Assembly: GCA_040766525.1 (NCBI GenBank)
Contig: JAXGQI010000004.1
Span: 9,869 to 73,868, forward strand
Source of the DNA: Clostridiales bacterium
GTDB lineage: Bacteria; Bacillota; Dehalobacteriia; UBA7702
Length of the DNA: 64,000 bases
Direction of reading: 5' to 3'
Part shown: positions 1 to 64,000 of the stretch, piece after piece
How the letters are laid out: each line of letters begins with the position of its first letter
Numbering within the stretch: the stretch's first letter is position 1
Position numbers and translations under genes: made by a program
The notes under the pieces: generated by a model
Database searches by the model: none
What the model was told of the DNA's origin: nothing
The model's input: only the letters and a program-made list of their open reading frames with translations

Positions 1-1089
1 GGAATTGATAAAGCGATTGGACGCGCTGGGGGCAATCCCCTTAATCGTATTTAAGCTCTGAATCACATTGCCGATATACTGCTTCGGATTATCCCGAAAA
101 TGGTCCAGCATTTCACAGCCCCTTAAACAACTGTCGCATTTACATTGCAAGCAGCGTTGGGCTTCCTCCAAAAGCTCTTCTTTACTGTACCCTGTGGCGT
201 CTTGCGGCACCACGGCATTTTTTGCCGGGATATCCGGGATGACCGTATGGAGTTTCGTATCCACCTGGCCTTCATATTCCCGATCGAGGATCAGGGAGGA
301 CGATTTCAAAAACCGCTCGATGGATTTTGCCACTTTTAAACCATCGGCAATGATCTGGGTGGGAGAAATCTCTTCCCCCTCTCCACGGATGATCTTGCCG
401 CCGACAAAAACACCGGGCTTGCCGCTTTCCAAAGAAATCGGGTTAAACTGCGGCTTCCCGTTCTCATAGAGCGGAATATCGTAACCATCGATACCGGCGG
501 CGATATAGAACACATCGCCTTCCAAAGCATCAATGTCTTTAATTTCTTGATTAAAATGGAAATGGATATCCTCCTCAGCAGGAATATTGCCAAAAACCTG
601 CTCCAAAAGAGCAGGCGGTAACAATTCTGCAGGGGACTGCCAAAGCGACCCACCGAGACGGTCGGTCTTCTCATATAAATGAATGGTATATCCTTTCCGA
701 GAAAGGTTCAGCGCCATACTCAAGCCCGCCAAACCACCGCCGATCACAACGATTTTCCCCGCTTTTTCCGGCATGGAAAAACGCGCCAACGGCCGCTTTC
801 TGGCGTGGTCACATATCCCTTTTTCTACCGCCCGCAAGTCAATAGCCATGTCCAGCTTACGGCGAATACACGCTGTTCCGCAAGGGGCATTGCAGGTACG
901 GCTGACAATCTCCGGGAACATGACCTGGCTGCGATAGGCTTTATAAGCCCCATTCAAATCTTCCCGTAGGATCTTATCGATCATTCCCCGAACATCCACA
1001 TGGAGCGGACAGGCATTGGTGCAATACACCACTTCTTCCGCTACGCATTTCGGGGCTTCATTGGTAATGTCTCTTTCATTCATCATCAT
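1..1089 (-). CDS. Fe-S cluster-containing FAD/NAD(P)-binding oxidoreductase (GltD / pyridine-nucleotide-disulfide-oxidoreductase-like); 3' end runs off the window
   Basis: Absent from the ORF track because it has no stop in the window. My minus-strand translation from ATG 1089 stays open to position 1 (363 codons). Cys motifs CTNACPLH and CNAPCGTAC, dinucleotide fold KIVVIGGGLAGLSMA, C-terminal CLQCKCDSCLRGC. Confidence 0.7.
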   Translation of the reverse strand, partial: MMMNERDITNEAPKCVAEEVVYCTNACPLHVDVRGMIDKILREDLNGAYKAYRSQVMFPEIVSRTCNAPCGTACIRRKLDMAIDLRAVEKGICDHARKRPLARFSMPEKAGKIVVIGGGLAGLSMALNLSRKGYTIHLYEKTDRLGGSLWQSPAELLPPALLEQVFGNIPAEEDIHFHFNQEIKDIDALEGDVFYIAAGIDGYDIPLYENGKPQFNPISLESGKPGVFVGGKIIRGEGEEISPTQIIADGLKVAKSIERFLKSSSLILDREYEGQVDTKLHTVIPDIPAKNAVVPQDATGYSKEELLEEAQRCLQCKCDSCLRGCEMLDHFRDNPKQYIGNVIQSLNTIKGIAPSASNRFINS

Positions 1090-1172
1090 TTTTTCCGTAT
1101 TTAGTAATTCACCTGCCCGCCATAAAGGGGGCAGGTGAATCTACTATCTTGTTTCAATTGTTTTTTCGCTTT

Positions 1173-4010
1173 TTATTTCAGGACGATCAGCGGATTTCTC
1201 TTGATATCTTCAATTCTTTCATGAAGATCACAACCAAGATAATATTTCTTCGAAACGATCTTTTCGCCGCGAGCCAATGTATCCAAACCTGCTTTGACCC
1301 GATCGGGAGTCGCAGGCAATTCATAGATCCGCACGCCGGTAGCATTGTGGATCGCATTCAAGATCGCAGCATGGGGAGCCGAGAGATAAAGCTCGGCGCA
1401 ACCGACGGAACCATGCGGTCCGGTAGGACGATAGGATTCCACATAGTCGATATCCAAGTTATCCGGAACATCTTCGATGAAGGGCAAGCCGCAAGCTACG
1501 AGAGATGTATGTTTTTGAACATCATCATAATTTTCGCTCAAAGCAAGACCGATCCCTTGGGCAAGACCGCCGTAAGCCTGGCCGTCTGCTGCCTGGCGGG
1601 AGCTGACAACACCGATGTCACCAATGGCGGTCATGCCGACAACCTTGGTTTTCCCGGTAGCAACATCAACTTCCACTTCGGACATGAATACGCCGTAAGT
1701 GAATTCAGCGGTATGCTTCCCTTGGCCGTTGTTCCAGTTCAAGTCTTCGGTCAAGCCGGAGGTATCGGCAATACCGATATACTTGGTGGGGATCCCTTCG
1801 GCAACCATTTCATCATAGGTGCGGAAAGATCCGTCTTCCTTCTTCATGGCAGCCATCAATTTATTGGCTGCATCAATGGTCGCATTCCCGTTCATATAGT
1901 TGGAACGGCTACCTGCTGCAGGACCGGAGGCAGGGCAGAGGGCAGTATCGTTCTGAACCAATTTGATCTGATCCGGGGTCAATCCCAACGGACGGAGACA
2001 TTCATGGGTATGAACCAAGGTACCGATGTCGCCGCCTTGGCCCTGATCTTCCCAGGTATTGAAATGGGTCACAGTGCCGTCGGCATTCAATTCCAAGGCA
2101 ACTTCGGAATGGTCATTGGGGCCGGCAGTAACATTGTACATACCGCAAGCAATCCCGACGCCACGGCGTTTTTCCGGGGTGTCTTCAGCTTTTGCCCGTT
2201 CCAAAGCGGCTTTATATTTGGGACGGAGACGATCCAAGATTTCAACCATCGGATAAACATCCAAGGTATGACCGTTAATGGTCTTATCTCCATCACGATA
2301 TACGTTTTTATAACGAAGTTCCAAGGGATCCATGCCCATCTTTTCTGCCAATTCGTCCATCAACTGTTCGGAAGCCGGGAAAATCTGGGGCGAACCGAAA
2401 GATCTGAAAGAAGTGGTGAAGCAATGGTTGGTGCAAACCGCCTTGGAAAGACCGATTGCATTCGGAATCACATAAGGAGCACACATGAAGCGAATCCCCT
2501 TGGTGATAACGCGGCAAACTTCCGAATAGGAACCTTTATCATAAGCAACGTCGAATTCGATGGCTTGGATCTTTCCTTCTTCGTCGGCAGCGATCTTTAA
2601 ATTGGTGAAACCGGGCGCCCGTTTGCCGGTGAAATGATTATGTTCCGCATAGCTGAACTGGAGGCAGCAGGGACGGCCGGTAGCGATAGTAGCAACAGCG
2701 GTCAACGCTGTAGCCGAAGGAGAAATCGCATAACCGAAGCTGGCGCCGGTGGGGTTTTCGATCAAGCGAACCTGATCCGGTTTCAAACCGATACCGGGGC
2801 ACATCGCGGTCAAAGTCGCATTCAAAGCAAGGCTCTTACAATGGACGGTCAAGCGGCCTTCTTCATCATAATAACCCAAAGATACATCGGGTTCGAGAAC
2901 AAGGTGGGGCTGACGCTGGGTGCGGAAGCTGCCTTCTACAACGTAGGGGGCACTTTCCATGATTTCTTCCGTATCTCCACCGGTGATCACAGGCAATTCA
3001 AAATAGATATTAGGAGTGCCTTTATGGATTTCCATTGCATCTTCCGCCATGGAATCCAAAGCATTCATATATTCCGGCAACTGTTCATAGTTGACTTTGA
3101 CTTTTTTCGCCGCTTCTCTGGCATGTTCTCTCGAATCAGCGGCAACCAAAGCGCAAACATCACCATAACGGAAAATGGTATCTTCTACCAAGATCGGGCG
3201 TTCTGCACCATCGGTTTTGGCAACGGGATTGCCCGGGGGCAAAACGATCCGGTTGGTGCCTTTAACATCTTTATAGGTAATGATCTTTTCAACGCCGGGC
3301 ATTTTTTCGGCTTCGGCGCTGTCGATCGAGATAACGCGGGCATGGGAAGTGCCGGCTTGTACAACAGCAAGATGCAGAGCATAACCATCCGGCAATTTGT
3401 CATTGATATCGGCGCCGAAATCGCAAAGACCGGTAACTTTGGACAATGCAGCGGGCCGCGGGAAATGCGTATTATAGATTCTGCCGTCTTCCGGAAGTTT
3501 GAATTCCAAATCAGCCATGGTTTTTTCGCCCCGCATTACTTCAGCGGCAGCCATGGTTGCGTCAACAAGGGGCTTGTACCCTGTGCAGCGGCAAGCATTG
3601 CGATGTTTTTGGAACCAAGCACGAACTTCTTCTCTGGTAGGATTGAGGTTTTCCTGCAAAAGGCCATAAGCGGATACGATAAAGCCGGGGGTGCAGAAAC
3701 CGCACTGTACGCCGCCATAAACGATCCAAGCCAATTGGATGGGATGCAAATTCTGGGGAGTTCCGATACCTTCAATCGTAATGATATTGGCATATTCCGG
3801 AACCGCCTTCATTTTTTTCACACAAGCTCTGGTCACTTTCCCGTCCAAAATAACGGAACAAGCGCCACACTGACCGGTACCGCAACCCACTTTGGTGCCG
3901 GTGAGGCCCAATCTGCGCAATACCATTGCCAGATTGTCTTTTTCAGGATCGCATACTAAAATACGATCAACACCGTTGATGTTGAGAAACATCTTCTTTA
4001 GATAACCCAT
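1173..4010 (-). CDS. Molybdopterin-dependent aldehyde oxidoreductase / xanthine-dehydrogenase-family hydroxylase with fused N-terminal 2x[2Fe-2S] domain (Mop-like)
   Basis: ORF 1173..4166, start trimmed to ATG 4010 (MGYLKKMFLNINGVD) behind GAAAGGA. [2Fe-2S] motifs GCGTGQCGACSV and CGFCTPG, then a roughly 780-aa Mo-cofactor domain. Confidence 0.85.
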   Translation of the reverse strand: MGYLKKMFLNINGVDRILVCDPEKDNLAMVLRRLGLTGTKVGCGTGQCGACSVILDGKVTRACVKKMKAVPEYANIITIEGIGTPQNLHPIQLAWIVYGGVQCGFCTPGFIVSAYGLLQENLNPTREEVRAWFQKHRNACRCTGYKPLVDATMAAAEVMRGEKTMADLEFKLPEDGRIYNTHFPRPAALSKVTGLCDFGADINDKLPDGYALHLAVVQAGTSHARVISIDSAEAEKMPGVEKIITYKDVKGTNRIVLPPGNPVAKTDGAERPILVEDTIFRYGDVCALVAADSREHAREAAKKVKVNYEQLPEYMNALDSMAEDAMEIHKGTPNIYFELPVITGGDTEEIMESAPYVVEGSFRTQRQPHLVLEPDVSLGYYDEEGRLTVHCKSLALNATLTAMCPGIGLKPDQVRLIENPTGASFGYAISPSATALTAVATIATGRPCCLQFSYAEHNHFTGKRAPGFTNLKIAADEEGKIQAIEFDVAYDKGSYSEVCRVITKGIRFMCAPYVIPNAIGLSKAVCTNHCFTTSFRSFGSPQIFPASEQLMDELAEKMGMDPLELRYKNVYRDGDKTINGHTLDVYPMVEILDRLRPKYKAALERAKAEDTPEKRRGVGIACGMYNVTAGPNDHSEVALELNADGTVTHFNTWEDQGQGGDIGTLVHTHECLRPLGLTPDQIKLVQNDTALCPASGPAAGSRSNYMNGNATIDAANKLMAAMKKEDGSFRTYDEMVAEGIPTKYIGIADTSGLTEDLNWNNGQGKHTAEFTYGVFMSEVEVDVATGKTKVVGMTAIGDIGVVSSRQAADGQAYGGLAQGIGLALSENYDDVQKHTSLVACGLPFIEDVPDNLDIDYVESYRPTGPHGSVGCAELYLSAPHAAILNAIHNATGVRIYELPATPDRVKAGLDTLARGEKIVSKKYYLGCDLHERIEDIKRNPLIVLK

Positions 4011-4346
4011 CTCTCTTCGTCCTTTCTCTTTTCGAAATTGAAAAAATGCAACCAAAAGCAAAAGACAACGATGATATGAGAAATTTCTCTCTGAATACCA
4101 TTTAGCCGCTACCATCTGTCGATCGGGGAGAATCAAAAGATACCACCGGCGCTTGTCTTTTGCCAAATCTACAGGATAGAATTATCTTTTCCAATCCCGC
4201 ACAACATATCCATATTTAAGATCGATATGCTATTGATGCTTTTTTCGCTAGCTTAATCATATACTCTGCTTCCCTCTTTCGTCAAGCCCTGTTTTAGATT
4301 TTTAGCAAAAAGCCTGTCAATGAAAGGGACTCCTTAAAGAAATGTC

Positions 4347-4374
4347 ACTTTTACCGTTCTCAACTCATAAAATA
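4347..4374 (+). promoter_or_regulatory. Possible sigma-K-type sporulation promoter (AC-N17-CATAaaaTA) upstream of the collagen-like gene
   Basis: AC at 4347-4348, 17-nt spacer, CATAAAATA at 4366-4374, about 45 nt upstream of ATG 4418. Pattern match only. Confidence 0.2.
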
Positions 4375-4417
4375 GAAGGTACAAAGTGTACAAGATTCTT
4401 CCAAAGGAGGAAGCTCC

Positions 4418-5112
4418 ATGAGAAACAACATCCTTATTTTGTCAATGCTTGCCCCTATCCACGGCCGGATGGGGAAAAAGAAGACAAGATTTCAGATTAT
4501 AAACAAAAGAGTTACTCATTTTGCGGACCGGAAGGGCCCCAAGGCCCGCAGGGACCCCAAGGGCTGCAAGGCCCACCGGGACCCCGCGGCCGCCAAGGCG
4601 TTCCCGGGGTGCGAGAGGGCCCTCTAAGGCATCCAAGGTCCATGCGGCTGCCCGGGACCGAAAGGCGTCAGGTTCCGGCTTGCGCCAGGGACTGCAAATC
4701 AACCTCACTACCCCAATTTTAGAGCAGAACAAACGGCGGTTTCCGAAAATGCCCCGCTGATTCTGGGAAGCCGATCATACGATCATCGGCGATCATATTA
4801 CTCTTATGATGAGGAAAATCATCGCATCCTCCTGAATGAAGCCGGCGTCTATATCCTATTTTGGAGCCTAAGTCTTTACAGCCATTCGGAAAATGCACTA
4901 TTACCACAGGAAGGAAAAAACGGCCATTCTTACGCCAGAAGTGGAATTGCCAACGAAGAAAACGGACTCACTGCTGGTCACGCTTTCCGCGTTGGATCAT
5001 TGAGGAACCGGAAGAACTTTCCTTTATCAACCGGACAAAAGCAGAACGATTTTGCGCTATACCGGTGATAAGGAAAATATGATCGCAGGCACAATCTCCT
5101 GCTATCAACTAA
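4418..5112 (+). pseudogene. Collagen-like (Gly-X-Y) exosporium/BclA-type protein with a C1q/TNF-like C-terminal domain, broken by several frameshifts
   Basis: Strong RBS AGGAGG then ATG 4418. The Gly-X-Y run GPEGPQGPQGPQGLQGPPGPRGRQGVPGV is in a +1 frame and continues as GIQGPCGCPGPKG in another. The globular tail (HRILLNEAGVYILFWSLSL, GTISCYQLI) is spread over three frames. Triple stop TAATAATGA at 5110-5118. End coordinate approximate. Confidence 0.6.
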
Positions 5113-5246
5113 TAATGAAGCGGCTTTTCTCGCTATGTAAAGCTAACGAAAACCTATTATTCGGCAAACCGCTGAACTGGATAAAAAGCTCCCAAGGCAA
5201 AGTAACTTTTACCGTCTGCGAAAAACGGACATTGAAAAGAATCAAA

Positions 5247-6500
5247 TGGTCATGGTATAATAAACTGACAGAAAAGAAAAGCGCGGAAAGGCGGAAAGGG
5301 AGTTCGAAGCCGGTAAAACGAGCAGTATATGACAAGCAATTTAAAGCTGCTGCAAAACTGGCACAAGGAACAATCAATGGTTACGCAAACAGCCATTGAT
5401 CTGGGAATCAGCGCAGTAGTCTGCAGATGGATCAACGAATATGATGAATATGGAGAAAGTAAGTGCTTCAGGCATGGGAACGCACTTTTTGTAACTCTAC
5501 GTATGAAATCAAGAACTACAAAAGCAAATTGATGATTTAAAAAATGGAGAACGAAATACTAAAAAAACTCCAGGCCTTCTTGAAAGTAAAGAATGTGTGA
5601 GGTTCCAGTTTCTAAAAGAAAATCAAAAGAAGACAATATTCAGAAGGAACAAAATTTTGGAAGAAGATCTCACGCAGCGGTTAAGCTATGATTATCTGAA
5701 ACGTCGAAAAGTAAACGTGCGATTGAAATGAAAGTGCTATCGGAAATGATCGAAGACATTTTCCATGAAAACAAAGGGCGTTATGGTGCAAGGCGTATAC
5801 AAAAGGTATTGGAACAAGAATATCAAGCGTCAAATCAAAAGAGTTTCCCGCTTAATGAGTGAACATGGTTTAATTGAAAAAAGGGACGCGAAAAATTTAT
5901 CGGTATCAGGCAAACAAAAACGCTTATGATGAAAAAGAAAAATATCCTTAATCAAGTATTCAAAGCAAATGAAAGAAATCAGATATGGGTCGGCGACATC
6001 ACATACATCCCAACAAAACACGGTTGGCTTTATTTGGCTGTTTTCATTGATATTTTTCTCGTGTTGCAACGGGATGGGCTATGGATACCAGAGTTCGTGT
6101 GATATATTGGCTTTACCGGCACTTAATCAGGGGCCGTGTTGGCAGAGAACATCCCACAGAGGGATTGATCATTCATACAGACCGGGGATCCCAATATGCT
6201 ATCTCAGCTTTCAGTCTGCGTGTATCTGTTACGGATTCCGACAAAGTATGAGTCGTAAAGAAATCCTTATGACAACGCAATTATGGAATCGTTCACCGTA
6301 CTTTTAAAAGAGAGCTTGTTCAGGATGCAAAATATGACAACCCTGAACAAGCTCGCATGGATATCTTTAAATATATTGAGACTATTACAATACTAAATTC
6401 AGACATCTATTCGGCCCTCAATTGGCTTTCTCCAACTCAATTTGAGGCCCAGTATGTTTAATTAACCTTAATTCTCTGTCCATTTTTCTTGACCTTTCCA
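5247..6500 (+). mobile_element. IS3-family insertion sequence (about 1.25 kb); transposase reading frames heavily disrupted
   Basis: OrfA-like HTH (VTQTAIDLGISAVVCRWINEYDEYGE). OrfB-like DDE motifs ([47 protein letters not shown]) scattered over all three frames. Imperfect roughly 30-bp terminal inverted repeats starting TGG at 5247 and 6500. Confidence 0.7.
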
Positions 6501-7235
6501 GTTAGGGTCTTCTTTTCCCGTCCTTTTTATTTCGGGGCAGTACATTTCACCTTTTGTACTGCCATTGGGGGCTTCGTTTATAAAACCTTCGGCAATCGGA
6601 TTTGCCCCACAACGATCAATCGAGAGATTTGCCTTTTTAGACCTTAGGGGACTTTAAGAAATGGCGACGAAAGTCGCCTACAAGCCGCTCTATATCCTGC
6701 CGAAATGCCTGGCAAGCATCGAGAAAGGCAGCGCTCCGGTGTGAGGAAGGAACCATGACCCCGGCCGGTCTCCCGATTGATCAGGAGAATCCAAGATTTC
6801 TCCTCCACTTTATTTAAGGATTACGCCTTTACTATAGGCCATACCCATCGCTTCTGCCGTTTTTAAAAGCAGGAACCGCTTTTGCACGCCTTTCAGGAGA
6901 CTGGCAATCCCGGGCCTGAATTCACCAAAACGGTCCCCGGTATAATGCACAAACGAAAACCGTACTCCAAATCCTTCATGGGTCCACCTCCTATTGCCTC
7001 CGTACCAATATCTTTATATATTCCGATTCCCCTCTTGCCGTTTCTCCTGCCGGAATATTACAATTATTCTCCATATTTGTGTAAGAATATCCCATTCTCC
7101 TTCACAACGGCAGCCCAAGCAAGATTTCAGCGCCGATTCGCCAAAAACTTCTTTGTTTAAGCACAAAAATCTCATAATTCGACCTGCTCAAAGCGATGCA
7201 AGCCAAAAGAGAGCACGGCCTTTCCCCCGAAAAAC

Positions 7236-7282
7236 TTGACAAAAGGAGAAAGAATGGTTAATAATTAGTTTGCCAAACTAAT
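7236..7282 (+). promoter_or_regulatory. Sigma-A-type promoter plus 19-bp perfect palindromic operator upstream of the fab regulator
   Basis: TTGACA 7236-7241, AATAAT about 18 nt downstream. ATTAGTTTGcCAAACTAAT at 7264-7282 overlaps the -10/+1 region, resembling FabT/MarR operators. Confidence 0.45.
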
Positions 7283-7305
7283 ATATTACAGGGAGGCGAC
7301 AAATC

Positions 7306-7778
7306 ATGACGGATCCTTTTGATAAACATCTCAATGACATTTTGGTGGATACTTTCCATGTCATTTTGAAGGCTAAAAGAAGAAGCATCAAGAATTGCGG
7401 TGAATCGGACTTATCCATCAATGAAATGCATTTGCTGAATCAGCGGAAAAAGATTCCGACGGCGGCCGCACGATCAGCGACATCGCTCAGGATCTGAACA
7501 TTACATTACCTTCTGTCACCGTCGCCATCAATAAACTGGTCCGTAAAGGTTATGTGAAAAAAGCGCGTAGTGAAAACGACGCCCGGATGGTCTATGTCAT
7601 TTTAACGGAAAAAGGCAATAAGATGCTGACGACCCACAATTATTTTCACCAGCAGATGGTGCGCAGCATCAGTACAGGATTAACAGAAGAAGAAAAACAT
7701 GTATTGTCTCAGGCCATCAAAAAACTGAACCAATTTTTTAGACAACAATCAGACAACTGGAGGCAAAATGAGTTTTAA
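7306..7778 (+). CDS. MarR-family transcriptional regulator (FabT-like), apparent 1-nt frameshift near 7441-7452
   Basis: ORFs 7306..7497 and 7554..7778 join as ...LSINEMHLLN / AEKDSDGGRTISDIAQDLNITLPSVTVAINKLVRKGYVKKARSENDAR... (winged HTH) once the frame is shifted. Sits first in the fab cluster and overlaps the fabH start. Confidence 0.75.
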
Positions 7779-8697
7779 AATTGTTGGCACCGGCAGCGCT
7801 TTGCCTGCCGCTATCGTTACCAACGACGATTTGGCTAAAATTGTCGATACCAGCGATGAGTGGATCAAAACCCGAACGGGCATCTGTGAACGGCATATTA
7901 TTCGGGAAGAAACCTTGACGGATCTGGCTGCCGAAGCAGCGCAAAAGGCTTTAGAAGAGGCAGGAATCCAACCGGAAGAACTCGATTTGATCTTATGCGC
8001 AACTTTGGAAGGAGACTTTATCGTTCCGTCCTTAGCCTGCACCGTCCAAGCGCGGATCGGCGCTCGTTGCCCAGCGATGGATATCGGAGCCGCTTGCACC
8101 GGTTTCCTTTACGCTTTAGATGTGGCAGCCGCCTATTTTGCTGCGGACAAAGCCGAAAAAGTTTTAGTGATCGGCGCCGAACATCTTTCCCGTTTTATTG
8201 ATTTTACCGACAGAAGCACCTGCGTTCTCTTTGGAGACGGCGCAGGAGCCGTCGTTCTGACACCGGGAGAAAGTTTAAAGTTCTTATCTGTATGGGCCAA
8301 AGGTAAATCGGAACCCCTCAATATCCCGGCGTCCCATAAAAATCCTTATATTCAGATGAACGGACAGGAAATTTTCCGCTTTGCGGTTACCACCGTTCTT
8401 ACTAATATCAAACAAGCGTTAAAAGAAACGGGCTTGACAGCGGAAGACATTGATTGTTACCTCTTACATCAGGCCAATGGACGGATCATTGAGGAAGTGC
8501 AAAACCGCCTCAAGCTCCCGCAAGAAAAACTTCCGCAAAATCTCGCCCGGCGCGGCAATACATCCGCCGCCTGCATCCCTTTGCTCCTCGATGAGCTGAA
8601 CCGCAGTAATCGCTTCAAAATAGGAGACACGCTGCTCCTGGCCGCTTTCGGCGGAGGTTTAACCTCCGGAGTTTGCGTTTTGAACTGGGAAAAATAA
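7768..8697 (+). CDS. fabH: 3-oxoacyl-ACP synthase III
   Basis: 309-aa ORF; MSFKIVGTGSALPAAIVTNDDLAKIVDTSDEWIKTRTGI and active-site context GAACTGF. Confidence 0.9.
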   Translation: MSFKIVGTGSALPAAIVTNDDLAKIVDTSDEWIKTRTGICERHIIREETLTDLAAEAAQKALEEAGIQPEELDLILCATLEGDFIVPSLACTVQARIGARCPAMDIGAACTGFLYALDVAAAYFAADKAEKVLVIGAEHLSRFIDFTDRSTCVLFGDGAGAVVLTPGESLKFLSVWAKGKSEPLNIPASHKNPYIQMNGQEIFRFAVTTVLTNIKQALKETGLTAEDIDCYLLHQANGRIIEEVQNRLKLPQEKLPQNLARRGNTSAACIPLLLDELNRSNRFKIGDTLLLAAFGGGLTSGVCVLNWEK

Positions 8698-8767
8698 ATC
8701 GCGGTGTGCTCCATAAAATAAATAAAAACAATAACAGAATTTATTATCACATTTGGGAGGATTAAAC

Positions 8768-8986
8768 ATGACTTTTGAAAAAGTGATCGCCATTTTAGCA
8801 GACCAGAAAGATTTGGACCCGAAAGAGATCACCATGGAATCCAGCTTTGCAGATTTGGGATTCGATTCCCTCGACACCGTTGTACTGATCATGGCCTTTG
8901 AAGAAGAATTTGGCGTAAACTTAGAAGTTAGCGATGCCATCAAGACTATTGGCGATGTGGTCGAATTGATCGAAAAGGAAGCATAA
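8768..8986 (+). CDS. acpP: Acyl carrier protein
   Basis: ORF 8753..8986 trimmed to ATG 8768 behind GGGAGG. Phosphopantetheine-attachment motif LGFDSLD. Confidence 0.9.
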
Positions 8987-8990
8987 TCCA

Positions 8991-9938
8991 ATGTTAAAAA
9001 CACCGCTTTGCGAATTATTGAACATTGAATACCCCATTCTCCAGGGAGGTATGGCTTGGGTTGCCGACGCCGATCTTGCCGCTGCCGTCTCCGAAGGCGG
9101 TGGACTAGGCATCATCGCGGCTATGAATGCGGGCCCCGACTGGCTCCGTGGAGAAATCCGCAAAATCAAAGAGCGGACGAAGAAGCCTTTTGGCGTCAAT
9201 TTTATGTTAAAAAGCCCTTTCGCTGCGGTGGCAGCGGAAATCTTTGCGTAAGTAAAGGTGCCGGTGGTAACCACCGGCGCCGGCAGTCCCCGCGGCTATA
9301 TGCCGCACTGGCTGGAATCGGGCATCAAGGTAATACCTGTGATCCCTTCCGCAGCGATTGCCAAAGCAATGGAAAAAGCCGGAGCCCACGCCGTAATTGC
9401 CGAAGGGACCGAATCCGGCGGCCATATCGGCGAACTCACCACCATGGCCTTAGTGCCCCAGGTGTGCGACGCTGTGGATATTCCGGTGATCGCCGCCGGT
9501 GGAATCGGCGACGGCAGAGGCCTCGCAGCCGCATTGATGCTCGGGGCGGTGGGAATCCAAGCAGGTACCCGCTTTTTGACTTCCACCGAAGCCAATATCC
9601 ACCCCAACTATAAAAAGAAGATCATCAAAGCCTCGGATATCGATACGATTGCGACCGGCAGAAGGCTGGGGCATCCCGTCCGGGCTTTGAAAACCAGTTT
9701 TACAAGAGAATTCCATGTCAAAGAATTCGATCTTTCCGTATCCAATGAAGAGTTGGAAGCCTTCGGAACCGGGGCTTTGCGCCTGGCGGCCGAAGTGGGA
9801 GACGAAAAGAACGGTTGCTTCATGGCAGGGCAGATTGCCGGCATGATCCATGAGGAAATGCCCGCAGCCGCCATCATTCAACAACTGTGCCAAGAAGCGG
9901 AAGCATTATTAAAGGTGGCTGATCAATGGGTAAAATAG
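8991..9938 (+). CDS. fabK: Enoyl-ACP reductase II (FabK, nitronate-monooxygenase fold) interrupted by an in-frame TAA at 9249-9251
   Basis: ORFs 8991..9251 and 9258..9938 are in the same frame. Sequence reads ...GVNFMLKSPFAAVAAEIFA*VKVPVVTTGAGSP...; the stop falls where FabK proteins as I recall them have Glu (GAA). Confidence 0.8.
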
Positions 9939-10834
9939 CCTTCGTATTTTCGGGCCAGGGCGCCCAATATCCGGGGATGGGGCATGACCTCTACGAAAAT
10001 TCCCCGGCGGCACAAAAAATCTTTACTCTGGTTGAAGAGATGCGCCCCGGCACCATGGAACAATGCTTTAACGGTACCAAAGAAATCTTATCCATTACGG
10101 AAAACACACAACCTTGCTTATATGCGGTGGATCTTGCCGCCGCGGTAGCCCTGGCGGAAAAAGGCGTCACCCCGGAAGGAGCCGCAGGATTTTCCCTGGG
10201 CGAAGTAGCCGCAGCCGCATTTTGCGGACTCTTTGGCTATGAAGACGGTTTTGCCTTTGTTTGCCAGCGCGCAGGACTCATGCAGTTATGTGGAGAGGAA
10301 AATCCCGGCGCTATGGCCGCGGTTCTCCTTTTGAAAAATGAAATTGTTGAAGACCTCTGTAAAGAAGTGGGAGAAGTTTACCCTGTAAATTACAATGGCC
10401 CAGGCCAATTAGTTGTAGCGGGAAAAGTCGCCGCGGTGGAAACCTTAATCAAAAAAGTTTCCGAAGTGCGAGGCAAAGCCTTGCGCCTCCCGGTGAGCGG
10501 AGCTTTCCATTCCCCCTTGATGGAAAAGGCGGCGGCAAGTCTCGCTCTAGCTATTGAGAATTACCCCATAGGCCAACTTCGCATCCCCCTTTACGCCAAT
10601 GCTACCGCCGAACCATACGGTGACGACCCGGGGCTTTTAGCCCTCCAAGTCAAAACGCCGGTGCAATGGGAAAAAACCGTACGCAATATGACCGCCGCCG
10701 GTTATACTACTTTTATCGAAGTCGGTCCGGGCAAAACTTTGCGGAATTTAATCAAGAAAATCGCGCCTCAAGTCCAGGCTTTGCATGTAGAAGATACGGA
10801 AAGCCTCCAACAAACCCTTGAGGCACTCAAATAA
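9926..10834 (+). CDS. fabD: Malonyl-CoA:ACP transacylase
   Basis: 302 aa; FVFSGQGAQYPGMG and active-site GFSLGE. Confidence 0.9.
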   Translation: MGKIAFVFSGQGAQYPGMGHDLYENSPAAQKIFTLVEEMRPGTMEQCFNGTKEILSITENTQPCLYAVDLAAAVALAEKGVTPEGAAGFSLGEVAAAAFCGLFGYEDGFAFVCQRAGLMQLCGEENPGAMAAVLLLKNEIVEDLCKEVGEVYPVNYNGPGQLVVAGKVAAVETLIKKVSEVRGKALRLPVSGAFHSPLMEKAAASLALAIENYPIGQLRIPLYANATAEPYGDDPGLLALQVKTPVQWEKTVRNMTAAGYTTFIEVGPGKTLRNLIKKIAPQVQALHVEDTESLQQTLEALK

Positions 10835-10844
10835 GGAGATTGTC

Positions 10845-11585
10845 ATGAGCGGAGAAAAAACGGCCATCATAACGGGAGGATCCCGGGGCATTGGCAAAGC
10901 GATCGCGCTGGCCATGGCCGCAGGAGGAATCAATATCGCCGTACTCTATGCCGGACGGGAAACAGAAGCGGAAGAAGTCTGTCAAAACGCCCGGGCAATG
11001 GGTGTTCGCGCTGAAAAATACTGTTGCGACGTGGCCAGTTTTGAAGCAACGAAGATGACCACCGACAAGATCATGACAGATTTCGGCACAATCGACATTC
11101 TTGTCAATAATGCCGGAATCACCAAAGATAAGCTTGTCGCCAGAATGACAGAAGAAGATTTCAACCAAGTATTGGATATCAATTTAAAGGGCGCTTTTCA
11201 CATGATACGCCATGTTTACAGCCATTTTCTCAAAAAACAAGCTGGGCGTATCATCAATGTTACATCGGTAGCAGGGCTAATGGGGAATCCCGGCCAAGCC
11301 AATTACGCTTCCTCAAAAGCGGGCCTGATCGGACTCACCAAAACGGTGGCGAAAGAATTGGCGGGGCGCAATGTGACCTGCAATGCCATAGCCCCCGGTT
11401 TCATTGAAACGGATATGACGGCGCAGCTGTCGGAGGCCGTAAAAACGCAGGCCCAGACGATTATTCCCATGAAGCGCATGGGCCAGGCGGAAGATGTGGC
11501 AGCACTCGCCGTTTTCCTAGCTTCGGACGCCGCAGGCTATATCACCGGCGAAGTGATCCGGGTTGATGGCGGACTTTCCATGTAA
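10845..11585 (+). CDS. fabG: 3-oxoacyl-ACP reductase (SDR)
   Basis: ORF 10818..11585 trimmed to ATG 10845 behind AAGGAG. TGGSRGIGKAIA, NNAGI, YASSKAG motifs. Confidence 0.9.
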   Translation: MSGEKTAIITGGSRGIGKAIALAMAAGGINIAVLYAGRETEAEEVCQNARAMGVRAEKYCCDVASFEATKMTTDKIMTDFGTIDILVNNAGITKDKLVARMTEEDFNQVLDINLKGAFHMIRHVYSHFLKKQAGRIINVTSVAGLMGNPGQANYASSKAGLIGLTKTVAKELAGRNVTCNAIAPGFIETDMTAQLSEAVKTQAQTIIPMKRMGQAEDVAALAVFLASDAAGYITGEVIRVDGGLSM

Positions 11586-11628
11586 GAAGCATTTACATCT
11601 ATTTGAATCAACAAGAGAGGATAGGACC

Positions 11629-12852
11629 ATGAAAAGAGTAGTCATCACCGGTCTCGGTGTCGTTTCCCCGGTGGGGATCGGCGTGCCGGAATTTTGGGAT
11701 GGATTGACGAAGGGCAAATCCGGCATCGGAGATATTACCCGGTTCGACACCACGGACTATAAAGTAAAGATCGCCGCTGAGGTCAAGGATTTCGATCCTT
11801 TGCAATATTTCGATAAATTTGAAGCCAAAAAGAACGATCTTTACACCCAATATGCTGTTGCCGCGGCTGACGAAGCCATGAAAGACAGCGGTTTAGAACT
11901 GAAAGGAGAACGTTTGGGCGTTTATGTCGGTTCCGGCATCGGCGGTATCAACACCTTCTTTAACGAATCCATTAAATTACAAACAAGAGGGCCGGGGCGG
12001 GTATCCCCCCTCTTCATCCCGATGATGATCGGCAATATCGCTGCCGGGGTCATCGCCATACGGTATCAAGCCCAGGGACCCTGCCTTCCGATCGTCACCG
12101 CCTGTGCAACCGGAAGTCACAGTATCGGAGAAGCCTACCATGCCATCGCCCACGGCTATGCCGATGCGATCATCGCAGGAGGGACCGAAGCATCCGTTAC
12201 GCCCATGGCGGTCGCAGGCTTTACCAATTGTTTAGCCTTAACAGAGCGGAATGACATCACCCGCGCCTCCATCCCCTTCGACCGGGAAAGAGACGGTTTC
12301 GTCATCGGGGAAGGAGCAGGAATCCTCGTTTTAGAAGAATATGAACATGCAGAGGCTAGAGGAGCCAAAATCTATGGGGAGATCTGTGGCTACGGCAATA
12401 CCTGCGACGCCCACCACATCACCGCACCCCATCCCGAAGGCGCACAAGCGGGTCGTGCCATCGGCTTGGCTTTAGCAGAAGCCGAATGGGCCGAAGATGA
12501 AAAAATATACATCAATGCCCACGGCACCAGTACCCCCTTAAATGATAAAACAGAAACAATGGCGATCAAAAAGGCACTGGGGAAAAAAGCCTACGAAGCC
12601 AAAATCAGTTCCACCAAATCGATGACCGGCCATATGCTGGGAGCAGCCGGTGCAGCAGAGGCTGTCGCCGCGATTATGGCTCTAAATACCGGCATACTAC
12701 CGCCGACCATCGGTTATCGGGAAGAAGACCCCGATTGCGATCTTGATGTTGTACCCAATCAAGCCCAAAAGGCTAATATCCAAATCGCACTTTCCAATTC
12801 ACTTGGGTTTGGTGGCCAAAATGCCTGCTTAGCCTTTAGAAAAGCACAATAA
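11629..12852 (+). CDS. fabF: 3-oxoacyl-ACP synthase II
   Basis: ORF 11563..12852 trimmed to ATG 11629 (MKRVVITGLGVVSPVG). Active-site ACATGSH; HGTSTPLND. Confidence 0.9.
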   Translation: MKRVVITGLGVVSPVGIGVPEFWDGLTKGKSGIGDITRFDTTDYKVKIAAEVKDFDPLQYFDKFEAKKNDLYTQYAVAAADEAMKDSGLELKGERLGVYVGSGIGGINTFFNESIKLQTRGPGRVSPLFIPMMIGNIAAGVIAIRYQAQGPCLPIVTACATGSHSIGEAYHAIAHGYADAIIAGGTEASVTPMAVAGFTNCLALTERNDITRASIPFDRERDGFVIGEGAGILVLEEYEHAEARGAKIYGEICGYGNTCDAHHITAPHPEGAQAGRAIGLALAEAEWAEDEKIYINAHGTSTPLNDKTETMAIKKALGKKAYEAKISSTKSMTGHMLGAAGAAEAVAAIMALNTGILPPTIGYREEDPDCDLDVVPNQAQKANIQIALSNSLGFGGQNACLAFRKAQ

Positions 12853-12880
12853 AAACAAATACAATAGGAGGATACTTCCT

Positions 12881-13309
12881 ATGATTCGAAGTCAAATACA
12901 ACAAATTCTGCCCCACCGTGAGCCAATGCTGCTCTTAGATGAGGTGGAGGCAATCGAAGGCGGCAAAGCCCATGGCCGCTACACGATCCGGGGAGACGAA
13001 TGGTTCCTGCAAGGCCATTTTCCCGGCAATCCGGTGGTACCCGGCGTCATTCAATGCGAAATGATGGCGCAAACCTGCTGCGTTCTCGTGGGCGAAACGG
13101 GAAAGACCCCGCTCTTTTCCGGGATCGAGCGCGTGCGCTTTAAAAACCCGGTTCACCCCGGCGATACCTTGGAGTTCATTTGCAGCTTGGAAAAGGTCAA
13201 AGGCCCGTTCTATTTTGCCAAAGGGCAAGGAAGCGTCAGCGGCAAACTTTGCGTGACGGGAGAATTCTCCTTCGCCTTGGTAGATACAGCGCCGCAATCC
13301 TCAAATTAA
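12881..13309 (+). CDS. fabZ: 3-hydroxyacyl-ACP dehydratase
   Basis: 142 aa; LPHREPMLLLD, LQGHFPGNPVVPGV. Confidence 0.9.
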   Translation: MIRSQIQQILPHREPMLLLDEVEAIEGGKAHGRYTIRGDEWFLQGHFPGNPVVPGVIQCEMMAQTCCVLVGETGKTPLFSGIERVRFKNPVHPGDTLEFICSLEKVKGPFYFAKGQGSVSGKLCVTGEFSFALVDTAPQSSN

Positions 13310-13350
13310 AAAGAGTTTTTATCCAATAATATAAATTTATATTTAAAAAA

Positions 13351-13377
13351 GAGAGCCGCTAACGGCTCTCTTTTTTT
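13351..13377 (+). terminator. Rho-independent terminator of the fab operon
   Basis: GAGAGCCG-ctaa-CGGCTCTC followed by TTTTTTT. Confidence 0.8.
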
Positions 13378-13585
13378 CGCATTTTACGCACAAAAAACTC
13401 TCCGCTCGATCAAAGAGAGAAAAAAATTTTTATTTTTTTATAAACCTAAATAAATATATACCTTTCCAAAACCGCCTTTTCCTGCCCTTTTTCCTCTTGC
13501 AAAACCATAATCGATGATTTAATATAAAGGCAATTTAGCATGGAGACGCTTATGACCATCCAAAATTTAGGAAGAGGTGAATAAA

Positions 13586-14806
13586 ATGCAACTGAAAGAT
13601 GTCAATCTTTCCGCCCAGGAAATCATGGAAATCACGGAAAAGTATCTCATCGAAACCTATCCGCGCTTTCCTTTTGTCGCCGTCAGAGCGAAAGACCAAT
13701 ATCTCTATGACAGCGAAGGCAATGCCTGGCTCGATTTTTATGCCGGGATCGCCGTCAACAGCTGCGGCAGCGTCAATGAAAAAGTGACCGCAGCCATTCA
13801 AGAACAAGCCGCCCAATTGGTACACACGTTTAATTACCCCTATACGATCCCCCAAGCCGTTTTGGCAAAATTGATCTGCGATCATATCGGCATGGATAAG
13901 ATCTTCTATCAAAGCAGCGGCACCGAAGCCAATGAAGGCATGATCAAATTGGCAAGAAAATATGGGGTCGACAAATACGGACCGGAAAAATACCATATCG
14001 TCACCGCCAAAAAAGGCTTCCACGGGCGCACTTATGGCGCTCTCTCCGCCACGGGGCAACCGGAAAGCGTCCTCCACAAAGGATTCCAGCCCCTGCTGCC
14101 GGGATTCACCTATGCGGACTATAATGATCTCGACGCCTTTAAGGCGGCCTGCACCGAACAAACCATCGCCATCATGATCGAACCGATTCAGGGGGAAGGC
14201 GGCGTCATCCCGGCCACCCAAGAATTTATGACCGGGTTAAGAAAATTCTGCGACGACAATGGCATCCTCCTGCTTTTGGACGAAGTGCAATCCGGCTGGG
14301 GCCGCACCGGTACGCTGATGGCCTATATGGGCTACGGAATCAAACCGGATATCGTCAGCATGGCAAAGGCGCTCGGAAACGGCGTTCCCATCGGCGCTTT
14401 CTGCGCTACGGATGAAGTGGCCAAAACTTTCGGCGCCGGAGCCCACGGCACCACCTATGGCGGCAATGTCTTAGCCTGCGCGGCTTCTTATGCCGCCGTC
14501 AGCGAAATTATCAACCGTGACCTTGCCGGCAATGCCGCCAAAATCGGGGCCTATTTCAGTGGGTTATTACAAAAACTGCCCCACGTGAAAGAAGTCCGGG
14601 GCAAAGGCCTATTGGTCGGCGTCGAGTTCGACGCTCCCGTCGCCGCTGCGGTTAAGAAAGGCTGCATTGACCGGCGCCTTTTGATCACCGCACTGGGAGA
14701 TACGACAATTCGCATGGTTCCGCCGCTGATCATCACCGAAGCGGACTGCGATCAAGCATACGGCATCATTAAAGAGGCGGTAGAGGAGGTTTATGCCAAG
14801 GCATAA
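13586..14806 (+). CDS. Class-III PLP-dependent aminotransferase (acetylornithine / 4-aminobutyrate aminotransferase-like)
   Basis: ORF 13577..14806, ATG 13586 preferred (RBS GAGGTG 6 nt upstream). LLLDEVQSGWGRTG and the Schiff-base lysine context SMAKALGNGVPIGA. Confidence 0.8.
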   Translation: MQLKDVNLSAQEIMEITEKYLIETYPRFPFVAVRAKDQYLYDSEGNAWLDFYAGIAVNSCGSVNEKVTAAIQEQAAQLVHTFNYPYTIPQAVLAKLICDHIGMDKIFYQSSGTEANEGMIKLARKYGVDKYGPEKYHIVTAKKGFHGRTYGALSATGQPESVLHKGFQPLLPGFTYADYNDLDAFKAACTEQTIAIMIEPIQGEGGVIPATQEFMTGLRKFCDDNGILLLLDEVQSGWGRTGTLMAYMGYGIKPDIVSMAKALGNGVPIGAFCATDEVAKTFGAGAHGTTYGGNVLACAASYAAVSEIINRDLAGNAAKIGAYFSGLLQKLPHVKEVRGKGLLVGVEFDAPVAAAVKKGCIDRRLLITALGDTTIRMVPPLIITEADCDQAYGIIKEAVEEVYAKA

Positions 14807-14925
14807 AGCAACCCGCAAAAACCGCTCGCTTAAATCACCTATAGTAAGAGGTGGCGTTCCTTTTCCGGCACGCCCCTCTTTTCTTTTTATTTTTTCCTGG
14901 TATACTAGGATATGAGGTGAGAAAA

Positions 14926-16401
14926 ATGGATGAGAAAGATCGTATCCGCAAACTGGAAAATGAGAACCGCTTACTTTACGAAATCCTCGATAACATCCAT
15001 GAAGCCGTTTACGCCACCGACATGAATAAGCGCATTTTCATTTTTAACCACCAATTTGAGGTTTTGGAGGGACGCCCCAAAGAAGTCGTCCTCGGCAAAA
15101 CGGAAAACCAGGCCTATTATCGGGAAGGCTATAGCTTCACCGATTATGTTCTCGACCAGATCAAAAAGAAAAAGGGGCCGCTCCGCAATCAATGCTATTA
15201 CTATACCCCTCGCGGCGGCAAGAAAAACTATTTTTTCTATGACGCTTACCCGTTCTACAACGACGAAGGCGAGATCATCGCCATCTATTGCGTGGGCCGG
15301 AACATGGAACAGATCGGCACATTCTTCGCCGACACCTATGAACTTCAGCATCAAATCCTGCTGGATAAAAACCCCAAGAAAAAGCGGGCCCGTTACCTCC
15401 TAAAAGACATCATCGGAGAAAACCCCCTCTTAAAAGCGAATATTGAAACCGCAAAAAAAGTAGCCCGGGGAGATTCCTCCGTCATGATCATCGGGGAAAC
15501 CGGTACCGGTAAAGAATTATTTGCCTCGGGCATCCACAATGCCAGTTTGGTAGCGCAAGGGCCGTTCATCCCCATCAATTGCAGCGCGATACCGGAAACG
15601 CTGTTGGAAAGCCTCGTTTTCGGCAGCGTCAAAGGCGCTTTTACCGGAGCGACGAATTCTCCTGGTCTTTTCGAGCAGGCCAAGGACGGGACCATCTTCT
15701 TTGATGAGATCAATTCCCTGCCTTACGCTCTGCAAGGGAAACTGCTTCGAGTCATCCAAGAGAAAATCGTACGGCGCGTGGGGAGCAAAGAAGAAATTCC
15801 GGTCAATTGCCGCATCATCAGCGCCGCCAATGTGGACCCTTTTGATAAAAGCAATGGCGGCAGCATCCGCCAGGACTTACTTTTCCGCTTATCTGCGATC
15901 GTGATCCAGATTCCGCCGCTACGGGAACGGCCGGAAGATATCGAACCGCTGATCTGCCACTTCATCGCCAAGCACAATGAACGGGCAGGGAAATTCGCCC
16001 AGGACATCAGCGAAGAACTGCGCACCCTCTTTTATAATTATTCCTGGCCCGGCAATGTGCGGGAGATGGAAAACATCTTTGAGGGCGCCATGAACTTCTT
16101 GGAATTGAAAGATGAGATCATCGAAACGCGCCATATCCCGGAATACATCATCACCCGGCTAAAAGAAAAAAATGCAAACCCGGAACCCTATTACGGCGTC
16201 GGCGAGCAATTACCCAAGCCGGAACTGCCCCAATACAAACAAATGCTGAACAATACGAAGAAAAAGGAAAAACAGATCATCAAAGCCGCCCTGGAAAAAC
16301 ACAATGGCAATATGAACCAAGCTGCGATTGAAATGGGCATCAGCCGCCAAAGCCTGTACTACAAGATGAAAAAATATGGCTTCACGGAACCAAAAGTGTA
16401 A
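14926..16401 (+). CDS. Sigma-54-dependent transcriptional activator (PAS sensor + AAA+ + Fis-type HTH)
   Basis: ORF 14851..16401 trimmed to ATG 14926 behind GAGGTG. Walker A GETGTGKE, sigma-54 contact loop GAFTGA, C-terminal HTH NMNQAAIEMGISRQSLYYKMKKYG. Confidence 0.85.
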   Translation: MDEKDRIRKLENENRLLYEILDNIHEAVYATDMNKRIFIFNHQFEVLEGRPKEVVLGKTENQAYYREGYSFTDYVLDQIKKKKGPLRNQCYYYTPRGGKKNYFFYDAYPFYNDEGEIIAIYCVGRNMEQIGTFFADTYELQHQILLDKNPKKKRARYLLKDIIGENPLLKANIETAKKVARGDSSVMIIGETGTGKELFASGIHNASLVAQGPFIPINCSAIPETLLESLVFGSVKGAFTGATNSPGLFEQAKDGTIFFDEINSLPYALQGKLLRVIQEKIVRRVGSKEEIPVNCRIISAANVDPFDKSNGGSIRQDLLFRLSAIVIQIPPLRERPEDIEPLICHFIAKHNERAGKFAQDISEELRTLFYNYSWPGNVREMENIFEGAMNFLELKDEIIETRHIPEYIITRLKEKNANPEPYYGVGEQLPKPELPQYKQMLNNTKKKEKQIIKAALEKHNGNMNQAAIEMGISRQSLYYKMKKYGFTEPKV

Positions 16402-16457
16402 AAAAATTTTCACTTCGATGTAAAAAAATGTTTACCTGATGTAAAAACGTTTTTACA
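16397..16457 (+). promoter_or_regulatory. Three tandem TGTAAAAA-N-TTTTTACA palindromes (candidate enhancer/UAS sites for the adjacent sigma-54 activator)
   Basis: Sites start at 16397, 16419 and 16440 (spacing 22 and 21 bp). The third, TGTAAAAACGTTTTTACA, is a perfect 18-bp palindrome. They lie about 100 bp upstream of the -24/-12 promoter. Confidence 0.5.
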
Positions 16458-16470
16458 AATTTACCATAAA

Positions 16471-16504
16471 TCACCCTTCCAAAACGGAAAGGGTGATTTT
16501 TTTG
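16471..16504 (+). terminator. Rho-independent terminator after the activator gene
   Basis: TCACCCTTCC-aaaac-GGAAAGGGTGA then a T-run. Confidence 0.65.
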
Positions 16505-16549
16505 CGCTCGATAGCTGCAATGACAATATTTTTTTCCTCACGGGAAATG

Positions 16550-16565
16550 TGGCACTCTTTTTGCT
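16550..16565 (+). promoter_or_regulatory. Sigma-54 (-24/-12) promoter
   Basis: TGGCAC-tcttt-TTGCT matches the consensus TGGCAC-N5-TTGCW exactly. About 145 nt upstream of the BCCT transporter start. Confidence 0.7.
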
Positions 16566-16711
16566 ATAGGATTAGTTATCACCCCCATTTTGAAAAAAAT
16601 CAAGGGGATCGTCTTTAAACAATGGCAGCTTGTACCCATCATACGCGAAAATCCAGGAAAGGAGGGCAGAAAAAGAACAAGCCAAAATCCATGAATAAAG
16701 GAGATGACATT

Positions 16712-18305
16712 GTGAGCCAAAAGATCGATAAAGTTTCCATAGGCGTTAGCCTCGCTTTACTTGCCACACTGGTGATATGCACCATTTTCGTTCCCGATGC
16801 CACCACAAGCGGTTTGGTGGCAGCCAAAAATGCCGTTGTAAAATGGCTCGGCTTTTATTTCATTTTGATGATTATCTTTATGCTTGGTTATAATTCCTGG
16901 CTTGCCTTATCAAAATATGGCAGCATTCGTTTAGGCAAGGAAAAACCGCAATACAATACTTTTGGCTGGATCGCCATGGTATTTTGTGCCGCAATGGGCA
17001 CCAGCATCCTCTACTGGTCCGCCATCGAATGGATGTACTATGTTCAATGGCCGCCCTTTGGCATGGAAGCTATGAGCGTTGAAATTGAGGAATTATCCAT
17101 GGCCTACAGCTTCTTCCATTGGGGCATTCCCGCATGGAGCGTTTATGCAACAGGGGTTATCCCCATTGCCTACCGCTACTTCGTTCGCAAAAAAGAAGGT
17201 CTCGGTCTTCAAGACGCCTGCGAAGGTGTTTTGGGTGAAAAAGCATACGGACCCATCGGCCGCATCATTACCATCGTCTTTGTTTTCGGTATTCTGGGCG
17301 GACTTACCATTTCCTATGGTACCGGCGTACCGATGCTCGCCAATAATTGTAGCAAATCTGGTCGGAACACCGGAAACCTTCCCTGTCTTCGTCGGTATCG
17401 TCATTGTGATCACCGTCGTATTTTCCTGGAGCGCTTTATCCGGGATCAAAAAAGGGATCCAGATGCTTTCCAAAATCACGACCATTATGGCTTTGGTATT
17501 AATTGGACTTTTCTTACTCCTTGGCAATGGCCTCTTCCAAGTCGAAAATACGGTCCAGGCCACCGGCTTAATGTTCCAACATTTTCCGGAAATGCTCTTC
17601 TATCTTGATCCGGTTCGCGATACCAATTTCCCCCAAGATTGGACAGTATTCTATTGGGCCTGGTGGCTCGGGTTGGCGCCGGTCATGTGGATTTTCATCG
17701 CTAAGATCTCTGCCGGCAGAAGCATCCGTTCCGTTATCCTCACCGTTATACTGGCCGGTTCCGCAGGGTCGATCGTTTTCTTCGGCAGCATCTCCAATTA
17801 CGGGTTAGGACAACAGCTCGCCGGCACTTTCGATTTTGTCAATATTATGGGTCAATTGGGAGAAAAACAAGCGATTTCCGCCGTTGTCATGTCATTACCT
17901 GCCGGGAAACTCATCCTTGGGCTATGGCTCCTAACCGGCTTCATCCTTCTGGTAACCACGATGGACTCCGCCGCCTATACTATGGGCGCTGCAACTGTCA
18001 TCGGGCTTGGAACCTGGGATGATCCGCCGAAAACATTGCGTGTCTTCTGGGCTGTGATGCTCACCATCACACCGCTATGCCTACTTTATGCCGGATCAAG
18101 TTTAAGCGGGTTCCAATCCGTCTTGATCCTAACCTCCATACCGGTATCCGCCTGTATTATCATGGCCATGGTCTCCTGCTCTAAATGGCTAAGAGAAGAT
18201 TATGGTCATAAAACAAGAGAAGAAATTCAATTGGAATTTATGACGGAAGATGATCGCAGGGTCTATGATGATAAACGGAAAAAAGATTTGGAAATGACAA
18301 TATAA
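16712..18305 (+). CDS. BCCT-family (betaine/carnitine/choline) transporter, apparent 1-nt frameshift near 17342
   Basis: ORFs 16622..17608 and 17079..18305 join as ...GTGVPMLA / IIVANLVGTPETFP.... Start set at GTG 16712 behind AAGGAG. BCCT signature region WTVFYWAWWLGLAPVMWIFIAKISAGRSIR. Confidence 0.8.
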
Positions 18306-18403
18306 ACCACTCTCACATTAACCTCAACAGGGGAAAAGCACTTTGCTGAAAATGCAAAAGGGGCCGTGGCAAAGCCCGGCCCCGCCATCCCTTCGAAAAA
18401 AAT

Positions 18404-18421
18404 TTATCATGCACATGATAA
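18404..18421 (+). promoter_or_regulatory. 18-bp perfect palindrome (possible operator) upstream of the MttB-family gene
   Basis: TTATCATGcaCATGATAA, 50 nt upstream of ATG 18471 and followed by an AT-rich TATAAA-like stretch. Confidence 0.3.
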
Positions 18422-18470
18422 TTATTATAAAAATAAAGACAAAACACATCTAGGCGAAAGGAGTAATATC

Positions 18471-19884
18471 ATGAGTTTCGATTATGTAAAAAAGGGATTT
18501 AGCCAAAATCCACGTAGCAACCTTGGATATCTTGGAAAGAATCGGCGTACGAAGCAAATCCCAAAGGTTTCTGGACAAGGCGGCGAGTTTGGGTCTACAG
18601 GTAAAAGACGGTACCATTTATTTTCCCAGGGAAACGGTGAATGAAGCAATCAAAAAAGCGCCTTCCCATTTTTCCACCTACGGACGGGACGACAAATACG
18701 AGATCAAATGGGGGGAAGGCCGCGCTTATAATCATACCTGCGTAGGGACCCCGTTTATCAAAGATTTAGCAACCAACGAAAAGAAAGCGGTTCACTACAG
18801 TGATTTGGAAAATTTCGTTCGTGTATCCGATGCGCTGCCCGCTACCGACATTATCTCCTGCATTTTCCCGCAGGATATCCCGGAACAGGCCGCGGTAACG
18901 GTACAAACGGCGGCAATGGTCAAAAATACGACCAAACCGTTGCGGATCTGCATTGAATCGGACCACGAAACCAAATATATCATTGAAGTCTTGGCGGCTG
19001 CCGTGGGCGGTTTGGAAGCATTGAAAGAAAAACCCATCGCTTATCTGGAAGTATCCCCCATCAGCCCCTTAGACTATGCCATCGGACCTTCCAACGGATT
19101 ACTGGATACGGTGGAAGCGGGACTGCCTTTAGGCATTATCCCCTGCCCGATGCTGGGAGCTACCGGGCCGATGACCTTGATCGGTACCGTAACGATGCAC
19201 AATGCGGAAATGCTGGCCGGCGTTGTTATCGCACAATTGATGCGTCCGGGCACTCCCGTCATCATGTCTCCCCGGGTTACTTTCATTGATATGCGTACTG
19301 CCATGGGGCTGTGGGCCGCACCGGAAATGGGCCTTGCCGCTACCGTTTCGATTCAAATGGCCAAATATTACGGGATTCCCAGCACGGCTACAGGCTTCTC
19401 CTGCGCTTCCAAAATTACCGACGAGCAAGCCGCTTTCGAATCCATGTACAATGCGCTCTTGCCGGCATTGGCAGGGGCGGATGTCATCGGGGCCTCCGGC
19501 TCTCTCGACAATGCCCTCGTTTCCTGCTACCGGAAATTGATTGTCGATAATGAGATCTCTTCTCTCATCCAGCGGGCCGTCAAAGGAGAAATCGTCGATG
19601 AAGACACCTTGGCCGTCGACGTCATTGACGAAGTGGTCCATGGCGAACGGAACTTCCTCGGCCATCCCCACACGCTGAAACATCTGCGTACAGAATTATG
19701 GCAACCGTTCCTCTCCGACCGGGCCACCTATGAAGGCTGGCAGGAAGGGGGCAGCACCACTTTTGAAGAACGGGCAAAGGTACTGGCAGAAAAATTACTC
19801 GCCAATCATACCGTCGAGCCTCTCCCGGCTCCCGCCATTAAAGCGATTGATGAAATCGTCGCCAGGGCAATAAAAGGAGAATAA
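18471..19884 (+). CDS. MttB-superfamily methyltransferase WITHOUT pyrrolysine (quaternary-amine:corrinoid methyltransferase type, MtgB-like); N-terminal homopolymer frameshift at about 18488-18496
   Basis: ATG 18471 behind AAAGGAG gives MSFDYVKK, then a frame change in the AAAAAAGGG run joins to LAKIHVATLDILERIGV (ORF 18523..19884). At the position equivalent to Pyl the sequence is TGFSCASKITD, with no stop codon. Confidence 0.8.
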
Positions 19885-19940
19885 AATTTACAACCGAATA
19901 TAGAACACAAATAAGGAAATTCGCATAAGGAGGTTGAAAG

Positions 19941-21326
19941 ATGAAGAAATACTTAACCCGTTACGGAGATAACTATGCCGGTTATATGAGTGAATCCGAC
20001 ATCAGGGCCGACATCGAAAATGGGGTACAAGACGCAGCGGACCGGGGAAAAATTCCGCCGTTAAGTGCGGAAGATATGGAACTCTTATTTGAGATCATCA
20101 CTTCCCCGCAAAAGCTCGTTTCCGTCGAACCGGGAAAAGAAGTCGTCGTCTCTTTTGATGCTGGAACCTTAAAACTACCTGTTAGAAACGGCATCCCCAT
20201 GGATCGTCTCCAAGCGATTTTGACCCAGGAGCGGGCTTTGGCTTCAGACAGTATTGAACTGTGCCATGTGGATTACAGTTATAAACCGGTGAAAGCCATC
20301 ATCAGCGAAGAACGGCAAGCGATGGAACAGGCTCAGCTGATGACAACATTGCCGCTCCTCTACGGCGCTATGCCCAACCTCGGGCTCTACACAAAACCCG
20401 ATGGCCCCGTAGGAAACTGGTCGGAATTATTACCGGCAGGGAAAATCGATGAAGCAAGAGAAGCCCAGGATGAAGCTATCCAACATGCGATCAAAGATAT
20501 CGTCTTTGTTGCCTCGAATATGATTGAGAGCGGTGCCGACGGCATCAACCTCGACACCGTAGGCGCTTCCGGCGATGCGGATGTCAAGGCCAGCTTGGAA
20601 GCGGTGCGGATCTTAAAAGGGAAATATCCCCATATCGGTTTTGAAACCGGAATGGCCGGGGAATTCAATATGGGCATGCACGGTCTTTTAGAGATCGATG
20701 GGCAGCGTATCGCCGGTTTATACCCGCATGAGCAGGTGAAAATGGCGGAAAAATGCGGCGTTTCCATCTTCGGCATGGCCGTCAATACCAATAGTTCGAT
20801 GTCCCTCGCTTGGAATCTCGCCCGGGTCTGCACTTTTGCCAAAGAAGCGGTACGGGTAGCAGAAATCCCCGTCCATGCCAATGTCGGCATGGGGGTCGGC
20901 GGGATCCCTCTATCCATCATTCCCGCAGCCGACGCCGTATCCAGAGTGGACAAAGCGCTGGTGGAAATTGCCCATGTCGACGGGTTGTAGGTAGGCGCCG
21001 GAGATACTTTCAGGATGGCGGTCACCCATGAAGCCACCGCCGGAATGGGCGGCATCCGGGCAGCGGGAGACCTCGTCTTCCGGATGGAACTGGCCAAAAT
21101 GAAAATCGATCAAGCCAAAGCTTTTGTTGCGGAAAAATTGCATGTTGGCGTGGAGGACCTCGCCGATTGCGCCGTAATGAAAGATTTGAGAGAAGAATTG
21201 AATATCGGCACCACACAAAACCGGCCCAATGCCGGCGTAGGCATCCAAACGAAATTCCGTATCGCTGAGATTATGGGAATCCCCATCAACAGCGTTGAGA
21301 AATTCAAAAAAGAAGCTGGAATATAA
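19941..21326 (+). CDS. mtbB: Dimethylamine:corrinoid methyltransferase with in-frame UAG (pyrrolysine) at 20988-20990
   Basis: ORFs 19941..20990 and 21015..21326 are in the same frame. Sequence reads ...[50 protein letters not shown].... As I recall it, Methanosarcina MtbB reads VDGI-Pyl-IGVGDP...[14 protein letters not shown], collinear on both sides of the UAG. Confidence 0.85.
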
Positions 21327-21343
21327 TATAAGGAGGGAAACAT

Positions 21344-22815
21344 ATGGGTCTCAGAAACGATAGAGCCGGATATCAGCAACTTAGCGGCTTTGGAATCAAT
21401 ATTTTTAGCGAAGATGAACTCTACGCCCTCCATCTATCCACCTTGGAGGTCTTACAGGATGTCGGTATCCGCATTAACGCAGCGGACGCCAGAGAAGCCT
21501 TAGCAGCGGCAGGCGCCGTGGTCGATGAAAAAAACCGCATCGTCCATTTCCCCGGCTGGCTCGTAGAAGACGCGATTCGCACAGCGCCGAAGGCGGTTCT
21601 CTTCGCCGGCAGAAATCCCAAAAATGATTATATATTGGAAACCAACCGCGTGGGCTTTACCAATTTCGGTGAAGGCATCATGGTCAATGACATCTATACC
21701 GGAGAATACCGGCGCAGCACCAAAAAGGATACGGGGGACGCCGCTCGCTTAGTGGACGCTTTGGACGCCATTGATATCCACGAAAGAGCCCTTTCCGCCC
21801 AAGACGTACCGGCTCCCATCGCCTCGCTTCACGAGGTTGAAATCAATATCACCAATACTTCCAAACACATCGCCCAAGGCTGTAGCGGCAAAAAGAACCT
21901 GCAACGCATCTACAAAATGATGTGCAAAATTGCAGGTTCCGAAGAAGCCTATCGGCAACGCCCCACCTACAGCACCATCACCTGCCCGATCAGCCCCCTG
22001 CAATTGGCGCCGGAAAGTACCGACGTCATCATGGAGTCGGCTCGCCTCGGCGTACCGATCACCATTATCTCCATGGCCTTATCCGGCGGCACCACGCCGG
22101 TAACGCTGGCAGGAACGCTGATTACCCATAATGCGGAGGTTTTGGCGGCAATTGTTCTTTCCCAAGTCACCAAAAAAGGCGCCCCCATCGTTTACGGCAG
22201 TTCCACCACAATCATGGATCTGAAGTATACGACCTCCCCTGTGGGCTGCCCGGAATTGGGAATGATCAATGCGGCTGTTGCGAAAATGGCGCAGTTCTAT
22301 AACCTCCCCAGCTGGGTCGCGGGCGGCTAGGCAGACAGCAAAATCGCGGACGGCCAAGCGGCGCACGAAAAAACCGTCACCGCTCTGCTCCCGGCATTGG
22401 CAGGCGCCAATGTCATCTATGGGCTGGGCATGTTGGAACTCGGTATCACTTTAGATTTCGCGCAGCTGGTTATCGACAATGAAATCGCCGCCATGATCAA
22501 ATGGGCAGTCAAAGGAATCGATGTTGATGATTATGAAATGGCTGTTCATGTGATCAAGGAAGTCGGCGTAGCCGGAGAATTTATCACCCATCAGCATACC
22601 TATGACAATTTCAAGGCTGTACAATCCAGTACCCGCCTCTTTGACCGGCAGATGCAGGAAGGCTGGGAGGCTATGGGAGGAAAAGATTTGCTGGAAAGAG
22701 CAACGGAACGAGCAAAATACATTCTGGAAAATCATAAACCGGACCCGCTCCGCATGGAGCCGCCGCTTATATGGCAGAGATCATCGCGGAAGCCAAAGAG
22801 GAAGAGAACCTCTAA
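21344..22815 (+). CDS. mttB: Trimethylamine:corrinoid methyltransferase with in-frame UAG (pyrrolysine) at 22328-22330; additional apparent frameshift near 22745-22755
   Basis: ORFs 21344..22330 and 22397..22915 share a frame. Sequence reads ...[47 protein letters not shown].... The likely true C-terminus (HGAAAYMAEIIAEAKEEENL, stop at 22813-22815) is in another frame. Confidence 0.8.
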
Positions 22816-22893
22816 ACCCATGCCCCACAAAAATAATATATACCTACATATATATTATAAGGAAGGTTTGGCTTCACCGAACCTTCCCGGAGT

Positions 22894-22996
22894 ATTGATC
22901 AAGTCGGTAAGATGAGAGCAACGGCCAACAAACCAAAGACCCTGGACGCATGGCGTATCGACATACGCTGGTGGTCAGGGGCTTTGGTTTAACAAC
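22894..22996 (+). repeat. Structured repeat / candidate ncRNA, copy 1
   Basis: ATTGATCAAGTCGGTAAGATGAGAGCAAC... then a long hairpin AAACCAAAGACCCTG-GACGC-A-[GCGTAT cgac ATACGC]-TGGTGGTC-AGGGGCTTTGGTTT. Homologous to 24641..24765 and, with compensatory stem changes, to 42892..43011. Preceded by a small hairpin at 22861-22887. Confidence 0.6.
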
Positions 22997-23162
22997 AGAA
23001 ATGTTTTTTGACTGCTGCTTCAGGAAGAATATTGGCAAAATCCGTACTTGACTTTGCCGCTAAAGAAAAAAGCGGCAAAACAGGGTTTTTCTCCTATAGC
23101 TGGAATATTACTATTGTAATATTTTTAGAAAACATCGAACAGAAAGGAAGGTCGCTATTGAG

Positions 23163-24566
23163 ATGTCCATTCAATTGATTATTATCATCATATATTTTGC
23201 CATCACGATCACCATCGGTCTGATCGCAAAGAAAAAATCCACCAGTTCCAACAGCTTCCATGGGGCAGGGCTCGGTTGCCTCATGTGTGTTGCGGCAGGG
23301 ACGGGAGAGTGGCTGGGAGGAACCGCCACTACAGGGGTTTCCGAATATGGTTTCCTCTATGGTATTTCCGGGGCCTGGTATACCATTGCCAATGGCCTTG
23401 GCGTCATCGTGCTGGCAATCTTTTTTGCGAAATTGTACCGCAGCCTGGATACGGTCACCGTTCCCGGCATCGTGGAAAAATATGTCGGCATTGATGCCCG
23501 CCTTGTTGCCAGCATTCTTTTGACCTTCGTTATGCTGGCAGTGGGCACTTCCCAATTATTGGCCGCCGGCGCATTGGGCGTCACGATCCTGGGTTTACCG
23601 TATGAAGCCTGCGTACTGATTTTGGGCATCGGCTTTATCGTCTATACCTTAGCCGGCGGTATGGTCGCCGTGGGCTATACCAATATTATGCACTTGATTA
23701 CGATGTACGGCGGCGTCTTGCTTGCGCTCTTCTTTGTAATCAAAGGCTTAGGCGGTCCGGAAGTTTTAAGCACGCAGCTGCCGGAAAGTTATTTCTCCAT
23801 GAGCAGCATCGGCATGACCAAGGTCTCCTCCTGGCTCATTGCCTCCGTTCTCGGGGCTTGTACGGCACAAGCGGGGATTCAACCCATCTTGGCGGCAAAA
23901 GATGTTCATGTAGCCAGAAAAGCCGCCTTCATCACCGCTTTTGTGGTGGCGCCTTTCGGCATTTTGACGGCATTTTTGGGCATGAGCGCAAAAATCGCCT
24001 TGCCGGGATTGGCCGACGCCAAGCAGGCTTTGCCCCAGTTGCTTCTGACTTTGGACCCCGTCATTGGCGGCCTCGTTTTGGCCGCGATCTTTGCGGCCAT
24101 CCTTTCGACGATCTCTCCGATCATCTTAGCCAGCGGCACGATGATCACGAAAGACATTTATCAACGCAGAATCAATCCGGAGGCCCCGGACACACAAGTT
24201 TTGAAGATTTCCAGGATCTTTACGGGACTCGCCGGCGTTGTCTGCATTATCTTAGCTCTGCTATTATATGGTTCTACAACCATTCTCGATATGGTCTACT
24301 TTGCTTACAGCCTCAGAGGCGCCATCTTCGTCGTTTTGATCTTTGCCATCTATTGGAAGAAGACGTCGCCGAAAGGCGCAACTTACGCCATGGTTTTCAC
24401 CGGGATCGTCGGCGCACTCTGGGTCATAGGGAAAAGTGTGGGCGGCAGTTATCCCATCCACCCCGCTTTCACGGAAACCTATGCTTCGGTATTAGCCGCC
24501 ACATTATCCACCATCGTATTCAGCTATCTGTTTAAGAAAGAGCCCGGCTCCATCACAAACAAATAA
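23163..24566 (+). CDS. Sodium:solute symporter (SSS) family transporter
   Basis: 467-aa polytopic membrane ORF; N-terminal region IIIYFAITITIGLIAKKK...GEWLGGTATTGVSEYGFLYGISGAWYTIANGLG is typical of SSS proteins. Confidence 0.8.
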   Translation: MSIQLIIIIIYFAITITIGLIAKKKSTSSNSFHGAGLGCLMCVAAGTGEWLGGTATTGVSEYGFLYGISGAWYTIANGLGVIVLAIFFAKLYRSLDTVTVPGIVEKYVGIDARLVASILLTFVMLAVGTSQLLAAGALGVTILGLPYEACVLILGIGFIVYTLAGGMVAVGYTNIMHLITMYGGVLLALFFVIKGLGGPEVLSTQLPESYFSMSSIGMTKVSSWLIASVLGACTAQAGIQPILAAKDVHVARKAAFITAFVVAPFGILTAFLGMSAKIALPGLADAKQALPQLLLTLDPVIGGLVLAAIFAAILSTISPIILASGTMITKDIYQRRINPEAPDTQVLKISRIFTGLAGVVCIILALLLYGSTTILDMVYFAYSLRGAIFVVLIFAIYWKKTSPKGATYAMVFTGIVGALWVIGKSVGGSYPIHPAFTETYASVLAATLSTIVFSYLFKKEPGSITNK

Positions 24567-24609
24567 CCCCTGGAATAACGCAAACAAATTTGGTAAGAAT
24601 AAGACAAAA

Positions 24610-24636
24610 AGAGGAATTGCTTATTGCAATTCCTCT
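24610..24636 (+). terminator. Stem-loop after the SSS gene (weak terminator; also the 5' hairpin of repeat copy 2)
   Basis: AGAGGAATTGC-ttatt-GCAATTCCTCT, but no adjacent T-run. Its left arm is repeated at 24792-24808. Confidence 0.3.
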
Positions 24637-24640
24637 TCAG

Positions 24641-24765
24641 ATTGTCGATAAAGTCGACAAGATGGGAGACACAAGATAAAGGCCTAGAGCTAGGAAAAAC
24701 AAAGGCCCTGGACGCGTGGCGTATCTAAATATACGGAAGCGGTCAGGGGCTTTGGTTTGACAACG
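24641..24765 (+). repeat. Structured repeat / candidate ncRNA, copy 2
   Basis: ATTGTCGATAAAGTCGACAAGATGGGAGACAC... then ACAAAGGCCCTG-GACGCG-[GCGTAT ctaaat ATACG]-GAAGCGGTC-AGGGGCTTTGGTTTGACAAC. Right arm identical to copy 1. Confidence 0.6.
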
Positions 24766-24790
24766 CTATCGGCTTTTGTCTGCAGTCTCA

Positions 24791-24831
24791 AAAGAGGAAT
24801 TGCTTATTGAATAAGCAATTCCTCTTTTTTC
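24791..24831 (+). terminator. Rho-independent terminator immediately 3' of repeat copy 2
   Basis: AAAGAGGAATTGCTTATT / AATAAGCAATTCCTCTTT long stem followed by TTTTTT. Confidence 0.7.
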
Positions 24832-24916
24832 TGGTTCTATATTACCACAAAATCGCCGAAATTTCAAGTCTTGTATTTCCCCGACCCCCTTATTATACTG
24901 GAACCGAGGTGATATT

Positions 24917-25387
24917 ATGGATCCGTTGGCCATCTTGAACAGCGCCGCCCTACAGAAAGCCCAAACCATACAGGAATTACAAGAATGCAATGAAATTACC
25001 CTGCGCTTCGGGCTCTATCTTTCCGATCGGCAGATCAACGACCTTGTGGAAAAACGCTTCCAGGCGTTACAGGCCACCGGGCGCATCGAATTCGGCAAAG
25101 GTATCCTGAAAAAACTGCTTTGCACATTTGCCGATTCCCCTTATATCATGCAAGATCACTATGAAGAGATCATTTGGGAACTTTTAGATATCTTCTATTA
25201 TTTCAAGAATGAATCCCTGGATTTGATCGGCGATGACGATTTGATCGCCATCATGAAAGATCACTTTGATACCATCTGCCAAGGTTCCTTGGAATATTTG
25301 GGCGGCACGACCTTGGATGATCTTTGCCGGGATACCCGTTTCGGCCGTCTGGTGCAAGAAAGGGATAAATATCGCCATGACTTCTGA
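24917..25387 (+). CDS. Hypothetical protein (acidic, helical; no function I can assign)
   Basis: 156-aa ORF. Its stop overlaps the next gene's start (ATGACTTCTGA), implying translational coupling. Confidence 0.65.
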   Translation: MDPLAILNSAALQKAQTIQELQECNEITLRFGLYLSDRQINDLVEKRFQALQATGRIEFGKGILKKLLCTFADSPYIMQDHYEEIIWELLDIFYYFKNESLDLIGDDDLIAIMKDHFDTICQGSLEYLGGTTLDDLCRDTRFGRLVQERDKYRHDF

Positions 25388-26711
25388 TTTGACCAAACAA
25401 GACCATGCCCTTGCCGCTCCCCCCACTATCACTTTGGGCAGCGGAGAATATTTGGCCCAAGTGATTCAATACGGCTTCGCCCAGGAGATCTTGACCATTG
25501 AAGATCAAAGGGCGCTGCAGCAGCAGCTTTGGCTTTTGATGGAACAGCAAACGAAGCGCTATACCTGGGAAGAGAGCAGTTCGATCCCGGTGGAAACAGC
25601 GGAAGAACTCCTCACTTCCGTCCAAACGACCTTGGGCCGGGCCTTACGGAAGGAAGACGATCTCAAGGCCGCAGCCTGGCGCCTCAAAACCACGCCCCTA
25701 GCAAAACTGCTCACCGAGGGACAGCAAGAGCTGGAACTGGCCATCGCAAAAGGCAAACGCCTCCTCAAACAAGTGCAGGATTCCGCCCTCCCGATCAAGA
25801 ATCTCTCTTATCACGATACATTGAAAGAGCTGGATTCCTTTTTCCTCCGCTACGATCATCGGCTTTTTGCCCATGACATCCCCTGCTCCCTCGATTATCA
25901 GCTTTGCCGTCATATCCCGGGATTGCAAGGGATCGAATATATCAACGCTTATCTCTACAATTTATTGATCGAGAATACCTTTTGCCGTCATTTTGACAAA
26001 GAACATATAGAAAAGCTCCTTACGGCTTACCATCCCAGTTATCCGGTATTGCTGCTCAATATTTTTGAGCCGGTCTTTACGAGTGCCCTGGGGTTGACCT
26101 TATTAGAAAAAGAGATTTCCCCTTTGGAAATCCGGGAGGAAGACCGGAAGAAGTTAGAAATCCACTTCCGCAAACTCCCTATGGCGGAAGCGGAAGAGCG
26201 CCTAGCGGCAGCTTGCCAAAAACTTTGCCGCCTCCTTGGTATCGAAGACCAAGCATATTTAGATTCCGCAGCCAAAGAACTCTATACCCGCATCAAATCC
26301 ATCCCCGTTACAGAGGGGCTGGAAGCGGTTTTCCTCGCTTTTCGCGAGGCCGATTTCCCCAGCGACCCGCCCCACTATATCGACAATGACCCCATGGAAG
26401 ATAAGGCATTGCGGCACTTGATCGAAAAAATCCGCCGCTGTGATGACGTTGAAGAAAAGATCTCCCTGGTAAAGGGGAAAATCCATAGCCTGCAGGATCT
26501 CGTCGAAGTACTCGGCGCTTGCTTTTGGGAAGAAGAAAGCCTCGCTTTGTTTCGAACATTGGCAGATACGGAAATCGCCTTGCTATGCGACCATATTCGG
26601 GACAAGCGGGCATTCCAGCCGAATTGGGCCTCCGACACCCGCTGGGAAGACCGGCTGCTCTCCTATAGTAAAGCATGCAGAACAACGGAAACCGAACAGG
26701 ATTCTTTTTGA
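25377..26711 (+). CDS. Hypothetical protein (about 444 aa, helical, acidic)
   Basis: ORF 25266..26711 trimmed to ATG 25377 (MTSDLTKQDHALAAPP...), overlapping the upstream stop by 11 nt. Confidence 0.65.
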   Translation: MTSDLTKQDHALAAPPTITLGSGEYLAQVIQYGFAQEILTIEDQRALQQQLWLLMEQQTKRYTWEESSSIPVETAEELLTSVQTTLGRALRKEDDLKAAAWRLKTTPLAKLLTEGQQELELAIAKGKRLLKQVQDSALPIKNLSYHDTLKELDSFFLRYDHRLFAHDIPCSLDYQLCRHIPGLQGIEYINAYLYNLLIENTFCRHFDKEHIEKLLTAYHPSYPVLLLNIFEPVFTSALGLTLLEKEISPLEIREEDRKKLEIHFRKLPMAEAEERLAAACQKLCRLLGIEDQAYLDSAAKELYTRIKSIPVTEGLEAVFLAFREADFPSDPPHYIDNDPMEDKALRHLIEKIRRCDDVEEKISLVKGKIHSLQDLVEVLGACFWEEESLALFRTLADTEIALLCDHIRDKRAFQPNWASDTRWEDRLLSYSKACRTTETEQDSF

Positions 26712-26725
26712 TTGGAGGGAAAATC

Positions 26726-27178
26726 ATGGTCCATCTCGTCTATTGCGACAATAAGGAAAAGGTGTTAGAAAAAATCTTGGCAGGGAGCAAAACCATGGTC
26801 GTACGGGGAGCCGCCGGGCGGAAGATCCCCCATAGTCGGGTTTTTGCCGGGGAAACCCTCTATTTTATGGCCAAGGGCAGCGGGGAAATCACCGCCAAAG
26901 CGACGGCGACCGCCGTAACCAACCATATCAAGCTGACCCCGGAGGAAAGCTCAAAAATCTTAGAAGATAATCAGGACAAGCTCAATCTCAACCCCAAACA
27001 AAAAGAGCGTTGGAACAAAAAATGCCTTTGTTTGGTGGAGTTTGAGGATATCCAAGAGATCGCACCCCTCACCTTTGCCCATCAAAGCAATATGGATGAC
27101 TGGCTCATCCTCGAAAAAATCGAAGATGTGGTCGAAGGGACAAGCATCCCCTACAACTACGAAAAATCAAAATTCTAA
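26726..27178 (+). CDS. ASCH-domain-like (PUA-fold) protein
   Basis: ORF 26675..27178 trimmed to ATG 26726 behind GGAGGG. N-terminus VHLVYCDNKEKVLEKILAGSKTMVVRGAAGRK resembles the ASCH beta-barrel N-terminal pattern. Assigned by motif resemblance only. Confidence 0.55.
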   Translation: MVHLVYCDNKEKVLEKILAGSKTMVVRGAAGRKIPHSRVFAGETLYFMAKGSGEITAKATATAVTNHIKLTPEESSKILEDNQDKLNLNPKQKERWNKKCLCLVEFEDIQEIAPLTFAHQSNMDDWLILEKIEDVVEGTSIPYNYEKSKF

Positions 27179-27186
27179 CCATATAC

Positions 27187-27219
27187 AAAAGCCTTGCACC
27201 TATGATGTGCAAGGCTTTT
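27187..27219. terminator. Bidirectional stem-loop terminator
   Basis: AAAAGCCTTGCAC-ctatgat-GTGCAAGGCTTTT, with T-runs in both orientations. Confidence 0.65.
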
Positions 27220-27434
27220 ATGTCCTGGAATCAATCGGTAACGTGGTAAAAATCTACAATCAGCTAATCTCCGCATCAAGCCAATTTAATCATATAACAG
27301 GCATAATAGTGAATTCGCACTCTTCCTTCATCACCGTTAATTACGGCTATTTCCACCCTTTCTATATCCATAGAGTCTAGAATATCAGCGACTGTTAGGC
27401 AACTAAAAGGTTGTAAGTAGTGGAATCCCAGGGC

Positions 27435-28055
27435 TTATTTCAGCTTTTCTAATGGATCAACTATATCAGACAACCCAAATTCAACATCTATACAATCGGT
27501 CAATAAATTTACTGCATTAAATATGGCATCAAAACGTTCCTTAATTTCTTCCATATAACTTTCTTTTTTGCTGTCATCATCCTGTCCCTCATTAACACGC
27601 CTACTTATATTTGTAATATTATCCTGCATTTCGTTCAACACAGGAAATAGTGTCTTGGGCAGAATGGCTTTCATATATGATAACTCAAAGATAAAATCTA
27701 TATCAAATAATTTAATCTCTTGCTTTTTTTCTATATCTTTAATTTTAGATATATACTTCTCCCAAACAACGCCATCCATTGTATTATTAGTTTTTGAAGA
27801 ACAAACTATAGAAATTCTGCCTATTTTGGATAATACATCATGATACTCGAAATAAACAGGGAAGAGATTTGATTTTATCTCTCTTTCTTGCATCTCGATT
27901 TGTTTTTTTGCCAGTTTTTCGTTTTGTGATTTTAATTGAAGTGCTACCCAAAAAGCAAGTCCAGCTGCAACCCAAACCCCAATAGCCTCCACAGTGGACC
28001 AAATTCCTACGGTTTCCGATGTGGTCAAAGTTTCTGCAAAAAGAATCCAATTCAT
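27435..28055 (-). CDS. Hypothetical membrane-anchored coiled-coil protein in an AT-rich islet
   Basis: 206-aa ORF. N-terminal hydrophobic segments (VGIWSTVEAIGVWVAAGLAFWVALQL), then a Lys/Glu-rich helical region. Composition clearly more AT-rich than the flanks. Confidence 0.6.
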   Translation of the reverse strand: MNWILFAETLTTSETVGIWSTVEAIGVWVAAGLAFWVALQLKSQNEKLAKKQIEMQEREIKSNLFPVYFEYHDVLSKIGRISIVCSSKTNNTMDGVVWEKYISKIKDIEKKQEIKLFDIDFIFELSYMKAILPKTLFPVLNEMQDNITNISRRVNEGQDDDSKKESYMEEIKERFDAIFNAVNLLTDCIDVEFGLSDIVDPLEKLK

Positions 28056-28250
28056 ATCCTATCACTCCTCTTGAATCCAATAACTTTGATAAGTTTCGAC
28101 AGAAATATCATAACCCCTTCAAGTCATATCCTGAAAGAATATATTCCCATACTGTTAAGATTCAATTATTGTGCTTAAACGCCTTCAATCAAACATCTAT
28201 AACAGGTATTTTAACAATAACCCACTATGAATGACATTAACACCATATGA

Positions 28251-28281
28251 AAAGCCTTGCGTTAATCGCAAGGCTTTTTTT
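28251..28281. terminator. Stem-loop terminator downstream of the tRNA
   Basis: AAAGCCTTGCG-ttaat-CGCAAGGCTTT plus a T-run. Its arms nearly match the 27187-27219 hairpin. Confidence 0.6.
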
Positions 28282-28284
28282 GTT

Positions 28285-28359
28285 TGGTGGGCCCACCTGG
28301 GATCGAACCAGGGACCGACCGGTTATGAGCCGGGGGCTCTACCGCTGAGCTATAGGCCC
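28285..28359 (-). tRNA. tRNA with anticodon CAT (Met, or Ile2 if lysidine-modified), CCA-encoded
   Basis: Reverse complement is GGGCCTATAGCTCAGCGGTAGAGCCCCCGGCTCATAACCGGTCGGTCCCTGGTTCGATCCCAGGTGGGCCCACCA (75 nt). It folds as a cloverleaf with a 7-bp acceptor stem, anticodon loop CTCATAA and T-loop GGTTCGATCC. Confidence 0.9.
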
Positions 28360-28375
28360 GAATCTACCTTAAATA

Positions 28376-28404
28376 ATCATAGTCCAGGTGGCCGGCAGAT
28401 CCAA
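28376..28404 (-). promoter_or_regulatory. Sigma-A-type promoter for the tRNA
   Basis: On the minus strand: TTGGAT, 17 nt, TATGAT, about 17 nt upstream of the mature tRNA 5' end. Confidence 0.4.
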
Positions 28405-28459
28405 CCCCTGGACAATGCAGCAAATATATTGTACAAAAAATCTAAAACCCCGTCAAGTT

Positions 28460-29554
28460 TTATTCCAGATAATCCTTTAATTTCCGGCTGCGACTGGGAT
28501 GGCGGAGCTTCCGCAATGCCTTTGCTTCAATCTGGCGAATCCGCTCCCGGGTAACGCCGAATTCCTGCCCCACTTCTTCCAAGGTCCGGGAACGCCCATC
28601 GTCAAGACCGAAGCGCAATTGCAAAACTTTGCGCTCTCTCGCCGTCAAGGTATCCAAGACATCATCCAACTGCTCTTTTAAGAGCATAAAAGAGGCGGCT
28701 TCCGCTGGAGCCGGCGCATCTTCATCCTCGATAAAATCGCCGAGATGGCTGTCATCTTCTTCCCCGATCGGGGTTTCCAACGAGACCGGTTCTTGGGCGA
28801 TCTTCTGAATTTCCCGCACACGCTCAACGGAAACTTCCATTTCCCCGGCTATTTCTTCCGGCAAGGGTTCCCGCCCTAAATCCTGCAATAACTGCCGATT
28901 GATGCGGTGCAATTTATTGATCGTTTCCACCATATGAACGGGGATACGGATCGTCCTGGCTTGGTCGGCAATGGCTCTTGTGATGGCCTGCCGAATCCAC
29001 CAAGTTGCATAGGTGCTGAATTTATATCCTCTACGATAATCAAACTTTTCCACAGCTTTAATAAGACCGAGATTCCCCTCTTGGATCAGATCCAAAAAGA
29101 GCATCCCCCGCCCTACATAGCGCTTGGCAATACTGACAACGAGACGAAGATTGGATTCCGCTAAGCGGCGTTTGGCCTCTTCATCCCCGTCTTCCATCCG
29201 CTGGGCCAGATCGACTTCTTCTTCCGCGGAAAGAAGGGGCACCCGCCCGATCTCTTTAAGGTACATTTTTACCGGATCGTCAATAAAAATACCATCGGGA
29301 ATGGAAAGATCCACTTCACTTTCCACAACATGCACCAAATTTTCCGGCGGTTCAATATGATCCAAATCCGCAGCATCATCGATAATATCTATGCCCGCTT
29401 GGGTGAAATGGATGTAGATTTCGTCCATCTGTTCCGGGGACAAGTCAATATCGCTCAAAGCATCCTGAATCTCGGCATATGTCAAAAAGTTGCGGCTTTT
29501 GCCGCTCACCATCAGCTTTTTGATTATGTCAGGATTAGCTTGTTCCGACTTCAT
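28460..29554 (-). CDS. rpoD: Primary RNA polymerase sigma factor (sigma-70/SigA)
   Basis: 364 aa. Region 2 ([45 protein letters not shown]) and region 4 ([28 protein letters not shown]). Confidence 0.95.
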
Positions 29555-29592
29555 TTACTTCCCCCCTAAAATGCTTAATAATGAGATATTCA

Positions 29593-31359
29593 CTATATTT
29601 TCCTTAATTCCTGCTGCTTTTTGTCAAATTCCTGTAAAAGTCTTAGGAAATCCATATGATTTTCTTGTCCTTCTGCGCCTTTGATCGACAACTCAAGGGC
29701 TCGGAGTTCATTTTCCAATTTATCCCGCTTGATTTTTCGAAGGCAATCTTCCAAAGCGCCGGCGCGGTCCCCTTCCGGAACTTCTTCCATCAAGAAGGAT
29801 AGGAGGTACTTTCTTGCTTCCTCTTCGGCTAAACCCGCCAAATCCCGGGCTTGCCAGGAATATTCCTCATAATGCTCCCGAATCAGGGACATCAACTTTG
29901 CCAGCGGGGAACTCTGTAAGAAATCCCAACCGATCTCTGCTTCCACGCGGTCGTAAAAATCCTTATCTTCCATAGCGAGGTGGCACAAGAAACGGGCCGC
30001 CCCATCGTCAATCTGCGCTGTCTTTTGCGGCTGATAGGAAAAATCCCGCCCGATAGCGTCTTTCCCTTCCGCCGCGCCCCGCCGAATGTCCGCCATGAGC
30101 AGTTCCTCGGCGATCTCCAACCTTTGCGCAATCATGCGTATATACTCATTTTTTTCCACTGCATCTTTCACGGAAAGCAGCGGCGTTAAAAGTGCCTTTA
30201 CGATATCGGCTTTGCCTTCCGCCCGATGAGCGTCATGTTCGGCAAAGGCGCGTTCCATCAAATATTCGATATGGTTCGGGGCATTCTCCCGTAATGATTC
30301 CCAAGCGGCGATCCCTTTTTTACGGAGAAAATCATCGGGATCCATTCCATCGGGAAGGGGCAATACCCGAATACGGAAATCCTGTTTCGCCAAGATCTCC
30401 ATCGAGCGCAAGGCGGCCTTTCGCCCCGCGCCGTCCCCGTCAAAGGCCAATAAAACCTTTTGCCCATAGCGCTTCAATAGTTTTGCCTGATCTTCGGTAA
30501 AAGCGGTCCCCAAGGGCGCTACGGCGTTTTTGAGGCCGAATTGATGGGCGCTCATGACATCGATATAGCCTTCCATCAAGATGGCTTCCCCGGTTTCCCG
30601 AATATGGGGCCCGGCCAAATGGAGGCCGTATAGATTGCGGCTTTTATTGAAAAGAGGCGTCTCTGCCGAATTCAAATACTTTGGCTCCCCTTCCCCGATG
30701 ATGCGGCCACCAAAAGCGATGATTTTGCCTTTCGGGTCGGCAATGGGGAACATCAGCCGCTTGCGAAAACGGTCAAACACTTTGCCGCTCTCCCCTTTTG
30801 TCACAACACCGGCACGCAAGAGCTCTTCTTCCTCGAAACCGGCTTTCCTGAGGTGGAGTTTTAATTCCTCCCAGCCCTCCGGCGCATACCCCAAGGCGAA
30901 AGCGTCGATCACCTCATCGGAAAGATCCCGCCGCTGCAAATACGCCCGGCAAGCCTGGGCCTTTCCCAGCTGCTCCTGGAAAAAACGGGCGGTCTCTTCA
31001 TTGACGTCAAAAAGGCGCCTTCTTTCATCCTGCCGCTTTTGCTCTCCCGGGGTCATTTCCTTTTCCGGTAAGGGCACGCCGGCGCGGGCCGCCAATTTTT
31101 CCGCCGCTTCGGGGAAAGTCAAATGCTCATACTCCATGAGGAAGTCAATGCAATTGCCCCCCTTTTGGCAACCGAAACAATAAAATATCTGCTTATCCGG
31201 GGAAACGGTGAAGGAAGGCGTGTCTTCCAAATGAAAGGGACAAAGCCCGACATAGTTGCGGCCCCGTTTCTTCATCATCACAACGGAGGAGATCAACTCC
31301 ACCAGATCGATGCGATCTCTGATTTCTTCGATTGTTTCCTGCGGAATATAGCCTTTCAC
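29593..31359 (-). CDS. dnaG: DNA primase
   Basis: 588 aa. Zinc finger CPFHLEDTPSFTVSPDKQIFYCFGC, TOPRIM region EGYIDV...FDGDGAG. Confidence 0.95.
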   Translation of the reverse strand: MKGYIPQETIEEIRDRIDLVELISSVVMMKKRGRNYVGLCPFHLEDTPSFTVSPDKQIFYCFGCQKGGNCIDFLMEYEHLTFPEAAEKLAARAGVPLPEKEMTPGEQKRQDERRRLFDVNEETARFFQEQLGKAQACRAYLQRRDLSDEVIDAFALGYAPEGWEELKLHLRKAGFEEEELLRAGVVTKGESGKVFDRFRKRLMFPIADPKGKIIAFGGRIIGEGEPKYLNSAETPLFNKSRNLYGLHLAGPHIRETGEAILMEGYIDVMSAHQFGLKNAVAPLGTAFTEDQAKLLKRYGQKVLLAFDGDGAGRKAALRSMEILAKQDFRIRVLPLPDGMDPDDFLRKKGIAAWESLRENAPNHIEYLMERAFAEHDAHRAEGKADIVKALLTPLLSVKDAVEKNEYIRMIAQRLEIAEELLMADIRRGAAEGKDAIGRDFSYQPQKTAQIDDGAARFLCHLAMEDKDFYDRVEAEIGWDFLQSSPLAKLMSLIREHYEEYSWQARDLAGLAEEEARKYLLSFLMEEVPEGDRAGALEDCLRKIKRDKLENELRALELSIKGAEGQENHMDFLRLLQEFDKKQQELRKI

Positions 31360-31656
31360 AGTTCAATCCTCTTTTCTCTTCCGGCTTATTATGGATAGCA
31401 TTAAGGAAAAATATACAAAAAAGGGAAAAAAAACCAGCATACTTTTAGCCTTCAAGGTTAAAATAAAATTGAGCGAAGGAGCCGGTTTGCGGGCAGAACG
31501 GGCAACCGCCCGAAATGCACAATCGTGCTTGAATGGCAAAAGCCCCAAAGCATTAAAATAATGCCCCCAAACCCGCCGATTTGCGTTGGAAGGACGTCCT
31601 GGCTGCTTTTTAGTCCACGGCAGCATAGCTTGACCAGCGAAGAGGCGGCCTTCCTT

Positions 31657-32655
31657 TTATATATTCATAAAATGGAATCCTTTGGGCACAAAATATTCGA
31701 TAAAACAGCGTAACGCATAAATATCGGTCATCCCGGCGATATAGTCCTTAATCTGAATCGCCAGGTCTTCCTCCTGGTAATGCTCGGGAAGAAGCTCGGG
31801 ATGCTCTTGATAATAATTGTATAACGATTGGATCAAATGCTTCGAGCGCACTTCTTCCAAAAGAATTTCCTCTTTTAAATAGACGGTATCCGTCAAAAAC
31901 TGCCGCAATTCCATCAACGCTTCGTAACGCTCGGGGGAAAGGCCGATCTTCCCTTCCTGCTCATAAAAGTAGACCATATCGGCAACAAGAGCGTCGATCC
32001 GCACGCCGTGGGCGTCCCCCAAAACCGACATCGCCTCCGCCGGTAAATCCAACGGACACAAAAACCCGCTCCGCAAAGAATCATCAATATCATGGTTAAC
32101 ATAAGCGATCCGGTCCGCTGTCCGCACGATCTGCCCTTCCAAAGTGAAGGGCTCTTGCTTGCCGGTGTGGCATAAGATCCCATCCCGCACTTCGGCAGTA
32201 AGGTTCAAACCTTCCCCATCCCGCTCTAAGAGATCCACCACCCGCAAACTCTGCTCATTATGATGAAAAGGCATCGGCAAAAGCGCATTTAAAGACCGCT
32301 CTCCCGCATGGCCGAAGGGCGTATGCCCCAAATCGTGGCCGAGAGCAATCGCTTCCGCCAAATCCTCATTTAAAGCAAGGCTCCGCGCAATGGTGCGGGA
32401 AATCTGCGAGACTTCCAAAGTGTGGGTCAGACGGGTGCGAAAATGATCCCCCATCGCCGGGAGATAGACCTGGGTCTTATATTTTAAGCGGCGAAAGCTC
32501 TTGCAATGAATGATCCGATCGCGGTCCCGCTGAAATTCCGTGCGCAAGGGACAAGGCAGCAGTGGTTTTTGCCTGCCTCGGCTATTTTTACTCAATGCGG
32601 CTCCCGGGGCCAAAAATTGTTCTTCCCGGGCTTCCAATGCGATTCGGTCCAACAT
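31657..32655 (-). CDS. dgt: dGTPase-like HD-domain triphosphohydrolase
   Basis: ORF 31657..32811 trimmed to ATG 32655 behind GGGAGG. FQRDRDRIIHCKSFRRLKYKTQV, HD motif LGHDLGHTPFGH. Confidence 0.85.
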   Translation of the reverse strand: MLDRIALEAREEQFLAPGAALSKNSRGRQKPLLPCPLRTEFQRDRDRIIHCKSFRRLKYKTQVYLPAMGDHFRTRLTHTLEVSQISRTIARSLALNEDLAEAIALGHDLGHTPFGHAGERSLNALLPMPFHHNEQSLRVVDLLERDGEGLNLTAEVRDGILCHTGKQEPFTLEGQIVRTADRIAYVNHDIDDSLRSGFLCPLDLPAEAMSVLGDAHGVRIDALVADMVYFYEQEGKIGLSPERYEALMELRQFLTDTVYLKEEILLEEVRSKHLIQSLYNYYQEHPELLPEHYQEEDLAIQIKDYIAGMTDIYALRCFIEYFVPKGFHFMNI

Positions 32656-32869
32656 CCTCTGATTCCTCCCGATTGATTCCCAAAACTTTTTCCCTACAAT
32701 AATATATATAACATTTCTCCCCATTTTCCTGCCGGATCTTTCGAATCCGGACAAAAGCCGTGCCATAATAAAAAAATTTTTATTTCGGGCTTGACAAAAC
32801 AACCGACCCACTGTATTATTGTATTAGATGCTTAATACAGTAGTACAATGGAAACGAGGTGATCCCATC

Positions 32870-33250
32870 GTGAAAACATTCGACGCCACCACGCCGATCT
32901 ATCTACAAATCATGGACGACATCAAAAAACAAATCTGTGCCGGGCATCTGCATCCGGGAGAAAAACTCCCTTCCGTGCGTGATTTCGCCCTCTCCCAGGG
33001 AGTGAATCCCAATACGGTGCAGAAAGCTTTTAGCCAATTAGAGCAATCGCAACTGCTCTTCGCCAATCGGACAAACGGACGCTTTGTTACAGAAGATAAG
33101 GAGTTGATCACACAGATGAAAAATGAAATGGCCACCGGTTATGTCACGGAGTTTCTCAACCGAATGGCAGAAATCGGTTATCAAAAAGACCATGTCATCA
33201 GCTTATTAGAAGAATATGCCAAAGGAGAGGATACCGATGTATACAATTGA
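32870..33250 (+). CDS. GntR-family (YtrA-like) transcriptional regulator
   Basis: ORF 32828..33250, GTG 32870 behind GAGGTG. PIYLQIMDDIKKQICAGHLHPGEKLPSVRDFALSQGVNPNTVQKAF. Confidence 0.8.
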   Translation: MKTFDATTPIYLQIMDDIKKQICAGHLHPGEKLPSVRDFALSQGVNPNTVQKAFSQLEQSQLLFANRTNGRFVTEDKELITQMKNEMATGYVTEFLNRMAEIGYQKDHVISLLEEYAKGEDTDVYN

Positions 33251-33932
33251 AGCATTGAATTTATCTAAACGATATGGGCAGATCCAGGCTTTGGACTCCC
33301 TCAATTTTACGCTTGAACAGGGGAAAATCATCGGGCTTTTGGGCCCCAACGGCAGTGGCAAAACCACTCTGCTGAAGCTTATCAACGGTCTCCTTACCCC
33401 CAGCCAAGGGCAGATCTTGGTCAATGGCCAAGCACCGGGAGACGAATCGAAAAAGCTCATTTCCTATCTGCCGGAAAGGACCTATCTCAATAATTGGATG
33501 AAGGTTCGGGACATCGTTGCCTTTTTTGCCGATTTCTACCCCGATTTCGATCGCGCCAAAGCCCAAGAAATGCTCCGAGAGATGGATATTGATGAAAATC
33601 AGAAATTGAAGACCTTATCCAAAGGCACGAAAGAAAAAGTACAGCTGATCCTCGTCATGTCCCGCTCCGCCCTTTTTTACCTGTTGGATGAACCCATCGG
33701 TGGCGTTGACCCGGCGGCGCGGGATTATATCTTAGACACGATCTTGACGAAATATAATCCGGAGGCATCGATCTTGATCTCCACCCATCTCATTACCGAT
33801 GTAGAAAGGATTTTCGACGATATTATCTTCCTCAATAAGGGGCGTATCGTCTTGGCCGGCAATGTCGACGATATCCGGGCCCAAGAAGGAAAATCGATTG
33901 ACGCATTGTTTAGGGAGGTATTCAAATGTTAG
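33237..33932 (+). CDS. ABC transporter ATP-binding protein
   Basis: ATG 33237 behind AAAGGAGAGG. Walker A GPNGSGKTT, signature LSKGTKEKV, Walker B FYLLDEP. Confidence 0.9.
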   Translation: MYTIEALNLSKRYGQIQALDSLNFTLEQGKIIGLLGPNGSGKTTLLKLINGLLTPSQGQILVNGQAPGDESKKLISYLPERTYLNNWMKVRDIVAFFADFYPDFDRAKAQEMLREMDIDENQKLKTLSKGTKEKVQLILVMSRSALFYLLDEPIGGVDPAARDYILDTILTKYNPEASILISTHLITDVERIFDDIIFLNKGRIVLAGNVDDIRAQEGKSIDALFREVFKC

Positions 33933-34693
33933 GGAAATTGATCAAATACGAATGGAAGGCCACTTGCCGCATTCTTCTCCCCCTATACGGTATTTATCTG
34001 ATCACCGCCATTTTGACAAATCTATTTTATGTCGGCGACCTATCCTTTTTCGCCGGTATGGGGATGTTTATCTTCTTCAGCCTCAGTATCGCCTGCATCG
34101 TGATGACCATTGTCTTGCTGATTCAGCGTTTTAATACCAATCTCCTGCAGGATGAAGGTTACCTCATGTTTACGCTGCCGGTATCGACGCCACAGCTGAT
34201 CCTTTCCAAAATGCTCATCGCCTTGGCTTGGGGCATCCTGGGCGGCCTCATCGGCATCTTGGGCGGCGTCCTCCTCGCCTTGAATGGTGACGCCATTATG
34301 GGGCTACAAGAAGTCATTGAAGAGATCCAACCCTATTTATCGATGATCACGTGGGAATATTATGCCCTTGCCATCATCTTTCTGCTTGGGAGCATCATCT
34401 GGTATGCCACCTTTATCATGACGGTATACGCTTCCCTGTCGACGGGACAATTACCCATCGTAAGTAAATATCGCCGTTTGGTGTCCCTTGGCTGCTTCCT
34501 TGGCTTCTTTATTATCTTCGGCAATATTGCCTCCTTCGTTGAACAGGTCGTCTTCGATACGAGCCTCACAACCCCGGATCCAGGAAGCATGCTTTTGCCG
34601 ACGGGAACCGCCGTCATTATTGAAGCCGCATATTTAGTCGCCCTCTTTTTCCTCACCCGCTATATTTTGAAGCGGCATCTCAATTTAGAATAA
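33926..34693 (+). CDS. ABC-2-type transporter membrane protein (hypothetical permease)
   Basis: 255-aa polytopic ORF overlapping the ATPase stop. Typical third gene of YtrA-type GntR-ABC modules. Confidence 0.7.
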   Translation: MLGKLIKYEWKATCRILLPLYGIYLITAILTNLFYVGDLSFFAGMGMFIFFSLSIACIVMTIVLLIQRFNTNLLQDEGYLMFTLPVSTPQLILSKMLIALAWGILGGLIGILGGVLLALNGDAIMGLQEVIEEIQPYLSMITWEYYALAIIFLLGSIIWYATFIMTVYASLSTGQLPIVSKYRRLVSLGCFLGFFIIFGNIASFVEQVVFDTSLTTPDPGSMLLPTGTAVIIEAAYLVALFFLTRYILKRHLNLE

Positions 34694-34708
34694 CCGTACC
34701 AAATAATA

Positions 34709-34750
34709 ATTCCCGGCCGGAGCATTTAGCGCCGTGCCGGGAATTTTTTT
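34709..34750. terminator. Stem-loop terminator between convergent ABC and pyrD genes
   Basis: ATTCCCGGC...GCCGGGAAT followed by TTTTTTT. Confidence 0.7.
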
Positions 34751-34766
34751 CGTCTCTTCTTCCGCC

Positions 34767-35684
34767 TCAGCGAAAGGCGGCACCTACAAGATCCTGTACA
34801 TCATCAAAGCCGTGCCGCTCCAAATACGACTCGATACCGGCAATGATCTCCAACATAATACTGGGTTTGATAAAATTCCCGATCCCTACCTGCACAGCGG
34901 AAGCCCCGGCCAAAAAGAACTCAATCGCATCTTCGGCCCGCAAAATTCCGCCCATCCCCAAAATCGGGATCTTCACCTTCTGCGCCGCTTTCCAAACCAT
35001 ATGGAGGGCCACAGGCTTAATCGCCGGGCCGGAAAGGCCGCCGGTGATATTGGACAAAACCGGCTTACGCTTCTCGATATCGATGGCAATCCCCGTCAAA
35101 GTATTGATGAGGGAAAGGGCATCGGCGCCGGCAGATTCCACAGCTTCGGCCATCACGGCAATATCCGTAACATTGGGCGATAGTTTCACGATCAAGGGCA
35201 AGGAAGTCCTCGCTTTGACCGCTTGGGTGACATCAGCAGCCAAAAGGGGGTCGACCCCAAAAGCCACGCCGCCTTCCTCTACATTGGGGCAGGAAATATT
35301 GAGCTCCAAACCGGCGATTCCCTCGACTCGGTCGAGCTCCCCGGCAAGATCGGCATAATCCTGCTTCGTTTTGCCGGCTAAATTCACGATCACCGGCACA
35401 TCATATTGCCGCAAGAAGGGCATCTTCTTTTCCACAAAGACCTCAAGCCCGGGATTTTGCCAACCGATGGCATTCAACATTCCTCCCGGCGTCTCACAGA
35501 CGCGGGGAGGAGGATTCCCCTGGGTGGGTTTTAAGGTAACGGATTTCACAACGATCGCCCCCAGTGCGTTTAAATCCAAAAAACTTTCATATTCCTCGCC
35601 AAAACCAAAACAACCGGAGGCGGGCATCACGGGATTTTTCATTTCGATACCGGCAATATTCACCCGAAGATTTGGCTTAGTCAT
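34767..35684 (-). CDS. pyrD: Dihydroorotate dehydrogenase B, catalytic subunit
   Basis: ORF 34767..35738 trimmed to ATG 35684 ([29 protein letters not shown]), overlapping the pyrK stop. Confidence 0.9.
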
Positions 35685-36444
35685 CGAATACCACCTCATT
35701 TCCGTTGAAAACCGGCCCGGTACTGCAAACATTTTCATAGGCGATCGATTCGCCCTTTTTCACCTTCGTCACACAACCGCGGCAAGCGCCTACGCCGCAA
35801 GCCATACGCGCCTCTAAGGAAAGCTCCGTCGGCACGCCCTGCTCTTTTCCCCATTGTGCCACCGCACGCAGCATTGGCTCCGGGCCACAGCTATAAATCA
35901 TTTCCGGATTTTCCCCGGCTAAAAGCGTCGTTACAAAACCACGCTGGCCGACGCTGCCATCTTCCGTTGCGATGCGGACGGGAATGCCCCGTTCCTCCAA
36001 ATCCCCTAAAAGCGCCAAACCGCTTTTATCACGGGCGCCGAAGAGAAATTGAAAGGGAATCTGCTCTTTTTGCAAAACATCCGCTAAATAGACCAAGGGC
36101 GCAATCCCGATGCCACCGGCAACCAAACATACGGGGCCTTGTTTCGGCAAAGGGAAACCATTGCCCAAAGGGCCGAAAAAGGAAACAATATCTCCCGGCT
36201 GCCGCAAAGAAAGCCAGCGTGTTCCCTCTCCTGTGATCTGCAATAAAATCGTTAAACGGTCTTTGTCCACCCGGTGGATACTGATCGGGCGGGGCATGAG
36301 ACTGTAGACAGACCCGCCGCAATTGATATGGATAAACTGCCCCGGTTTTGAACTTGCAGTAATTTCCGGCGCAGCAAAAATAATACGCACAAAATCTTGG
36401 GCCACCGCTTCCACGGCGATGACTTCGGCCTTGACTTCCTTCAT
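35677..36444 (-). CDS. pyrK: Dihydroorotate dehydrogenase B, electron-transfer (FAD/[2Fe-2S]) subunit
   Basis: 255 aa. RPISIH flavin motif and C-terminal cluster motif CGVGACRGC. Confidence 0.9.
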
Positions 36445-36615
36445 TCTTTCCTCCTCTTCTTTCTCTCAAATGAGCATAAGAAATCTTCTATTATTTCGAC
36501 AATTCACCTGGTTTTCCTTCCCTGTCAAAAGGGGAAGAAAAGGACGGTTTCTCCCCACGCATAACATCCCCCATTTTGCAGATACTGATGCTAAAAGCAG
36601 GGGGCGTGATCTTAC

Positions 36616-37044
36616 TTGAAAAAAACTTTTACCACATTATTTTTATTCCTCTTCGGCGGCAGCGCCTATTACTGTATTGAACTACTTTATCGCCAAAAAA
36701 GCCATTTCAGCATGTTTTGTGCCGGCGGCCTTTGCTTTCTTCTCATCGATAATATGCAACAAAAAATCGGAGGGAACACGCCTCTCTGGGTCCGCTGCAC
36801 TTTAGGATCGATCATCATTACCACGGTGGAATTGTTCACCGGTTGCATCGTCAATCTCTGGGCACGCTGGAATGTTTGGGATTACAGCCATTGCCAATTT
36901 CAATTATGGGGCCAAATCTGCTTTCGCTGTTCCGTGCTCTGGGTCTTCCTATCGGGAGTGGCCATCGGTTTCAGCAACTTTTTCCGCAAGATAATCCCTT
37001 ACTTTTCCCTACCTCGTCATCCGGCGATAAGAAAAAAACCATAA
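36616..37044 (+). CDS. Hypothetical integral membrane protein
   Basis: 142-aa ORF (TTG start) with four hydrophobic segments. No confident family assignment. Confidence 0.5.
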   Translation: MKKTFTTLFLFLFGGSAYYCIELLYRQKSHFSMFCAGGLCFLLIDNMQQKIGGNTPLWVRCTLGSIIITTVELFTGCIVNLWARWNVWDYSHCQFQLWGQICFRCSVLWVFLSGVAIGFSNFFRKIIPYFSLPRHPAIRKKP

Positions 37045-37126
37045 AGTCATAAGATTTTTATAGATTTTTTTGCTCTTTACTTTTATAATATAGATATAAG
37101 TTATAAACGAGAAGGAGGTAATTTTA

Positions 37127-37260
37127 ATGGCTATCTGTGAAAAATGCGGCATTGAAGTTCCCAGTAACGAAGTTTATAAGGTAAAGGAAAAACTCTTTGT
37201 GAATCTTGCGCGGTAAAATCCAAGACAACCCTCCGCATCAATGCGGACAATAAACCCTGA
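37127..37260 (+). CDS. Small zinc-ribbon protein (CxxC...CxxC), apparent homopolymer frameshift at about 37188-37192
   Basis: RBS GAAGGAGG then ATG 37127 gives MAICEKCGIEVPSNEVYKVK. After the GGAAAAAC run the frame continues as LCESCAVKSKTTLRINADNKP, stop at 37258-37260. Too short for the ORF track. Confidence 0.45.
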
Positions 37261-37292
37261 ACAAATACCGTTTTCTATGGATTTTTATATGA

Positions 37293-37319
37293 AAAGCACA
37301 GCAAAAACGCTGTGCTTTT
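37293..37319. terminator. Stem-loop terminator
   Basis: AAAGCACAGC-aaaaac-GCTGTGCTTT flanked by A/T runs, between convergent genes. Confidence 0.6.
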
Positions 37320-37388
37320 CTATTTGTATTTATCTTGATTATAAGCTACTGTGAAGTAACAATCCCCAAAAGACAATCGCACGGAAAC

Positions 37389-37856
37389 CTATTTATGATA
37401 CGGTTCGTTTTTAATGATCTTCTGGCAGCGATAGATTTGTTCCAAGAGAAAAACCCGGATCAATTGATGCGGAAAAGTCGCCTTGCCAAAAGAGAGCTTA
37501 CATTGGCAGCGGCTTTTGACTTCGTCACTCAAACCGAGAGACCCACCGATCAAAAAAGCAATTTCTTTTCCTTCCATATTACCCTTTTCTTCTAAGAGCA
37601 TTGCCAATTCGGGAGAGCTAAGCGCATTCCCCTCCAAATCCAGGGCAATGGCATAAACATCACGATCAAGATGACGAAGGAAAAAGGCGCCTTCTTTCGC
37701 CAATACCCGGTTGGGATCCCCCATATTGGCATCTTCTTCCGGGCCCTCCATGATCTCCAGCTTGGCATAAGGCTTGATGCGCTTTTCATAATCGTTTAAG
37801 GCCGCTTTCAAATAGGCTTCTTTGATCTTGCCAACGGCAAGGACTTTGACTTTCAT
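37389..37856 (-). CDS. rlmH: 23S rRNA (pseudouridine1915-N3)-methyltransferase
   Basis: 155 aa SPOUT protein; KVLAVGKIKEAYLKAALNDYEKRI...FLIGGSLGL...LSFGKATFPHQLIRVFLLEQIYR. Confidence 0.9.
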   Translation of the reverse strand: MKVKVLAVGKIKEAYLKAALNDYEKRIKPYAKLEIMEGPEEDANMGDPNRVLAKEGAFFLRHLDRDVYAIALDLEGNALSSPELAMLLEEKGNMEGKEIAFLIGGSLGLSDEVKSRCQCKLSFGKATFPHQLIRVFLLEQIYRCQKIIKNEPYHK

Positions 37857-37858
37857 GC

Positions 37859-38958
37859 TTATTCCCCATCCTGCAATTGCGTCAATTTCACCGTGAAGGT
37901 TTTTTCCTGATTGCCGCGAACCACCGTTACTTCTACATTATCACCGATCTCCTGATCGAATACCATCTCCTGGAGATCATAAACATCCGTCACTTTCTCC
38001 CCGTTAAAGGCGATGATGATATCATATTCCTGAATCCCCGCCACTTCTGCCGGACCACCGTCTTGAGGAGAAACAAGAACACCGTAATCGACGCCCAAAT
38101 CATTGTATTCGGCAAATTCCGCATCCATCGTACGTAGGAGATAGAGGCCCAGAGCCGGGCGGGAAACTTCACCTTTGTCCATCAATTCCCGAATGATCTC
38201 ATCCACCAGATTAGAAGGAAGCGCAAAGCCCATACCCTCAAAACCGGTTTGGGAAATCTTAGCCGTATTGATCCCGATGACTTCCCCTTCCCCATTGACA
38301 AGAGCACCCCCGGAATTACCGGGATTGATCGCGGCATCGGTCTGAATCAACTTAAAACGCAGCCCTTCTTCCGTAATCAAAGGGCGATTCAAGCCGCTGA
38401 TGATACCGGAGGTCACCGACCCCGCAAAATCCAAGCCGCCGGGATTTCCGATCGCAATGGCTTGCTCGCCGACACGCAAGGCGTCGGAATCCCCCAAAGT
38501 AGCGACCGGCAGATTGGTACCGTTGATCTTTAAGAGCGCCAAATCCGTCCGCTTATCGGTACCGACGATATCCGCATCGAACTGGCGGCCATCAACCAAA
38601 CTGACCGTGAGTTTACTGGAGCCTTCCACCACATGGTTATTGGTTACAATATAGCCCCGTTCATCGATGATAACGCCGGAACCGGTCCCTGCTTCGACCT
38701 CCTCTACACCGCCGGACCAAGTGTATTGGAGGGCTACATTGCTCACGCCAACGACCGCTTTTCCCACTTCCTCAGCAATCCAGGTACTAACCGTAAGATC
38801 TTCCGTTGCCAAATCCTCCGGCTTTTCTTCCACAATCGGCGCCTGCTCCGTATCTCCTTGAAGCATGCCTTGGACCGTGATGGCAAAAAAGCCGCCCAAA
38901 CAGGCGGCGATCAGCATCAATAGAAGCAAATACCAAAATTTACTCCTCTTTTATTCAT
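37859..38958 (-). CDS. HtrA/DegP-family serine protease with PDZ domain; apparent frameshift in an A-run right after the start (about 38949-38952)
   Basis: ORF 37859..38929. Upstream ATG 38958 gives MNK, then shifts into RSKFWYLLLLMLIAAC (signal anchor). Catalytic TNNHVV, D, GNSGGAL motifs; C-terminal PDZ. Confidence 0.85.
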
Positions 38959-38971
38959 CTGCAGCACCCCA

Positions 38972-39751
38972 TTATTCCAAATTTATCCAATTTGATCTTT
39001 GGTATGCCGGAGCAATCTCGACAAGGATCTCATCTTTGACCCCTGCTTCCCCCAAAATAGCCTCTACCGTCTGTAATGCCAGTTCCGGGCGGTTATTCTC
39101 TTGGCTTAAATGTGCCAAAAGGATCCTCCGCGTAGCGTCGTTGATGATCTTCGTCAAGGCCGCTCCGGAATCACCGTTAGAGAGGTGGCCGTTTTTCCCC
39201 CCGATCCTTGCTTTCAAATAGGCCGGATAGGTCCCCTCTTTTAACATTTTGGGATCATGATTAGCCTCAAAAACCAGAGCGTCCGCTCCCGCAAGCGCCT
39301 TAATCATCCCTGGGGTAATACAGCCGGTATCGGTACAGAAACCAAGCTTCTTGCCCTTATAATAAAACAAAAACCCCAGGGGCTGCATCGCGTCATGCTG
39401 GGTCTTGAAAAAATCCAGTTCTAAATCGCCGATCTGCATACCATACTCATATATTACCTGGTTCTTGCTTTTTATATGTCCAAATCCGGAAAATTCTTGC
39501 CACAATTTTGGCGCGGCATAAATGGGAATATCATAGCGGCGAGACAAAGTGCCCGCTCCACGCACATGATCCCCATGTTCATGGGTAATCAAAATGCCAT
39601 TGATTTCCTCCGGGGAGGTGCCCAATTCTTTCAAAGCATTTTCTATATGACAAGCAGCAGTTCCGGCATCAATCAAAAGCTGGGTTTTTTCTGTCCGAAC
39701 CAAGCCGACATTACCTTTGCTGCTGCTAAAGAGGGAACAATAACCAAACAT
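38972..39751 (-). CDS. MBL-fold metallo-hydrolase (YycJ/WalJ-like)
   Basis: 259 aa; ITHEHGDHVRG motif. yycJ-htrA-rlmH order as in Bacillus. Confidence 0.85.
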   Translation of the reverse strand: MFGYCSLFSSSKGNVGLVRTEKTQLLIDAGTAACHIENALKELGTSPEEINGILITHEHGDHVRGAGTLSRRYDIPIYAAPKLWQEFSGFGHIKSKNQVIYEYGMQIGDLELDFFKTQHDAMQPLGFLFYYKGKKLGFCTDTGCITPGMIKALAGADALVFEANHDPKMLKEGTYPAYLKARIGGKNGHLSNGDSGAALTKIINDATRRILLAHLSQENNRPELALQTVEAILGEAGVKDEILVEIAPAYQRSNWINLE

Positions 39752-39752
39752 A

Positions 39753-41006
39753 TCAGTCTACCCTTTTGATCTCCGCACCGAGAGACCGCAGTTTTTCTTC
39801 CATGCGCAAATAGCCGCGGTCGATAACCGAAAGCCCATTGACTTCCGTAACGCCTTCCGCTGCCAAAGCCGCAGCCACAATTGCGGCGCCGGCCCTCAAG
39901 TCATGGGAATAGACTGTGGCGCCATAAAGCTTGTCTACACCGCGAACCACCGCTGTCTGCCCTTCAACCTTGATATTTGCTCCCATGCGGATCAATTCGT
40001 TTGCCGCCTGCATCCGATTTTCAAAGAGATTTTCCACAACGATACTGGTCCCTTTGGCCAAAGTCAGCATGCTCATCATCGGTGGTTGCATATCCGTAGG
40101 AAAACCGGGATGTGCTAGCGTCTTGATATCGACAGCTTTTAGCTGTGCCGGGCCTTGCACATGCATACAGCCGTTGGTCACGCTGATTTGCACGCCGGCT
40201 TCTTTCATTTTGGCGATCACAGGCTTTAAATGGGTAGGAATCACATTGTTCATGCAGATCTTTCCCCGATTCAAGGCCGCTATTGCCATAAATGTCCCTG
40301 CTTCGATACGGTCGGGAATGATCGAATGCCGGGGCCCCGTCAAAGAGAAAACCCCTTCAATTTTAATAATATCGGTCCCGGCGCCACGGATCTTAGCTCC
40401 GGCATTATTCAAAAAAGTTGCCAAATCGACGATCTCCGGCTCTTTGGCCACGTTCTCAATGATCGTCTGCCCCTCGGCGACAGAAGCCGCCATCATAATA
40501 TTTTCCGTTGCGCCCACACTGGGAAAATCCAGATAGATCAAATGCCCTTCCAGCTTTTTCGCTGCCGCTTTGATATACCCTTCCTCTGTTTCGATATCCG
40601 CTCCCAATTGGCTCAACCCTTTGACATGAAGATCCATGGGTCTTGACCCTAAATCACAGCCGCCGGGAAGAGAAACTTCCGCTTTGCCGCAACGGCCCAA
40701 AAGAGAACCTAAAAGCAGATTTGAAGCCCGCAAACTGCGCACCTGTGCATAGCGGGCCACATAATCAATTTCATCGGGTACTTTGATCGAAAGCATATCC
40801 TCTTCCAGCCAATGAACCTCCACCCCTAAATTACTGATAATATCCAAAAGGATCAATACATCGCTGATCCGCGGTACATTCTCCAGAATGGTTTCCCCAC
40901 TAAACAAAATAGAAGCGGCAATGATGGCAACGGCAGAATTCTTAGCGCCATGGATCTTTACCTCTCCCTCCAGTGGGCGACCCCCTTCAATTAACAACTT
41001 GGACAA
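39753..41006 (-). CDS. murA: UDP-N-acetylglucosamine 1-carboxyvinyltransferase
   Basis: 417 aa; MSKLLIEGGRPLEGEVKIHGAKNSAVAII, active-site region GGCDLGSRPMDLH. Confidence 0.95.
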   Translation of the reverse strand: MSKLLIEGGRPLEGEVKIHGAKNSAVAIIAASILFSGETILENVPRISDVLILLDIISNLGVEVHWLEEDMLSIKVPDEIDYVARYAQVRSLRASNLLLGSLLGRCGKAEVSLPGGCDLGSRPMDLHVKGLSQLGADIETEEGYIKAAAKKLEGHLIYLDFPSVGATENIMMAASVAEGQTIIENVAKEPEIVDLATFLNNAGAKIRGAGTDIIKIEGVFSLTGPRHSIIPDRIEAGTFMAIAALNRGKICMNNVIPTHLKPVIAKMKEAGVQISVTNGCMHVQGPAQLKAVDIKTLAHPGFPTDMQPPMMSMLTLAKGTSIVVENLFENRMQAANELIRMGANIKVEGQTAVVRGVDKLYGATVYSHDLRAGAAIVAAALAAEGVTEVNGLSVIDRGYLRMEEKLRSLGAEIKRVD

Positions 41007-41125
41007 AGGATTGTCCTCCTTTTTACTCTCACTTTATTTCTATCGTAAAAAAACTACGGACTTTTCACTACATTATATTATTATAACAGATTTTTTAAAA
41101 AAATGAAGGGGAAAATTATTTTTCC

Positions 41126-41861
41126 TCAAGATGGGTCGAGATGCTCTTGATCCATGGTATCCAGAAACTTATAATAGGCAATGATGCCGCGGTAGATGCC
41201 GTAAGCCACTTTATCTTGATAGTCATCATCCTGCAATAACGCTTCTTCCTCCGGGTTGGAGAGAACCCGCTTCCACCACCACCGAAGGCATCGCTAAAGT
41301 CCGCAAAATGTAAATCTCATTATGGGATAAGGCCTTGCGATCGCTGTTTTTCAAAGTGTCGTAAAGACCTTGCTGCACCGATTGGGCCAGTTTTTCCCCT
41401 AAAACAGACCCGGGATAATAAAAGACTTGCGCGCCATGCCATTTTTCCTCCCGCAAGGCATTACATTGGAGGCTCAGGAAAATATCCGCCTTTCCTTCAG
41501 TAACAATTTCGGCGCGGGCATTCAAATCCTCTCTTTTGACTTTGCTGTAGCAATCATCGGTCTCTCTCGTCATGATGACCGAAGCGCCGGCTTCCTCCAA
41601 CAGCGCCGACACCTTCTTAGCCAATTGGAGATTGATCTCTTTCTCTTGGGATCCGCTATAGCCAATGGCGCCGGGATCCACCCCTCCATGGCCGGCGTCG
41701 ATGGCAATAATCTTCCCTTTGATATAACCGGCATCTTTATCCAGCTGTTTTTTCTCCGCCCAAGCGGTTACGGGATGAATGGAGATCAACGCAACGACAA
41801 GCAGGATAAAAAACACAAGATAAACGCTTTTGACCCGGCAAAACAGTATCGGCTTCTTCAT
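41126..41861 (-). CDS. cwlD: Germination-specific N-acetylmuramoyl-L-alanine amidase (CwlD-like); apparent frameshift near 41262-41266
   Basis: ORF 41226..41942 trimmed to ATG 41861 (MKKPILF..., signal anchor). IAIDAGHGGVDPGA amidase_3 motif. After PSVVVEAG the frame shifts to LSNPEEEALLQDDDYQDKVAYGIYRGIIAYYKF, stop at 41126-41128. Confidence 0.8.
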
Positions 41862-42229
41862 AGTTGCTTCCTTTCGGCTTTTTTGAAATTTTATGCCGCA
41901 GAAACCGGAAAATACCTGGCCGTCCAAAATTCCCCCGCTCAACGAAAATCCCCACTCCGCAAAGAAAAATTTTATCCATCCATGGTTACAAAAAAATTCT
42001 CTTGATACTGGCCTGCCCCAAAATTTGACTTTGCACCCATAAAAAAGGTAAGCAATTTGCTTACCCTCGAAATGGAGGCTTTTTAAAATAGCGAGACAAA
42101 TAGCATACTATAAATCTGTTTTAAAATGTTACTTGAACACTAAGGACTATCCCCCTTGCCCCATATAATGTGTATGTTGCACCTGCGTCTATTACACGTT
42201 CATACGACACGTTTTCAGGCATAAGTTGA

Positions 42230-42649
42230 TCATTCTTTCTCTAGTTTGCCTTTTCTCCCGAAGGATCTTACCAAGAGTAAACCACCACTGAATCCGGCTA
42301 AAACTTCCACCGACAACGGAGATTCTAGCAAATAAAAAATCAAATCAGGAAAAGGGACAGCGGAAAAAACTGTCATATACAAGACAGGCATAAAGGCAAG
42401 AATAAGAAGAAAAAGTGCAAAAATAAAATGAACGGGCTCAAAGACAAAGGATTTCCCCTTTTGCGCAAAAAAACAGAAGATATGGTCAAGGGAAAAAATT
42501 AAAGCCCCCAAAAATGAACTGAAAACAAGAAGGATGCTTACCGGTAAAGAAGAGTACAAGGATTTATAATAAATATTTAATTGATACATAAACAGAGAAA
42601 CGACAATGATATAAACAAAAAATGTGAGATGAAAGAAAAATCTTTTCAT
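42230..42649 (-). CDS. Hypothetical membrane protein (AT-rich gene)
   Basis: ORF 42230..42697 trimmed to ATG 42649. Four hydrophobic segments; no recognisable family. Confidence 0.55.
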   Translation of the reverse strand: MKRFFFHLTFFVYIIVVSLFMYQLNIYYKSLYSSLPVSILLVFSSFLGALIFSLDHIFCFFAQKGKSFVFEPVHFIFALFLLILAFMPVLYMTVFSAVPFPDLIFYLLESPLSVEVLAGFSGGLLLVRSFGRKGKLEKE

Positions 42650-42891
42650 GGTATAAACAGCACCTCCCTGACGATTTAGGAATGATATTAAAAACAATAT
42701 TAAGTTTCATTTCAAGAGTCATTCTCTTGTACTTCTATTCGTAAAACCACTTTTTTAGAAATATATTCTATTTCTTAAATAATAACAAATAGATAAAAAA
42801 TGTCAATTTGTCATACCTCACAAACAATGAACCTGTATAGATAAAGTTTCAAAATAAATCAAATATATTGCAGCTTTTGCAATCGCCTGAG

Positions 42892-43011
42892 ACTGTCAAG
42901 AAAGGGTTTAGAGCAAGGCGCAGAAAAACCGCAGGACGCGACGTGTACAATGACGTACATAAGCGGTCTGCGGTTTTGCTGGAACATAGCACTAAGCACT
43001 TTATTGACAGT
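42892..43011 (+). repeat. Structured repeat / candidate ncRNA, copy 3 (divergent, compensatory stems)
   Basis: ACTGTCAAGAAAGGGTTTAGAGCAAGG... then AAAACCGCAG-GACGCG-[TGTAC aatgac GTACA]-TAAGCGGTC-TGCGGTTTT ...TTGACAGT. It has the same conserved GGACGCG / AAGCGGTC junctions as copies 1 and 2 but different, still complementary, stems. Confidence 0.55.
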
Positions 43012-43016
43012 TTCAA

Positions 43017-43045
43017 AAGCCCGCCATAGGCGGGCTTCGTTTTGA
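43017..43045. terminator. Bidirectional rho-independent terminator (ends rplM-rpsI on the minus strand; also directly follows repeat copy 3 on the plus strand)
   Basis: AAGCCCGCC-ata-GGCGGGCTT with T-runs on both strands. Confidence 0.8.
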
Positions 43046-43053
43046 ATTCTCTT

Positions 43054-43446
43054 TTAACGCTTGGAGAACTGGCTTGCTTTACGGGCTTTTTTCAGACCGT
43101 ATTTACGCCGTTCTTTCATTCTCGGATCTCTTGTCACAAAACCTGCCGCTTTCAAAGCAGGCCGTAATTCAGGATCAGCTTCAACCAAAGCACGAGCAAG
43201 ACCTAAGCGGAATGCGCCGGCTTGACCGGAAGTACCGCCGCCTTTAACTCTCGCCATGATATCAAAACGAGCAGTGGCGTCCGTCAATTCCAAAGGTTGT
43301 TTGACGACCATAACCAAAGTTTTCTTACCAAAATACTCGTTCAATGGCATTTTATTGACTTCGATATTGCCTTCACCCGGGGTGATCCATACTTTTGCGA
43401 TGGCATTTTTCCGTCTACCGGTGCCGTAAAATTTTACCTCGGCCAT
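43054..43446 (-). CDS. rpsI: 30S ribosomal protein S9
   Basis: 130 aa; ends ...[12 protein letters not shown]. Confidence 0.95.
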
Positions 43447-43464
43447 TTCATAACCTCCCTTTGT

Positions 43465-43896
43465 TTAAAAAGTCCATACTTCTGGCTTTTGCGCCTGCTG
43501 AGTGTGTTCAGCACCTTTGTAAATGCGCACTTTTTTCATCAATTGCCGTCCCAAACGATTATGGGGGATCATGCCTTTGATGGCTGTTTCCATAGCCAGT
43601 TCCGGTCTGGTTTCCATCAATTTGCTATAGGGCATGGACTTTAAACCGCCGGGATAACCCGAATGGCGGTGATACATTTTCTTGTTCAGCTTGTCACCGG
43701 TCAATACCGCTTTCTCCGCATTGATGACGATGACATAATCGCCGGTATCTAAATGAGGTGTAAAAATCGGTTTATGTTTTCCGCGCAGTAATCTTGCGGC
43801 CTCGGTTGCTACACGACCCAGGCTTTTCCCTTCCGCATCCAACACATACCACTTCTTTTCCACTTCACTTGGTTTGGCCATATAAGTGGTTTGCAT
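43465..43896 (-). CDS. rplM: 50S ribosomal protein L13
   Basis: ORF 43465..43923 trimmed to ATG 43896 behind AAGGAGGG; [28 protein letters not shown]. Confidence 0.95.
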
Positions 43897-43995
43897 TACT
43901 TTCCCTCCTTGAGAGTAGCTCACATTTCAATTTTCCGTAGCTTCGGCGCCTATACAATAACGGGGCTGAAATCGCATAATTGCCGATACTAAAAC

Positions 43996-44024
43996 AGTAT
44001 AGCGTAATTGACATTCTTTGTCAA
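43996..44024 (-). promoter_or_regulatory. Sigma-A promoter for rplM-rpsI (about 100-nt leader follows)
   Basis: Minus strand: TTGACA, 17 nt, TATACT, overlapping the truA 3' end. The leader could be an L13-type autoregulatory leader, which I have not verified. Confidence 0.5.
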
Positions 44025-44773
44025 TCAAAAGGATACATTTTATAATAAATTTTCATCAAACAAAGCCCTTGGGGCGGCGCTGTGACCCCCAATTTGTCCC
44101 GCTCGCCGCTGAGGAGAACTTCTTTCCCCAAGTCTGGGCTAAGATATCCCCGCCCGACATCGACGAGATAGCCCACAAGGCTCCGCACCATTTTATACAA
44201 AAACCCATTGCCCCAAAAATCCAATTGCAGGCCGCCTTCTATGGCGGAAATTTGGATCGCATCCAAACGGCGGACAAAATTCTTGCGGCCGCTGTGGCTT
44301 GCACAAAAGGCCCGAAAATCGTGTTCGCCGATGAGGGCGCTCGCGGCCTCTTCCATCCGTGCCAAATCCAAGACTCTGGGATAATGCCAAGCATAGAGAT
44401 AGGTGAAGGGATCCGTTAACGGCGCCGTCCTAACGGTATAGCGATAATGTTTCCCAATCGGCGCATAACGGCAATGGAAATCCGGGGCCACCTCTTCCCC
44501 TTGGAGAACACGAATATCCGGGGGCAAGATCCCCTGCACTGCCAAGGGAATTTGTTCCGGTAGAATGCGCCCCATTAAATCAAAGGTCGCAACTTGCCCT
44601 AAGGCATGAACACCGGCATCTGTACGGCTGGCGCCGGCAACCTGTACCGGATGCCCCGCCACCTTGGTCAGCGCCCGATCGAGTTCCGCAGCGATGGTAT
44701 TGCCGTTCTCCTGTATTTGAAAACCGCTATATCGGCTACCGTCATAGGCAACCGTCAATTTGATTCTTCTCAT
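44021..44773 (-). CDS. truA: tRNA pseudouridine(38-40) synthase
   Basis: ATG 44773 overlaps the ecfT stop (ATGA). MRRIKLTVAYDGSRYSGFQIQ, catalytic RTDAGVHA. Confidence 0.9.
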   Translation of the reverse strand: MRRIKLTVAYDGSRYSGFQIQENGNTIAAELDRALTKVAGHPVQVAGASRTDAGVHALGQVATFDLMGRILPEQIPLAVQGILPPDIRVLQGEEVAPDFHCRYAPIGKHYRYTVRTAPLTDPFTYLYAWHYPRVLDLARMEEAASALIGEHDFRAFCASHSGRKNFVRRLDAIQISAIEGGLQLDFWGNGFLYKMVRSLVGYLVDVGRGYLSPDLGKEVLLSGERDKLGVTAPPQGLCLMKIYYKMYPFD

Positions 44774-45570
44774 ATCCACCACCGATACAGTATCAAAGCG
44801 ACTGTAATCAAGATCATGAAGGCCAAAGTAACGATATCCCTGCCCTCCATTTTCAGCACCTTTAATTTTACGCGGCCTTTTCCACCCCGGTAGGCGCGTG
44901 CTTCCATCGCATAGGCCAATTCATCGGCGCGACGAAATGCTCCGGTAAAAAGAGGCACCAGAAAGGGAATCGCAGCCTTGGCCATTTCCTTGATCGGGCC
45001 GCGGCCTAAAACGATCCCCCGGGACATTTGCGCTTTGCGGATCTTCTCCGCTTCCTCCAGTAAGGTCGGGATGAAACGCAAGGCGATCGACATCATCATC
45101 GCCAATTCATGGCCCGGGAACCCCAAGGCCGAAACGGGACGAAGCATATTTTCCAAAGCGTCCGTCAATGCCATGGGCGTCGTCGTAAAAGTCAAAAGGG
45201 AAGCCATGCCGATCAATAAGATCAGCCGCAACGCCATAAAGGCCGCTCCCAATAACCCTTCTTTTGTTAGGGAAAGGACGCCCCATTCCCAGAGGACCTC
45301 GCCGGGGGTAAAGAAAATATTGAAGAAGGCGGCAAAAAGTATAAAAAAGAATAAAATCCGTAAAGAACGAAAAAATACCGCCAACGAAACACGAGAAAAC
45401 AGCAAAGCCCCAAGTGCCACCAGCACGAGAATGCCATAGGCCCAAAAATCCTTGGCGATAAATAACGCCGCCATATAGATAAAAAGCGCCGTAATCTTGG
45501 TTCTGGGGTCCAAGCGATGCAAAAGAGAATTTCCCGGATAATATTGGCCGACAGCAATATGATTGATCAT
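44770..45570 (-). CDS. ecfT: Energy-coupling factor transporter transmembrane subunit
   Basis: ORF 44770..45588 trimmed to ATG 45570. YYPGNSLLHRLDPRTKI, polytopic, follows two ECF ATPases. Confidence 0.9.
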   Translation of the reverse strand: MINHIAVGQYYPGNSLLHRLDPRTKITALFIYMAALFIAKDFWAYGILVLVALGALLFSRVSLAVFFRSLRILFFFILFAAFFNIFFTPGEVLWEWGVLSLTKEGLLGAAFMALRLILLIGMASLLTFTTTPMALTDALENMLRPVSALGFPGHELAMMMSIALRFIPTLLEEAEKIRKAQMSRGIVLGRGPIKEMAKAAIPFLVPLFTGAFRRADELAYAMEARAYRGGKGRVKLKVLKMEGRDIVTLAFMILITVALILYRWWI

Positions 45571-46418
45571 GATGCTCCCTCCAGCCATTCCAGTAAAGCA
45601 TGAAGCACTTCCTCATCATTGATCAAAGGAAAGGCGACCGCTTCCCCCTCTTCCCAAAGTTTCGCAGCGACGCGAATAGGAGCAGGGAGACAGATCCCGT
45701 AGGATTCCAATTCCCGGTAGCGTCCGAAAATCTCCCGCACGGAACCGTCCATCACGATTTCCCCCGCTGCCATCACGATTAAGCGCTGCGCAAGGCGGGC
45801 AATTTCCTCAAGATCATGGCCGATCCAAATCACCGTTTTCTGCTTTTCCCGCTGCAAGCGGGAGATCAAATCCCCGATCTCCCGGCGACCCTGCGGATCC
45901 AAGCCTACCGTAGGTTCATCCAAAACTAAGATCGGCGTGTCCATCGCCAATACCGCGGCTAAAGCGAGACGGCGCTGTTCTCCACCGGATAAAGTAAAGG
46001 GGGACGCCGCCTCTAAAGAAGTAAGCCCCATTCGTTCCAGGTTCTCTGCCACCAAAGCGTTGATCTGCTCTTCACGATAGCCAAGATTGCGAGGACCCGT
46101 CGCAACTTCTTCCCAAACCGTGTCGGCAAAAAGCTGATGCTCCGGATATTGGAAGCTCATTCCCACCTGACCAACGACCGCCAGTAACTTCGTCTTTCGA
46201 TCCGTTACGGTAAGACCATTTACGGTGATCCTGCCCTCACTGGGTTTTAGAATGCCGTTCAAATGCTGCCCCAGCGTCGATTTGCCGGAACCGGTATGCC
46301 CGATAATGGCAACAAATTCCCCTGCCGCGATGGAAAGATCAATATGACGCAGCGCTTCTCTCTCATAAGGAGTGCCTTTTTGATAAATGAAACTCAAATC
46401 CTTTATTTCGATCGACAT
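45567..46418 (-). CDS. ecfA2: ECF transporter ATPase subunit A2
   Basis: 283 aa; GHTGSGKSTL, LSGGEQRRLALA, LVLDEPT. Confidence 0.9.
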   Translation of the reverse strand: MSIEIKDLSFIYQKGTPYEREALRHIDLSIAAGEFVAIIGHTGSGKSTLGQHLNGILKPSEGRITVNGLTVTDRKTKLLAVVGQVGMSFQYPEHQLFADTVWEEVATGPRNLGYREEQINALVAENLERMGLTSLEAASPFTLSGGEQRRLALAAVLAMDTPILVLDEPTVGLDPQGRREIGDLISRLQREKQKTVIWIGHDLEEIARLAQRLIVMAAGEIVMDGSVREIFGRYRELESYGICLPAPIRVAAKLWEEGEAVAFPLINDEEVLHALLEWLEGAS

Positions 46419-47239
46419 AATGCGTTCACCATTTCCTCCACCGTTAAGGGCAATGTGGCATCCAAATAGCCCCGCTTTTTTAAAGCGTGGCCTAATTTGA
46501 TGATCGGGGGTAAGCCGATCCCCAAAGCTTCCAGCGCTTCCCCGTGAGCAAGGACATCCCCGGTATTCCCCTGCAATGCCACTTTCCCCTGGGAGAGAAC
46601 AAGGATCTCATCCCCCAAAAGCGCCTCCTCGATAAAATGGCTGATATTGATGATCCCGATCCCCCGCTCCCGGTGCAAATCGGCCACGGCGGCCAGGATC
46701 TCTTCTCGACTAATGGGGTCCAACATCGAAGTAGCTTCATCCATGATCAGATATCTCGGTTCCATAGCCAACGCTCCGGCGATCGCTACCTTTTGCTTTT
46801 GACCGCCGGAAAGAAGGTGCGGCTCATGCTCCCGATAACCTTCCATCCCGACAACCCGCAATACATTGGCAACACGGCGATAAATTTCCTCTCTTGGCAA
46901 ACCAAGATTTTCCGGGCCAAAGGCCACATCTTCTTCGATCGTAGTGGCGACCAGCTGATTTTCCGGATTCTGAAAGATGTATGCCACCCGCCGCCGCACT
47001 TCCCAAACCGCATCCGGGTCCGACGGATCATACCCGTCTACATCGATGCACCCTTTTTGGGGCTGAAGTAAACCGTTCAAAAGCATGGCAAGGGTTGTCT
47101 TCCCGGAGCCATTGGCTCCCAAGACCGTCAACCACTTCCCATCATGAATCGCAAGATCAATTCCGGACAAGGCGGCATGCTCCCGCCCATCCTGCAAATA
47201 ATCATAAGACACTCCCGCAAGACGGATCACTTCATTCAC
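46403..47239 (-). CDS. ecfA1: ECF transporter ATPase subunit A1
   Basis: 278 aa; GANGSGKTTL, LSGGQKQKVAIA, LIMDEAT. Confidence 0.9.
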   Translation of the reverse strand: MNEVIRLAGVSYDYLQDGREHAALSGIDLAIHDGKWLTVLGANGSGKTTLAMLLNGLLQPQKGCIDVDGYDPSDPDAVWEVRRRVAYIFQNPENQLVATTIEEDVAFGPENLGLPREEIYRRVANVLRVVGMEGYREHEPHLLSGGQKQKVAIAGALAMEPRYLIMDEATSMLDPISREEILAAVADLHRERGIGIINISHFIEEALLGDEILVLSQGKVALQGNTGDVLAHGEALEALGIGLPPIIKLGHALKKRGYLDATLPLTVEEMVNALCRSK

Positions 47240-47311
47240 CTCAACATTAAAAGAAACTATAAGGAAAGCCAGGAATCTCTCCCTGGCCTTTGCCCTAAAA
47301 TAATCTAACCC

Positions 47312-47656
47312 TTATACCAATTCCACTTTTACCATCTGAGCTGCGTCACCACGGCGTTGATCCAATTTGATCACCCGCACATAACCGCCGGCTCTTTCCT
47401 GATAGCGGGGGGCTAAGGTCGTAAACAGTTTCGTAACTACATCTTCACTCATGAGATATGCTAATGCCTGCCGTCTCGCATGAAGATCTCCTCTTTTGCC
47501 GAGAGTAATCATTTTCTCAGCAATGCTTTTCAGCTCGGCCGCTTTGGGCTCGGTCGTTACGATACTTTCTTTATCCAATAGAGAGGTCGTAATATTCCGC
47601 AACATCGCCCGGCGATGGCTGCTGTTCCTCCTCAGTCTACCGTATGCCAATGCCAT
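47312..47656 (-). CDS. rplQ: 50S ribosomal protein L17
   Basis: 114 aa; [16 protein letters not shown]. Confidence 0.95.
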
Positions 47657-47670
47657 AACCTCCTTACAGT

Positions 47671-48621
47671 TTAATCCTCTGACTTCTTCAGGTAGAGACC
47701 CAATTCATCCAGCTTTTCCATCACTTCTTCCAGTGATTTCCTGCCCAAGTTCCGCACTTTCATCATATCTTCTTCGGTACGCTGGATCAGTTCCTGTACC
47801 GTATTGATGCCGGCTCTCTTGAGGCAGTTATAGGAACGAACAGACATATCCAACTCTTCAATGGTCATATCCATCAATTTGTCTTTATTGTCTTCTTCCG
47901 TCTCGGACATAATCACATCGTCGCCCGCTGTTTCCGTAAGACCAATGAAAAGCCTCAAGTATTCCGCAAGGATCTTGGCACTGGCGCCTACAGCTTCATC
48001 CGGAGCGATGCTGCCATCGGACCAAACATCCAATGTCAGCTTGTCAAAGTCGGTTTGCTGGCCAACACGGGTATCTTCCACATGAAATACTACTTTGCGA
48101 ATCGGGGAGAAAAAAGAATCGATGGGAATAACCCCAATGCTCTGATTCTCCTTCTTGTTCTTTTCCGCGCTATTGTACCCTCTACCCTTCTCAACGGAAA
48201 TCTCCATATTGAGCCGGCCAGAGGAATCTAATGTCGCTATATGATGCTCCGGATTTAGAATTTCCACTTCGGAACTGCATTTAATGTCACGCCCGGTTAT
48301 TTCACCTTCGCCTTCGGCTTCAATCGTCAAAAACCGTTCCTCATCAGTATGGAGTTTGACAGACAAGCCCTTCAAGTTCAGGATAATATCGGTCGTATCT
48401 TCAAAAACACCGGGAATCGTAGAGAACTCGTGAAGCACTCCTTCAATTTTCACGGAAGTCACTGCAGCACCGGGCAAAGAAGAAAGCAAAACGCGCCTTA
48501 AAGCATTGCCCAGGGTAATTCCATATCCTCTTTCTAATGGTTCAACAACAAAGCGGCCATATGTCTTGGTTTCATCCATATCTAAACATTGTATTTTGGG
48601 CTTTTCCATTCCTGACAGCAT
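47671..48621 (-). CDS. rpoA: DNA-directed RNA polymerase alpha subunit
   Basis: 316 aa behind AAGGAGG; [28 protein letters not shown]. Confidence 0.95.
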
Positions 48622-48669
48622 ATATCTGGCCTCCTTATATATCGATGTCGTAAGAATATCCCAATCCCA

Positions 48670-49300
48670 TTAACGGGAATAACCTTCGACAATCAGATGT
48701 TCCTGAATCGGGATATCGATATCTTCCCGTTTGGGCATATCAACTACTTTGACGGCAAGGGCTTCTTTATCCAGCTCAACCAAGCAGGAACGGATTTTAC
48801 AGCTGCCAATTCACCGATTGCAGCAAACTTTGTGGATTTCTTGCTCTTTTCTGCAACGGAGATGATCTGACCTTGCTTTACAAGGAAGGAAGGGATATTG
48901 ACCTTTCTCCCATTGACTTGATAATGCCCATGAAGAACAAGCTGCCGAGCTTCCGCACGGGAATTAGCCAAACCTGCACGATAGACCACATTATCCAAGC
49001 GCCGTTCCAGCAAAACCAAAAGGTTTTCCCCGGTAACACCGCCTTGACGAGCGGCCTTTTCATAATAAAGCCTAAATTGCTTTTCTAATACCCCGTAGAT
49101 ACGGCGGGCTTTTTGTTTTTCTCTCAATTGGAGGCCATATTCGGAACGCTTTTTCCGCGCTGCCGACTGTCCATGTTGCCCAGGAGCATAAGCCCTTTTA
49201 TTCACCGCGCATTTATCACTGTAGCAGCGGTCACCTTTGAGGTAAAGTTTTCGCCTTCACGCCGGCAAAGCCGACATACGGATTCTGTATAACGTGCCAT
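48670..49300 (-). CDS. rpsD: 30S ribosomal protein S4, needing two 1-nt frame corrections
   Basis: ATG 49300 gives [17 protein letters not shown], shifts (A-run) into [27 protein letters not shown] (ORF 48744..49205), then shifts again near 48785 into [34 protein letters not shown]. 631 nt, consistent with two 1-nt deletions. Confidence 0.85.
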
Positions 49301-49316
49301 TTAAAAAGGACACCTC

Positions 49317-49701
49317 CTAAACTCTTCTTCTTTTCGGCGGACGGCAACCATTATGGGGAATGGGGGTCACATCCTTGATCATGCTGATCTCCAAACCATT
49401 GGCCTGAAGAGAACGGATTGCCGCTTCTCTGCCGGAGCCAGGTCATAACAGCGCATTCCACCTGGCGAAGGCCATGTTCCATGGCTTCTTTCGCACAAGT
49501 TTCTGCTGCCAATTGGGCGGCAAAAGGAGTGCTCTTTCTGGAGCCTTTGAACCCGGAACTACCGGCACTGGCCCAGGAAATGGCATTTCCCGCTCTATCG
49601 GTGATGACGATAATCGTATTATTAAAGGTAGAATTGATATGTGCCACACCAAATTCGATATTTTTCTTTTCTCTTTTTCTCCGCGTTTGTCTGCGTGCCA
49701 T
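49317..49701 (-). CDS. rpsK: 30S ribosomal protein S11, one frame disruption near 49435
   Basis: ORF 49351..49701 reads correctly to ...GLRQVECAV. The rest ([41 protein letters not shown]) is in another frame, ending at TAG 49317-49319. Confidence 0.85.
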
Positions 49702-49719
49702 TCTTCATGCCCTCCTTTC

Positions 49720-50084
49720 TTATTTCTTCCTCTTCACGCCAACAGTGCGCTTCGGCCCTTTGCGTGTACGGGCATTGTCTTCGTTTTTGTCCCCGCACGG
49801 GCAGACCGCGACGATGGCGGATTCCCCGATAACAACCGATTTCCATTAATCTTTTGATATTCAAGGCGATTTCGGCGAAGATCCCTTCTGCAAAATCCAT
49901 TGGTAATCATTTCCCGGATTGCATTGATTTGATCTTCGCTCAAGTCTTTAACCCGGATATCCCCGTCGATATCGCATGCTTTCAATATCTTCTGAGATGT
50001 GGGAACCCCGATGCCGTAAATATACGTCAAACCGATTTCCACTCTTTTATCCAGGGGCAAGTCAACACCAGCAATACGTGCCAT
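49720..50084 (-). CDS. rpsM: 30S ribosomal protein S13, three frame disruptions
   Basis: [26 protein letters not shown]..., shifts near 49900 into [38 protein letters not shown]. Two A-run deletions (about 49790 and 49780) lead to TKT / [18 protein letters not shown], stop at 49720-49722. Confidence 0.85.
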
Positions 50085-50118
50085 TTAATACATGCACCTC
50101 CAATACGATATCATAAAC

Positions 50119-50232
50119 TCAACCTTGTTTCTGTTTATGCTTGGGATTTTTGCAAATAACCATTACAATCCCTTTGCGCTTGATAATCTTACATTTTTCA
50201 CAAATCGGTTTTACCGATGCTCTAACCTTCAC
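50119..50232 (-). CDS. rpmJ: 50S ribosomal protein L36
   Basis: Too short for the ORF track. GTG 50232 behind GAAGGAGGG gives [37 protein letters not shown]. Confidence 0.9.
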
Positions 50233-50262
50233 GATAAACCCTCCTTCATTTTCAAGAGACGA

Positions 50263-50481
50263 TTATTTAAAACGATAAACGATTCGCCCTCTTTTTAGAT
50301 CATAGGGGCTCAATTCCACAGTCACCTTGTCTCCCGGCAGGATGCGGATAAAATTCATCCTGATTTTCCCGGAAACATGGGCTAAAACCCTATGTCCATT
50401 GGCCAATTCAACGGTAAACATCGCATTTGGCAGAGGCTCGATGACTGTACCTTCAACTTCAATCGCATCTTGTTTGGACAT
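50263..50481 (-). CDS. infA: Translation initiation factor IF-1
   Basis: ORF 50263..50487, second ATG (50481) better spaced from [35 protein letters not shown]. Confidence 0.95.
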
Positions 50482-50498
50482 TTTCATTCCTCCTCAGC

Positions 50499-50767
50499 TC
50501 AAGTTTCCAAAGAAAGCTTTTTGATAAATCCTCTCACTTCCGAATCTTGGGGGGTAATCCCCGCTTCAAGTCTTCCCGGATCTTACCGGAATCTTTCAAG
50601 GTTCCCTGGATGTGTTTAAGGTTCTTTTTCTTCGGTCGCGCAAAGGTCTTCTTTTTCCCGTCAACAAGAAAGCTCAAATCTCCCTTAATTGCGATAATAA
50701 TATAGAAACTTCCCTTATCGCGTCCTTGTTTTGAGAGGACCACTTGACCTACATGATGATCATTCAT
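50499..50767 (-). CDS. KOW-domain RNA-binding protein (between map and infA); probable frameshift near 50525
   Basis: ORF 50534..50767 (MNDHHVGQVVLSKQGRDKGSFYIIIAI...). The C-terminal AGITPQDSEVRGFIKKLSLET reads better in a shifted frame ending at 50499-50501. Confidence 0.7.
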
Positions 50768-50779
50768 GTCTGCACCCCA

Positions 50780-51521
50780 CTAAAGCCTTGTCAAGATCTC
50801 AGGCTCCCCATCCGCCATGATGGCGATGGTGTTTTCATAGTGGGCAGCAGGAGAACCATCCTTCGTCACCAAGTCAACCATCTTTTAACACCTTGATCGT
50901 ATAGTGTCCCATGGCTACCATGGGCTCAACGGCAATGGTCAGACCAGTTCCATTCTCAGCCCCCCTGCCGCGCATACCATAATTTGGTACGCTGGGGTCC
51001 TCGTGCATATTTTGCCCGATCCCATGACCCACGAGATCCCGAATGACAGAATAGCCATTCTGTTCCACATGGGCTTGGATCGCATGCCCCAAATCTCCCA
51101 AACGGTTTTTGGCTACCGCCTGCTTCATGCCTTCATAGAAGGATTCCTCGGTGACTTTGACGGAGTCGTGCCTTCTCGTCGCTGATCTTACCTACCGGAA
51201 AAGTCCGGCAGCATCTCCCACATAACCACGAAAGGTGGCGCCGGTATCGACGCTGATAATATCCCCCTCCTGCAAAATACGGTGCTTATTGGGGATACCA
51301 TGGACAATCTCTTCATTGATCGAGGCACAAATACTGGCAGGAAAGCCTTGAAACCCTTTAAAAGTAGGATCGGCATGACACTTCCTAATATGCTTTTCTG
51401 CCGCTGTATCCAGCTCATAAGTGGAGATCCCCGGTTGAACCAGTTCCTCCATAGACGCTAAAACTTCCGCAACGATCCTACCCGCATCCCGCATAGCAGC
51501 TATCTGTTGCTTCGTTTTTAA

Positions 51522-51529
<8 letters not shown>
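50780..51529 (-). CDS. map: Type I methionine aminopeptidase, at least three frame disruptions
   Basis: ATG 51529 gives MI.., and fragments sit in different frames: LKTKQQIAAMRDAGRIVAEVL... (ORF 51192..51494), ...VKVTEESFYEGMKQAVAKNRLGDLGHAIQ...VGHGIG...AVEPMV (ORF 50874..51128), and WTLVTKDGSPAAHYENTIAIMADGEPEILTRL ending at TAG 50780-50782. Confidence 0.8.
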
Positions 51530-53441
<1,912 letters not shown>

Positions 53442-53874
53442 TAAAATCACCTCAACTTTCCCACCTGCTGCTTCGATTTTTTCTACCGCCGCTGCGCATT
53501 GCGAACCTGCACCGTAACGGCCTTTTTCGATTTCACCGTTGGCTAAAACTTTTTACACCGTCAACGGCTCCTTTGATATAACCCATTTCCCATAGCAATT
53601 CCGGGGGTAATCACCGTATCGGCCTCAAAATCATTGAGATCGGAAAGACCGATAATCGCGTACCTTCTTTTTCAATGGTGAACCCGCGTTTCGGGATTCT
53701 TCTCTGTAGGGGCATCTGCCCGCCTTCAAAACCGGGACGAACGCCGCCGCCGGGCGTGCTTTTTGGCCTTTATGACCTTTTCCGGCCGTTTTGCCGAGGC
53801 CGGAACCGATACCACGCCCTTTACGGGTGGCTTTCGCTCTCGCGCCGGGGCGGTTTCAAATCACTTATTTTCAT
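53442..53874 (-). CDS. rplO: 50S ribosomal protein L15, multiple frame disruptions
   Basis: ATG 53874 behind GGGAGGG gives MKISDLKP. Then [40 protein letters not shown] and [16 protein letters not shown] lie in different frames. The 3' end is approximate. Confidence 0.65.
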
Positions 53875-53897
53875 TTCCATTCCCTCCCCTTGGCTCT

Positions 53898-54082
53898 TTA
53901 TGCCTCAACTTCTTCCACCTTCACCAGGTGGGCTATACTTTTAACTTTCCCCACAATATCCGGGGTGTCGTTCTGGATGACAGAACTGTTCATTTTCTAA
54001 GTCCTAAGGACTTTGAGACTCCCTCTGTTTCCGATCATAACCGATCACACTTTTTAACAAGGGTAATCTTTGATTTAGCCAT
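53898..54082 (-). CDS. rpmD: 50S ribosomal protein L30, about three indels
   Basis: ATG 54082 gives MAKSKITLVK, shifts (A-run) into SVIGYDRKQRES, then LKVL..KMNSSVIQNDTPDIVGKVKSIAHLVKVEEVEA. The apparent in-frame TAG at 53997-53999 disappears if an adjacent +1/-1 indel pair is corrected (GLRKM). Confidence 0.75.
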
Positions 54083-54085
54083 GAC

Positions 54086-54595
54086 TTATTCCTCCTGACC
54101 CAAGATTTCCTTAACGGTTTTGCCTCTCAATTGGGCAACCTCTTCAACGGTCTTCATTTCTTTCAATGCTTCCAAGGTTGCCGACACCATATTAATGGCA
54201 TTATTGGAGCCTAAGGATTTCGTCAAAATATCACGGACCCCAACCAATTCCAAGACGGCACGCACAGGGCCGCCGGCGATAACACCGGTACCGGGTGCGG
54301 CAGGTTTCAGCAAAACTCTGCTGGCCCCGAAACGACCGATATGTTCATGGGGAATCGTATAGTTCACAACGGGCACATAGATCAAATTCTTCTTTGCGTC
54401 CTCGATGGCTTTTCTGATCGCTTCCGGCACTTCCCCGGCTTTGCCGAGACCGGCGCCAACATGGCCGTTTTCATCTCCGACCACCACCAAGGCGCTAAAG
54501 CTGAAACGACGACCGCCCTTGACCACTTTGGCCACACGATTGATATTGACTATTTTTTCCGTTAATTCAAGATTTGTGGCGTCAATTCTGGACAT
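54086..54595 (-). CDS. rpsE: 30S ribosomal protein S5
   Basis: 169 aa, intact; [24 protein letters not shown]. Confidence 0.95.
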
Positions 54596-54616
54596 CTATT
54601 TCCCTCCTTATACCTC

Positions 54617-54988
54617 TTAAAATACGAGGCCACCCTCTCTGGCACCATCCGCTAAGGCAGCAACTCTACCGTGATAGACCAAGCCGCCGCGGTCAAAGAC
54701 AACTTCTTTGATGCCTTTTTCAAGGGCTTTTTCCGCTAATAACTTGCCCACACTATTGGCAGCAGCTTTATTGCCACCATAAGTATCCTTGAGCGAAGAC
54801 TCCAGGGTAGAGGCAGCGACCAGGGTGACGCCTGTTACGTCGTCAATAATTTGCGCGGAAATATGTTTTGCGCTGCGAAAAACGGCCAAACGAGGACATT
54901 CCGTCGTTCCGGATATCTTCCTTCTGATGCTGGCATGTTTTTTCTGACGTACTTCTTTACGGTTATATGCTTTATACAAGTCAGCCAC
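54617..54988 (-). CDS. rplR: 50S ribosomal protein L18
   Basis: 123 aa, intact; [18 protein letters not shown]...[25 protein letters not shown]. Confidence 0.95.
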
Positions 54989-54996
54989 TCCTTCCC

Positions 54997-55539
54997 TTAT
55001 TTCTTAACGCCAGCTTTGCCGGCTTTCCGTTTAATAACTTCGCCTTCGTACTTGATCCCCTTGCCTTTATAGGGTTCGGGTTCTCTGACGGCCCGCACAT
55101 TAGCGGCAAAGGCGCCAACTTTTTCTTTATCGTTACCGGAAATTACGATCCGATTGGGTGCGGGAACCTCAACATTGAGGTCCTTCCCGGGATCCATTTC
55201 CACGGGGTGGGAATATCCTACTGTCAATACCAGATTGTTCCCCTGTTTGGCTGCGCGGTAACCAACGCCAACCAACTCTAATTTCTTTTCAAAACCATTC
55301 GTTACCCCGACCACCATATTATTGACCAATGCACGGGTCAAGCCATGGAGAGAACGATGCTCCTTTTCGTCGCTGGGACGGGTGACAAGGATCTGATTGT
55401 TCTCGATGGCAACGGTGATTTCGGGATGAAGCTCCCTTTGGAGTTCGCCTTTGGGGCCCTTGACCGTGATCTTGTGGCCATCCAATTTGACATCGACTCC
55501 GGCGGGAATATCTATCGGCATTCTGCCTATCCTAGACAT
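54997..55539 (-). CDS. rplF: 50S ribosomal protein L6
   Basis: 180 aa, intact; [31 protein letters not shown]. Confidence 0.95.
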
Positions 55540-55571
55540 ATTGCACCTCCCAAATTGCGTTCCTTTTTCCC

Positions 55572-55970
55572 TTACCAGATATAGCAGAGAACTTCTCCGC
55601 CGATACCTTCTTTGCGTGCTTCCTTATCGGTCATCAACCCTCTGGAAGTGGAAATCACAGCGATACCAAGGCCACCCAAAACTTTGGGGATCTCGTCCTT
55701 ACGAGCATAGACTCTCAAACCGGGGCGACTAATCCGTTTCAAGCCGGAAATCACTCTCTCACGGTTGCTGCCATACTTCAGATATAAACGAACGAAGCCT
55801 TGCTTGCCATCTTCAATGTATTCCACATCGCGAATGAAGCCTTCTTCTTTCATGATTTTGGCCAGATTCATTTTTGTTTTTGAGGCGGGAATCTCCACCT
55901 TTTCCATATAAACAGTATTTGCATTGCGGATTCTGGTAAGGAAATCGGCAATGGGATCTGTCATGACCAT
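55572..55970 (-). CDS. rpsH: 30S ribosomal protein S8
   Basis: 132 aa, intact; [15 protein letters not shown]. Confidence 0.95.
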
Positions 55971-55992
55971 TTTCTCTACCTCCTTCGGTTGC

Positions 55993-56178
55993 TTACCAGC
56001 TAGACTTGGTTACGCCTGGGATTTCTCCCTTATAAGCCAATTCTCTGAAGCAAACCCGGCATATTCCGAACTTCCGCATATATGCGTGGGGGCGGCCGCA
56101 GATTTTGCAGCGATTATATCCACGCACAGTATACTTTGGCGTGCGCTGTTGTTTCGCGATCATCGATTTTTTCGCCAC
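55993..56178 (-). CDS. rpsN: 30S ribosomal protein S14 type Z (zinc form)
   Basis: 61 aa; [20 protein letters not shown]. Confidence 0.95.
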
Positions 56179-56204
56179 TGTGTTACCTCCTTAGAATTTT
56201 GGGC

Positions 56205-56747
56205 TTAGTTCTGCGCAAACGGCATTCCCATCAAAGTAAACAATTCCTTTGCTTCTTCATCGGTTTTTGCGGTGGTGGTGAAGCAAACCTCCAAAACCCC
56301 GCAGCCGGTCGATTTTATCATAGTCGATTTCAGGAAAAACCAATTGGTCTTTCAGGCCAAGAGAATAATTGCCGCGGCCGTCAAAAGCCGTAGGGGATAC
56401 CCCCTTAAAGTCTCTTACCCGGGGTAATGCTACTGCAATCAGTCTGTCGACAAATTCATACATTCTGTCCCCGCGCAAAGTAACTTTGCAGCCAATGGGC
56501 ATGCCGGTTCTCACTTTAAAAGCAGCAATGGATTTTTTCGCTTTGGTAATTACCGGTTTCTGACCGAAATTGACATCAAATCCGCTACTGCAGCATCCAA
56601 TGCTTTGGGATTGGCAATGGCTTCGCCAAGACCCATATTGATCACCACTTTGCTCAATTTGGGAATTTCCATCACATTTTCATACTGAAATTTTTCTTTG
56701 AGAGCGGGAATAATCTCATTGGCATACTTTTCTTTCAGTCTCGCCAC
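56205..56747 (-). CDS. rplE: 50S ribosomal protein L5, two compensating frame disruptions (about 56555 and 56290)
   Basis: ORF 56550..56747 ([20 protein letters not shown]...), middle ORF 56257..56514 ([24 protein letters not shown]...), and the tail [28 protein letters not shown] in the original frame. 543 nt is a multiple of 3. Confidence 0.85.
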
Positions 56748-56770
56748 GTAAAATGCCTCCTTTCTCCCAA

Positions 56771-57100
56771 TTACTTATCGAAAATTTGATCACAATGTTT
56801 ACATTGGCGTGCCAATTTCCCATTGTCCAGAGTTTTCATCCGAATTCTCGTTGCTTCTTTACAATTATCACAGTAAAGCATTACATTGGAAATGTCGATC
56901 GGTGCCGGCTTTTCCAAAATACCGCCCTGTGGATTGGCTTGGGTCGGCTTGGTGTGCCGTTTGACCACATTGATCCCATCCACAATAACCCGGCCTTCAC
57001 TCGGCAAAACTTGCAGAACTTTCCCGATCTGCCCTTTGTTCTGGCCAGAAATAATCTTTACTTTATCATCTTTGCGAACATGCGCTTTTTTCAAAGCCAA
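56771..57100 (-). CDS. rplX: 50S ribosomal protein L24 (Cys4 zinc-ribbon variant)
   Basis: ORF 56771..57109; TTG 57100 is better spaced from [25 protein letters not shown] motif; C-terminal CDNC...CKHC. Confidence 0.9.
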
Positions 57101-57122
57101 ATCGCCCACCTCCTATTTCGTC

Positions 57123-57491
57123 TCAAAGCACCTCAGGCGCTAAAGATAGGATCTTCATATAGTTCTTATCTCTGAGCTCCCTGGCGACCGGACCAAAGAT
57201 ACGGGTTCCTTTCGGCTGACCGTCATCTTTGATGATGACTGCCGCATTTTGGTCAAAGCGGATATAGGAACCGTCGGCACGGCGAATTTCTTTTTTCGTT
57301 CTGACGATAACAGCCTTCACGACCTCGCCTTTTTTTACCACGCCACCGGGTGTAGCATGTTTAACGCTACAAACGATCACATCGCCGACAGTAGCATAGC
57401 GCCGACCGGCACCACCTAAAACTTTGATACATAAAAGCTCTTTTGCGCCGGTATTGTCGCCGACTTTGAGCCTCGTTTCTTGTTGAATCAT
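57123..57491 (-). CDS. rplN: 50S ribosomal protein L14
   Basis: 122 aa; [27 protein letters not shown]. Confidence 0.95.
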
Positions 57492-57518
57492 CGGATTTGC
57501 CCCCTTTCTTTCGCGCCC

Positions 57519-57779
57519 TTAGACAATCGGGGCCTTTTCTAAGATTTCCACCAAACGCCATCTTTTATCTTTCGATAAAGGACGGGTTTCCATCATTTTA
57601 ACTTTATCACCAATACGCGCTTCATTATTTTCATCATGCGCTTTGTATTTTTTGCTGGTTTTGATAATCTTCCCGTAAAGAGGATGCCGGATTCTCGTTT
57701 CGACTCTGACGACAATCGTCTTATCCATCTTGTCGCTGACTACATGGCCGATCCGCACCTTCCTACTATTTCTTTCCAT
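57519..57779 (-). CDS. rpsQ: 30S ribosomal protein S17
   Basis: 86 aa; [17 protein letters not shown]. Confidence 0.95.
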
Positions 57780-57802
57780 CGCGGCCTCGTCCTCCTTCCG
57801 TA

Positions 57803-58006
57803 TTAGAAATTATTTCCTTTGAGCTCGCGCTCTCTGATGACGGTTTTCACCTGTGCAATATTGCGCTTGACGTCTCTGATGACCATCGGATTATCCAGCT
57901 GACCGGTGGCAAGACGAAAACGCAGGTTAAAGAGTTCACCCTTCAAATCGTCAACCTTTTTGTTGAGTTCCTCTGCGGTCATTTCCCTGATATCCTTCAT
58001 TTTCAT
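57803..58006 (-). CDS. rpmC: 50S ribosomal protein L29
   Basis: 67 aa; [25 protein letters not shown]. Confidence 0.95.
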
Positions 58007-58431
58007 TACTGATCACCGCCCGTTTCTTCACGTTTTACAAACTTACTCTTGATGGGCAATTTATGCTGTGCTAAACGGATGGCTTCCCTTGCGATTTCTT
58101 CCGAAACGCCGCTGACTTCAAACATCACACGGCCCGGCTTGACCACGGCTACCCAGTATTCCGGAGCCCCTTTCCCGCTACCCATACGGGTTTCGGCAGG
58201 TTTTTCCGTAACCGGTTTATGAGGGAAAATCTTGATCCAGACTTTACCGCCCCTCTTCATATAACGGGTCATCGCAATACGGGCAGCTTCGATTTGACGG
58301 CTGGTGATCCAACCACATTCCGTAGCCTGCATCCCATATTCACCATAGGCCACAAAATTGCCTTTTGTAGCTTTGCCCTTCATTCTACCACGGTGTTGGC
58401 GACGAAACTTAACTCTCTTCGGGATTAACAT
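58006..58431 (-). CDS. rplP: 50S ribosomal protein L16
   Basis: 141 aa; [19 protein letters not shown]. Confidence 0.95.
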
Positions 58432-59108
58432 TAGGCTTCGCCTCCTTCCCCAAAGGACTTTTGCGGCGCTTTTTTCGCCCGTTCAGGCAAAACTTCACCT
58501 TTGTAGATCCAACATTTTACGCCGATTTTCCCATAGGTGGTGTTTGCTTCCGCAAAACCATAGTCGATATCGGCTCTCAAGGTATGGAGGGGAACTTTCC
58601 CTTCGCTGTACCATTCGGTACGGGCGATTTCCGCACCGCCCAAGCGACCGGCAACCATCATCTTGATCCCGCCTACGCCCATACGCATGCTGCGACCGAC
58701 GGCCTGTTTGATGGCACGGCGAAAACCGATTCTTTTTTCCAAAGCGGCAGCAACGCTTTCCGCTACCAATTGGGCATCGGTTTCCGGTTTCTTTACTTCA
58801 TTGATATAGATATTGACTTTTTTGGAAGTCATTTTTTCCAGCTGGTTTTTCAGGTTTTCTACTTCCTGCCCGCCGCGACCAATGACCAAGCCGGGTTTTG
58901 CGGTGAAAATATTAACTTTCACACGATTAGCGGCCCGTTCGATTTCGATACGGGAAATACCGGAAGCGTAGAGTTTTTTCTTCAAATACTCTCTGATTTT
59001 ATGATCTTCCAAAAGATAGTCTTGATATTCTTTCCGGGCATACCAGCGAGAATCCCAACCTCTGATCACGCCGACCCGTAAACCTTTCGGATTAACCTTC
59101 TGACCCAC
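58431..59108 (-). CDS. rpsC: 30S ribosomal protein S3
   Basis: 225 aa; [24 protein letters not shown]. Confidence 0.95.
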
Positions 59109-59110
59109 GC

Positions 59111-59452
59111 TTAAACCTCCTCCCTCTGGCTGACTACCACAGTAATGTGGCTGGTCCTTTTGTTGATACGATCCGCCCGGCCCATAGCGCGGGGTTTGAT
59201 CCGCTTCCAGGTGGCGCCCTCATCAACAAAGGCTTTGGCGACATATAAGTCGTCTTTATTCAAATTTTCATTGTGTTCTGCATTGGCAATCGCGGAATTT
59301 AAAACCTTCAAGACGGGAGCGGTTGCCCGGTTCGGTACCAAAGACAAAATAGCTTGGGCTTCCGTTGCGTCCTTTCCCCGAATCAAATCTACGACATATC
59401 TGACTTTGCGGGGAGAAATCCGTACATGCTTAGCAATTGCTTTCACTTCCAA
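59111..59452 (-). CDS. rplV: 50S ribosomal protein L22
   Basis: 113 aa; [17 protein letters not shown]. Confidence 0.95.
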
Positions 59453-59481
59453 GAAAAACTACCTCCTCTCACCCGAAAGCC

Positions 59482-59766
59482 TTATTTTAACGAGGTGGAT
59501 CTTTCCGTATGCGATCCGTGGCCTCTAAAAAGACGGGTAGATACAAATTCTCCTAATTTATGTCCAACCATATCTTCAGTGATATAGATCGGAACATGTC
59601 TTCTACCATCATGAATCGCGATGGTATGACCGATCATTTGGGGGAAGATGGTAGACCGGCGAGACCAGGTTTTGATGACCTGTTTATTGTTGTCTTCATT
59701 CATCTTCTCCACCTTTGCCAAGAGTTTATCTTCGCAATAGGGGCCTTTTTTAAGAGATCTGGCCAT
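59482..59766 (-). CDS. rpsS: 30S ribosomal protein S19
   Basis: 94 aa; [16 protein letters not shown]...[23 protein letters not shown]. Confidence 0.95.
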
Positions 59767-59785
59767 GATTTGCCTCCTTCCTCCT

Positions 59786-60610
59786 TTAGCTGCGCGCCTT
59801 CACGATCAGCTTAGACGACGCTTTTTTCTTATTCCGAGTTTTAGCGCCCAAAGCCGGCTTGCCCCAAGGGGTGACCGGTGTGCGGCCAACAGGGGAACGA
59901 CCTTCCCCACCACCGTGCGGGTGGTCACAAGGATTCATAACAACACCGCGGTTCGCAGGACGGATCCCTTTCCAGCGGGAACGACCGGCTTTACCGATAT
60001 TGATGTTTTCCTGATCCTCATTGCCAACCTGACCGATGGTGGCCATGCATTCGATCCGCACCATCCGCATTTCACCGGAGGGCAGACGCAAAGTAGCATA
60101 ATTGCCTTCCTTTGCCATCAGCTGAGCCCCGGTTCCGGCGGAACGAACCATTTTAGCGCCGCCCTTCGGATACAATTCTACATGATGTACAAAGGTACCG
60201 ACGGGGATATTGATCAAAGGCAGTGCATTGCCGACTTTAATATCGGCAGTTGCGCCGGAAATGATCTGATCTCCGATTTTTAAGCCCTGGGGAGCCAAGA
60301 TATATCTCTTTTCGCCATCAGCATAATGGAGCAAAGCAATATTAGCACTGCGATTGGGGTCATATTCGATGCTCGCAACTTTGGCGGGGATATTTTCCTT
60401 ATTCCGCTTAAAATCGATGATCCGGTACATTCTCTTATGTCCGCCCCCTTTGTGGCGGGTGGTGATACGTCCTTGGTTGTTTCTACCACCAGTCCGATTC
60501 AAGGGAACAGTAAGGGATTTTTCCGGAACCGTTTTGGTAATTTCTTCGAAAGTGGAAACCGTCATGCCCCGGCGACCCGGTGATGTCGGTCTATACTTTT
60601 TGATTCCCAT
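59786..60610 (-). CDS. rplB: 50S ribosomal protein L2
   Basis: 274 aa; [17 protein letters not shown]...[11 protein letters not shown]. Confidence 0.95.
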
Positions 60611-60629
60611 TTTTCCTCCTCCTTACTGA

Positions 60630-60917
60630 TTACAGGCCTTCAAAAATCTGAATCTTGTCGCCCTCTTGCAAGGTGACGATCGCCTTTTTCTTGTCGGGGC
60701 GCTTCCCTTCATAACGGCCTTGTCTTTTTACCTTACCACGTATGGTTCTGGTGGTAACGCGCAAAACTTTCACATTAAACATCTTTTCCACAGCATACTT
60801 GATTTCGATCTTATTGGCATCCTTTGCTACTTCGAAAGAGTATTTATTATCTTCCAAAAGCATCATGGACTTTTCCGAAACAAGCGGTTTGACCAAAACA
60901 TCATAAGGTTGTTTCAT
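60630..60917 (-). CDS. rplW: 50S ribosomal protein L23
   Basis: 95 aa; [24 protein letters not shown]. Confidence 0.95.
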
Positions 60918-61537
60918 TAGCCGAGCACCTCCTCAACCCTAGCGACAGCAGCTTTGGTCATAATGAGCTTGCCGTGAGCCAAGATATTGTATACATTGAT
61001 GCCCGTAGCTTCGATCGACTGGATACCGCCGATATTCCGAGCGGATTTAACGATATTTTCATCAAATTCGCCCAAGACCACGAGGGCATTATTTGCTTCA
61101 AAATTCTGTAGGAACTGATTGAAGACTTTCGTCTTCGGTTCCGCCATGGTAATCTCATCCAAAAGGATCAGTTCGCCATTCAAAACTTTGTCGCTCAGGG
61201 CGGATCTTAAAGCCGCCTGCCGCATTTTCTTCGGCATTTTGAAGCCATATTTTCTGGGGTGGGGACCAAAAGCCACGCCGCCGCCGGTCCAAACGGGATT
61301 CCGACTGGAACCGACCCGAGCACGGCCTGTACCCTTTTGACGCCAGGGCTTTTTACCGCCGCCGGAAACATCGCTTCGCGTTTTTGATTGATGGGTGCCT
61401 CTTCTCTGGGAGGCCTGGTTACACAGAACCGCAGAATGCATCAAAGGTACATTCACTTCGGCTCCAAAGATATCATCATTCAAATCGAGTTCTTCGATCT
61501 GTTTGCCTTCCATATTGTAAACCGCTACTTTAGGCAT
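60917..61537 (-). CDS. rplD: 50S ribosomal protein L4
   Basis: 206 aa; [30 protein letters not shown]. Confidence 0.95.
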
Positions 61538-61566
61538 TTTAACCCTCCTTTCCCTCTATGTTCCAC

Positions 61567-62190
61567 TTATGCTTTCACTGCATTCCGTACGATGACCATC
61601 GATTTTTTCGCACCGGGAATGGCACCTTTAATCAAGATCAAATTGTTTTCAGGGATCAATTTGACGACTTCAAGATTCTGAATGGTGACCCGTTTGTTCC
61701 CAAGACGACCAGGAGATTTCTTTCCTTTAAAAACCCTGGCAGGGCCTTTGGCACCGGCAGAAGCCGGGCGACGGTGATTCTTCGAACCATGACCCATAGG
61801 TCCTCTGGCAAATCCCCACCGTTTGATGGTGCTAGCGAATCCTTTCCCTCTGGAAATACCAGTCACATCGACCTTATCTCCGGGGGTGAATTGTTCGATG
61901 GTAAATTCCTGGCCTAACTGATACGCTGCCGTATCGTCAATGCGGAATTCTCTGAGATAGCGAACCGGCGCCACATTGGCTTTGGCTGCATGGCCCTTTT
62001 CGGGCTTGTTGGCATTTCTGATTTGGTCAAATCCCAATTGGATGGAATTGTAACCGTCATTGGTTTCATTTTTGATTTGTACGATGACACTGGGGGCAGC
62101 TTCCACCACGGTAACCGGGACAATCTTCCCATCTTCGGCGAAAATTTGGGTCATACCGACCTTCTTCCCCATAAGTACCTTTTGTGTCAT
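61567..62190 (-). CDS. rplC: 50S ribosomal protein L3
   Basis: ORF 61567..62232 trimmed to ATG 62190 behind GAGAGGTG; LMGKKVGMTQIFAEDGKIVPVTVVEA. Confidence 0.95.
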   Translation of the reverse strand: MTQKVLMGKKVGMTQIFAEDGKIVPVTVVEAAPSVIVQIKNETNDGYNSIQLGFDQIRNANKPEKGHAAKANVAPVRYLREFRIDDTAAYQLGQEFTIEQFTPGDKVDVTGISRGKGFASTIKRWGFARGPMGHGSKNHRRPASAGAKGPARVFKGKKSPGRLGNKRVTIQNLEVVKLIPENNLILIKGAIPGAKKSMVIVRNAVKA

Positions 62191-62280
62191 GTTTACACCT
62201 CTCTTTCCATTCGTAGGTGCCGCAAGCGGCATTGCTCTCCTTTATTTTGCGGTGCTTAGATCACCGGTCAAAGAACAAGA

Positions 62281-62589
62281 TTACAGCTTGATTTCAATAT
62301 CAACCCCGGTGGGGAGATCGAGACGCATAAGAGAATCCACAGTTTTGGACGAGGGATTCAAGATATCGATCAGTCTCTTGTGGGTGCGCATTTCAAACTG
62401 CTCCCGAGAATCTTTATTGATATGCGGTGAACGCAAAATCGTATAGATGCTTTTTTCCGTGGGCAAGGGAATCGGCCCGGAGATCGAAGCCCCGGTCTTT
62501 TTCGCTGTTTCCACGATTCTTTCGGCAGACTGATCTAAAAGCTTGTGATCAAATGCCCGCAGCTTGATTCTAATTTTTTGCTTACTCAT
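62281..62589 (-). CDS. rpsJ: 30S ribosomal protein S10
   Basis: 102 aa; [30 protein letters not shown]. Confidence 0.95.
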
Positions 62590-62690
62590 ATTTAACCTCC
62601 TAAATTCGCCCGTTTGTCGGACTCGCTCCGTGAAAATACCCGCATGCTAGCGCAACCTCTCACATCATCGCTGCCTCAGGCGGTCAATTC

Positions 62691-63893
62691 TTATTCGGCA
62701 ACACCGGAAACGACGCCGGCGCCAACGGTACGGCCGCCTTCACGGATAGCGAAACGGAGACCTTCTTCAATCGCGATGGGGGTGATCAATTCGATCGTCA
62801 TCTTGATGTTGTCCCCGGGCATTACCATTTCTACGCCTTCAGGAAGATATGCTACACCGGTTACGTCCGTTGTTCTGAAATAGAACTGCGGCCGATAGCC
62901 ATTGAAGAACGGCGTATGACGCCCACCTTCTTCTTTAGTCAAAACATACACTTCGCCTTCAAATTTCGTATGCGGTTTGATGCTGCCGGGTTTCGCCAAT
63001 ACTTGGCCTCTTTCTACTTCTTTTCTTTCAATACCACGAAGCAGACATCCGATATTGTCTCCCGCTTCCGCATAGTCCATCAATTTACGGAACATTTCTA
63101 CCCCGGTGACAACCGTCTGCCGCGGTTCTTCGTTCAAACCAACGATCTGTACGGTATCCCCAACCTTGACCTGTCCTCTTTCTACTCTACCGGTTACAAC
63201 GGTACCGCGGCCGGTAATCGTGAAGACGTCTTCAATCGGCATCAGGAAGGGTTTATCCACATCCCGTTCCGGCGTCGGAATATATTCGTCAACCGCATCC
63301 ATCAATTCCCAAATCTTTCCGCACCATTCGCAATCTCTCGATCCGCAGCCGCATTCTCCGGCTTTCAATGCAGAACCCGCAATGATCGGAATATCGTCTC
63401 CCGGAAATTCGTATTCGCTCAATAATTCCCGGACTTCCATTTCTACCAATTCCATCAGCTCTTCATCGTCGACCATATCCGCTTTGTTCAAAAATACAAC
63501 AATGTACGGTACCCCAACCTGTCTTGCCAACAGAATGTGTTCTCTCGTTTGCGGCATCGGGCCATCCGCTGCCGATACAACCAAAATCGCTCCGTCCATC
63601 TGCGCTGCACCGGTGATCATGTTCTTGACATAGTCAGCGTGTCCCGGGCAGTCCACATGGGCATAGTGCCGTGTTGCTGTCTGGTATTCCACATGCGCCG
63701 TATTGATCGTGATACCACGTTCTCTTTCTTCCGGCGCCGCGTCAATTTGAGCATAACTTGTTGCTACCGCACCGCCTTCTTTCGCCAGACATGTCGTGAT
63801 CGCTGCCGTTAAGGTCGTTTTCCCATGGTCTACGTGACCAATCGTTCCTACATTTACGTGCGGTTTTGTCCGCTCAAATTTTTGTTTCGCCAT
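62691..63893 (-). CDS. tuf: Elongation factor Tu (with a CGCG...CEWC insertion in domain I)
   Basis: 400 aa; [24 protein letters not shown]-motifs. Confidence 0.97.
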
Positions 63894-63925
63894 TTTTATG
63901 ACCTCCTAAATCATTCACAATCATT

Positions 63926-64000
63926 TTAGATTCTTACTTTATTGATAATGGTCTCCGCAATACTGGCGGGAACCTCTTCATAGTGGGCAAATTGCATTAC
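63926..64000 (-). CDS. fusA: Elongation factor G, C-terminal 24 codons (5' part beyond the window)
   Basis: Minus-strand translation from the window edge gives VMQFAHYEEVPASIAETIINKVRI, stop at 63926-63928. Canonical position upstream of tuf. Confidence 0.8.
   Translation of the reverse strand, partial: VMQFAHYEEVPASIAETIINKVRI

Follow-up and report, generated by a model that had tools for sequence, protein, structure and literature searches.

The 64-kb window analyzed here, meaning the whole stretch of DNA examined, appears from its sequence to carry a conserved, sigma-54-controlled bacterial cluster for the demethylation of trimethylamine (TMA), dimethylamine (DMA), and a third amine. With a probability of about 0.7, we consider that this locus, from an uncultured anaerobic lineage of the Bacillota, provides the substrate-specific half of a split system for the corrinoid-dependent harvesting of methyl groups. 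It is most likely a known system in an unusual arrangement, not a new one, with the corrinoid carrier supplied from a second locus. Pfam and NCBIfam scans confirmed the order of components, all on the forward strand, as a PAS/AAA+ sigma-54 activator, three palindromes, a -24/-12 promoter, a BCCT-family transporter, a non-pyrrolysine (non-Pyl) MttB-family methyltransferase, Pyl-MtbB, Pyl-MttB, and a sodium:solute symporter (SSS) family transporter. The domain matches and the promoter site bear out the original prediction both in this order and in its proposal of three distinct MT1 methyltransferases likely to be under the control of sigma-54 and an enhancer-binding protein (EBP).

The activator (14926-16401, 491 aa) possesses PAS, Sigma54_activat (PF00158, 1e-57), AAA_lid_14, and HTH_8 domains, and both the Walker A motif GETGTGKE and the GAFTGA motif were found, so that the AAA+ sigma-54 interaction domain and the HTH expected of an EBP are both present. 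It is 91% identical to its ortholog in the nearest intact relative (locus L001, assembly GCA_032941855.1), with a dN/dS of 0.025. Three palindromes of the form TGTAAAA-N-TTT(T)AC span 16397-16458 (at 16397-16413, 16419-16435, and 16440-16456), and their motif blocks are conserved in the related loci L001-L003; we infer that these are upstream activating sequences to which the activator would bind. A hairpin followed by a T-run at 16473-16500 (CACCCTTCC-AAAAC-GGAAAGGGTG-ATTTTTTT) forms an intrinsic terminator of the activator gene, and L001 has a hairpin and T-run at the equivalent position. The promoter at 16550-16565, TGGCACtctttTTGCT, has the form TGGCAC-N5-TTGCT with the -24 GG and -12 GC in place, and is the sole perfect sigma-54 match within the 64-kb window. 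Within an otherwise diverged spacer, GTGGCACTCTTTTTGCTAT is invariant between the window and L001-L003, which represent a relative of about 80% nucleotide identity. Among related loci, 21 of 51 have a perfect sigma-54 consensus, in several cases just 5' of mtbB, the BCCT gene, or the non-Pyl gene, and 30 of 45 have an EBP gene; rpoN was not found within the window.

Two features may break the transcription unit, which counts against our preferred reading. A conserved GC-rich hairpin lacking a U-tail lies in the spacer between the BCCT and non-Pyl genes (18360-18383) and is a candidate stabilizer or attenuator. Following mttB, two strong hairpins are found within 22861-22990 (22861-22887 and 22930-22990, the second followed by UUU; -63.9 kcal/mol, z = -5.7), with equivalents in L001; these separate mttB from the SSS gene and probably mark the operon end or act as an mRNA 3' stabilizer. 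A perfect 19-bp palindrome at 24790-24829, a bidirectional terminator, ends both the locus and its synteny with L001.

Two of the methyltransferases are Pyl-dependent. MtbB (19941-21326) matches the dimethylamine methyltransferase models over its full length above the curated cut-off (TIGR02368 score 487 versus 369; PF09505 at 1e-183). The trimethylamine methyltransferase MttB (21344-22815), which begins 17 bp downstream of mtbB and is followed by the SSS gene, scores 687 against the TIGR02369 equivalog cut-off of 525, also at full length, for the 21344-22765 product. Each gene contains an in-frame TAG at the canonical Pyl position (20988-20990 in mtbB, 22328-22330 in mttB), and Rfam elements start exactly on these codons: PYLIS_2 at 20988-21087 (57 bits) and PYLIS_3 at 22328-22427 (80 bits). 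A TAG occupies the aligned position in all 51 MtbB and all 26 Pyl-MttB homologs from related loci. The predicted conversion of TMA to DMA to monomethylamine (MMA) is the only well-grounded part of the demethylation route.

The third methyltransferase (18471-19884, "MtxB") has the MttB-superfamily fold (PF06253 at 4e-90) but no in-frame TAG and no Pyl codon, and its TIGR02369 score of 378 falls below the cut-off of 525. It is 86% identical to an intact 471-aa homolog (P0002), and its best match in the PDB is the Desulfitobacterium hafniense glycine betaine enzyme MtgB (about 32% identity, E = 1e-66). The MtgB substrate-binding residues Y97, R312, H348, and F356 (PMC13080624) are replaced by V, T, G, and A, with Ser at the position equivalent to Pyl (V-T-G-A-S). 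A V-[TA]-G-[ACV] pattern holds throughout the clade, the second position being Thr in all members but one. As all four glycine-betaine-binding residues are replaced, the active site does not support the betaine-type assignment that had been proposed. By sequence comparison the protein instead falls in an uncharacterized clade that always accompanies Pyl-MttB, the two being found together in every related locus not cut by a contig end. The suggested conversion of a quaternary amine to TMA and on to DMA likewise lacks support, as characterized non-Pyl MttB enzymes do not release TMA; they take off one methyl group, and the resulting tertiary amine stays attached to its backbone, as in dimethylglycine or dimethylaminoethanol phosphate (PMC13080624, PMC12155760).

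A linear route would be chemically consistent in one form only, in which the non-Pyl enzyme converts tetramethylammonium to TMA, and MttB and MtbB then yield DMA and MMA. The constant association of the clade with Pyl-MttB would fit such a route, as would the adjacent BCCT carrier and the loss of both MtgB carboxylate-binding residues (R312 and H348), which is consistent with a carboxylate-free substrate. However, the two cation-pi aromatics of MtgB (Y97 and F356) are also missing, the gut, rumen, and digester habitats that record titles give for the clade contain little tetramethylammonium, and the only characterized tetramethylammonium methyltransferase, MtqB, is a non-Pyl homolog of MtmB rather than of MttB (PMC13044021). 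We consider this route quite unlikely.

The BCCT transporter (16712-18305) matches PF02028 in two frames, the first covering profile positions 4-203 and the second 206-485, and is intact in L001 at 530 aa. The SSS transporter (23163-24566; PF00474 at 7e-43) is 90% identical to its counterpart in L001, and an ortholog of 60% identity directly follows mtbB in the related locus L007. Upstream of the segment covered by the original prediction, a class-III, ArgD-like aminotransferase (13577-14806; PF00202; TIGR00707 score 427 versus a cut-off of 410) shares 85% identity with a syntenic counterpart in L001. Its ortholog in L007 (65% identity) is part of a tight mtbB-SSS-aminotransferase operon, and the aminotransferase may serve the locus as an accessory gene. 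In Desulfobacterota loci and in the locus type of Thermacetogenium phaeum, a more distantly related class-III aminotransferase lies directly 5' of mtbB. A scheme of exhaustive N-demethylation would have the three methyltransferases act in turn, first the non-Pyl enzyme and then Pyl-MttB and Pyl-MtbB, on a single backbone-bound quaternary amine, either choline-like or of the omega-trimethylammonio-acid type, until a primary amine is left. The aminotransferase would convert this amine to an aldehyde, which in other lineages would be oxidized by aldehyde:ferredoxin oxidoreductase (AOR). The linkage of aminotransferase and mtbB in two unrelated arrangements, in the window lineage and in L007, speaks for this scheme, as does the second aminotransferase subfamily, which together with AOR flanks mtbB-mtbC in the Desulfobacterota and T. 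phaeum-type loci. Also in its favor, T. phaeum failed to grow on TMA despite carrying such a cluster (PMC3551663); for this reason the physiological substrates of such bacterial clusters are not secure, which also counts against our preferred reading. On the other hand, by their scores MttB and MtbB are equivalogs of the TMA and DMA enzymes of methanogens, the 76-92% identity of MtbB across the Bacillota suggests one conserved small substrate, and the aminotransferase, which scores above the ArgD cut-off, could be a plain arginine-biosynthesis gene. We also know of no Pyl enzyme that takes bulkier amines, and regard exhaustive demethylation of one substrate as very unlikely.

Three of the six genes of the locus are out of frame in the window. 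A single inserted nucleotide near 17349 splits the BCCT gene, a surplus A in the run at 18488-18493 puts the ATG at 18471 out of frame with the body of the non-Pyl gene, and mttB has a 1-nt deletion near 22748 that places its C-terminus, ending in AAYMAEIIAEAKEEENL before the stop codon, in another frame. These frameshifts had been missed in the original prediction. Together with the lack of a corrinoid gene, they could be taken as signs of a decaying locus, one in which the corrinoid genes have been lost and the remainder are becoming pseudogenes. Similar breaks are, however, spread through the window in essential genes: the frames of rpsK, rpsM, map, secY, and rpsD are also disrupted, and fabK has an in-frame TAA. 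In L001-L003, which come from three independent assemblies, the orthologous corrinoid-less locus is intact and has an identical gene order. Comparison of the window with L001 gives each gene of the locus a dN/dS of 0.025-0.058, below the values for fabF and fabD. Decay is thus highly improbable in our estimation. The three frameshifts are most likely assembly errors, because essential genes are likewise broken and the related genome's locus is intact and under strong purifying selection, although a point against this is that the indels are not all in homopolymers. L005 has the same gene order, with a fragmented non-Pyl gene and a split aminotransferase gene.

The locus encodes MT1 genes alone, rather than a complete system of MT1, corrinoid protein, MT2, and activase. 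A Pfam scan of the open reading frames at positions 1-43.5 kb detected no B12-binding domain, a six-frame search of the whole 64-kb window for DxHxxG...SxL...GG gave no match, and tblastn of the window with MtbC and MttC queries (E<=10) returned only noise. There is neither an MttC next to MttB nor an MtbC next to MtbB at the locus, and no remnant of a corrinoid protein, MT2 (Pterin_bind), RamA, or PylB was detectable within the window, in agreement with the original observation that it lacks a corrinoid protein and a methylcorrinoid methyltransferase. The genes for Pyl decoding and biosynthesis (pylT, pylS, pylB, pylC, and pylD) were also not found in the 64-kb window. The absence is atypical, in line with the expectation that such methyltransferases are normally paired with a corrinoid protein: in the 57 related loci, a corrinoid gene directly adjoins mtbB in 45 of 58 cases. 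Seven related loci have sequence beyond mtbB and no corrinoid match, four of which belong to the window lineage.

A likely source of the missing functions is evident in the genome of the nearest intact relative. A second locus (L052), on a separate contig of the L001 genome, encodes tRNA-Pyl(CUA), an EBP, mtbB2, a corrinoid protein (216 aa, with B12-binding_2 and B12-binding domains), pylB, pylC, a Pterin_bind MT2, mttB2, and BCCT2. This supports the proposal of a corrinoid partner encoded elsewhere, and supply of the carrier from a second locus is the most likely explanation for the window, the demonstration being confined to this congeneric relative. Across related clusters, the same three MT1 genes come with three, two, one, or zero corrinoid genes, implying that corrinoid proteins can be shared. 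Likewise, Eubacterium limosum MtpB, MtcB, and MtyB all methylate a single corrinoid protein, MtqC, which is encoded in a separate cluster (PMC8604678). Against this, the paralogs of the two loci in the relative are only 59% (MtbB) and 52% (MttB) identical, which may argue against one corrinoid protein serving Pyl-dependent MT1 enzymes of different clades. The enzymes might alternatively use no dedicated corrinoid protein, methylating free cobalamin or a non-canonical carrier. The MttB-family enzymes MtgB and MtcB do methylate free cob(I)alamin in vitro, but MtyB cannot use free cobalamin (PMC8604678). ECF transporter genes within the window would suit such a scheme, but the relative's genome encodes a suitable corrinoid protein and MT2. 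To our knowledge, every described physiological system uses a corrinoid protein, and we regard use of free cobalamin as extremely unlikely.

No described operon with exactly this layout had been known to the original prediction, but the gene set recurs across the Bacillota among the 57 related loci. It is found in T. phaeum (Tph_c27660-27720), Desulfosporosinus, Ca. Formimonas warabiya DCMF, and many metagenome-assembled genomes, normally with one to three corrinoid genes. The three named clusters share Pyl-MtbB and Pyl-MttB with the window, as well as the non-Pyl MttB clade, whose members are 46-56% identical (PMC3551663; PMC9768040). A BCCT carrier is also part of them, in most cases along with a sigma-54 activator, and a class-III aminotransferase and AOR recur. 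They differ in that their MT1 genes are interspersed with genes for one to three corrinoid proteins, often with a Pterin_bind MT2 or PylB, where the window lineage has none, and in the window lineage mtbB lies between the non-Pyl gene and mttB. The MT1 genes of E. limosum stand apart from a common corrinoid protein, MT2, and activase (MtqC, MtqA, and RamQ), the same split logic that would apply here (PMC8604678); unlike those enzymes, all of which are Pyl-free and have betaines as substrates, the MT1 set here includes two Pyl-dependent methylamine enzymes out of three, of types normally paired with a cognate MttC or MtbC. The mttB-mttC and mtbB-mtbC methylamine:CoM systems of Methanosarcina contain orthologous MT1 families in which the UAG-encoded Pyl is placed identically and the PYLIS regions match, but have an adjacent cognate corrinoid protein and a CoM-specific MT2 (MtbA), and lack sigma-54 control and a co-operonic non-Pyl MttB homolog. 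The D. hafniense MtgBCA glycine betaine:THF system has in common a non-Pyl MttB-family MT1, which is the best match of solved structure, and a nearby BCCT carrier, but identity is low, the glycine betaine residues differ, and the window has no adjacent MtgC or MtgA.

Taken together, these features suggest a model in which the PAS-domain activator would bind the three palindromes 5' of the -24/-12 promoter and turn on an operon of the BCCT gene, the non-Pyl mttB homolog, mtbB, and mttB, flanked by SSS transporter and aminotransferase genes to which a functional link is probable. Based on family assignment, Pyl-MttB would demethylate TMA and Pyl-MtbB would convert DMA to MMA, while the non-Pyl enzyme would act on another methylated amine, probably a carboxylate-free quaternary amine imported by the BCCT carrier. 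All three MT1 enzymes would pass their methyl groups to a corrinoid protein which, like the methylcorrinoid:tetrahydrofolate methyltransferase (MT2), reductive activase, and pyrrolysine machinery, would be supplied from elsewhere in the genome. We also consider, as an unlikely extension, that the V-T-G-x-S clade is an obligate partner of the Pyl enzymes rather than an independent quaternary-amine enzyme, serving either as a feeder from tetramethylammonium to TMA or as the first step of an exhaustive demethylation to a primary amine that is then taken by the flanking aminotransferase (and AOR in other lineages). If true, such a partnership would give bacterial Pyl-MttB/MtbB clusters a pathway that has not yet been described.

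The methylated-amine locus in the window lies on the + strand, and the gene order given for it in the original prediction was borne out by ORF listing, translation, and Pfam and NCBIfam scans. An ArgD-like class-III aminotransferase (13577-14806) precedes a sigma-54 activator (EBP, 14926-16401) that carries PAS, sigma-54 AAA+ (with GAFTGA and Walker A motifs) and HTH_8 domains. These are followed by a BCCT transporter (16712-18305), a non-pyrrolysine protein of the MttB superfamily (18471-19884; TIGR02369 score of 378, below the cut-off of 525), MtbB (19941-21326; TIGR02368 score of 487, above the cut-off of 369), MttB (21344-22815; TIGR02369 score of 687, above the same cut-off of 525) and an SSS transporter (23163-24566). 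The canonical pyrrolysine position is occupied by an in-frame TAG in both MtbB (20988-20990) and MttB (22328-22330), and the Rfam elements PYLIS_2 (57 bits) and PYLIS_3 (80 bits) start exactly on these two codons. In the collected loci all 51 of 51 MtbB and all 26 of 26 Pyl-MttB homologues have TAG at the aligned position.

Three genes of the locus are broken in frame. A 1-nt insertion near 17349 divides the BCCT gene between two frames, MttB lacks one nucleotide near 22748, and the non-Pyl gene has one surplus A in the run at 18488-18493, so the ATG at 18471 originally taken as its start is out of frame with the gene body. Decay of the locus is an unlikely explanation: the essential genes rpsD, rpsK, rpsM, map and secY are frame-broken as well (48744-53419), the orthologous locus is unbroken in three independent assemblies (L001-L003), and dN/dS between the window and L001, the nearest intact orthologous locus (GCA_032941855.1), is 0.025-0.058 for every locus gene. 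In the same comparison fabF and fabD gave 0.08-0.10, higher than all locus genes. On these grounds the disruptions are best read as assembly errors. Elsewhere in the window, fabK lies in a single frame that is interrupted by a TAA at 9249-9251, and in places the assembly appears to hold about one indel in every kb, which makes pseudogene calls in the window unsafe. Conserved synteny and purifying selection on its genes show that the locus itself is real and well above chance expectation.

The absence of a corrinoid protein from the window, as claimed in the original prediction, was upheld by three tests that all agree. Pfam found no B12-binding domain in ORFs covering 1-43.5 kb, a DxHxxG...SxL...GG regular expression had zero matches in all six frames of the window, and tblastn of the window with MtbC, MttC, MT2 (methylcorrinoid:tetrahydrofolate methyltransferase), RamA (reductive activase), PylB, AOR (aldehyde:ferredoxin oxidoreductase) and TauE queries returned only noise at E<=10. 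The window beyond 43.5 kb was inspected by eye and contains ribosomal, ECF-transporter and rpoA genes. No tRNA-Pyl was found in the window. A corrinoid homologue, P0225, is present in the assembly that holds L001, on a different contig of 1.1 Mb, where it belongs to a second methylamine locus (L052; JAWDGO010000007.1, 4353-15812) that adjoins a transposase. The order there is tRNA-Pyl(CUA), EBP, mtbB2, a 216-aa corrinoid protein (mtbC) with B12-binding_2 and B12-binding domains, pylB, pylC, a Pterin_bind MT2, mttB2 and BCCT2, and the same second locus is carried by GCA_037975395.1, the assembly holding L003. The proposal that the partner is encoded elsewhere is thus supported by L052, for the nearest relative only. 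A biochemical precedent for a partner acting in trans is found in Eubacterium limosum, where MtpB, MtcB and MtyB all use the corrinoid protein MtqC, and where the genes for these substrate methyltransferases (MT1), MtqC and MtqA/RamQ lie in separate clusters (PMC8604678). The paralogues of the two loci share 59% (MtbB) and 52% (MttB) identity and are old. Given this low identity of the L052 copies to the window-type copies, Bacillota have two old MtbB clades, one at least 76% identical to the window protein and another at about 60%.

A genome scan for MtbB yielded 42 loci from Bacillota, Coriobacteriia and Desulfobacterota, to which further loci were added through the context of non-Pyl enzyme homologues, a selection not biased toward mtbB. 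In tblastn maps of these loci a corrinoid gene adjoins 45 of the 58 mtbB genes; three others are cut off by contig ends, and ten have no adjacent corrinoid gene. The window lineage accounts for four of these ten (the window's own locus, L001, L002 and L005), in which the locus lacks a corrinoid gene altogether, and L021, L033 and L038 have none in the available sequence. In clusters of the non-Pyl clade the number of corrinoid genes is three, two or one, the single gene encoding MtbC in L046 and MttC in L015 and L007, and the window lineage represents the zero end of this gradient. As the number of corrinoid genes that accompany the same three MT1 genes ranges from three down to zero, the corrinoid proteins appear to be shareable or interchangeable among the three enzymes. 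RpoA of the window is 84% identical to many MAG proteins, 74% to that of Ca. Formimonas warabiya, 73% to Zhaonella and 71% to Moorella; the host is an uncultured Bacillota lineage.

The closest solved structure to the non-Pyl enzyme is D. hafniense MtgB (E = 1e-66, about 32% identity), in which glycine betaine is bound by Y97, R312, H348 and F356 (PMC13080624). These positions are V, T, G and A in the window protein, the Pyl-equivalent position is Ser, and the V-T-G-x-S pattern is kept across the clade. With all four betaine-binding residues replaced, this enzyme is classed as an "MtxB" (a term from PMC10653893), probably with a substrate lacking a carboxylate. Members of the clade (46-86% identity) occur in Desulfosporosinus, Ca. 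Formimonas warabiya, many MAGs and a genome with a protein identical to that of Thermacetogenium phaeum. They cluster with Pyl-MttB in every locus not cut by a contig end, usually together with Pyl-MtbB, BCCT and EBP genes. The Formimonas orthologue goes unmentioned in the DCMF proteomics paper. A different partner is seen in some Desulfobacterota MAG loci (L036, L037 and L040), where an MtgB-like protein that shares 38-40% identity with D. hafniense MtgB and has the full Y-R-H-F/Y glycine-betaine signature adjoins mtbB-mtbC.

The stepwise route from a quaternary amine to TMA to DMA that was originally proposed does not fit the characterised relatives of this enzyme, which keep the tertiary amine on the backbone and release no TMA (PMC13080624, PMC12155760), so that such a route would be feasible only from tetramethylammonium. 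The literature also argues against tetramethylammonium as the non-Pyl substrate, as the known tetramethylammonium methyltransferase is a homologue of MtmB and not of MttB (PMC13044021). Demethylation of TMA to DMA to MMA is the only route that rests on family assignment, and it calls for care, given that T. phaeum possesses the cluster and shows no growth on TMA (PMC3551663).

The sole perfect -24/-12 match in the window, TGGCACtctttTTGCT (16550-16565), is separated by 147 bp from the BCCT start codon downstream of it. In a comparison with the orthologous locus of a relative at about 80% nucleotide identity, GTGGCACTCTTTTTGCTAT is unchanged and the rest of the spacer has diverged. Upstream of the site are three TGTAAAA-N-TTT(T)AC palindromes (16397-16456) and a hairpin with a T-run, the terminator of the activator gene (16473-16500). 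Among related loci, 30 of 45 contain an EBP gene, and a perfect -24/-12 consensus occurs in 21 of 51 collected loci, in several cases immediately 5' of mtbB, BCCT or the non-Pyl gene. Sigma-54 control is predicted to be a family trait; the literature searched held no paper tying sigma-54 to these genes. No further -24/-12 site turned up in the window that could serve the SSS gene, the locus gave no riboswitch hit in Rfam, and a scan for sigma-70 promoters and terminators showed no excess over shuffled expectation. BCCT is followed by a conserved GC hairpin with no U-tail. Two strong hairpins (z = -5.7) stand 3' of mttB, so the SSS gene may be transcribed on its own or with attenuation. Two palindromic hairpins with identical 19-20-nt arms (AAAAGAGGAATTGCTTATT; 24606-24638 and 24790-24829) lie 183 nt apart just 3' of the SSS gene, where synteny with L001 stops. 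A DUF6323/DUF6179 pair follows the locus (24917-26711), and the matching position in L001 holds GntR regulator and ABC transporter genes.

Class-III aminotransferases are recurrently linked to mtbB, in the window (13577-14806), L007 (10001-14035), L023-L030 and L051 (3208-4569). L007, from a Family XIII MAG, has a 65%-identical orthologue in a tight mtbB-SSS-aminotransferase operon. In the Desulfobacterota loci and the T. phaeum-type locus another subfamily (about 32% identity) is found directly upstream of mtbB-mtbC, and this arrangement is followed by AOR. The linkage of aminotransferase and AOR to mtbB suggests a pathway beyond MtbB in which a primary amine yields an aldehyde and this in turn an acid. 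The window also encodes, 9 kb upstream of the locus, a 997-aa molybdopterin aldehyde oxidoreductase/xanthine dehydrogenase-family protein with two [2Fe-2S] domains (1173-4166, - strand), and a tie to the same theme is speculative. In the stretch at 4200-7700 the G+C content is lower (about 42-44%) and convincing ORFs are few; the ORF at 4342-4722, which has a collagen-like GPQ/GPP repeat, may be a frameshifted exosporium-type gene.

In conclusion, bacterial pyrrolysine-dependent methylamine metabolism consumes TMA, a compound that matters for gut health and methane cycling, and knowledge of this metabolism comes mostly from genome annotation. The system described here is of a known kind, corrinoid-dependent methyl transfer with pyrrolysine enzymes, in a lineage-specific layout: the three MT1 genes share one predicted sigma-54 unit, and the corrinoid protein, MT2 and Pyl functions are encoded at a second locus, as seen in the nearest relative. 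For such annotation, an MT1 gene without a neighbouring corrinoid gene is not necessarily an orphan, and a frameshifted gene in a noisy assembly is not necessarily a pseudogene. The cluster type is recurrent across Bacillota, with a non-Pyl MttB clade as the constant companion of Pyl-MttB and with a class-III aminotransferase, an SSS gene and, in other lineages, AOR repeatedly tied to mtbB.

Follow-up and report, generated by a model that had tools for sequence, protein, structure and literature searches.

Probable pyrrolysine-encoding mtbB and mttB genes with in-frame UAG codons in an uncultured Bacillota bacterium

Introduction

Pyrrolysine (Pyl), the rare 22nd amino acid, is the catalytic residue of the methylamine methyltransferases MttB and MtbB. 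The enzymes of Methanosarcina barkeri, MttB (PDB 7xcl, 7xcm and 7xcn) and MtbB, belong to the families TIGR02369 and TIGR02368, respectively, and their genes each carry one in-frame UAG, which specifies Pyl334 in MttB. Archaeal operons, and most of the bacterial relatives, have the gene for the corrinoid protein beside the methyltransferase gene. The closest complete genome to the DNA described here is that of Candidatus Formimonas warabiya DCMF (CP017634), which contains pylT, pylSc, pylSn and pylBCD and has 23 Pyl methyltransferase genes but one pyl cluster (PMC6778437). In the proteome of this organism, seven Pyl-MttB proteins were found (PMC6778437, PMC9768040). Pyl-type mtbB and mttB genes in Peptococcaceae relatives are already documented together with the accompanying pyl cassette, and no concept is changed by the locus reported here.

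The window, which is the whole 64-kb stretch of DNA that was analysed, contains an mtbB and an mttB gene. Sequence comparisons indicate that these very probably are genuine pyrrolysine-encoding genes, from a spore-forming, uncultured relative of Ca. Formimonas warabiya within the Bacillota. As in the M. barkeri genes, one UAG lies in frame at the same column of each, and both proteins score above the cut-offs of the same two families. The host differs in being a bacterium, in which the methyl groups are presumably passed on to tetrahydrofolate rather than coenzyme M. The corresponding locus of Ca. Formimonas warabiya (L003) encodes an MtbB with 88% identity and the same TAG, and similarly has a Pyl-type mttB, a non-Pyl paralogue and a PAS-domain sigma-54 activator nearby. 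However, its gene order is different and a dedicated corrinoid-protein gene follows every methyltransferase gene, whereas in the window mtbB abuts mttB with no such gene. The window represents one further uncultured lineage of Bacillota among the bacteria that probably demethylate trimethylamine and dimethylamine, which is relevant to how trimethylamine is turned over in guts and anoxic habitats. All features for which coordinates are given below lie on the + strand.

Results

The mtbB gene and its in-frame UAG

The mtbB gene (19941..21326), assigned as a [dimethylamine--corrinoid protein] Co-methyltransferase, starts at an ATG with AAGGAGG just 5' of it and comprises 461 codons followed by a TAA stop. 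Codon 350 is an in-frame TAG (20988..20990) in the context VDGL-TAG-VGAGD, with 111 codons after it, and is read here as pyrrolysine from profile, Rfam and homologue alignments. The Pfam profile Dimeth_Pyl (PF09505) matches the part upstream of the TAG with positions 2-353 and the downstream part with 355-462, and the single column skipped between the two halves, column 354, is that of the TAG. With X placed at the TAG, MtbB scores 484.4 bits against TIGR02368 over positions 4-465 of 466, compared with an equivalog cut-off of 369.1. The TAG also aligns with the UAG that opens the Rfam archaeal mtbB model PYLIS_2, in an ungapped alignment of 100 nt. Because no solved MtbB structure exists, and a PDB search with MtbB gave only spurious PPR repeats, the archaeal anchor of the mtbB TAG is provided by the Pfam, NCBIfam and Rfam models. 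By analogy with the family, MtbB is predicted to methylate a cognate corrinoid protein (MtbC) with dimethylamine as the donor.

The N-terminal part of MtbB is 100% identical to a database entry (P0001). Most of the best 120 database matches, more than 100 of them, are exactly 349 aa long, as expected from an earlier note on this DNA which held that gene callers split these genes. Standard gene callers truncate both mtbB and mttB at the UAG, and this instance of natural genetic-code expansion is of consequence chiefly for annotation.

The mttB gene, its in-frame UAG and its frameshift

The mttB gene (21344..22815), assigned as a [trimethylamine--corrinoid protein] Co-methyltransferase, has 490 codons after the repair of a 1-nt deletion. 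Its in-frame TAG is codon 329 (22328..22330), in the context SWVAGG-TAG-ADSK, and is read as pyrrolysine from structure and orthologue alignments. The Pfam MTTB profile (PF06253) matches 31-337 before the TAG and 341-480 after it, and the repaired protein of 490 aa, with X at the TAG, reaches 695.9 bits against TIGR02369, for which the cut-off is 525. Comparison with M. barkeri MttB (PDB 7xcl) gave a near full-length alignment (E = 1e-120), in which the TAG aligns with Pyl334 (X334) of 7xcl_A and VAGG-X-ADSK of the window is matched by VAGS-X-SDAK; the same position 334 is K in the 7xcm sequence. The earlier note had placed in-frame TAGs at 20988-20990 and 22328-22330, at the pyrrolysine column, with family-typical sequence continuing for more than 100 codons past each, and the alignments of both genes agree with it on all of these points.

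After the TAG, 139 in-frame codons of mttB are followed by a frameshift and then by ~22 codons in another frame, and the whole span of 1472 nt is not divisible by 3. The literal frame continues to 22915, whereas the C-terminus typical of the family (...PHGAAAYMAEIIAEAKEEENL*) is read in another frame and ends at 22815, with the TAA stop at 22813-22815 after repair. Comparison with the syntenic, high-quality MAG GCA_032941855.1 (L043), whose MttB orthologue likewise has 490 aa, showed that 1 nt is missing at ~22749, ~22 codons before the stop. Because rpsD, rplE, map and secY of the window are broken as well, the frameshift probably reflects an error of assembly.

Indels in the window

Frameshifts in the window extend to these essential genes, among which rpsD is frameshifted twice. 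Over the ~2.9 kb that cover mtbB and mttB, comparison with L043 showed no indel in mtbB and the single one at ~22749 in mttB. Within the gene cluster, indels of 1-2 nt relative to L043, in which the genes are all intact, were found in three genes, namely a transporter gene of the BCCT family, a methyltransferase paralogue and mttB. The BCCT gene (16712..18305, start codon inferred from the related locus L002) is split into two ORFs with Pfam BCCT matches at 4-206 and 206-485 by one extra nucleotide at ~17349; in L002 and L043 the gene is unbroken and encodes 530 aa. The paralogue (18471..19884) spans 1414 nt, and its frameshift near 18496 adjoins an A6 run. The gene coordinates given in the earlier note have to be corrected for mttB and the paralogue, whose frameshifts had been missed.

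Taken from these comparisons, the frameshifts look like assembly errors. Real pseudogenisation was rejected as their cause, since essential ribosomal and secretion genes are equally broken and the syntenic genes of L043 are intact. The many indel errors of the source MAG mean that apparent pseudogenes in it are not trustworthy. A plasmid origin of the window was also rejected; it has no PLSDB match and carries chromosomal housekeeping genes.

Conservation of the TAG and selection after it

One scan of species-representative bacterial genomes, seeded with MtbB peptides, found 42 Pyl-type mtbB loci in ~40 genomes, with a best match of 88% identity. The trait had been described as rare in bacteria, which on these numbers holds in a relative sense only. 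The TAG occupies the same codon in 41/41 of the full-length bacterial mtbB homologues fetched, in which it is followed by 111-114 in-frame codons. Similarly, every mttB orthologue fetched (at least 47% identity; from Bacillota and Desulfobacterota) has the TAG at the same codon within WVAGG-TAG-ADSK, followed by 158-167 in-frame codons. The TAG positions are not a matter of chance, because the same codon is used in all the mtbB homologues and mttB orthologues.

The dN/dS after the TAG ranges from 0.03 to 0.12, with changes mostly at third codon positions, and the single computable value before the TAG is 0.05. As judged from these substitution patterns, purifying selection after the TAG is strong and the same as that before it. 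The interpretation of the UAGs as a signature of genetically encoded pyrrolysine, put forward in the earlier note, is therefore supported by alignment, conservation, selection and NCBIfam scores.

The segments 3' of the UAGs

The post-UAG segments were compared with the Rfam models of the PYLIS cis-element (RF02509 and RF02510). The mtbB segment (20988..21087) matches PYLIS_2 with 56.8 bits (gathering score 36) and the mttB segment (22328..22427) matches PYLIS_3 with 80.4 bits (gathering score 38), both over model positions 1-100 beginning at the TAG. The PYLIS_2 match contains ~11 non-canonical pairs. Fold z-scores are -1.18 for the mtbB segment and -1.00 for the mttB segment, and the RNAalifold consensus amounts to -5 kcal/mol. 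Pairing according to the Rfam structure is found in 72% of cells compared with 36-47% when the structure is slid, counts that are confounded by coding constraint and include one pair that never forms. In comparison with the archaeal PYLIS, the predicted helices are kept only in part. At the level of the nucleotide alignment, the PYLIS_2 match shows that the mtbB segment is homologous in sequence to its archaeal counterpart, and the case for a functional PYLIS hairpin 3' of the UAGs is weak.

Decoding of the UAGs and alternative explanations

From the known biology of the family, the single UAG of each mRNA would be decoded by Pyl-tRNA(CUA), which PylS would load with pyrrolysine synthesised by PylBCD, and the genes for all of these would lie elsewhere in the genome. 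A full-length MtbB of 461 aa and an MttB of 490 aa with Pyl in the active site would result. With dimethylamine and trimethylamine as donors, these would methylate corrinoid proteins that are necessarily encoded elsewhere. ARAGORN and the Rfam tRNA model found one tRNA-Met only, and no tRNA-Pyl (CUA)/pylT, in the 64-kb window; as a positive control, ARAGORN detected tRNA-Pyl in the loci L019 and L025. None of pylS, pylB, pylC and pylD is among the scanned ORFs of the window, and no corrinoid-protein gene is found in its 64 kb (tblastn best E ~1). A corrinoid-protein gene adjoins mtbB in 36 of the 42 related loci. Ordinary genes of the window, including dnaG, fabK, rlmH and the gene of an ABC ATPase, also terminate in TAG, and therefore UAG decoding in this host must be ambiguous.

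A stretch of 64 kb without pyl genes, pylT or a corrinoid-protein gene, together with frameshifts in mttB, the paralogue and the BCCT gene, would be expected if the lineage had lost its pyl cassette and left mtbB and mttB as truncated pseudogenes ending at the UAG. However, rpsD, rplE, map and secY carry frameshifts too, which are hence sequencing artefacts, and relative to L043 mtbB is free of indels and mttB has the one at ~22749. The strong purifying selection after each TAG is likewise at odds with decay. As for the cassette, pyl genes usually do not lie beside every Pyl methyltransferase gene; in Ca. Formimonas warabiya, 23 such genes share a genome with one pyl cluster (PMC6778437). We consider it very unlikely that the two genes are relics.

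The UAG could instead be a true stop, with the N-terminal fragments acting alone or the downstream pieces being translated separately. Gene callers do annotate products of 349 aa and 328 aa, and an ATG at 21015 lies 8 codons past the mtbB TAG. However, the codons right after each TAG (VGAGD and ADSK) precede any start codon and are conserved in frame in all homologues, the chain in the solved MttB structure runs through residue 334, and pyrrolysine is established as the catalytic residue, so that termination at these codons is highly improbable. Scarcely credible is the further explanation that the TAGs are sequencing errors of an error-prone assembly, or that a different suppressor inserts a standard amino acid at UAG. 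The window does contain many indel errors and one database relative (P0040) has Q at the Pyl column, but the errors seen are indels, not substitutions to TAG, and the same TAG recurs in 41 independent mtbB assemblies, in all the mttB orthologues and in the high-quality L043. Pyrrolysine insertion at both UAGs is the reading adopted below.

The gene cluster and its promoter

The cluster includes a gene (14851..16401) for a sigma-54-dependent transcriptional activator with PAS, AAA+ and HTH domains (Pfam Sigma54_activat, PAS and HTH_8). Adjoining it, upstream of the transporter and methyltransferase genes, is a sigma-54 (-24/-12) promoter consensus, TGGCACTCTTTTTGCT (16550..16565), the sole match to this consensus with 0 mismatches in the window; the same consensus occurs upstream of homologous genes in 17 related loci. 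The promoter is followed by the BCCT transporter gene, the non-Pyl MttB paralogue, mtbB, mttB and a sodium:solute symporter gene (23163..24566, Pfam SSF), with which the conserved part of the cluster ends.

Comparisons with the closest loci showed that the activator and SSF symporter genes are syntenic in L002 and L043. In L043, whose MtbB and MttB are 91.8% and 88% identical to those of the window, the order is the same from fabD/fabG/fabF to the SSF symporter gene, and in L002 (Clostridiales bacterium AnMBR.bin323) it is the same from an aminotransferase gene to the SSF symporter gene. Both TAGs are present in each of them, and L002 has frameshifts of its own. The conserved order suggests that the cluster may form an amine-induced operon. 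The cluster, which has no corrinoid-protein gene of its own, is common to a small clade of the window, GCA_032941855.1 and AnMBR.bin323. A more far-reaching proposal, which we regard as doubtful, is that it encodes one inducible route combining uptake of a quaternary or tertiary methylamine with stepwise demethylation (quaternary amine or trimethylamine to dimethylamine to monomethylamine), in which a single corrinoid protein, encoded elsewhere, would serve all three methyltransferases. If this were true, bacteria with the stepwise route would parallel methylotrophic methanogens as a trimethylamine sink.

The third methyltransferase of the cluster, the paralogue, is a member of the MttB superfamily (Pfam MTTB) that is 32% identical to the MttB of the same window and intact at 471 aa in L043. 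At the Pyl column it has Ser, with TGF-S-CASK aligned to AGG-X-ADSK of MttB, which bears out the earlier observation of a sense sequence, TGFSCASK, at this spot. Against TIGR02369 it scores 378.5 bits, under the cut-off of 525, and it reaches no specific NCBIfam cut-off. In the PDB, its top matches are 9yce and 2qne (D. hafniense MtgB), both glycine betaine methyltransferases, with E = 1e-66, a likeness that is limited to the paralogue and does not extend to mtbB and mttB.

In-frame UAG codons at the pyrrolysine position

The single in-frame UAG that the earlier note had described in each of two adjacent corrinoid methyltransferase genes was confirmed. The dimethylamine gene mtbB (+ strand) starts at ATG 19941, carries TAG at 20988-20990 (GTC GAC GGG TTG TAG GTA GGC GCC GGA GAT) and ends at the TAA stop 21324-21326. 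The trimethylamine gene mttB (+ strand) starts at ATG 21344 and carries TAG at 22328-22330 (GTC GCG GGC GGC TAG GCA GAC AGC AAA). Strong Shine-Dalgarno sequences precede both genes. Family-typical sequence does continue beyond each UAG: Pfam Dimeth_Pyl matches mtbB at profile positions 2-353 upstream of the TAG and 355-462 downstream, and Pfam MTTB matches mttB at 31-337 upstream and 341-480 downstream. Since the flanking Dimeth_Pyl matches end at 353 and resume at 355, the mtbB TAG occupies the skipped column 354. The conceptual full-length proteins score 484.4 bits on TIGR02368 (MtbB, cut-off 369.1) and 695.9 bits on TIGR02369 (MttB, cut-off 525).

A phmmer comparison with the PDB aligned the residue at the mttB TAG with X334 of Methanosarcina barkeri MttB (7xcl_A; E = 1e-120, residues 4-480), in the M. 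barkeri context PSYVAGS-X-SDAKVPDDQAGHEKT, placing this UAG in the pyrrolysine (Pyl) column as proposed. No solved structure of MtbB was found in the PDB. The Pyl position of its UAG is borne out by Pfam column 354 and by Rfam, whose models of the mtbB and mttB post-UAG segments, PYLIS_2 (56.8 bits) and PYLIS_3 (80.4 bits), both match above the gathering score, with model position 1 (the UAG) coinciding exactly with the window TAGs. Translated, the Rfam mtbB consensus gives the archaeal post-Pyl peptide, and its alignment with the window mtbB is free of gaps. The pyrrolysine interpretation of both UAGs is supported, and bacterial Pyl-type MtbB and MttB are of a kind already well known.

The neighbouring MttB-superfamily paralogue (18471-19884), which adjoins a BCCT transporter gene, has Ser at the Pyl column, in agreement with the sense codon noted earlier. 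On TIGR02369 it reaches 378.5 bits, short of the cut-off, and it falls short of all other specific family cut-offs as well. The PDB entries that match it best are glycine betaine methyltransferases, and its substrate may be a quaternary amine.

Conservation and selection downstream of the UAG

The great majority of the best 120 database MtbB relatives are exactly 349 aa long because gene callers stopped at the same UAG, as had been expected of such genes. In one database relative of 468 aa (P0040; 101 member sequences, Logan) the Pyl column is given as Gln (VDGF-Q-VGVGD); either gene calling used a code with TAG as Gln, or the codon is a true sense codon.

A scan of species-representative genomes for mtbB gave 42 loci in Bacillota and Desulfobacterota. 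TAG is the next codon after all 41 full N-terminal matches and is followed by 111-114 conserved in-frame codons. Likewise, all mttB orthologues of at least 47% identity read (W/F)VAGG-TAG-(A/G)D(S/N)K and continue for 158-167 codons. In the paralogues, this position holds a codon for Ser, Cys, Thr, Ile, Val or Leu. Most post-TAG changes between the window and its relatives fall on third codon positions (11, 4 and 55 changes at positions 1, 2 and 3 of mtbB compared with locus L001), with dN/dS of 0.03-0.12. Third-position changes also dominate upstream of the TAG, where the sole computable dN/dS is 0.05. The third-position bias and low dN/dS after the TAG indicate that translation of the downstream parts has persisted all the while this lineage diverged.

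Frameshifts and assembly quality

The mttB and paralogue coordinates of the earlier note span 1472 and 1414 nt, neither of which is divisible by three. The family-typical MttB C-terminus (...HKPDPLPHGAAAYMAEIIAEAKEEENL*) sits in another frame from about 22750 on, ATG 18471 of the paralogue is out of frame with its ORF 18523-19884, and the BCCT gene falls into two parts at about 17349. Indels of 1-2 nt also break rpsD (twice, 48744-49300), rplE (56257-56747), map (50534-51494) and secY (52185-53241). A more closely related locus on a 699-kb contig of GCA_032941855.1 (L043; MtbB 91.8% and MttB 88% identical) shares the gene order of the window from fabD through the SSF symporter gene. It has intact BCCT (530 aa), paralogue (471 aa) and MttB (490 aa) genes and keeps both TAGs. 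The sole indels in the cluster genes of the window relative to L043 are +1 nt at 17349, -2 nt at 18496 and -1 nt at 22749, with no others in mtbB or mttB. As essential genes are likewise broken and L043 is intact, the frameshifts are probably assembly errors. The TAGs cannot be such errors, since they are common to all homologues. Apparent pseudogenes of this error-prone assembly are thus unreliable, and the finding, whose main value lies in annotation, carries a warning on assembly quality.

The syntenic locus of AnMBR.bin323 (L002) has frameshifts of its own. MtbB codon 358 (21012-21014) is Arg (AGG; GDTF-R-MAV) in the window and Gly in L043 and all close relatives; either a genuine substitution or an erroneous base may account for the Arg.

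Decoding of UAG

ARAGORN and Rfam found no tRNA-Pyl in the 64-kb window, where the single tRNA is Met. ARAGORN detects tRNA-Pyl(CUA) adjoining mtbB in two related loci (L019 and L025), which makes the negative result meaningful for this 64 kb. No Pyl protein was found among the scanned window ORFs, which belong to fatty-acid synthesis, aminotransferase, RpoD, DnaG, pyrimidine synthesis, ribosomal proteins and similar. The closest complete genome, Candidatus Formimonas warabiya DCMF, has pylT, pylSc, pylSn, pylBCD and 23 Pyl-containing methylamine methyltransferase genes (PMC6778437), and seven of its Pyl-MttB proteins were seen by proteomics (PMC9768040).

TAG also ends ordinary window genes, namely dnaG (29593-31359, - strand), an ABC ATPase gene (33216-33932, + strand), rlmH (37389-37856, - strand) and fabK (9258-9938, + strand), so that the meaning of UAG is ambiguous and the codon has not been reassigned. 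A second in-frame stop lies 0 to 22 codons past the TAG in three of the four (0 codons in dnaG, 2 in the ABC ATPase gene). Such genes are compatible with ambiguous decoding in a Pyl user; UAG is likewise ambiguous in other Pyl users.

Family membership, UAG position, conservation and downstream selection in mtbB and mttB are observed; the mechanism would follow the known Pyl system. Pyl-tRNA(CUA) would compete with release factor 1 at the lone UAG to give full-length MtbB and MttB. The methylamine would be bound and activated by the Pyl side chain, and its methyl group would pass to Co(I) of a corrinoid protein. A second methyltransferase would then hand the methyl on; its bacterial destination is presumably tetrahydrofolate and the Wood-Ljungdahl pathway.

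The data do not support a structural PYLIS element, with fold z-scores of -1.18 (mtbB) and -1.00 (mttB) and an RNAalifold consensus of -5 kcal/mol. Placed on the Rfam structure, the window mtbB has about 11 non-canonical pairs. Across 29 bacterial sequences, pairing is seen in 72% of cells compared with 36-47% in slid controls, but one pair is absent throughout, and the helix that is kept better coincides with the invariant AGDLV codons.

Gene neighbourhood and regulation

Both genes lie downstream of a PAS-domain sigma-54 activator gene. The only perfect match in the window to the sigma-54 promoter consensus TGGCAC-N5-TTGCT (16550-16565, + strand) follows the activator gene and precedes the BCCT, paralogue, mtbB and mttB genes. 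In 17 related loci (L005 9942-9957, L017 9947-9962, L043 6596-6611 and others) this consensus recurs immediately upstream of mtbB, the paralogue or BCCT, suggesting that bacterial Pyl methyltransferase genes are under conserved sigma-54 control.

A corrinoid-protein gene adjoins mtbB in 36 of the 42 related loci (for example 11411-12052 in L003, Ca. Formimonas warabiya, and 11481-12125 in L013). No such B12-binding gene was found in the window, including 13500-27500, nor in the syntenic L002 and L043. In all three, mtbB directly abuts mttB and the SSF symporter gene comes next, an order that is unusual. Just downstream of the cluster, the window has a DUF6323 and DUF6179 gene pair (24917-26711). 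Synteny with L043 does not extend to this pair, in whose place L043 has GntR and ABC transporter genes.

Follow-up and report, generated by a model that had tools for sequence, protein, structure and literature searches.

Insertion sequences (IS) of the IS1182 family include IS1272 and TnSha1 of staphylococci, which insert into DNA hairpins, for the most part those of terminators, in both orientations and without sequence specificity (PMC4923244), and which have non-autonomous or cargo-carrying derivatives (PMC4923244, PMC5678879). The outcome reported for these elements is that the stem-loop is partly deleted or replaced and that no target sequence is duplicated (PMC4923244, PMC5678879), while pathway b of the IS1272 model predicts that the entire stem-loop becomes duplicated if strand transfer takes place at the 5' feet (PMC5678879, Fig 13). 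Classical MITEs such as Correia/NEMIS, RUP, bcr1 and Chunjie make fixed 2-9 bp duplications at sequence-defined targets, and no family that duplicates terminators is described in a review of prokaryotic MITEs from 2024 (PMC10969869). REPs have also been described as targets of IS (PMC1525189). Hairpin targeting by the IS1182 family, whole-hairpin duplication as a prediction, and MITEs as a kind of element are all already published. Among DDE elements, those of the IS1634/IS1549 type make long, variable target duplications; their transposase belongs to a family other than IS1182, and their long repeats are not known to correspond to hairpins.

The elements that we describe here resemble IS1272 and TnSha1 in their hairpin targets and in the transposase family of their autonomous relatives (NF033551). 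They differ in being 150-nt miniatures that encode no protein and are present in ~80 copies per genome, and in that the whole stem-loop is duplicated on both sides, here as well as in Anoxybacillus, Wukongibacter and other relatives. With classical MITEs they share small size, lack of coding capacity, inverted repeats, a rod-like fold, high copy number, intergenic location and a presumed dependence on a transposase acting in trans (PMC10969869), but their target is a structure rather than a sequence and the duplication is a hairpin of 20-39 nt. Since their ends are common to IS of Anoxybacillus and Wukongibacter, we consider it likely, with a probability of about 0.8, that the two copies discussed below are non-autonomous miniature derivatives (MITEs) of an IS1182-family IS that targets hairpins.

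Both copies lie in the window, the whole 64,000-nt stretch of DNA analyzed (C34:9869-73868 of a 1.58-Mb, 52-contig assembly, G000, estimated to be 67% complete), one on each side of an SSS transporter gene. A preliminary description of this DNA had noted two homologous, co-oriented and strongly structured stretches, and this is borne out: the copies are both on the + strand and show 77% column identity in their alignment, with a 69-nt core that is 83% identical (BLAST E 5e-13 against the whole genome). The details that it had read in the two copies are also present, namely a shared 5' segment, an outer stem AAACCAAAG.CCCTG / CAGGGGCTTTGGTTT, a GGACGC / GGTC junction with a bulged G, and an inner GCGTAT/ATACG stem with loops that differ between the copies. 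The limits that it had drawn were too narrow, as copy 2 covers positions 24638-24789 instead of 24641-24765 and copy 1 covers 22888-23022.

Copy 2 is a full-length member of the putative MITE family A (24638..24789, + strand, 152 nt; nhmmer 160 bits, model positions 2-149) and is 88-96% identical to 20 other copies in the genome. It opens with a hairpin, P1 (24638..24664, + strand), in which the left terminal inverted repeat is joined to its own inverted copy (CAGATTGTCGAT AAA GTCGACAAGATG) and whose sequence is the left end of an IS1182-family IS found in Anoxybacillus (locus L070). A long imperfect rod closed by GAGAC...GTCTC follows (24666..24789, + strand), with a 3' end, GGCTTTTGTCTGCAGTCTC, that constitutes the right terminal inverted repeat. 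The apical hairpin of the rod, P3 (24700..24754, + strand), carries the conserved GGACGCG / AGCGGTC motif with its bulged G, and is the portion of the element to which the preliminary description referred. Copy 1 is a decayed member of the same family (22888..23022, + strand, 135 nt; nhmmer 74 bits against the family-A profile, model positions 3-148), in which P1 and the left inverted repeat are degenerate, the 5' strand of the rod has suffered a deletion and the 3' end reads TTTTTTGACTGCTGCTTCA. A third, 5'-truncated member belonging to family B lies further along the window (42885..43014, + strand, equivalent to C34:52753-52882; nhmmer 130 bits, model positions 9-138) and is followed by a hairpin, AAAGCCCGCC-ATA-GGCGGGCTT.

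Each of the two copies is preceded by a small hairpin, as had been noticed, but the view that these hairpins are of unrelated sequence does not hold, as each is a target hairpin that has been duplicated and of which this is the left copy. To the left of copy 2 stands the stem-loop of the SSS-gene terminator stripped of its T-tract (24606..24637, + strand; AAAAGAGGAATTGCTTATTGCAATTCCTCTT), which a terminator scan scored as a hairpin on the - strand, and which is identical to the right hairpin except for a 6-nt deletion. The right copy (24790-24827; with its T-tract 24790..24833, + strand) starts at 24790 with AAAAGAGGAATTGCTTATTGAATAAGCAATTCCTCTT followed by TTTT; the scan called it a terminator (terminator-like site 24790-24828, 18 pairs, T-rich tail), and from its sequence it is predicted to be the working terminator of the SSS gene plus the element. 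For copy 1, the left target hairpin is the stem-loop 3' of mttB (22859..22887, + strand; AAGGAAGGTTTGG-CTTCA-CCGAACCTTCC), and the right one persists as a remnant, AGGAAG (23022..23027, + strand), which matches the first bases of the left hairpin, while the rest is decayed; positions 23023-23090, which had been included in the structured interval, hold ordinary spacer and another small hairpin. The small hairpins are thus what lies on the left in target-site duplications that involve the terminators of mttB and of the SSS gene. Two neighboring terminators were hit independently, which is why a copy stands on each side of the SSS gene; no function shared with that gene is involved.

That no known riboswitch or small RNA family accounts for the element is confirmed by Rfam scans: no family was found for it over the window at the gathering threshold, nor over 22800-24920 at E<=10. 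The only real Rfam matches in the window are two PYLIS elements and one tRNA, and microRNA and snoRNA hits on the terminator hairpin were rejected as chance.

The preliminary description had advised a search for further genomic copies. Collecting them by BLAST and two rounds of nhmmer, we found that the repeat occupies ~80 loci on at least 35 contigs of the 1.58-Mb assembly. The nhmmer search gave 46 hits for family A and 43 for family B, and 62 of these hits are near full length, with consensus lengths of 153 nt and 164 nt and mean pairwise identities of 84% within A and 89% within B. These small, dispersed elements are non-coding: they are too short for an open reading frame (ORF) of 60 aa or more, and the listed ORFs that overlap them merely run in from the flanks. 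Families A and B have a common architecture, with the 5' hairpin P1 (CAGATTGTCGAC AAA GTCGACAAGATG) followed by an imperfect rod of ~125 nt closed by GAGAC...GTCTC and containing conserved islands, TAGAGC/GCTAT and GGACGCG/AGCGGTC. Their terminal inverted repeats read CAG(A/C)TTGTYGACAAAG at the 5' end and ...TTTGTCNNCAGTCT(G/C) at the 3' end, and another form of the element-end sequence of the clade is CAGNTTGTCGAC.

The family-A consensus folds with a predicted energy of -72.9 kcal/mol (RNAfold), the RNAalifold consensus comprises 50 pairs, and compensatory variants occur in the P1 stem among the copies of this genome. A candidate small hairpin P2 (CCTAG/CTAGG) was discarded, as the variants CACGG and CCAGG break its pairing and the rod pairing AGC/GCT is kept instead. 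When non-Watson-Crick cells of the rod are counted on the + strand, G.U exceeds C.A by 69 to 17 in family A and by 142 to 9 in family B, and the number of pairs with G.U is about double the number with C.A. This bias may reflect selection acting on a single strand, be it RNA or single-stranded DNA, which a model of purely selfish double-stranded DNA would not require, and it may equally stem from few inherited changes or from strand-biased mutation. In other copies an IS3-family IS is inserted in the apical (P3) loop, with 3-bp duplications. The apical loop is in this respect a specific IS3-family target as REP/BIME sequences are for the loop-specific IS1397 and ISKpn1 of the same family; what sets the element apart from REPs is that it has terminal inverted repeats and duplicates its target, and no RAYT was found in the assembled 67% of the genome. 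At a few loci, P3-like hairpins stand alone.

Crude ORF calls place the copies in intergenic regions at the 3' ends of genes, in both orientations: the gene located 3' of the element is transcribed toward it in 49 of 64 cases, and the one located 5' is co-oriented with it in 39 of 67. On both sides of most full-length copies stands a terminator-like hairpin of 20-39 nt that is specific to the locus, and this repeated hairpin is the target-site duplication; the hairpin adjoins CAG... on the left of the element and comes after ...GTCTC(A) on its right. The median best score between left and right flanks is 17, compared with 9 for mismatched flank pairs, and 19 of the 29 family-A copies score above the 99th percentile of this mismatched control. 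Right flanks fold at -17.6 kcal/mol (vs -6.6 when shuffled), and a T-run comes after the right-flank hairpin at 38 of 62 loci. The proximal hairpin copy usually has no T-tract, and the distal copy retains it. This preference for hairpins and terminators is the one known from IS1272 and other members of the IS1182 family.

A filled and an empty site can be compared for a homologous member in Wukongibacter; for the window copies the evidence is indirect and comes from the same-genus genome described below. The sequence of the filled site in Wukongibacter sp. M2B1 is TAGGCAGCTAAAGAAGCTGCCTT - element - TAGGCAGCTAAATAAGCTGCCTTTTTG (at greater length on the right side, TAGGCAGCTAAATAAGCTGCCTTTTTGTTG), and at the orthologous place in W. 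baidiensis, which has the same flanking genes, we find a single hairpin, AGGCAGCTAAACAGGCTGCCTTTTTG, and no element (in context, AGGCAGCTAAACAGGCTGCCTTTTTGCTG). One terminator became two, with the T-tract on the distal copy only. A second Wukongibacter site (L079) was rejected as a clean empty site, the other species having a different 164-nt sequence there.

A genome of the same genus (G001, 75% complete) was also compared, although its mttB-SSS spacer is too diverged from that of the window for a base-exact comparison. This spacer is 139 nt long (vs 348 nt here) and carries an orthologous hairpin, AGGAAGC-CTTT-GCTTCC, with no copy 1. On the 3' side of the G001 SSS gene there is another P1-type element, unlike the one here and ~215 nt long, which has its own hairpin duplication (AAACGCCCCGCCAAATG...); the terminator of this orthologous gene was hit independently. 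When copy 2 was compared by BLAST with 40 relatives, no match appeared outside its own genome because these relatives are too diverged for BLAST; the P1 pattern search, unlike BLAST, did find G001. We count the P1 motif 22 times in this genome and 10 times in G001, and 39 other relatives do not have it, which suggests acquisition by the genus followed by amplification.

The same ends can be followed well beyond this genus. A scan with the P1 core (TTGTNGACAAAGTCNACAAG) over one genome per species located the 20-nt P1 motif at 120 loci or more in many Firmicutes, and the matches listed include loci in Wukongibacter, Ca. Howiella, Tissierellales, Syntrophomonas, Acidaminobacter, Anoxybacillus, Geobacillus and others. 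These loci consist of a hairpin, the left end CAG(A/C)TTGT.GACAAAGTC.ACAAG, ~147-230 nt of interior, the right end TTTGTC.ACAG(T/C)CTG, and the same hairpin again; the right-end pattern can also be written TTTGTC.ACAGTCTG, ~150 nt from P1. The two free positions of P1 are complementary (T-A, C-G or A-T) in 119 of the 124 matches listed, and G-C is also seen, in G001; P1 is therefore a conserved hairpin.

In one Anoxybacillus sp. locus (L070:3941-5493), the same two ends lie 1.55 kb apart and enclose an ORF of 493 aa that scores 475 bits on the NCBIfam model NF033551, "IS1182 family transposase" (cut-off 270), and matches the Pfam families DUF772, DDE_Tnp_1 and DDE_Tnp_1_6. The hairpin duplication on its two sides is perfect over 24 bp (AACACCCGATAGTGATCGGGTGTT) and is the same kind of target duplication as that of the miniatures. 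Its ends read CAGCTTGTCGACAAAGT and, in reverse complement, CAGACTGTTGACAAAAT, to be compared with the family-A ends CAGATTGTCGACAAAGT (5') and, in reverse complement, (T)GAGACTGCAGACAAAAG (3'); the left end of the Anoxybacillus and Geobacillus IS is nearly identical to that of the miniatures (CAGCTTGTCGACAAAGTCGACAAGCTG), and at the right end both have the same type of sequence (TTTTGTCAACAGTCTG). The terminal inverted repeats of the window elements thus match those of a transposase-encoding IS1182-family IS. The IS differs from the miniatures in its size of 1.55 kb, its 493-aa transposase and its host, which belongs to another class of Firmicutes; a T-run comes after its P1, and the interior of the miniatures is not derived from the coding part of the IS. 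P1 and the T-run look like an insulating terminator placed before the transposase gene. Five more full IS copies and several internally deleted derivatives of ~430-490 nt are found in Anoxybacillus and Geobacillus loci, and one further locus (L069) carries a 2.3-kb version with unrelated genes between the same ends and a 41-nt duplication. Wukongibacter sp. M2B1 harbors 150-nt miniatures by the dozen, whose homology to family A extends along their length, together with an intact IS1182-family gene above cut-off that has CAGAYTGYTGACAAA at both ends; the ends of this IS read CAGATTGCTGACAAAC and, in reverse complement, CAGACTGTTGACAAAG.

No gene scored above the NF033551 cut-off in this genome (67% complete) or in G001 (75% complete). 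PF13751 hits in the same genome were examined as a cognate transposase and rejected, for they belong to a 350-aa IS5-like gene with unrelated ends, in an IS of 1.29 kb whose ends read GGGCA(C/T)CTCTAAAAAC. Repeats recovered by comparing the genome with itself by BLAST are of IS3, IS5 and ISL3 types only, none having the ends of the element, and looking through the genome for isolated element ends, with mismatches allowed, was too noisy to detect an autonomous partner. Three other MITE-rich genomes also have no IS1182-family gene above cut-off, and orphan families seem to be common. The copies in this genome look orphaned, with the cognate transposase sought in the assembled 67%; given that no transposase is found in that fraction and that the copies are 84-89% alike, the family looks old, and it is probably immobile now.

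The derivation from an IS1182-family IS can be cast as a series of steps. P1 is made by the left inverted repeat and the inverted copy that comes after it, and the interior has collapsed to an imperfect palindrome of ~125 nt, such that the element as a whole folds as a rod. A DDE transposase supplied in trans would move it, in keeping with the identity of its ends to those of the IS1182 family. The target would be chosen by DNA shape and not by sequence, as a palindrome able to form a hairpin or cruciform, in practice an intrinsic terminator, and the 3' ends of the element would be joined at the two outer (5') feet of the extruded palindrome. After such a strand transfer the whole palindrome would be present as a single strand at either end of the element, and repair of the two gaps would then yield two hairpin copies, as in pathway b of the IS1272 model (PMC5678879). 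Termination would be displaced by ~150 nt downstream rather than lost, making insertions nearly harmless; the high copy number plausibly arises because insertions are nearly harmless, the terminator being kept and no coding sequence being hit.

A gene-specific role has to be weighed against this origin, as the preliminary description had implied a structured RNA linked to the SSS gene. Two co-oriented copies that bracket one gene, with a very stable predicted fold (-72.9 kcal/mol) and some compensatory changes, might be read as a cis-regulatory RNA (riboswitch, attenuator or processing signal) of the SSS transporter/methylamine cluster. The ~80 dispersed copies, however, lie by unrelated genes, in both orientations and mostly downstream, instead of occupying a fixed upstream position and orientation before a coherent set of genes; no curated Rfam family matches them; and the target duplications and the empty site point to insertion. 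Their orientation relative to neighboring genes, together with target-site duplications and IS1182-family ends, identifies a mobile element, and the reading as a gene-specific regulator, to which we give almost no weight, is refuted by genomic distribution and orientation and by the absence of copy 1 before the orthologous SSS gene of G001. The element is fairly ordinary selfish DNA and not a regulator of the SSS gene. The same structured, RNA-like appearance, added to long target duplications of variable length (20-39 nt), could recall SINE-like non-autonomous retroelements that spread by target-primed reverse transcription (TPRT), but the ends are inverted repeats common to IS with a DDE transposase, family A has neither the 3' tail nor the gradient of 5' truncation typical of TPRT, and the boundaries of the duplications follow the feet of the hairpin instead of varying freely, so that this route is scarcely credible. 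Somewhat closer, yet still very improbable, are REP/REPIN palindromic repeats, which are spread and kept by a domesticated Y1/HUH RAYT transposase: the repeat is indeed high-copy, intergenic, hairpin-forming and placed at gene 3' ends, an IS3-family IS enters its apical loop as IS1397 does in E. coli REPs, and P3-like hairpins occur alone at a few loci. Y1_Tnp (PF01797) nevertheless has no match in this genome or in G001, both of them incomplete, and is detected in control genomes; the elements are ~150 nt long with terminal inverted repeats and 20-39 nt duplications, which REPs do not have; and an IS1182-family DDE element has ends identical to theirs. PATEs of the IS200/IS605 type have sub-terminal hairpins, lack inverted repeats and target duplication, insert 3' of a short motif and are mobilized in trans by a TnpA-Y1; this assignment was rejected, as target duplications and terminal inverted repeats are present and no Y1 transposase was found in either of the two incomplete genomes.

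Two further readings accept the mobile origin and add something to it. One is that the elements are now exapted, the transcribed 3'-UTR rod and the doubled terminator serving as a stabilizer, a processing site or a source of small RNA. Read-through into the element is expected where the proximal hairpin has no T-tract and the distal one has it, G.U is preferred over C.A on the + strand at about twice as many pairs, and P1 in the autonomous IS is followed by a T-run in the manner of a terminator. The orientation relative to the terminated gene is not fixed, however, copies decay freely through 5' truncations and IS insertions, as copy 1 does, and the G.U bias may come down to few inherited changes or strand-biased mutation; we regard exaptation as quite unlikely. 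The other, also unlikely though to be given slightly more credit, is that the clade represents a distinct structure-directed mode of DDE transposition whose miniatures are retained as 3'-UTR modules (terminator doublers or RNA-end stabilizers). The transpososome would dock on the extruded cruciform and join its outer feet, regenerating a complete terminator on each side, and the fold of the transcribed modules would be under strand-specific selection across Firmicutes, as the G.U-over-C.A bias could indicate.

Taken as IS1182-type MITEs, the ~80 intergenic "structured RNAs" of this genome and hundreds of others in Firmicutes should be annotated as such and not as riboswitches or small RNAs. 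The ~60 full-length copies found here, the more than 100 loci found elsewhere and one clean empty site form a natural data set that spans autonomous, cargo-carrying and miniature forms, all of which display duplication of the entire terminator stem-loop by the IS1182 family. These data favor target choice by DNA structure and are useful material for the study of structure-directed transposition. They also illustrate that an element can reach a high copy number (about one per 20 kb) in a genome of 2-3 Mb while leaving genes and terminators unbroken.

The two hairpin copies of one locus are often non-identical, with indels and small deletions, as at copy 2. Paired compensatory differences between them are found at C2:19886 and on contig C40, and the loop is inverted between the two copies in roughly a quarter of loci (for instance C49:33049 and C49:27857). 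Simple gap filling does not predict these differences, and template switching in the single-stranded palindrome during or after repair could produce them. We also observe six tandem arrays, always of B then A and in the same orientation; this B-hairpin-A arrangement looks like mobilization as a composite unit, and in two of the six arrays (C40:2715-3027 and C8:15116-15428) the inner hairpin is unlike the outer pair, which match each other.

Tandem arrays of the IS1182-type MITE subfamilies in the genome under study always run from family B through a hairpin to family A in a single orientation (contigs C1:19156-19471, C13:28813-29122, C8:15116-15428, C40:2715-3027, C7:12044-12356 and C50:24824-25078), and no A-B, A-A or B-B arrangement was seen among them. 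In two arrays the outer hairpins are alike and the inner one differs, a pattern expected if B-hairpin-A had been mobilised as one composite.

Family-A elements are themselves targets for insertion. In at least four copies in this genome, all outside the window, the long hairpin has an IS3-family insertion sequence in its apical loop (C50:65497-66986, C9:23796-25278, C50:23463-24912 and C35:1-1964). These insertions encode orfA and orfB, with rve and HTH_21 domains, have the ends TGTACTGCCCC...GGGGCAGTACA and generated 3-bp duplications (AAC, GAG); their placement is of the same type as the REP-loop targeting described for IS1397. A degraded IS3-family copy also lies inside the window at 5220-6547 (C34:15088-16415), and an ISL3-type insertion sequence with ends GGCTCTATACTAAAGATTGGGG occupies the start of the same contig (C34:38-1407), directly after a hairpin that itself follows a family-A right end.

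Related elements occur in other genomes. Downstream of the orthologous SSS transporter gene in the same-genus genome G001 (L042 3370-3640, a stretch of its contig C3) lies another element, distinct from those above and about 215 nt long, whose left end is of the same type as the left-end hairpin P1 (GGCTTGTGGACAAAGTCTACAAGCTGA). It is flanked on both sides by AAACGCCCCGCCAAATG..., with a complete terminator in the right copy only, and marks a separate insertion at this gene's terminator; next after it comes a hairpin resembling P3, the apical part of the rod. Anoxybacillus tengchongensis has a 2.3-kb element (L069, 4290-6650) whose ends are of the IS1182 type and whose 41-nt duplication includes a hairpin. 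Because it lacks a transposase and carries cargo, namely a protein of 325 aa in which peptidoglycan-binding-like motifs recur, together with an ORF of 138 aa, it represents a cargo-carrying non-autonomous form, resembling TnSha1 in this respect.

Lone hairpins similar to the apical part only (CAAAG.CCCTGG...CCAGGG.CTTTG) are also present in the genome under study, at C24:8230-8289, C3:13839-13899, C4:31557-31650, C45:46336-46402, C52:9985-10042 and C6:1585-1666, some with a T-tract. They may form an independent REP-like hairpin family, or be the source of the element's interior. In the family alignments, mispairs within the predicted rod, read on the plus strand of the element, are far more often G.U than C.A (69 versus 17 cells in family A, 142 versus 9 in family B), a bias that could reflect strand-specific selection or strand-biased mutation.

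Compared with G001 over 22740-22815, the mttB frame is off by one base near 22745-22760, so that the listed ORF extends to 22915, into copy 1, the decayed family-A element; the homologous stop is the TAA at 22813-22815. The G001 mttB has its own frameshift slightly upstream (L042 ~1640-1800), and both MAG frameshifts are probably assembly indels.

Rfam places PYLIS elements at 20988-21087 and 22328-22427 of the window, in mtbB and mttB, which contain in-frame TAG (pyrrolysine) codons, and a tRNA on the minus strand at 28288-28359. The host is an uncultured bacterium of Clostridia type that uses pyrrolysine and metabolises methylamines. Among named records the closest, with 82% identity across 3.2 kb, is a MAG labelled 'Clostridiales bacterium' that came from an anaerobic membrane bioreactor.

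Follow-up and report, generated by a model that had tools for sequence, protein, structure and literature searches.

Organization of the locus

The window, that is, the whole stretch of DNA analysed here, comprises 64,000 nt (positions 9869–73868 of contig C34) of the 1.58-Mb, 52-contig, 67% complete assembly of a Clostridiales bacterium. Its Rfam matches include PYLIS_2 (mtbB) and PYLIS_3 (mttB), plus a tRNA gene on the minus strand (20988–21087, 22328–22427 and 28288–28359); the source organism is a pyrrolysine-using Clostridia-type bacterium. The region of interest lies between rpsI and a gene for a 155-aa protein (42230–42697), both on the minus strand, as the initial annotation had noted, and contains what was described there as the divergent third copy of a folded element. 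The other two copies in the window are located downstream of mttB (copy 1) and of the transporter gene that follows it (copy 2). The features discussed below are as follows, types A and B being the two subfamilies of the element.

22910–23020, plus strand: copy 1, a degenerate type-A element downstream of mttB (nhmmer, 55.9 bits)
24638–24789, plus strand: copy 2, a full type-A element (CAGATTGTCGAT...CTGCAGTCTC; nhmmer, 138.3 bits) with a 31-nt flanking direct repeat
42779–42806, minus strand: promoter-like site TTGACA-16-TATTAT with an extended -10 (promoter scan, 11 of 12 matches), intact, to the left of the element and serving the 155-aa ORF
42867–42888, plus strand: small hairpin, AT-rich, that overlaps what may be a degenerate remnant of the left terminal module (comparison with the B consensus)
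42889–43016, plus strand: copy 3, a type-B element body forming a long imperfect hairpin with the 5' foot GAGACTGTCAAG and, as its 3' foot, the right terminal repeat TTGACAGTTTC
42934–42968, plus strand: conserved core, GGACGCG-AC-GTGTAC-aatgac-GTACAT-AAGCGGTC
43017–43047, no strand assigned: bidirectional intrinsic terminator of the rplM-rpsI operon, GC-rich AAGCCCGCC-ata-GGCGGGCTT, bordered by an A tract and, at the opposite end, a T tract (terminator scan)
43054–43446, minus strand: rpsI, encoding ribosomal protein S9 and ending at 43054 (ORF translation)

The base pairing proposed for copy 3 was recovered in full. The outer stem is formed by AAAACCGCAG (42925–42934) and CTGCGGTTTT (42968–42977), the inner stem by TGTAC (42944–42948) and GTACA (42955–42959), and the outermost pairing by ACTGTCAA (42892–42899) and TTGACAGT (43004–43011). 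The junctions GGACGCG (42934–42940) and AAGCGGTC (42961–42968) match those of copy 2 (24710–24744) with identical spacing, and the pattern GGACGCG-N-AAGCGGTC has two matches in the window (24710 and 42934) versus 0 expected by chance. Compared with copies 1 and 2, both stems are indeed swapped in a compensatory fashion, and the element does adjoin a terminator-like hairpin (43017–43037, followed by CGTTTTG). The small upstream hairpin ATTGCA-gcttt-TGCAAT (6 bp, AT-rich) is present as well, at 42867–42883, one base away from where it had been placed. It does not, though, repeat the architecture of copy 2: the upstream hairpin of copy 2 is a duplicate of its downstream terminator, whereas that of copy 3 is unrelated to the terminator.

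The region 42860–43050 is predicted to fold with -82.1 kcal/mol on the plus strand, as compared with -48.3 +/- 3.7 kcal/mol for shuffled sequences (z = -9.2); the minus strand folds nearly as well (-74.7 kcal/mol, z = -7.7). On the plus strand, promoter-like sites upstream of copy 3 are weak, with 9 of 12 matches, at 42754–42783.

Two subfamilies in the source genome

Using BLAST and iterated nhmmer searches, we identified 93 related loci in the source assembly, including 31 full type-A and 36 full type-B elements, the rest being fragments; the covariance model R1 found 75 copies. The consensus sequences are 152 nt (A) and 163 nt (B) long, and individual copies are 85–96% identical. Copies 1 and 2 belong to subfamily A and copy 3 to subfamily B, with its body scoring 123.7 bits on the full B model (nhmmer) and 109.2 bits with R1 and showing 94–96% identity to other B copies in this genome. 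Copy 3 is not a divergent third copy of a single locus: it has an ordinary B body, and the compensatory changes that set it apart are differences between the A and B subfamilies rather than divergence of one locus. A and B are separate lineages of a family that has conserved the hairpin as such and not its sequence, and hence the stems of copy 3 are unlike those of copies 1 and 2.

A full element consists of a left terminal repeat, CAG[A/C][T/C]TGT[C/A]GA[C/A]AAA, a short hairpin, and a long hairpin of ~125 nt whose 3' foot is the right terminal repeat. The ends of the elements are imperfect inverted repeats, in type A CAGATTGTCGACAAAG and GAGACTGCAGACAAAAG, and typical copies have ends of the form CAGATTGTCGACAAAGT...; in type B, a further left repeat (CAGCTTGTCGAAAAACC...) lies outside these, 37 nt ahead of the hairpin. 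Both consensus sequences fold alike, each into a short left hairpin and a long hairpin, and have in common the core, the loops TAGAGCWAGG and GACAAC/GAACAC-GCTAT, and the ends, while all three stem segments differ in a compensatory manner. A small open reading frame, running from an ATG in the 5' loop to a TGA in the 3' loop, was considered and rejected, as its frame shifts between copies. No description of this family was found in our literature search. Apart from the matches listed above, Rfam 15 returned nothing relevant over the whole window at gathering thresholds, and a search of 42600–43200 at E<=10 gave chance-level matches only (the best on the element being 14.7 bits, against a gathering score of 60).

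Most copies are located in the 3' regions of genes, upstream of the terminator, in both orientations relative to the neighbouring genes; as the orientation analysis relied on crude ORF calls (rpsI, for example, was masked by a shadow ORF), it is indicative only. By the same calls, ~18 other copies are likewise flanked by minus-strand genes on both sides, so the gene orientation at copy 3 is not special. These data bear on the possibility that copy 3 is a cis-regulatory leader, a riboswitch-like element or an extended rpsI terminator structure. It does lie directly beside the rpsI terminator, and its long hairpin would form in read-through transcripts, but the genes to either side are encoded on the opposite strand, the ~90 copies have unrelated genes as neighbours, a plain hairpin ends rpsI in the two other genera of the family, and Rfam contains no cis-regulatory match. 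Copy number and distribution largely refute such roles, of which the initial annotation had already thought the leader unlikely and which we find hardly credible.

Hairpin duplication at insertion sites

Alignment of the copies together with their flanks revealed a typical layout, in which the element is preceded by a hairpin X and followed by the same hairpin X and a T-run. Hairpin X differs at each locus and represents the whole local intrinsic terminator. By local flank alignment, direct repeats of 19–40 nt abut both ends of 22 of the 31 A copies and about 12 of the 36 B copies, and the flanking repeat coincides exactly with the local terminator palindrome, e.g. AGAGCTGCTTACGCAGCTCT. Copy 2 is a clean case, with duplicated terminator hairpins at 24607–24637 and 24790–24826. 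Tandems of a B and an A element hold three copies of hairpin X, which implies two successive insertions. The same ends and the same hairpin duplications were found for copies in other genomes of the class (G004, G034, G024), and in Candidatus Limadaptatus one element lies within the arm of another, with a 26-nt duplication. The copies from Desulfobacterota (L033–L111) have homologous ends (CTGACTGTTGAAAAA...) but are flanked by 4-bp YTAN duplications that are identical on both sides and vary between copies (CTAG, CTAA, TTAA, CTAT).

The two subtypes often occur in tandem or nested, one in the arm of the other with a duplication of 24–26 nt (e.g. L072 6328–6664 and 1799–2114); examples of B-A pairs in the source genome are found at C1 19128–19471 and C8 15089–15428. 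Existing elements thus appear to be preferred targets.

The elements also host an insertion sequence (IS). An IS of the IS3 family, ~1.3 kb long, is located in the 6-nt apical loop of type A in 3–4 of its 6 copies. Its sites include C9 23885–25203, C50 65571–66901, C50 23528–24826 and C35 605–1970, and a copy without A halves lies at 5220–6547 of the window. The ends of this IS are TGTACTGCCCCGAAAT... and ...GGGGCAGTACA, with 3-bp duplications (GAG, AAC), and its terminal TGTAC resembles the inner stem of the element. Halves of type A flank three of these IS3-family elements; we considered them as ends of a parent element and rejected the idea, as the same IS occurs elsewhere without them; it has been inserted into A, judging from its own TGTAC... 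ends and the 3-bp duplication inside the A apical loop. This suggests that the IS targets the hairpin apex; IS1397 reportedly inserts likewise in palindromic units of E. coli.

A partner insertion sequence of the IS1182 family

A related genome of the same family, G006, contains 28 copies of the element together with three copies of a 1606-bp IS. The transposase of this IS scores 447.7 bits on the NCBIfam model NF033551, 'IS1182 family transposase' (cut-off 270), and matches DUF772 (PF05598), DDE_Tnp_1 (PF01609) and DDE_Tnp_1_6 (PF13751) above their cut-offs; its homologues carry the NCBI name 'IS1182 family transposase'. The ends of the IS are CAGCCTGTAGACAAAGT and CAGCTTGTAGACAAAATCC (in longer form, CAGCCTGTAGACAAAGTGCC and CAGCTTGTAGACAAAATCCG) and match the left end of A at 14 of 17 positions, the left end of B at 16 of 19, and the right end of A at 14 of 20. 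Just inside the left repeat there is a small hairpin, as in the short elements. Duplicated hairpins, 25 and 28 nt long, border two of the three copies, and the remaining one is at a non-hairpin site with a 6-bp repeat. A 61%-identical IS on a metagenome contig from ENA is likewise flanked by a 29-nt duplicated hairpin, cut from a longer palindrome. In one of the copies in G006 (L126 1342–2931), the transposase frame meets no stop codon within the IS and runs through the right terminal repeat into flanking DNA; the C-terminus of the protein thus depends on the insertion site.

Taken together, these junctions demonstrate that the transposase lineage prefers DNA hairpins, mostly intrinsic terminators, and that both the IS and the short elements end up flanked by two whole-hairpin copies. 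From the junction sequences we infer two strand transfers, which would occur at the two feet of an extruded hairpin or cruciform; gap repair would then copy the hairpin.

No IS1182 transposase was found in the 67% complete source genome. Searches of this genome with DUF772 recovered only an IS5-like element with unrelated ends, and those with DUF4096 and Y1_Tnp recovered nothing; a repeat survey likewise yielded only IS5-like, IS3 and ISL3 elements, whose ends are unrelated. The IS5-like element (five copies; ends GGGCAYCTCTAAAAAC, which do not match) and the ISL3 element (unrelated ends) were accordingly rejected as partners. DUF4096 was also absent from 11 element-carrying genomes. DDE_Tnp_1 was absent from most of the carrier metagenome-assembled genomes (MAGs), which is weak evidence, as ISs assemble apart. 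Homologous transposases are abundant in gut Clostridia, mostly on contigs of 1.5–3 kb, and MAGs rarely contain IS1182-type ISs because these mostly assemble as such separate contigs. With filters off, the central core hairpin was not found inside any of the IS1182 elements examined. The ~1.4-kb duplicated segment at C8 33315–34689 and C12 89799–91189 encodes a glutamate-dehydrogenase-like protein (447 aa; broken in the other copy) and is not an IS.

A different mode of spread would be that of a REP/BIME- or REPIN-like repeat, propagated by a Y1 (RAYT) transposase that has been domesticated, or retained as a site to which host DNA proteins bind. The elements share with such repeats their intergenic location, palindromic structure and frequent tandem pairing of two subtypes, as well as the specific insertion of an IS3-family IS into the apical loop. 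They are, however, 150–165 nt long, with terminal inverted repeats and target duplications, which REPs lack; their ends match those of an IS1182-family IS, and no Y1_Tnp (PF01797) match was obtained in the source genome, itself incomplete, as compared with matches in 6 of 14 control genomes. We regard this origin as very improbable.

Distribution among relatives and in other phyla

Within the class, the covariance model R1 detected the element in 14 of 74 genomes, with species of the same genus having either none or 10–35 copies. Such patchy occurrence fits a mobile element, not a conserved RNA gene. The rpsI gene itself is 73–93% identical to rpsI in 13 other genomes of the class. The initial annotation had proposed that conservation downstream of rpsI be checked in related genomes: in five other genomes of the family, from two other genera (g2 and g3), rpsI is followed by a plain, unoccupied terminator, whereas one congener does contain a diverged element there. 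In that congener (G001; L019 1895–2033), the element scores 36.9 bits and lies antisense to rpsI, in the same place and orientation as copy 3. Its stems and junction are unlike those of copy 3, there is no terminator between it and rpsI, and IS-like sequence is found beyond it. It may be either an orthologous copy reshaped in place or an independent insertion.

We also scanned for the core by exact pattern, which holds ~48 bits of information, so that chance matches are negligible. The core of copy 3 has 55 occurrences in the source genome and is found in MAGs of at least three phyla. It is present in multiple copies in MAGs of at least the following groups: Opitutales, Desulfovibrionaceae, Desulfomicrobium, Thermodesulfobacteriota, Candidatus Limadaptatus and other Clostridia, and Acidaminococcaceae, with 5–48 copies per genome by R1. 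Sister genera of the source genome carry diverged cores. Among 87 loci of other phyla, no neighbouring conserved protein was detected, the top cluster probably consisting of spurious frames through the repeat, and neither the Desulfobacterota consensus nor copy 3 had a match in a plasmid collection. Copies from different genera of Desulfovibrionales are very similar by eye over the whole 160 nt. At one Desulfobacterota MAG locus (L112, ~6240), the core GGACGCG...AAGCGGTC is inverted relative to the arms, an arrangement to be expected if the apex can be flipped when the two arms recombine with each other.

Covariation in the central hairpin

The central hairpin recurs in multiple copies and with strong covariation in Clostridia, Negativicutes, Desulfobacterota and Opitutales. 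In a cross-group alignment of 36 sequences, 92.4% of the cells are paired, as opposed to 67.5% in shuffled alignments, the covariation score is 0.622 (0.182 when shuffled and 0.10–0.18 with slid partners), and 21 of the 29 pairs show compensatory changes. Stem sequences are thus free but paired, while the core and two internal loops are nearly invariant across groups and the core columns are invariant in alignment A2; since the cross-phylum sequences were retrieved via the core pattern, the core's invariance is in part due to ascertainment. The initial annotation had named stems that vary among the copies of the genome without staying complementary as grounds for doubting the fold; the outcome favours the structure, with stems remaining paired across the phyla.

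Of the 36 sequences, 29 retain a G-T pair at the foot of the inner stem, and in the source genome the variation at paired positions is about half that at unpaired ones; both observations hint at a constraint on single-strand structure. Within this genome, G-T mismatches outnumber A-C mismatches on the plus strand in subfamily A (54 versus 24) but not in subfamily B (71 versus 68), and across phyla the exceptions in the variable stem comprise G-U and A-C in roughly equal numbers, the one conserved G-T pair aside. The mismatch pattern thus singles out no one transcribed strand, and the structure may matter as DNA, in the form of a cruciform or a single strand, during mobilisation. Readings of the loops as a K-turn (C/D-like GATGA/CTGA) or as a CsrA-type GGA loop, made by eye, were dropped, since the key bases are not conserved in all subfamilies.

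These data also bear on whether the family is primarily a functional structured RNA, present in multiple copies either as a stand-alone sRNA or as a 3'-UTR module that stabilises or processes transcripts, with its loops serving as protein- or RNA-binding sites. The strong cross-phylum covariation, the invariant asymmetric loops with the conserved G-U pair, the excess of G-T over A-C in subfamily A, and the location of most copies in gene 3' regions upstream of a terminator would all be expected of such an RNA. Against it, the target duplications are locus-specific, the terminal repeats are shared with an IS, and congeners have 0 versus 30 copies; moreover, the minus strand folds almost equally well, the G-T/A-C asymmetry is missing in B and across phyla, and copies occur in both orientations relative to neighbouring genes. 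For copy 3 itself, a dedicated sRNA gene has no Rfam match and no convincing plus-strand promoter, only the weak sites mentioned above, and its distribution among close relatives is patchy. Overall, we consider a primarily RNA-level function unlikely. Of the two alternatives in the initial annotation, a stand-alone small RNA and a structured intergenic repeat, it is the latter that stands, the repeat being a copy of a mobile family, and the sRNA gene is unsupported.

A probable IS-derived mobile family

The evidence is best explained by a family of MITEs (miniature inverted-repeat transposable elements) with two subfamilies, mobilised in trans by a DDE transposase of the IS1182 family, with 42889–43016 of the window being a subfamily-B copy and most likely an immobile relic. 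We assign this reading a probability of about 85%. The case for a MITE family is based on the direct repeats formed by hairpins, the ends that match an IS1182-family IS, and the patchy occurrence.

Copy 3 is an incomplete member. It is missing the 18-nt GTTTT-ctcac-AAAAC segment, the 37-nt left module and the upstream hairpin duplicate; no flanking direct repeat was detected, the best alignment of its flanks (9 nt) being at chance level, and of the terminal repeats only the right one is recognisable, with no outer left repeat. As in typical copies, the right end (GACAGTTTC) directly adjoins the local terminator, here the A-tract and hairpin of rplM-rpsI. On the left, CAGCTTTTGCAATCGCCT at 42871–42888 may be a degenerate remnant of the left terminal module (consensus CAGCTTGTCGAAAAACCCT), a weak resemblance in which ~13 of 19 positions agree by eye. 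With the left-terminal module and the duplication missing, copy 3 is probably immobile. It may have lost these parts or may never have possessed them; a single deletion of most of the left module together with the hairpin copy on that side would account for both absences. Its mobile origin is suggested, at the level of sequence, by the 94–96% identity to typical B copies. Beside the rpsI terminator, copy 3 thus most likely persists as an immobile relic that does little or nothing in its own right.

That the central hairpin, absent from the IS, is nevertheless the element's best-conserved part across phyla is not accounted for by the MITE model on its own. One speculative answer, which we think rather doubtful, is that this hairpin (GGACGCG..GYGTAY-N6-RTACR..AGCGGTC, with the loops around CAAGG and YTGACR) is a selected module rather than IS-derived filler and has travelled with IS1182-type ends through at least three phyla, its structure kept and all its stem sequences turned over. 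The module could be required for mobilisation, as a folded single strand or cruciform that recruits the hairpin-seeking transposase or a universal host factor; alternatively, it could work as RNA within the 3' UTRs that receive the element. If either version were true, this MITE would be defined by a structured nucleic-acid motif rather than by its terminal repeats.

The interest of these findings lies in the family, that is, in whole-hairpin duplication by an IS1182 lineage and in the conserved structured core that the IS lacks, rather than in copy 3. For genome annotation, a MITE-family label, and not one of riboswitch or sRNA, is appropriate for the ~90 strongly folding intergenic hairpins of this genome and for the dozens found in many anaerobes of gut and sediment. 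The family offers clean and recurrent natural cases in which whole terminator hairpins are duplicated by an IS1182-type transposase and its MITEs, and as it also makes 4-bp duplications in another phylum, the structure-directed target choice of a poorly understood IS family is now directly testable. Insertions rewire 3' UTRs, such that a gene is followed by a hairpin, the element, and a hairpin with a T-run; the elements draw further insertions, namely the IS3-family IS in the apex and nested copies, and probably fragment metagenome assemblies.

Comparison with known systems

The known elements most like this family are the IS-derived MITEs of bacteria, which include Correia/NEMIS of Neisseria and RUP of Streptococcus pneumoniae. 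Like these, the present elements are small, non-coding and multi-copy, have terminal inverted repeats in common with an autonomous IS, are in many copies flanked by target-site duplications, fold over their whole length into a long hairpin, and are patchily distributed among related species. Unlike MITEs of the Correia/NEMIS type, they duplicate a whole hairpin of 19–40 nt rather than 2–9 bp, their left end has an extra copy of the terminal repeat outside the hairpin, and their best-conserved part is an internal core that has no counterpart in the IS and recurs across phyla.

For the IS1182 family, ISfinder gives direct repeats of 0–60 bp. Among studied elements, those closest to the partner IS are IS1272 and TnSha1 of staphylococci, members of this family that strongly prefer hairpins, mostly transcription terminators, with little primary-sequence specificity and reportedly cause partial deletion or replacement of the hairpin with no target duplication; in IS1272, the left inverted-repeat region is also reported to be duplicated in tandem (PMC4923244, PMC5678879). 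A review cited in PMC4923244 is quoted there as stating that some IS1182 members target palindromes. The partner IS described here belongs to the same transposase family (NF033551) and likewise prefers hairpins. In contrast to IS1272 and TnSha1, the present IS and MITEs duplicate the hairpin intact, and at non-hairpin targets they are flanked by duplications of 6 bp (one IS copy) or 4 bp (YTAN, Desulfobacterota MITEs).

REP/BIME sequences and REPINs are intergenic palindromic repeats, often paired, which are found at the 3' ends of genes and are associated with RAYT transposases. The present family is similarly intergenic, palindromic, often paired and located at gene 3' ends, and an IS3-family IS inserts into the hairpin apex; it differs from REP/BIME in being much longer and in having terminal inverted repeats, target duplications and an IS1182 partner, and no RAYT was found. 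Finally, in the attC sites of integrons the structure is conserved while the stem sequence is free, and certain unpaired bases are conserved. The present family has no cassettes, integrase or R/L boxes, and the likeness to attC is confined to the mode of conservation, with structure maintained over sequence, which suggests that here, too, a folded single strand or a cruciform is recognised.
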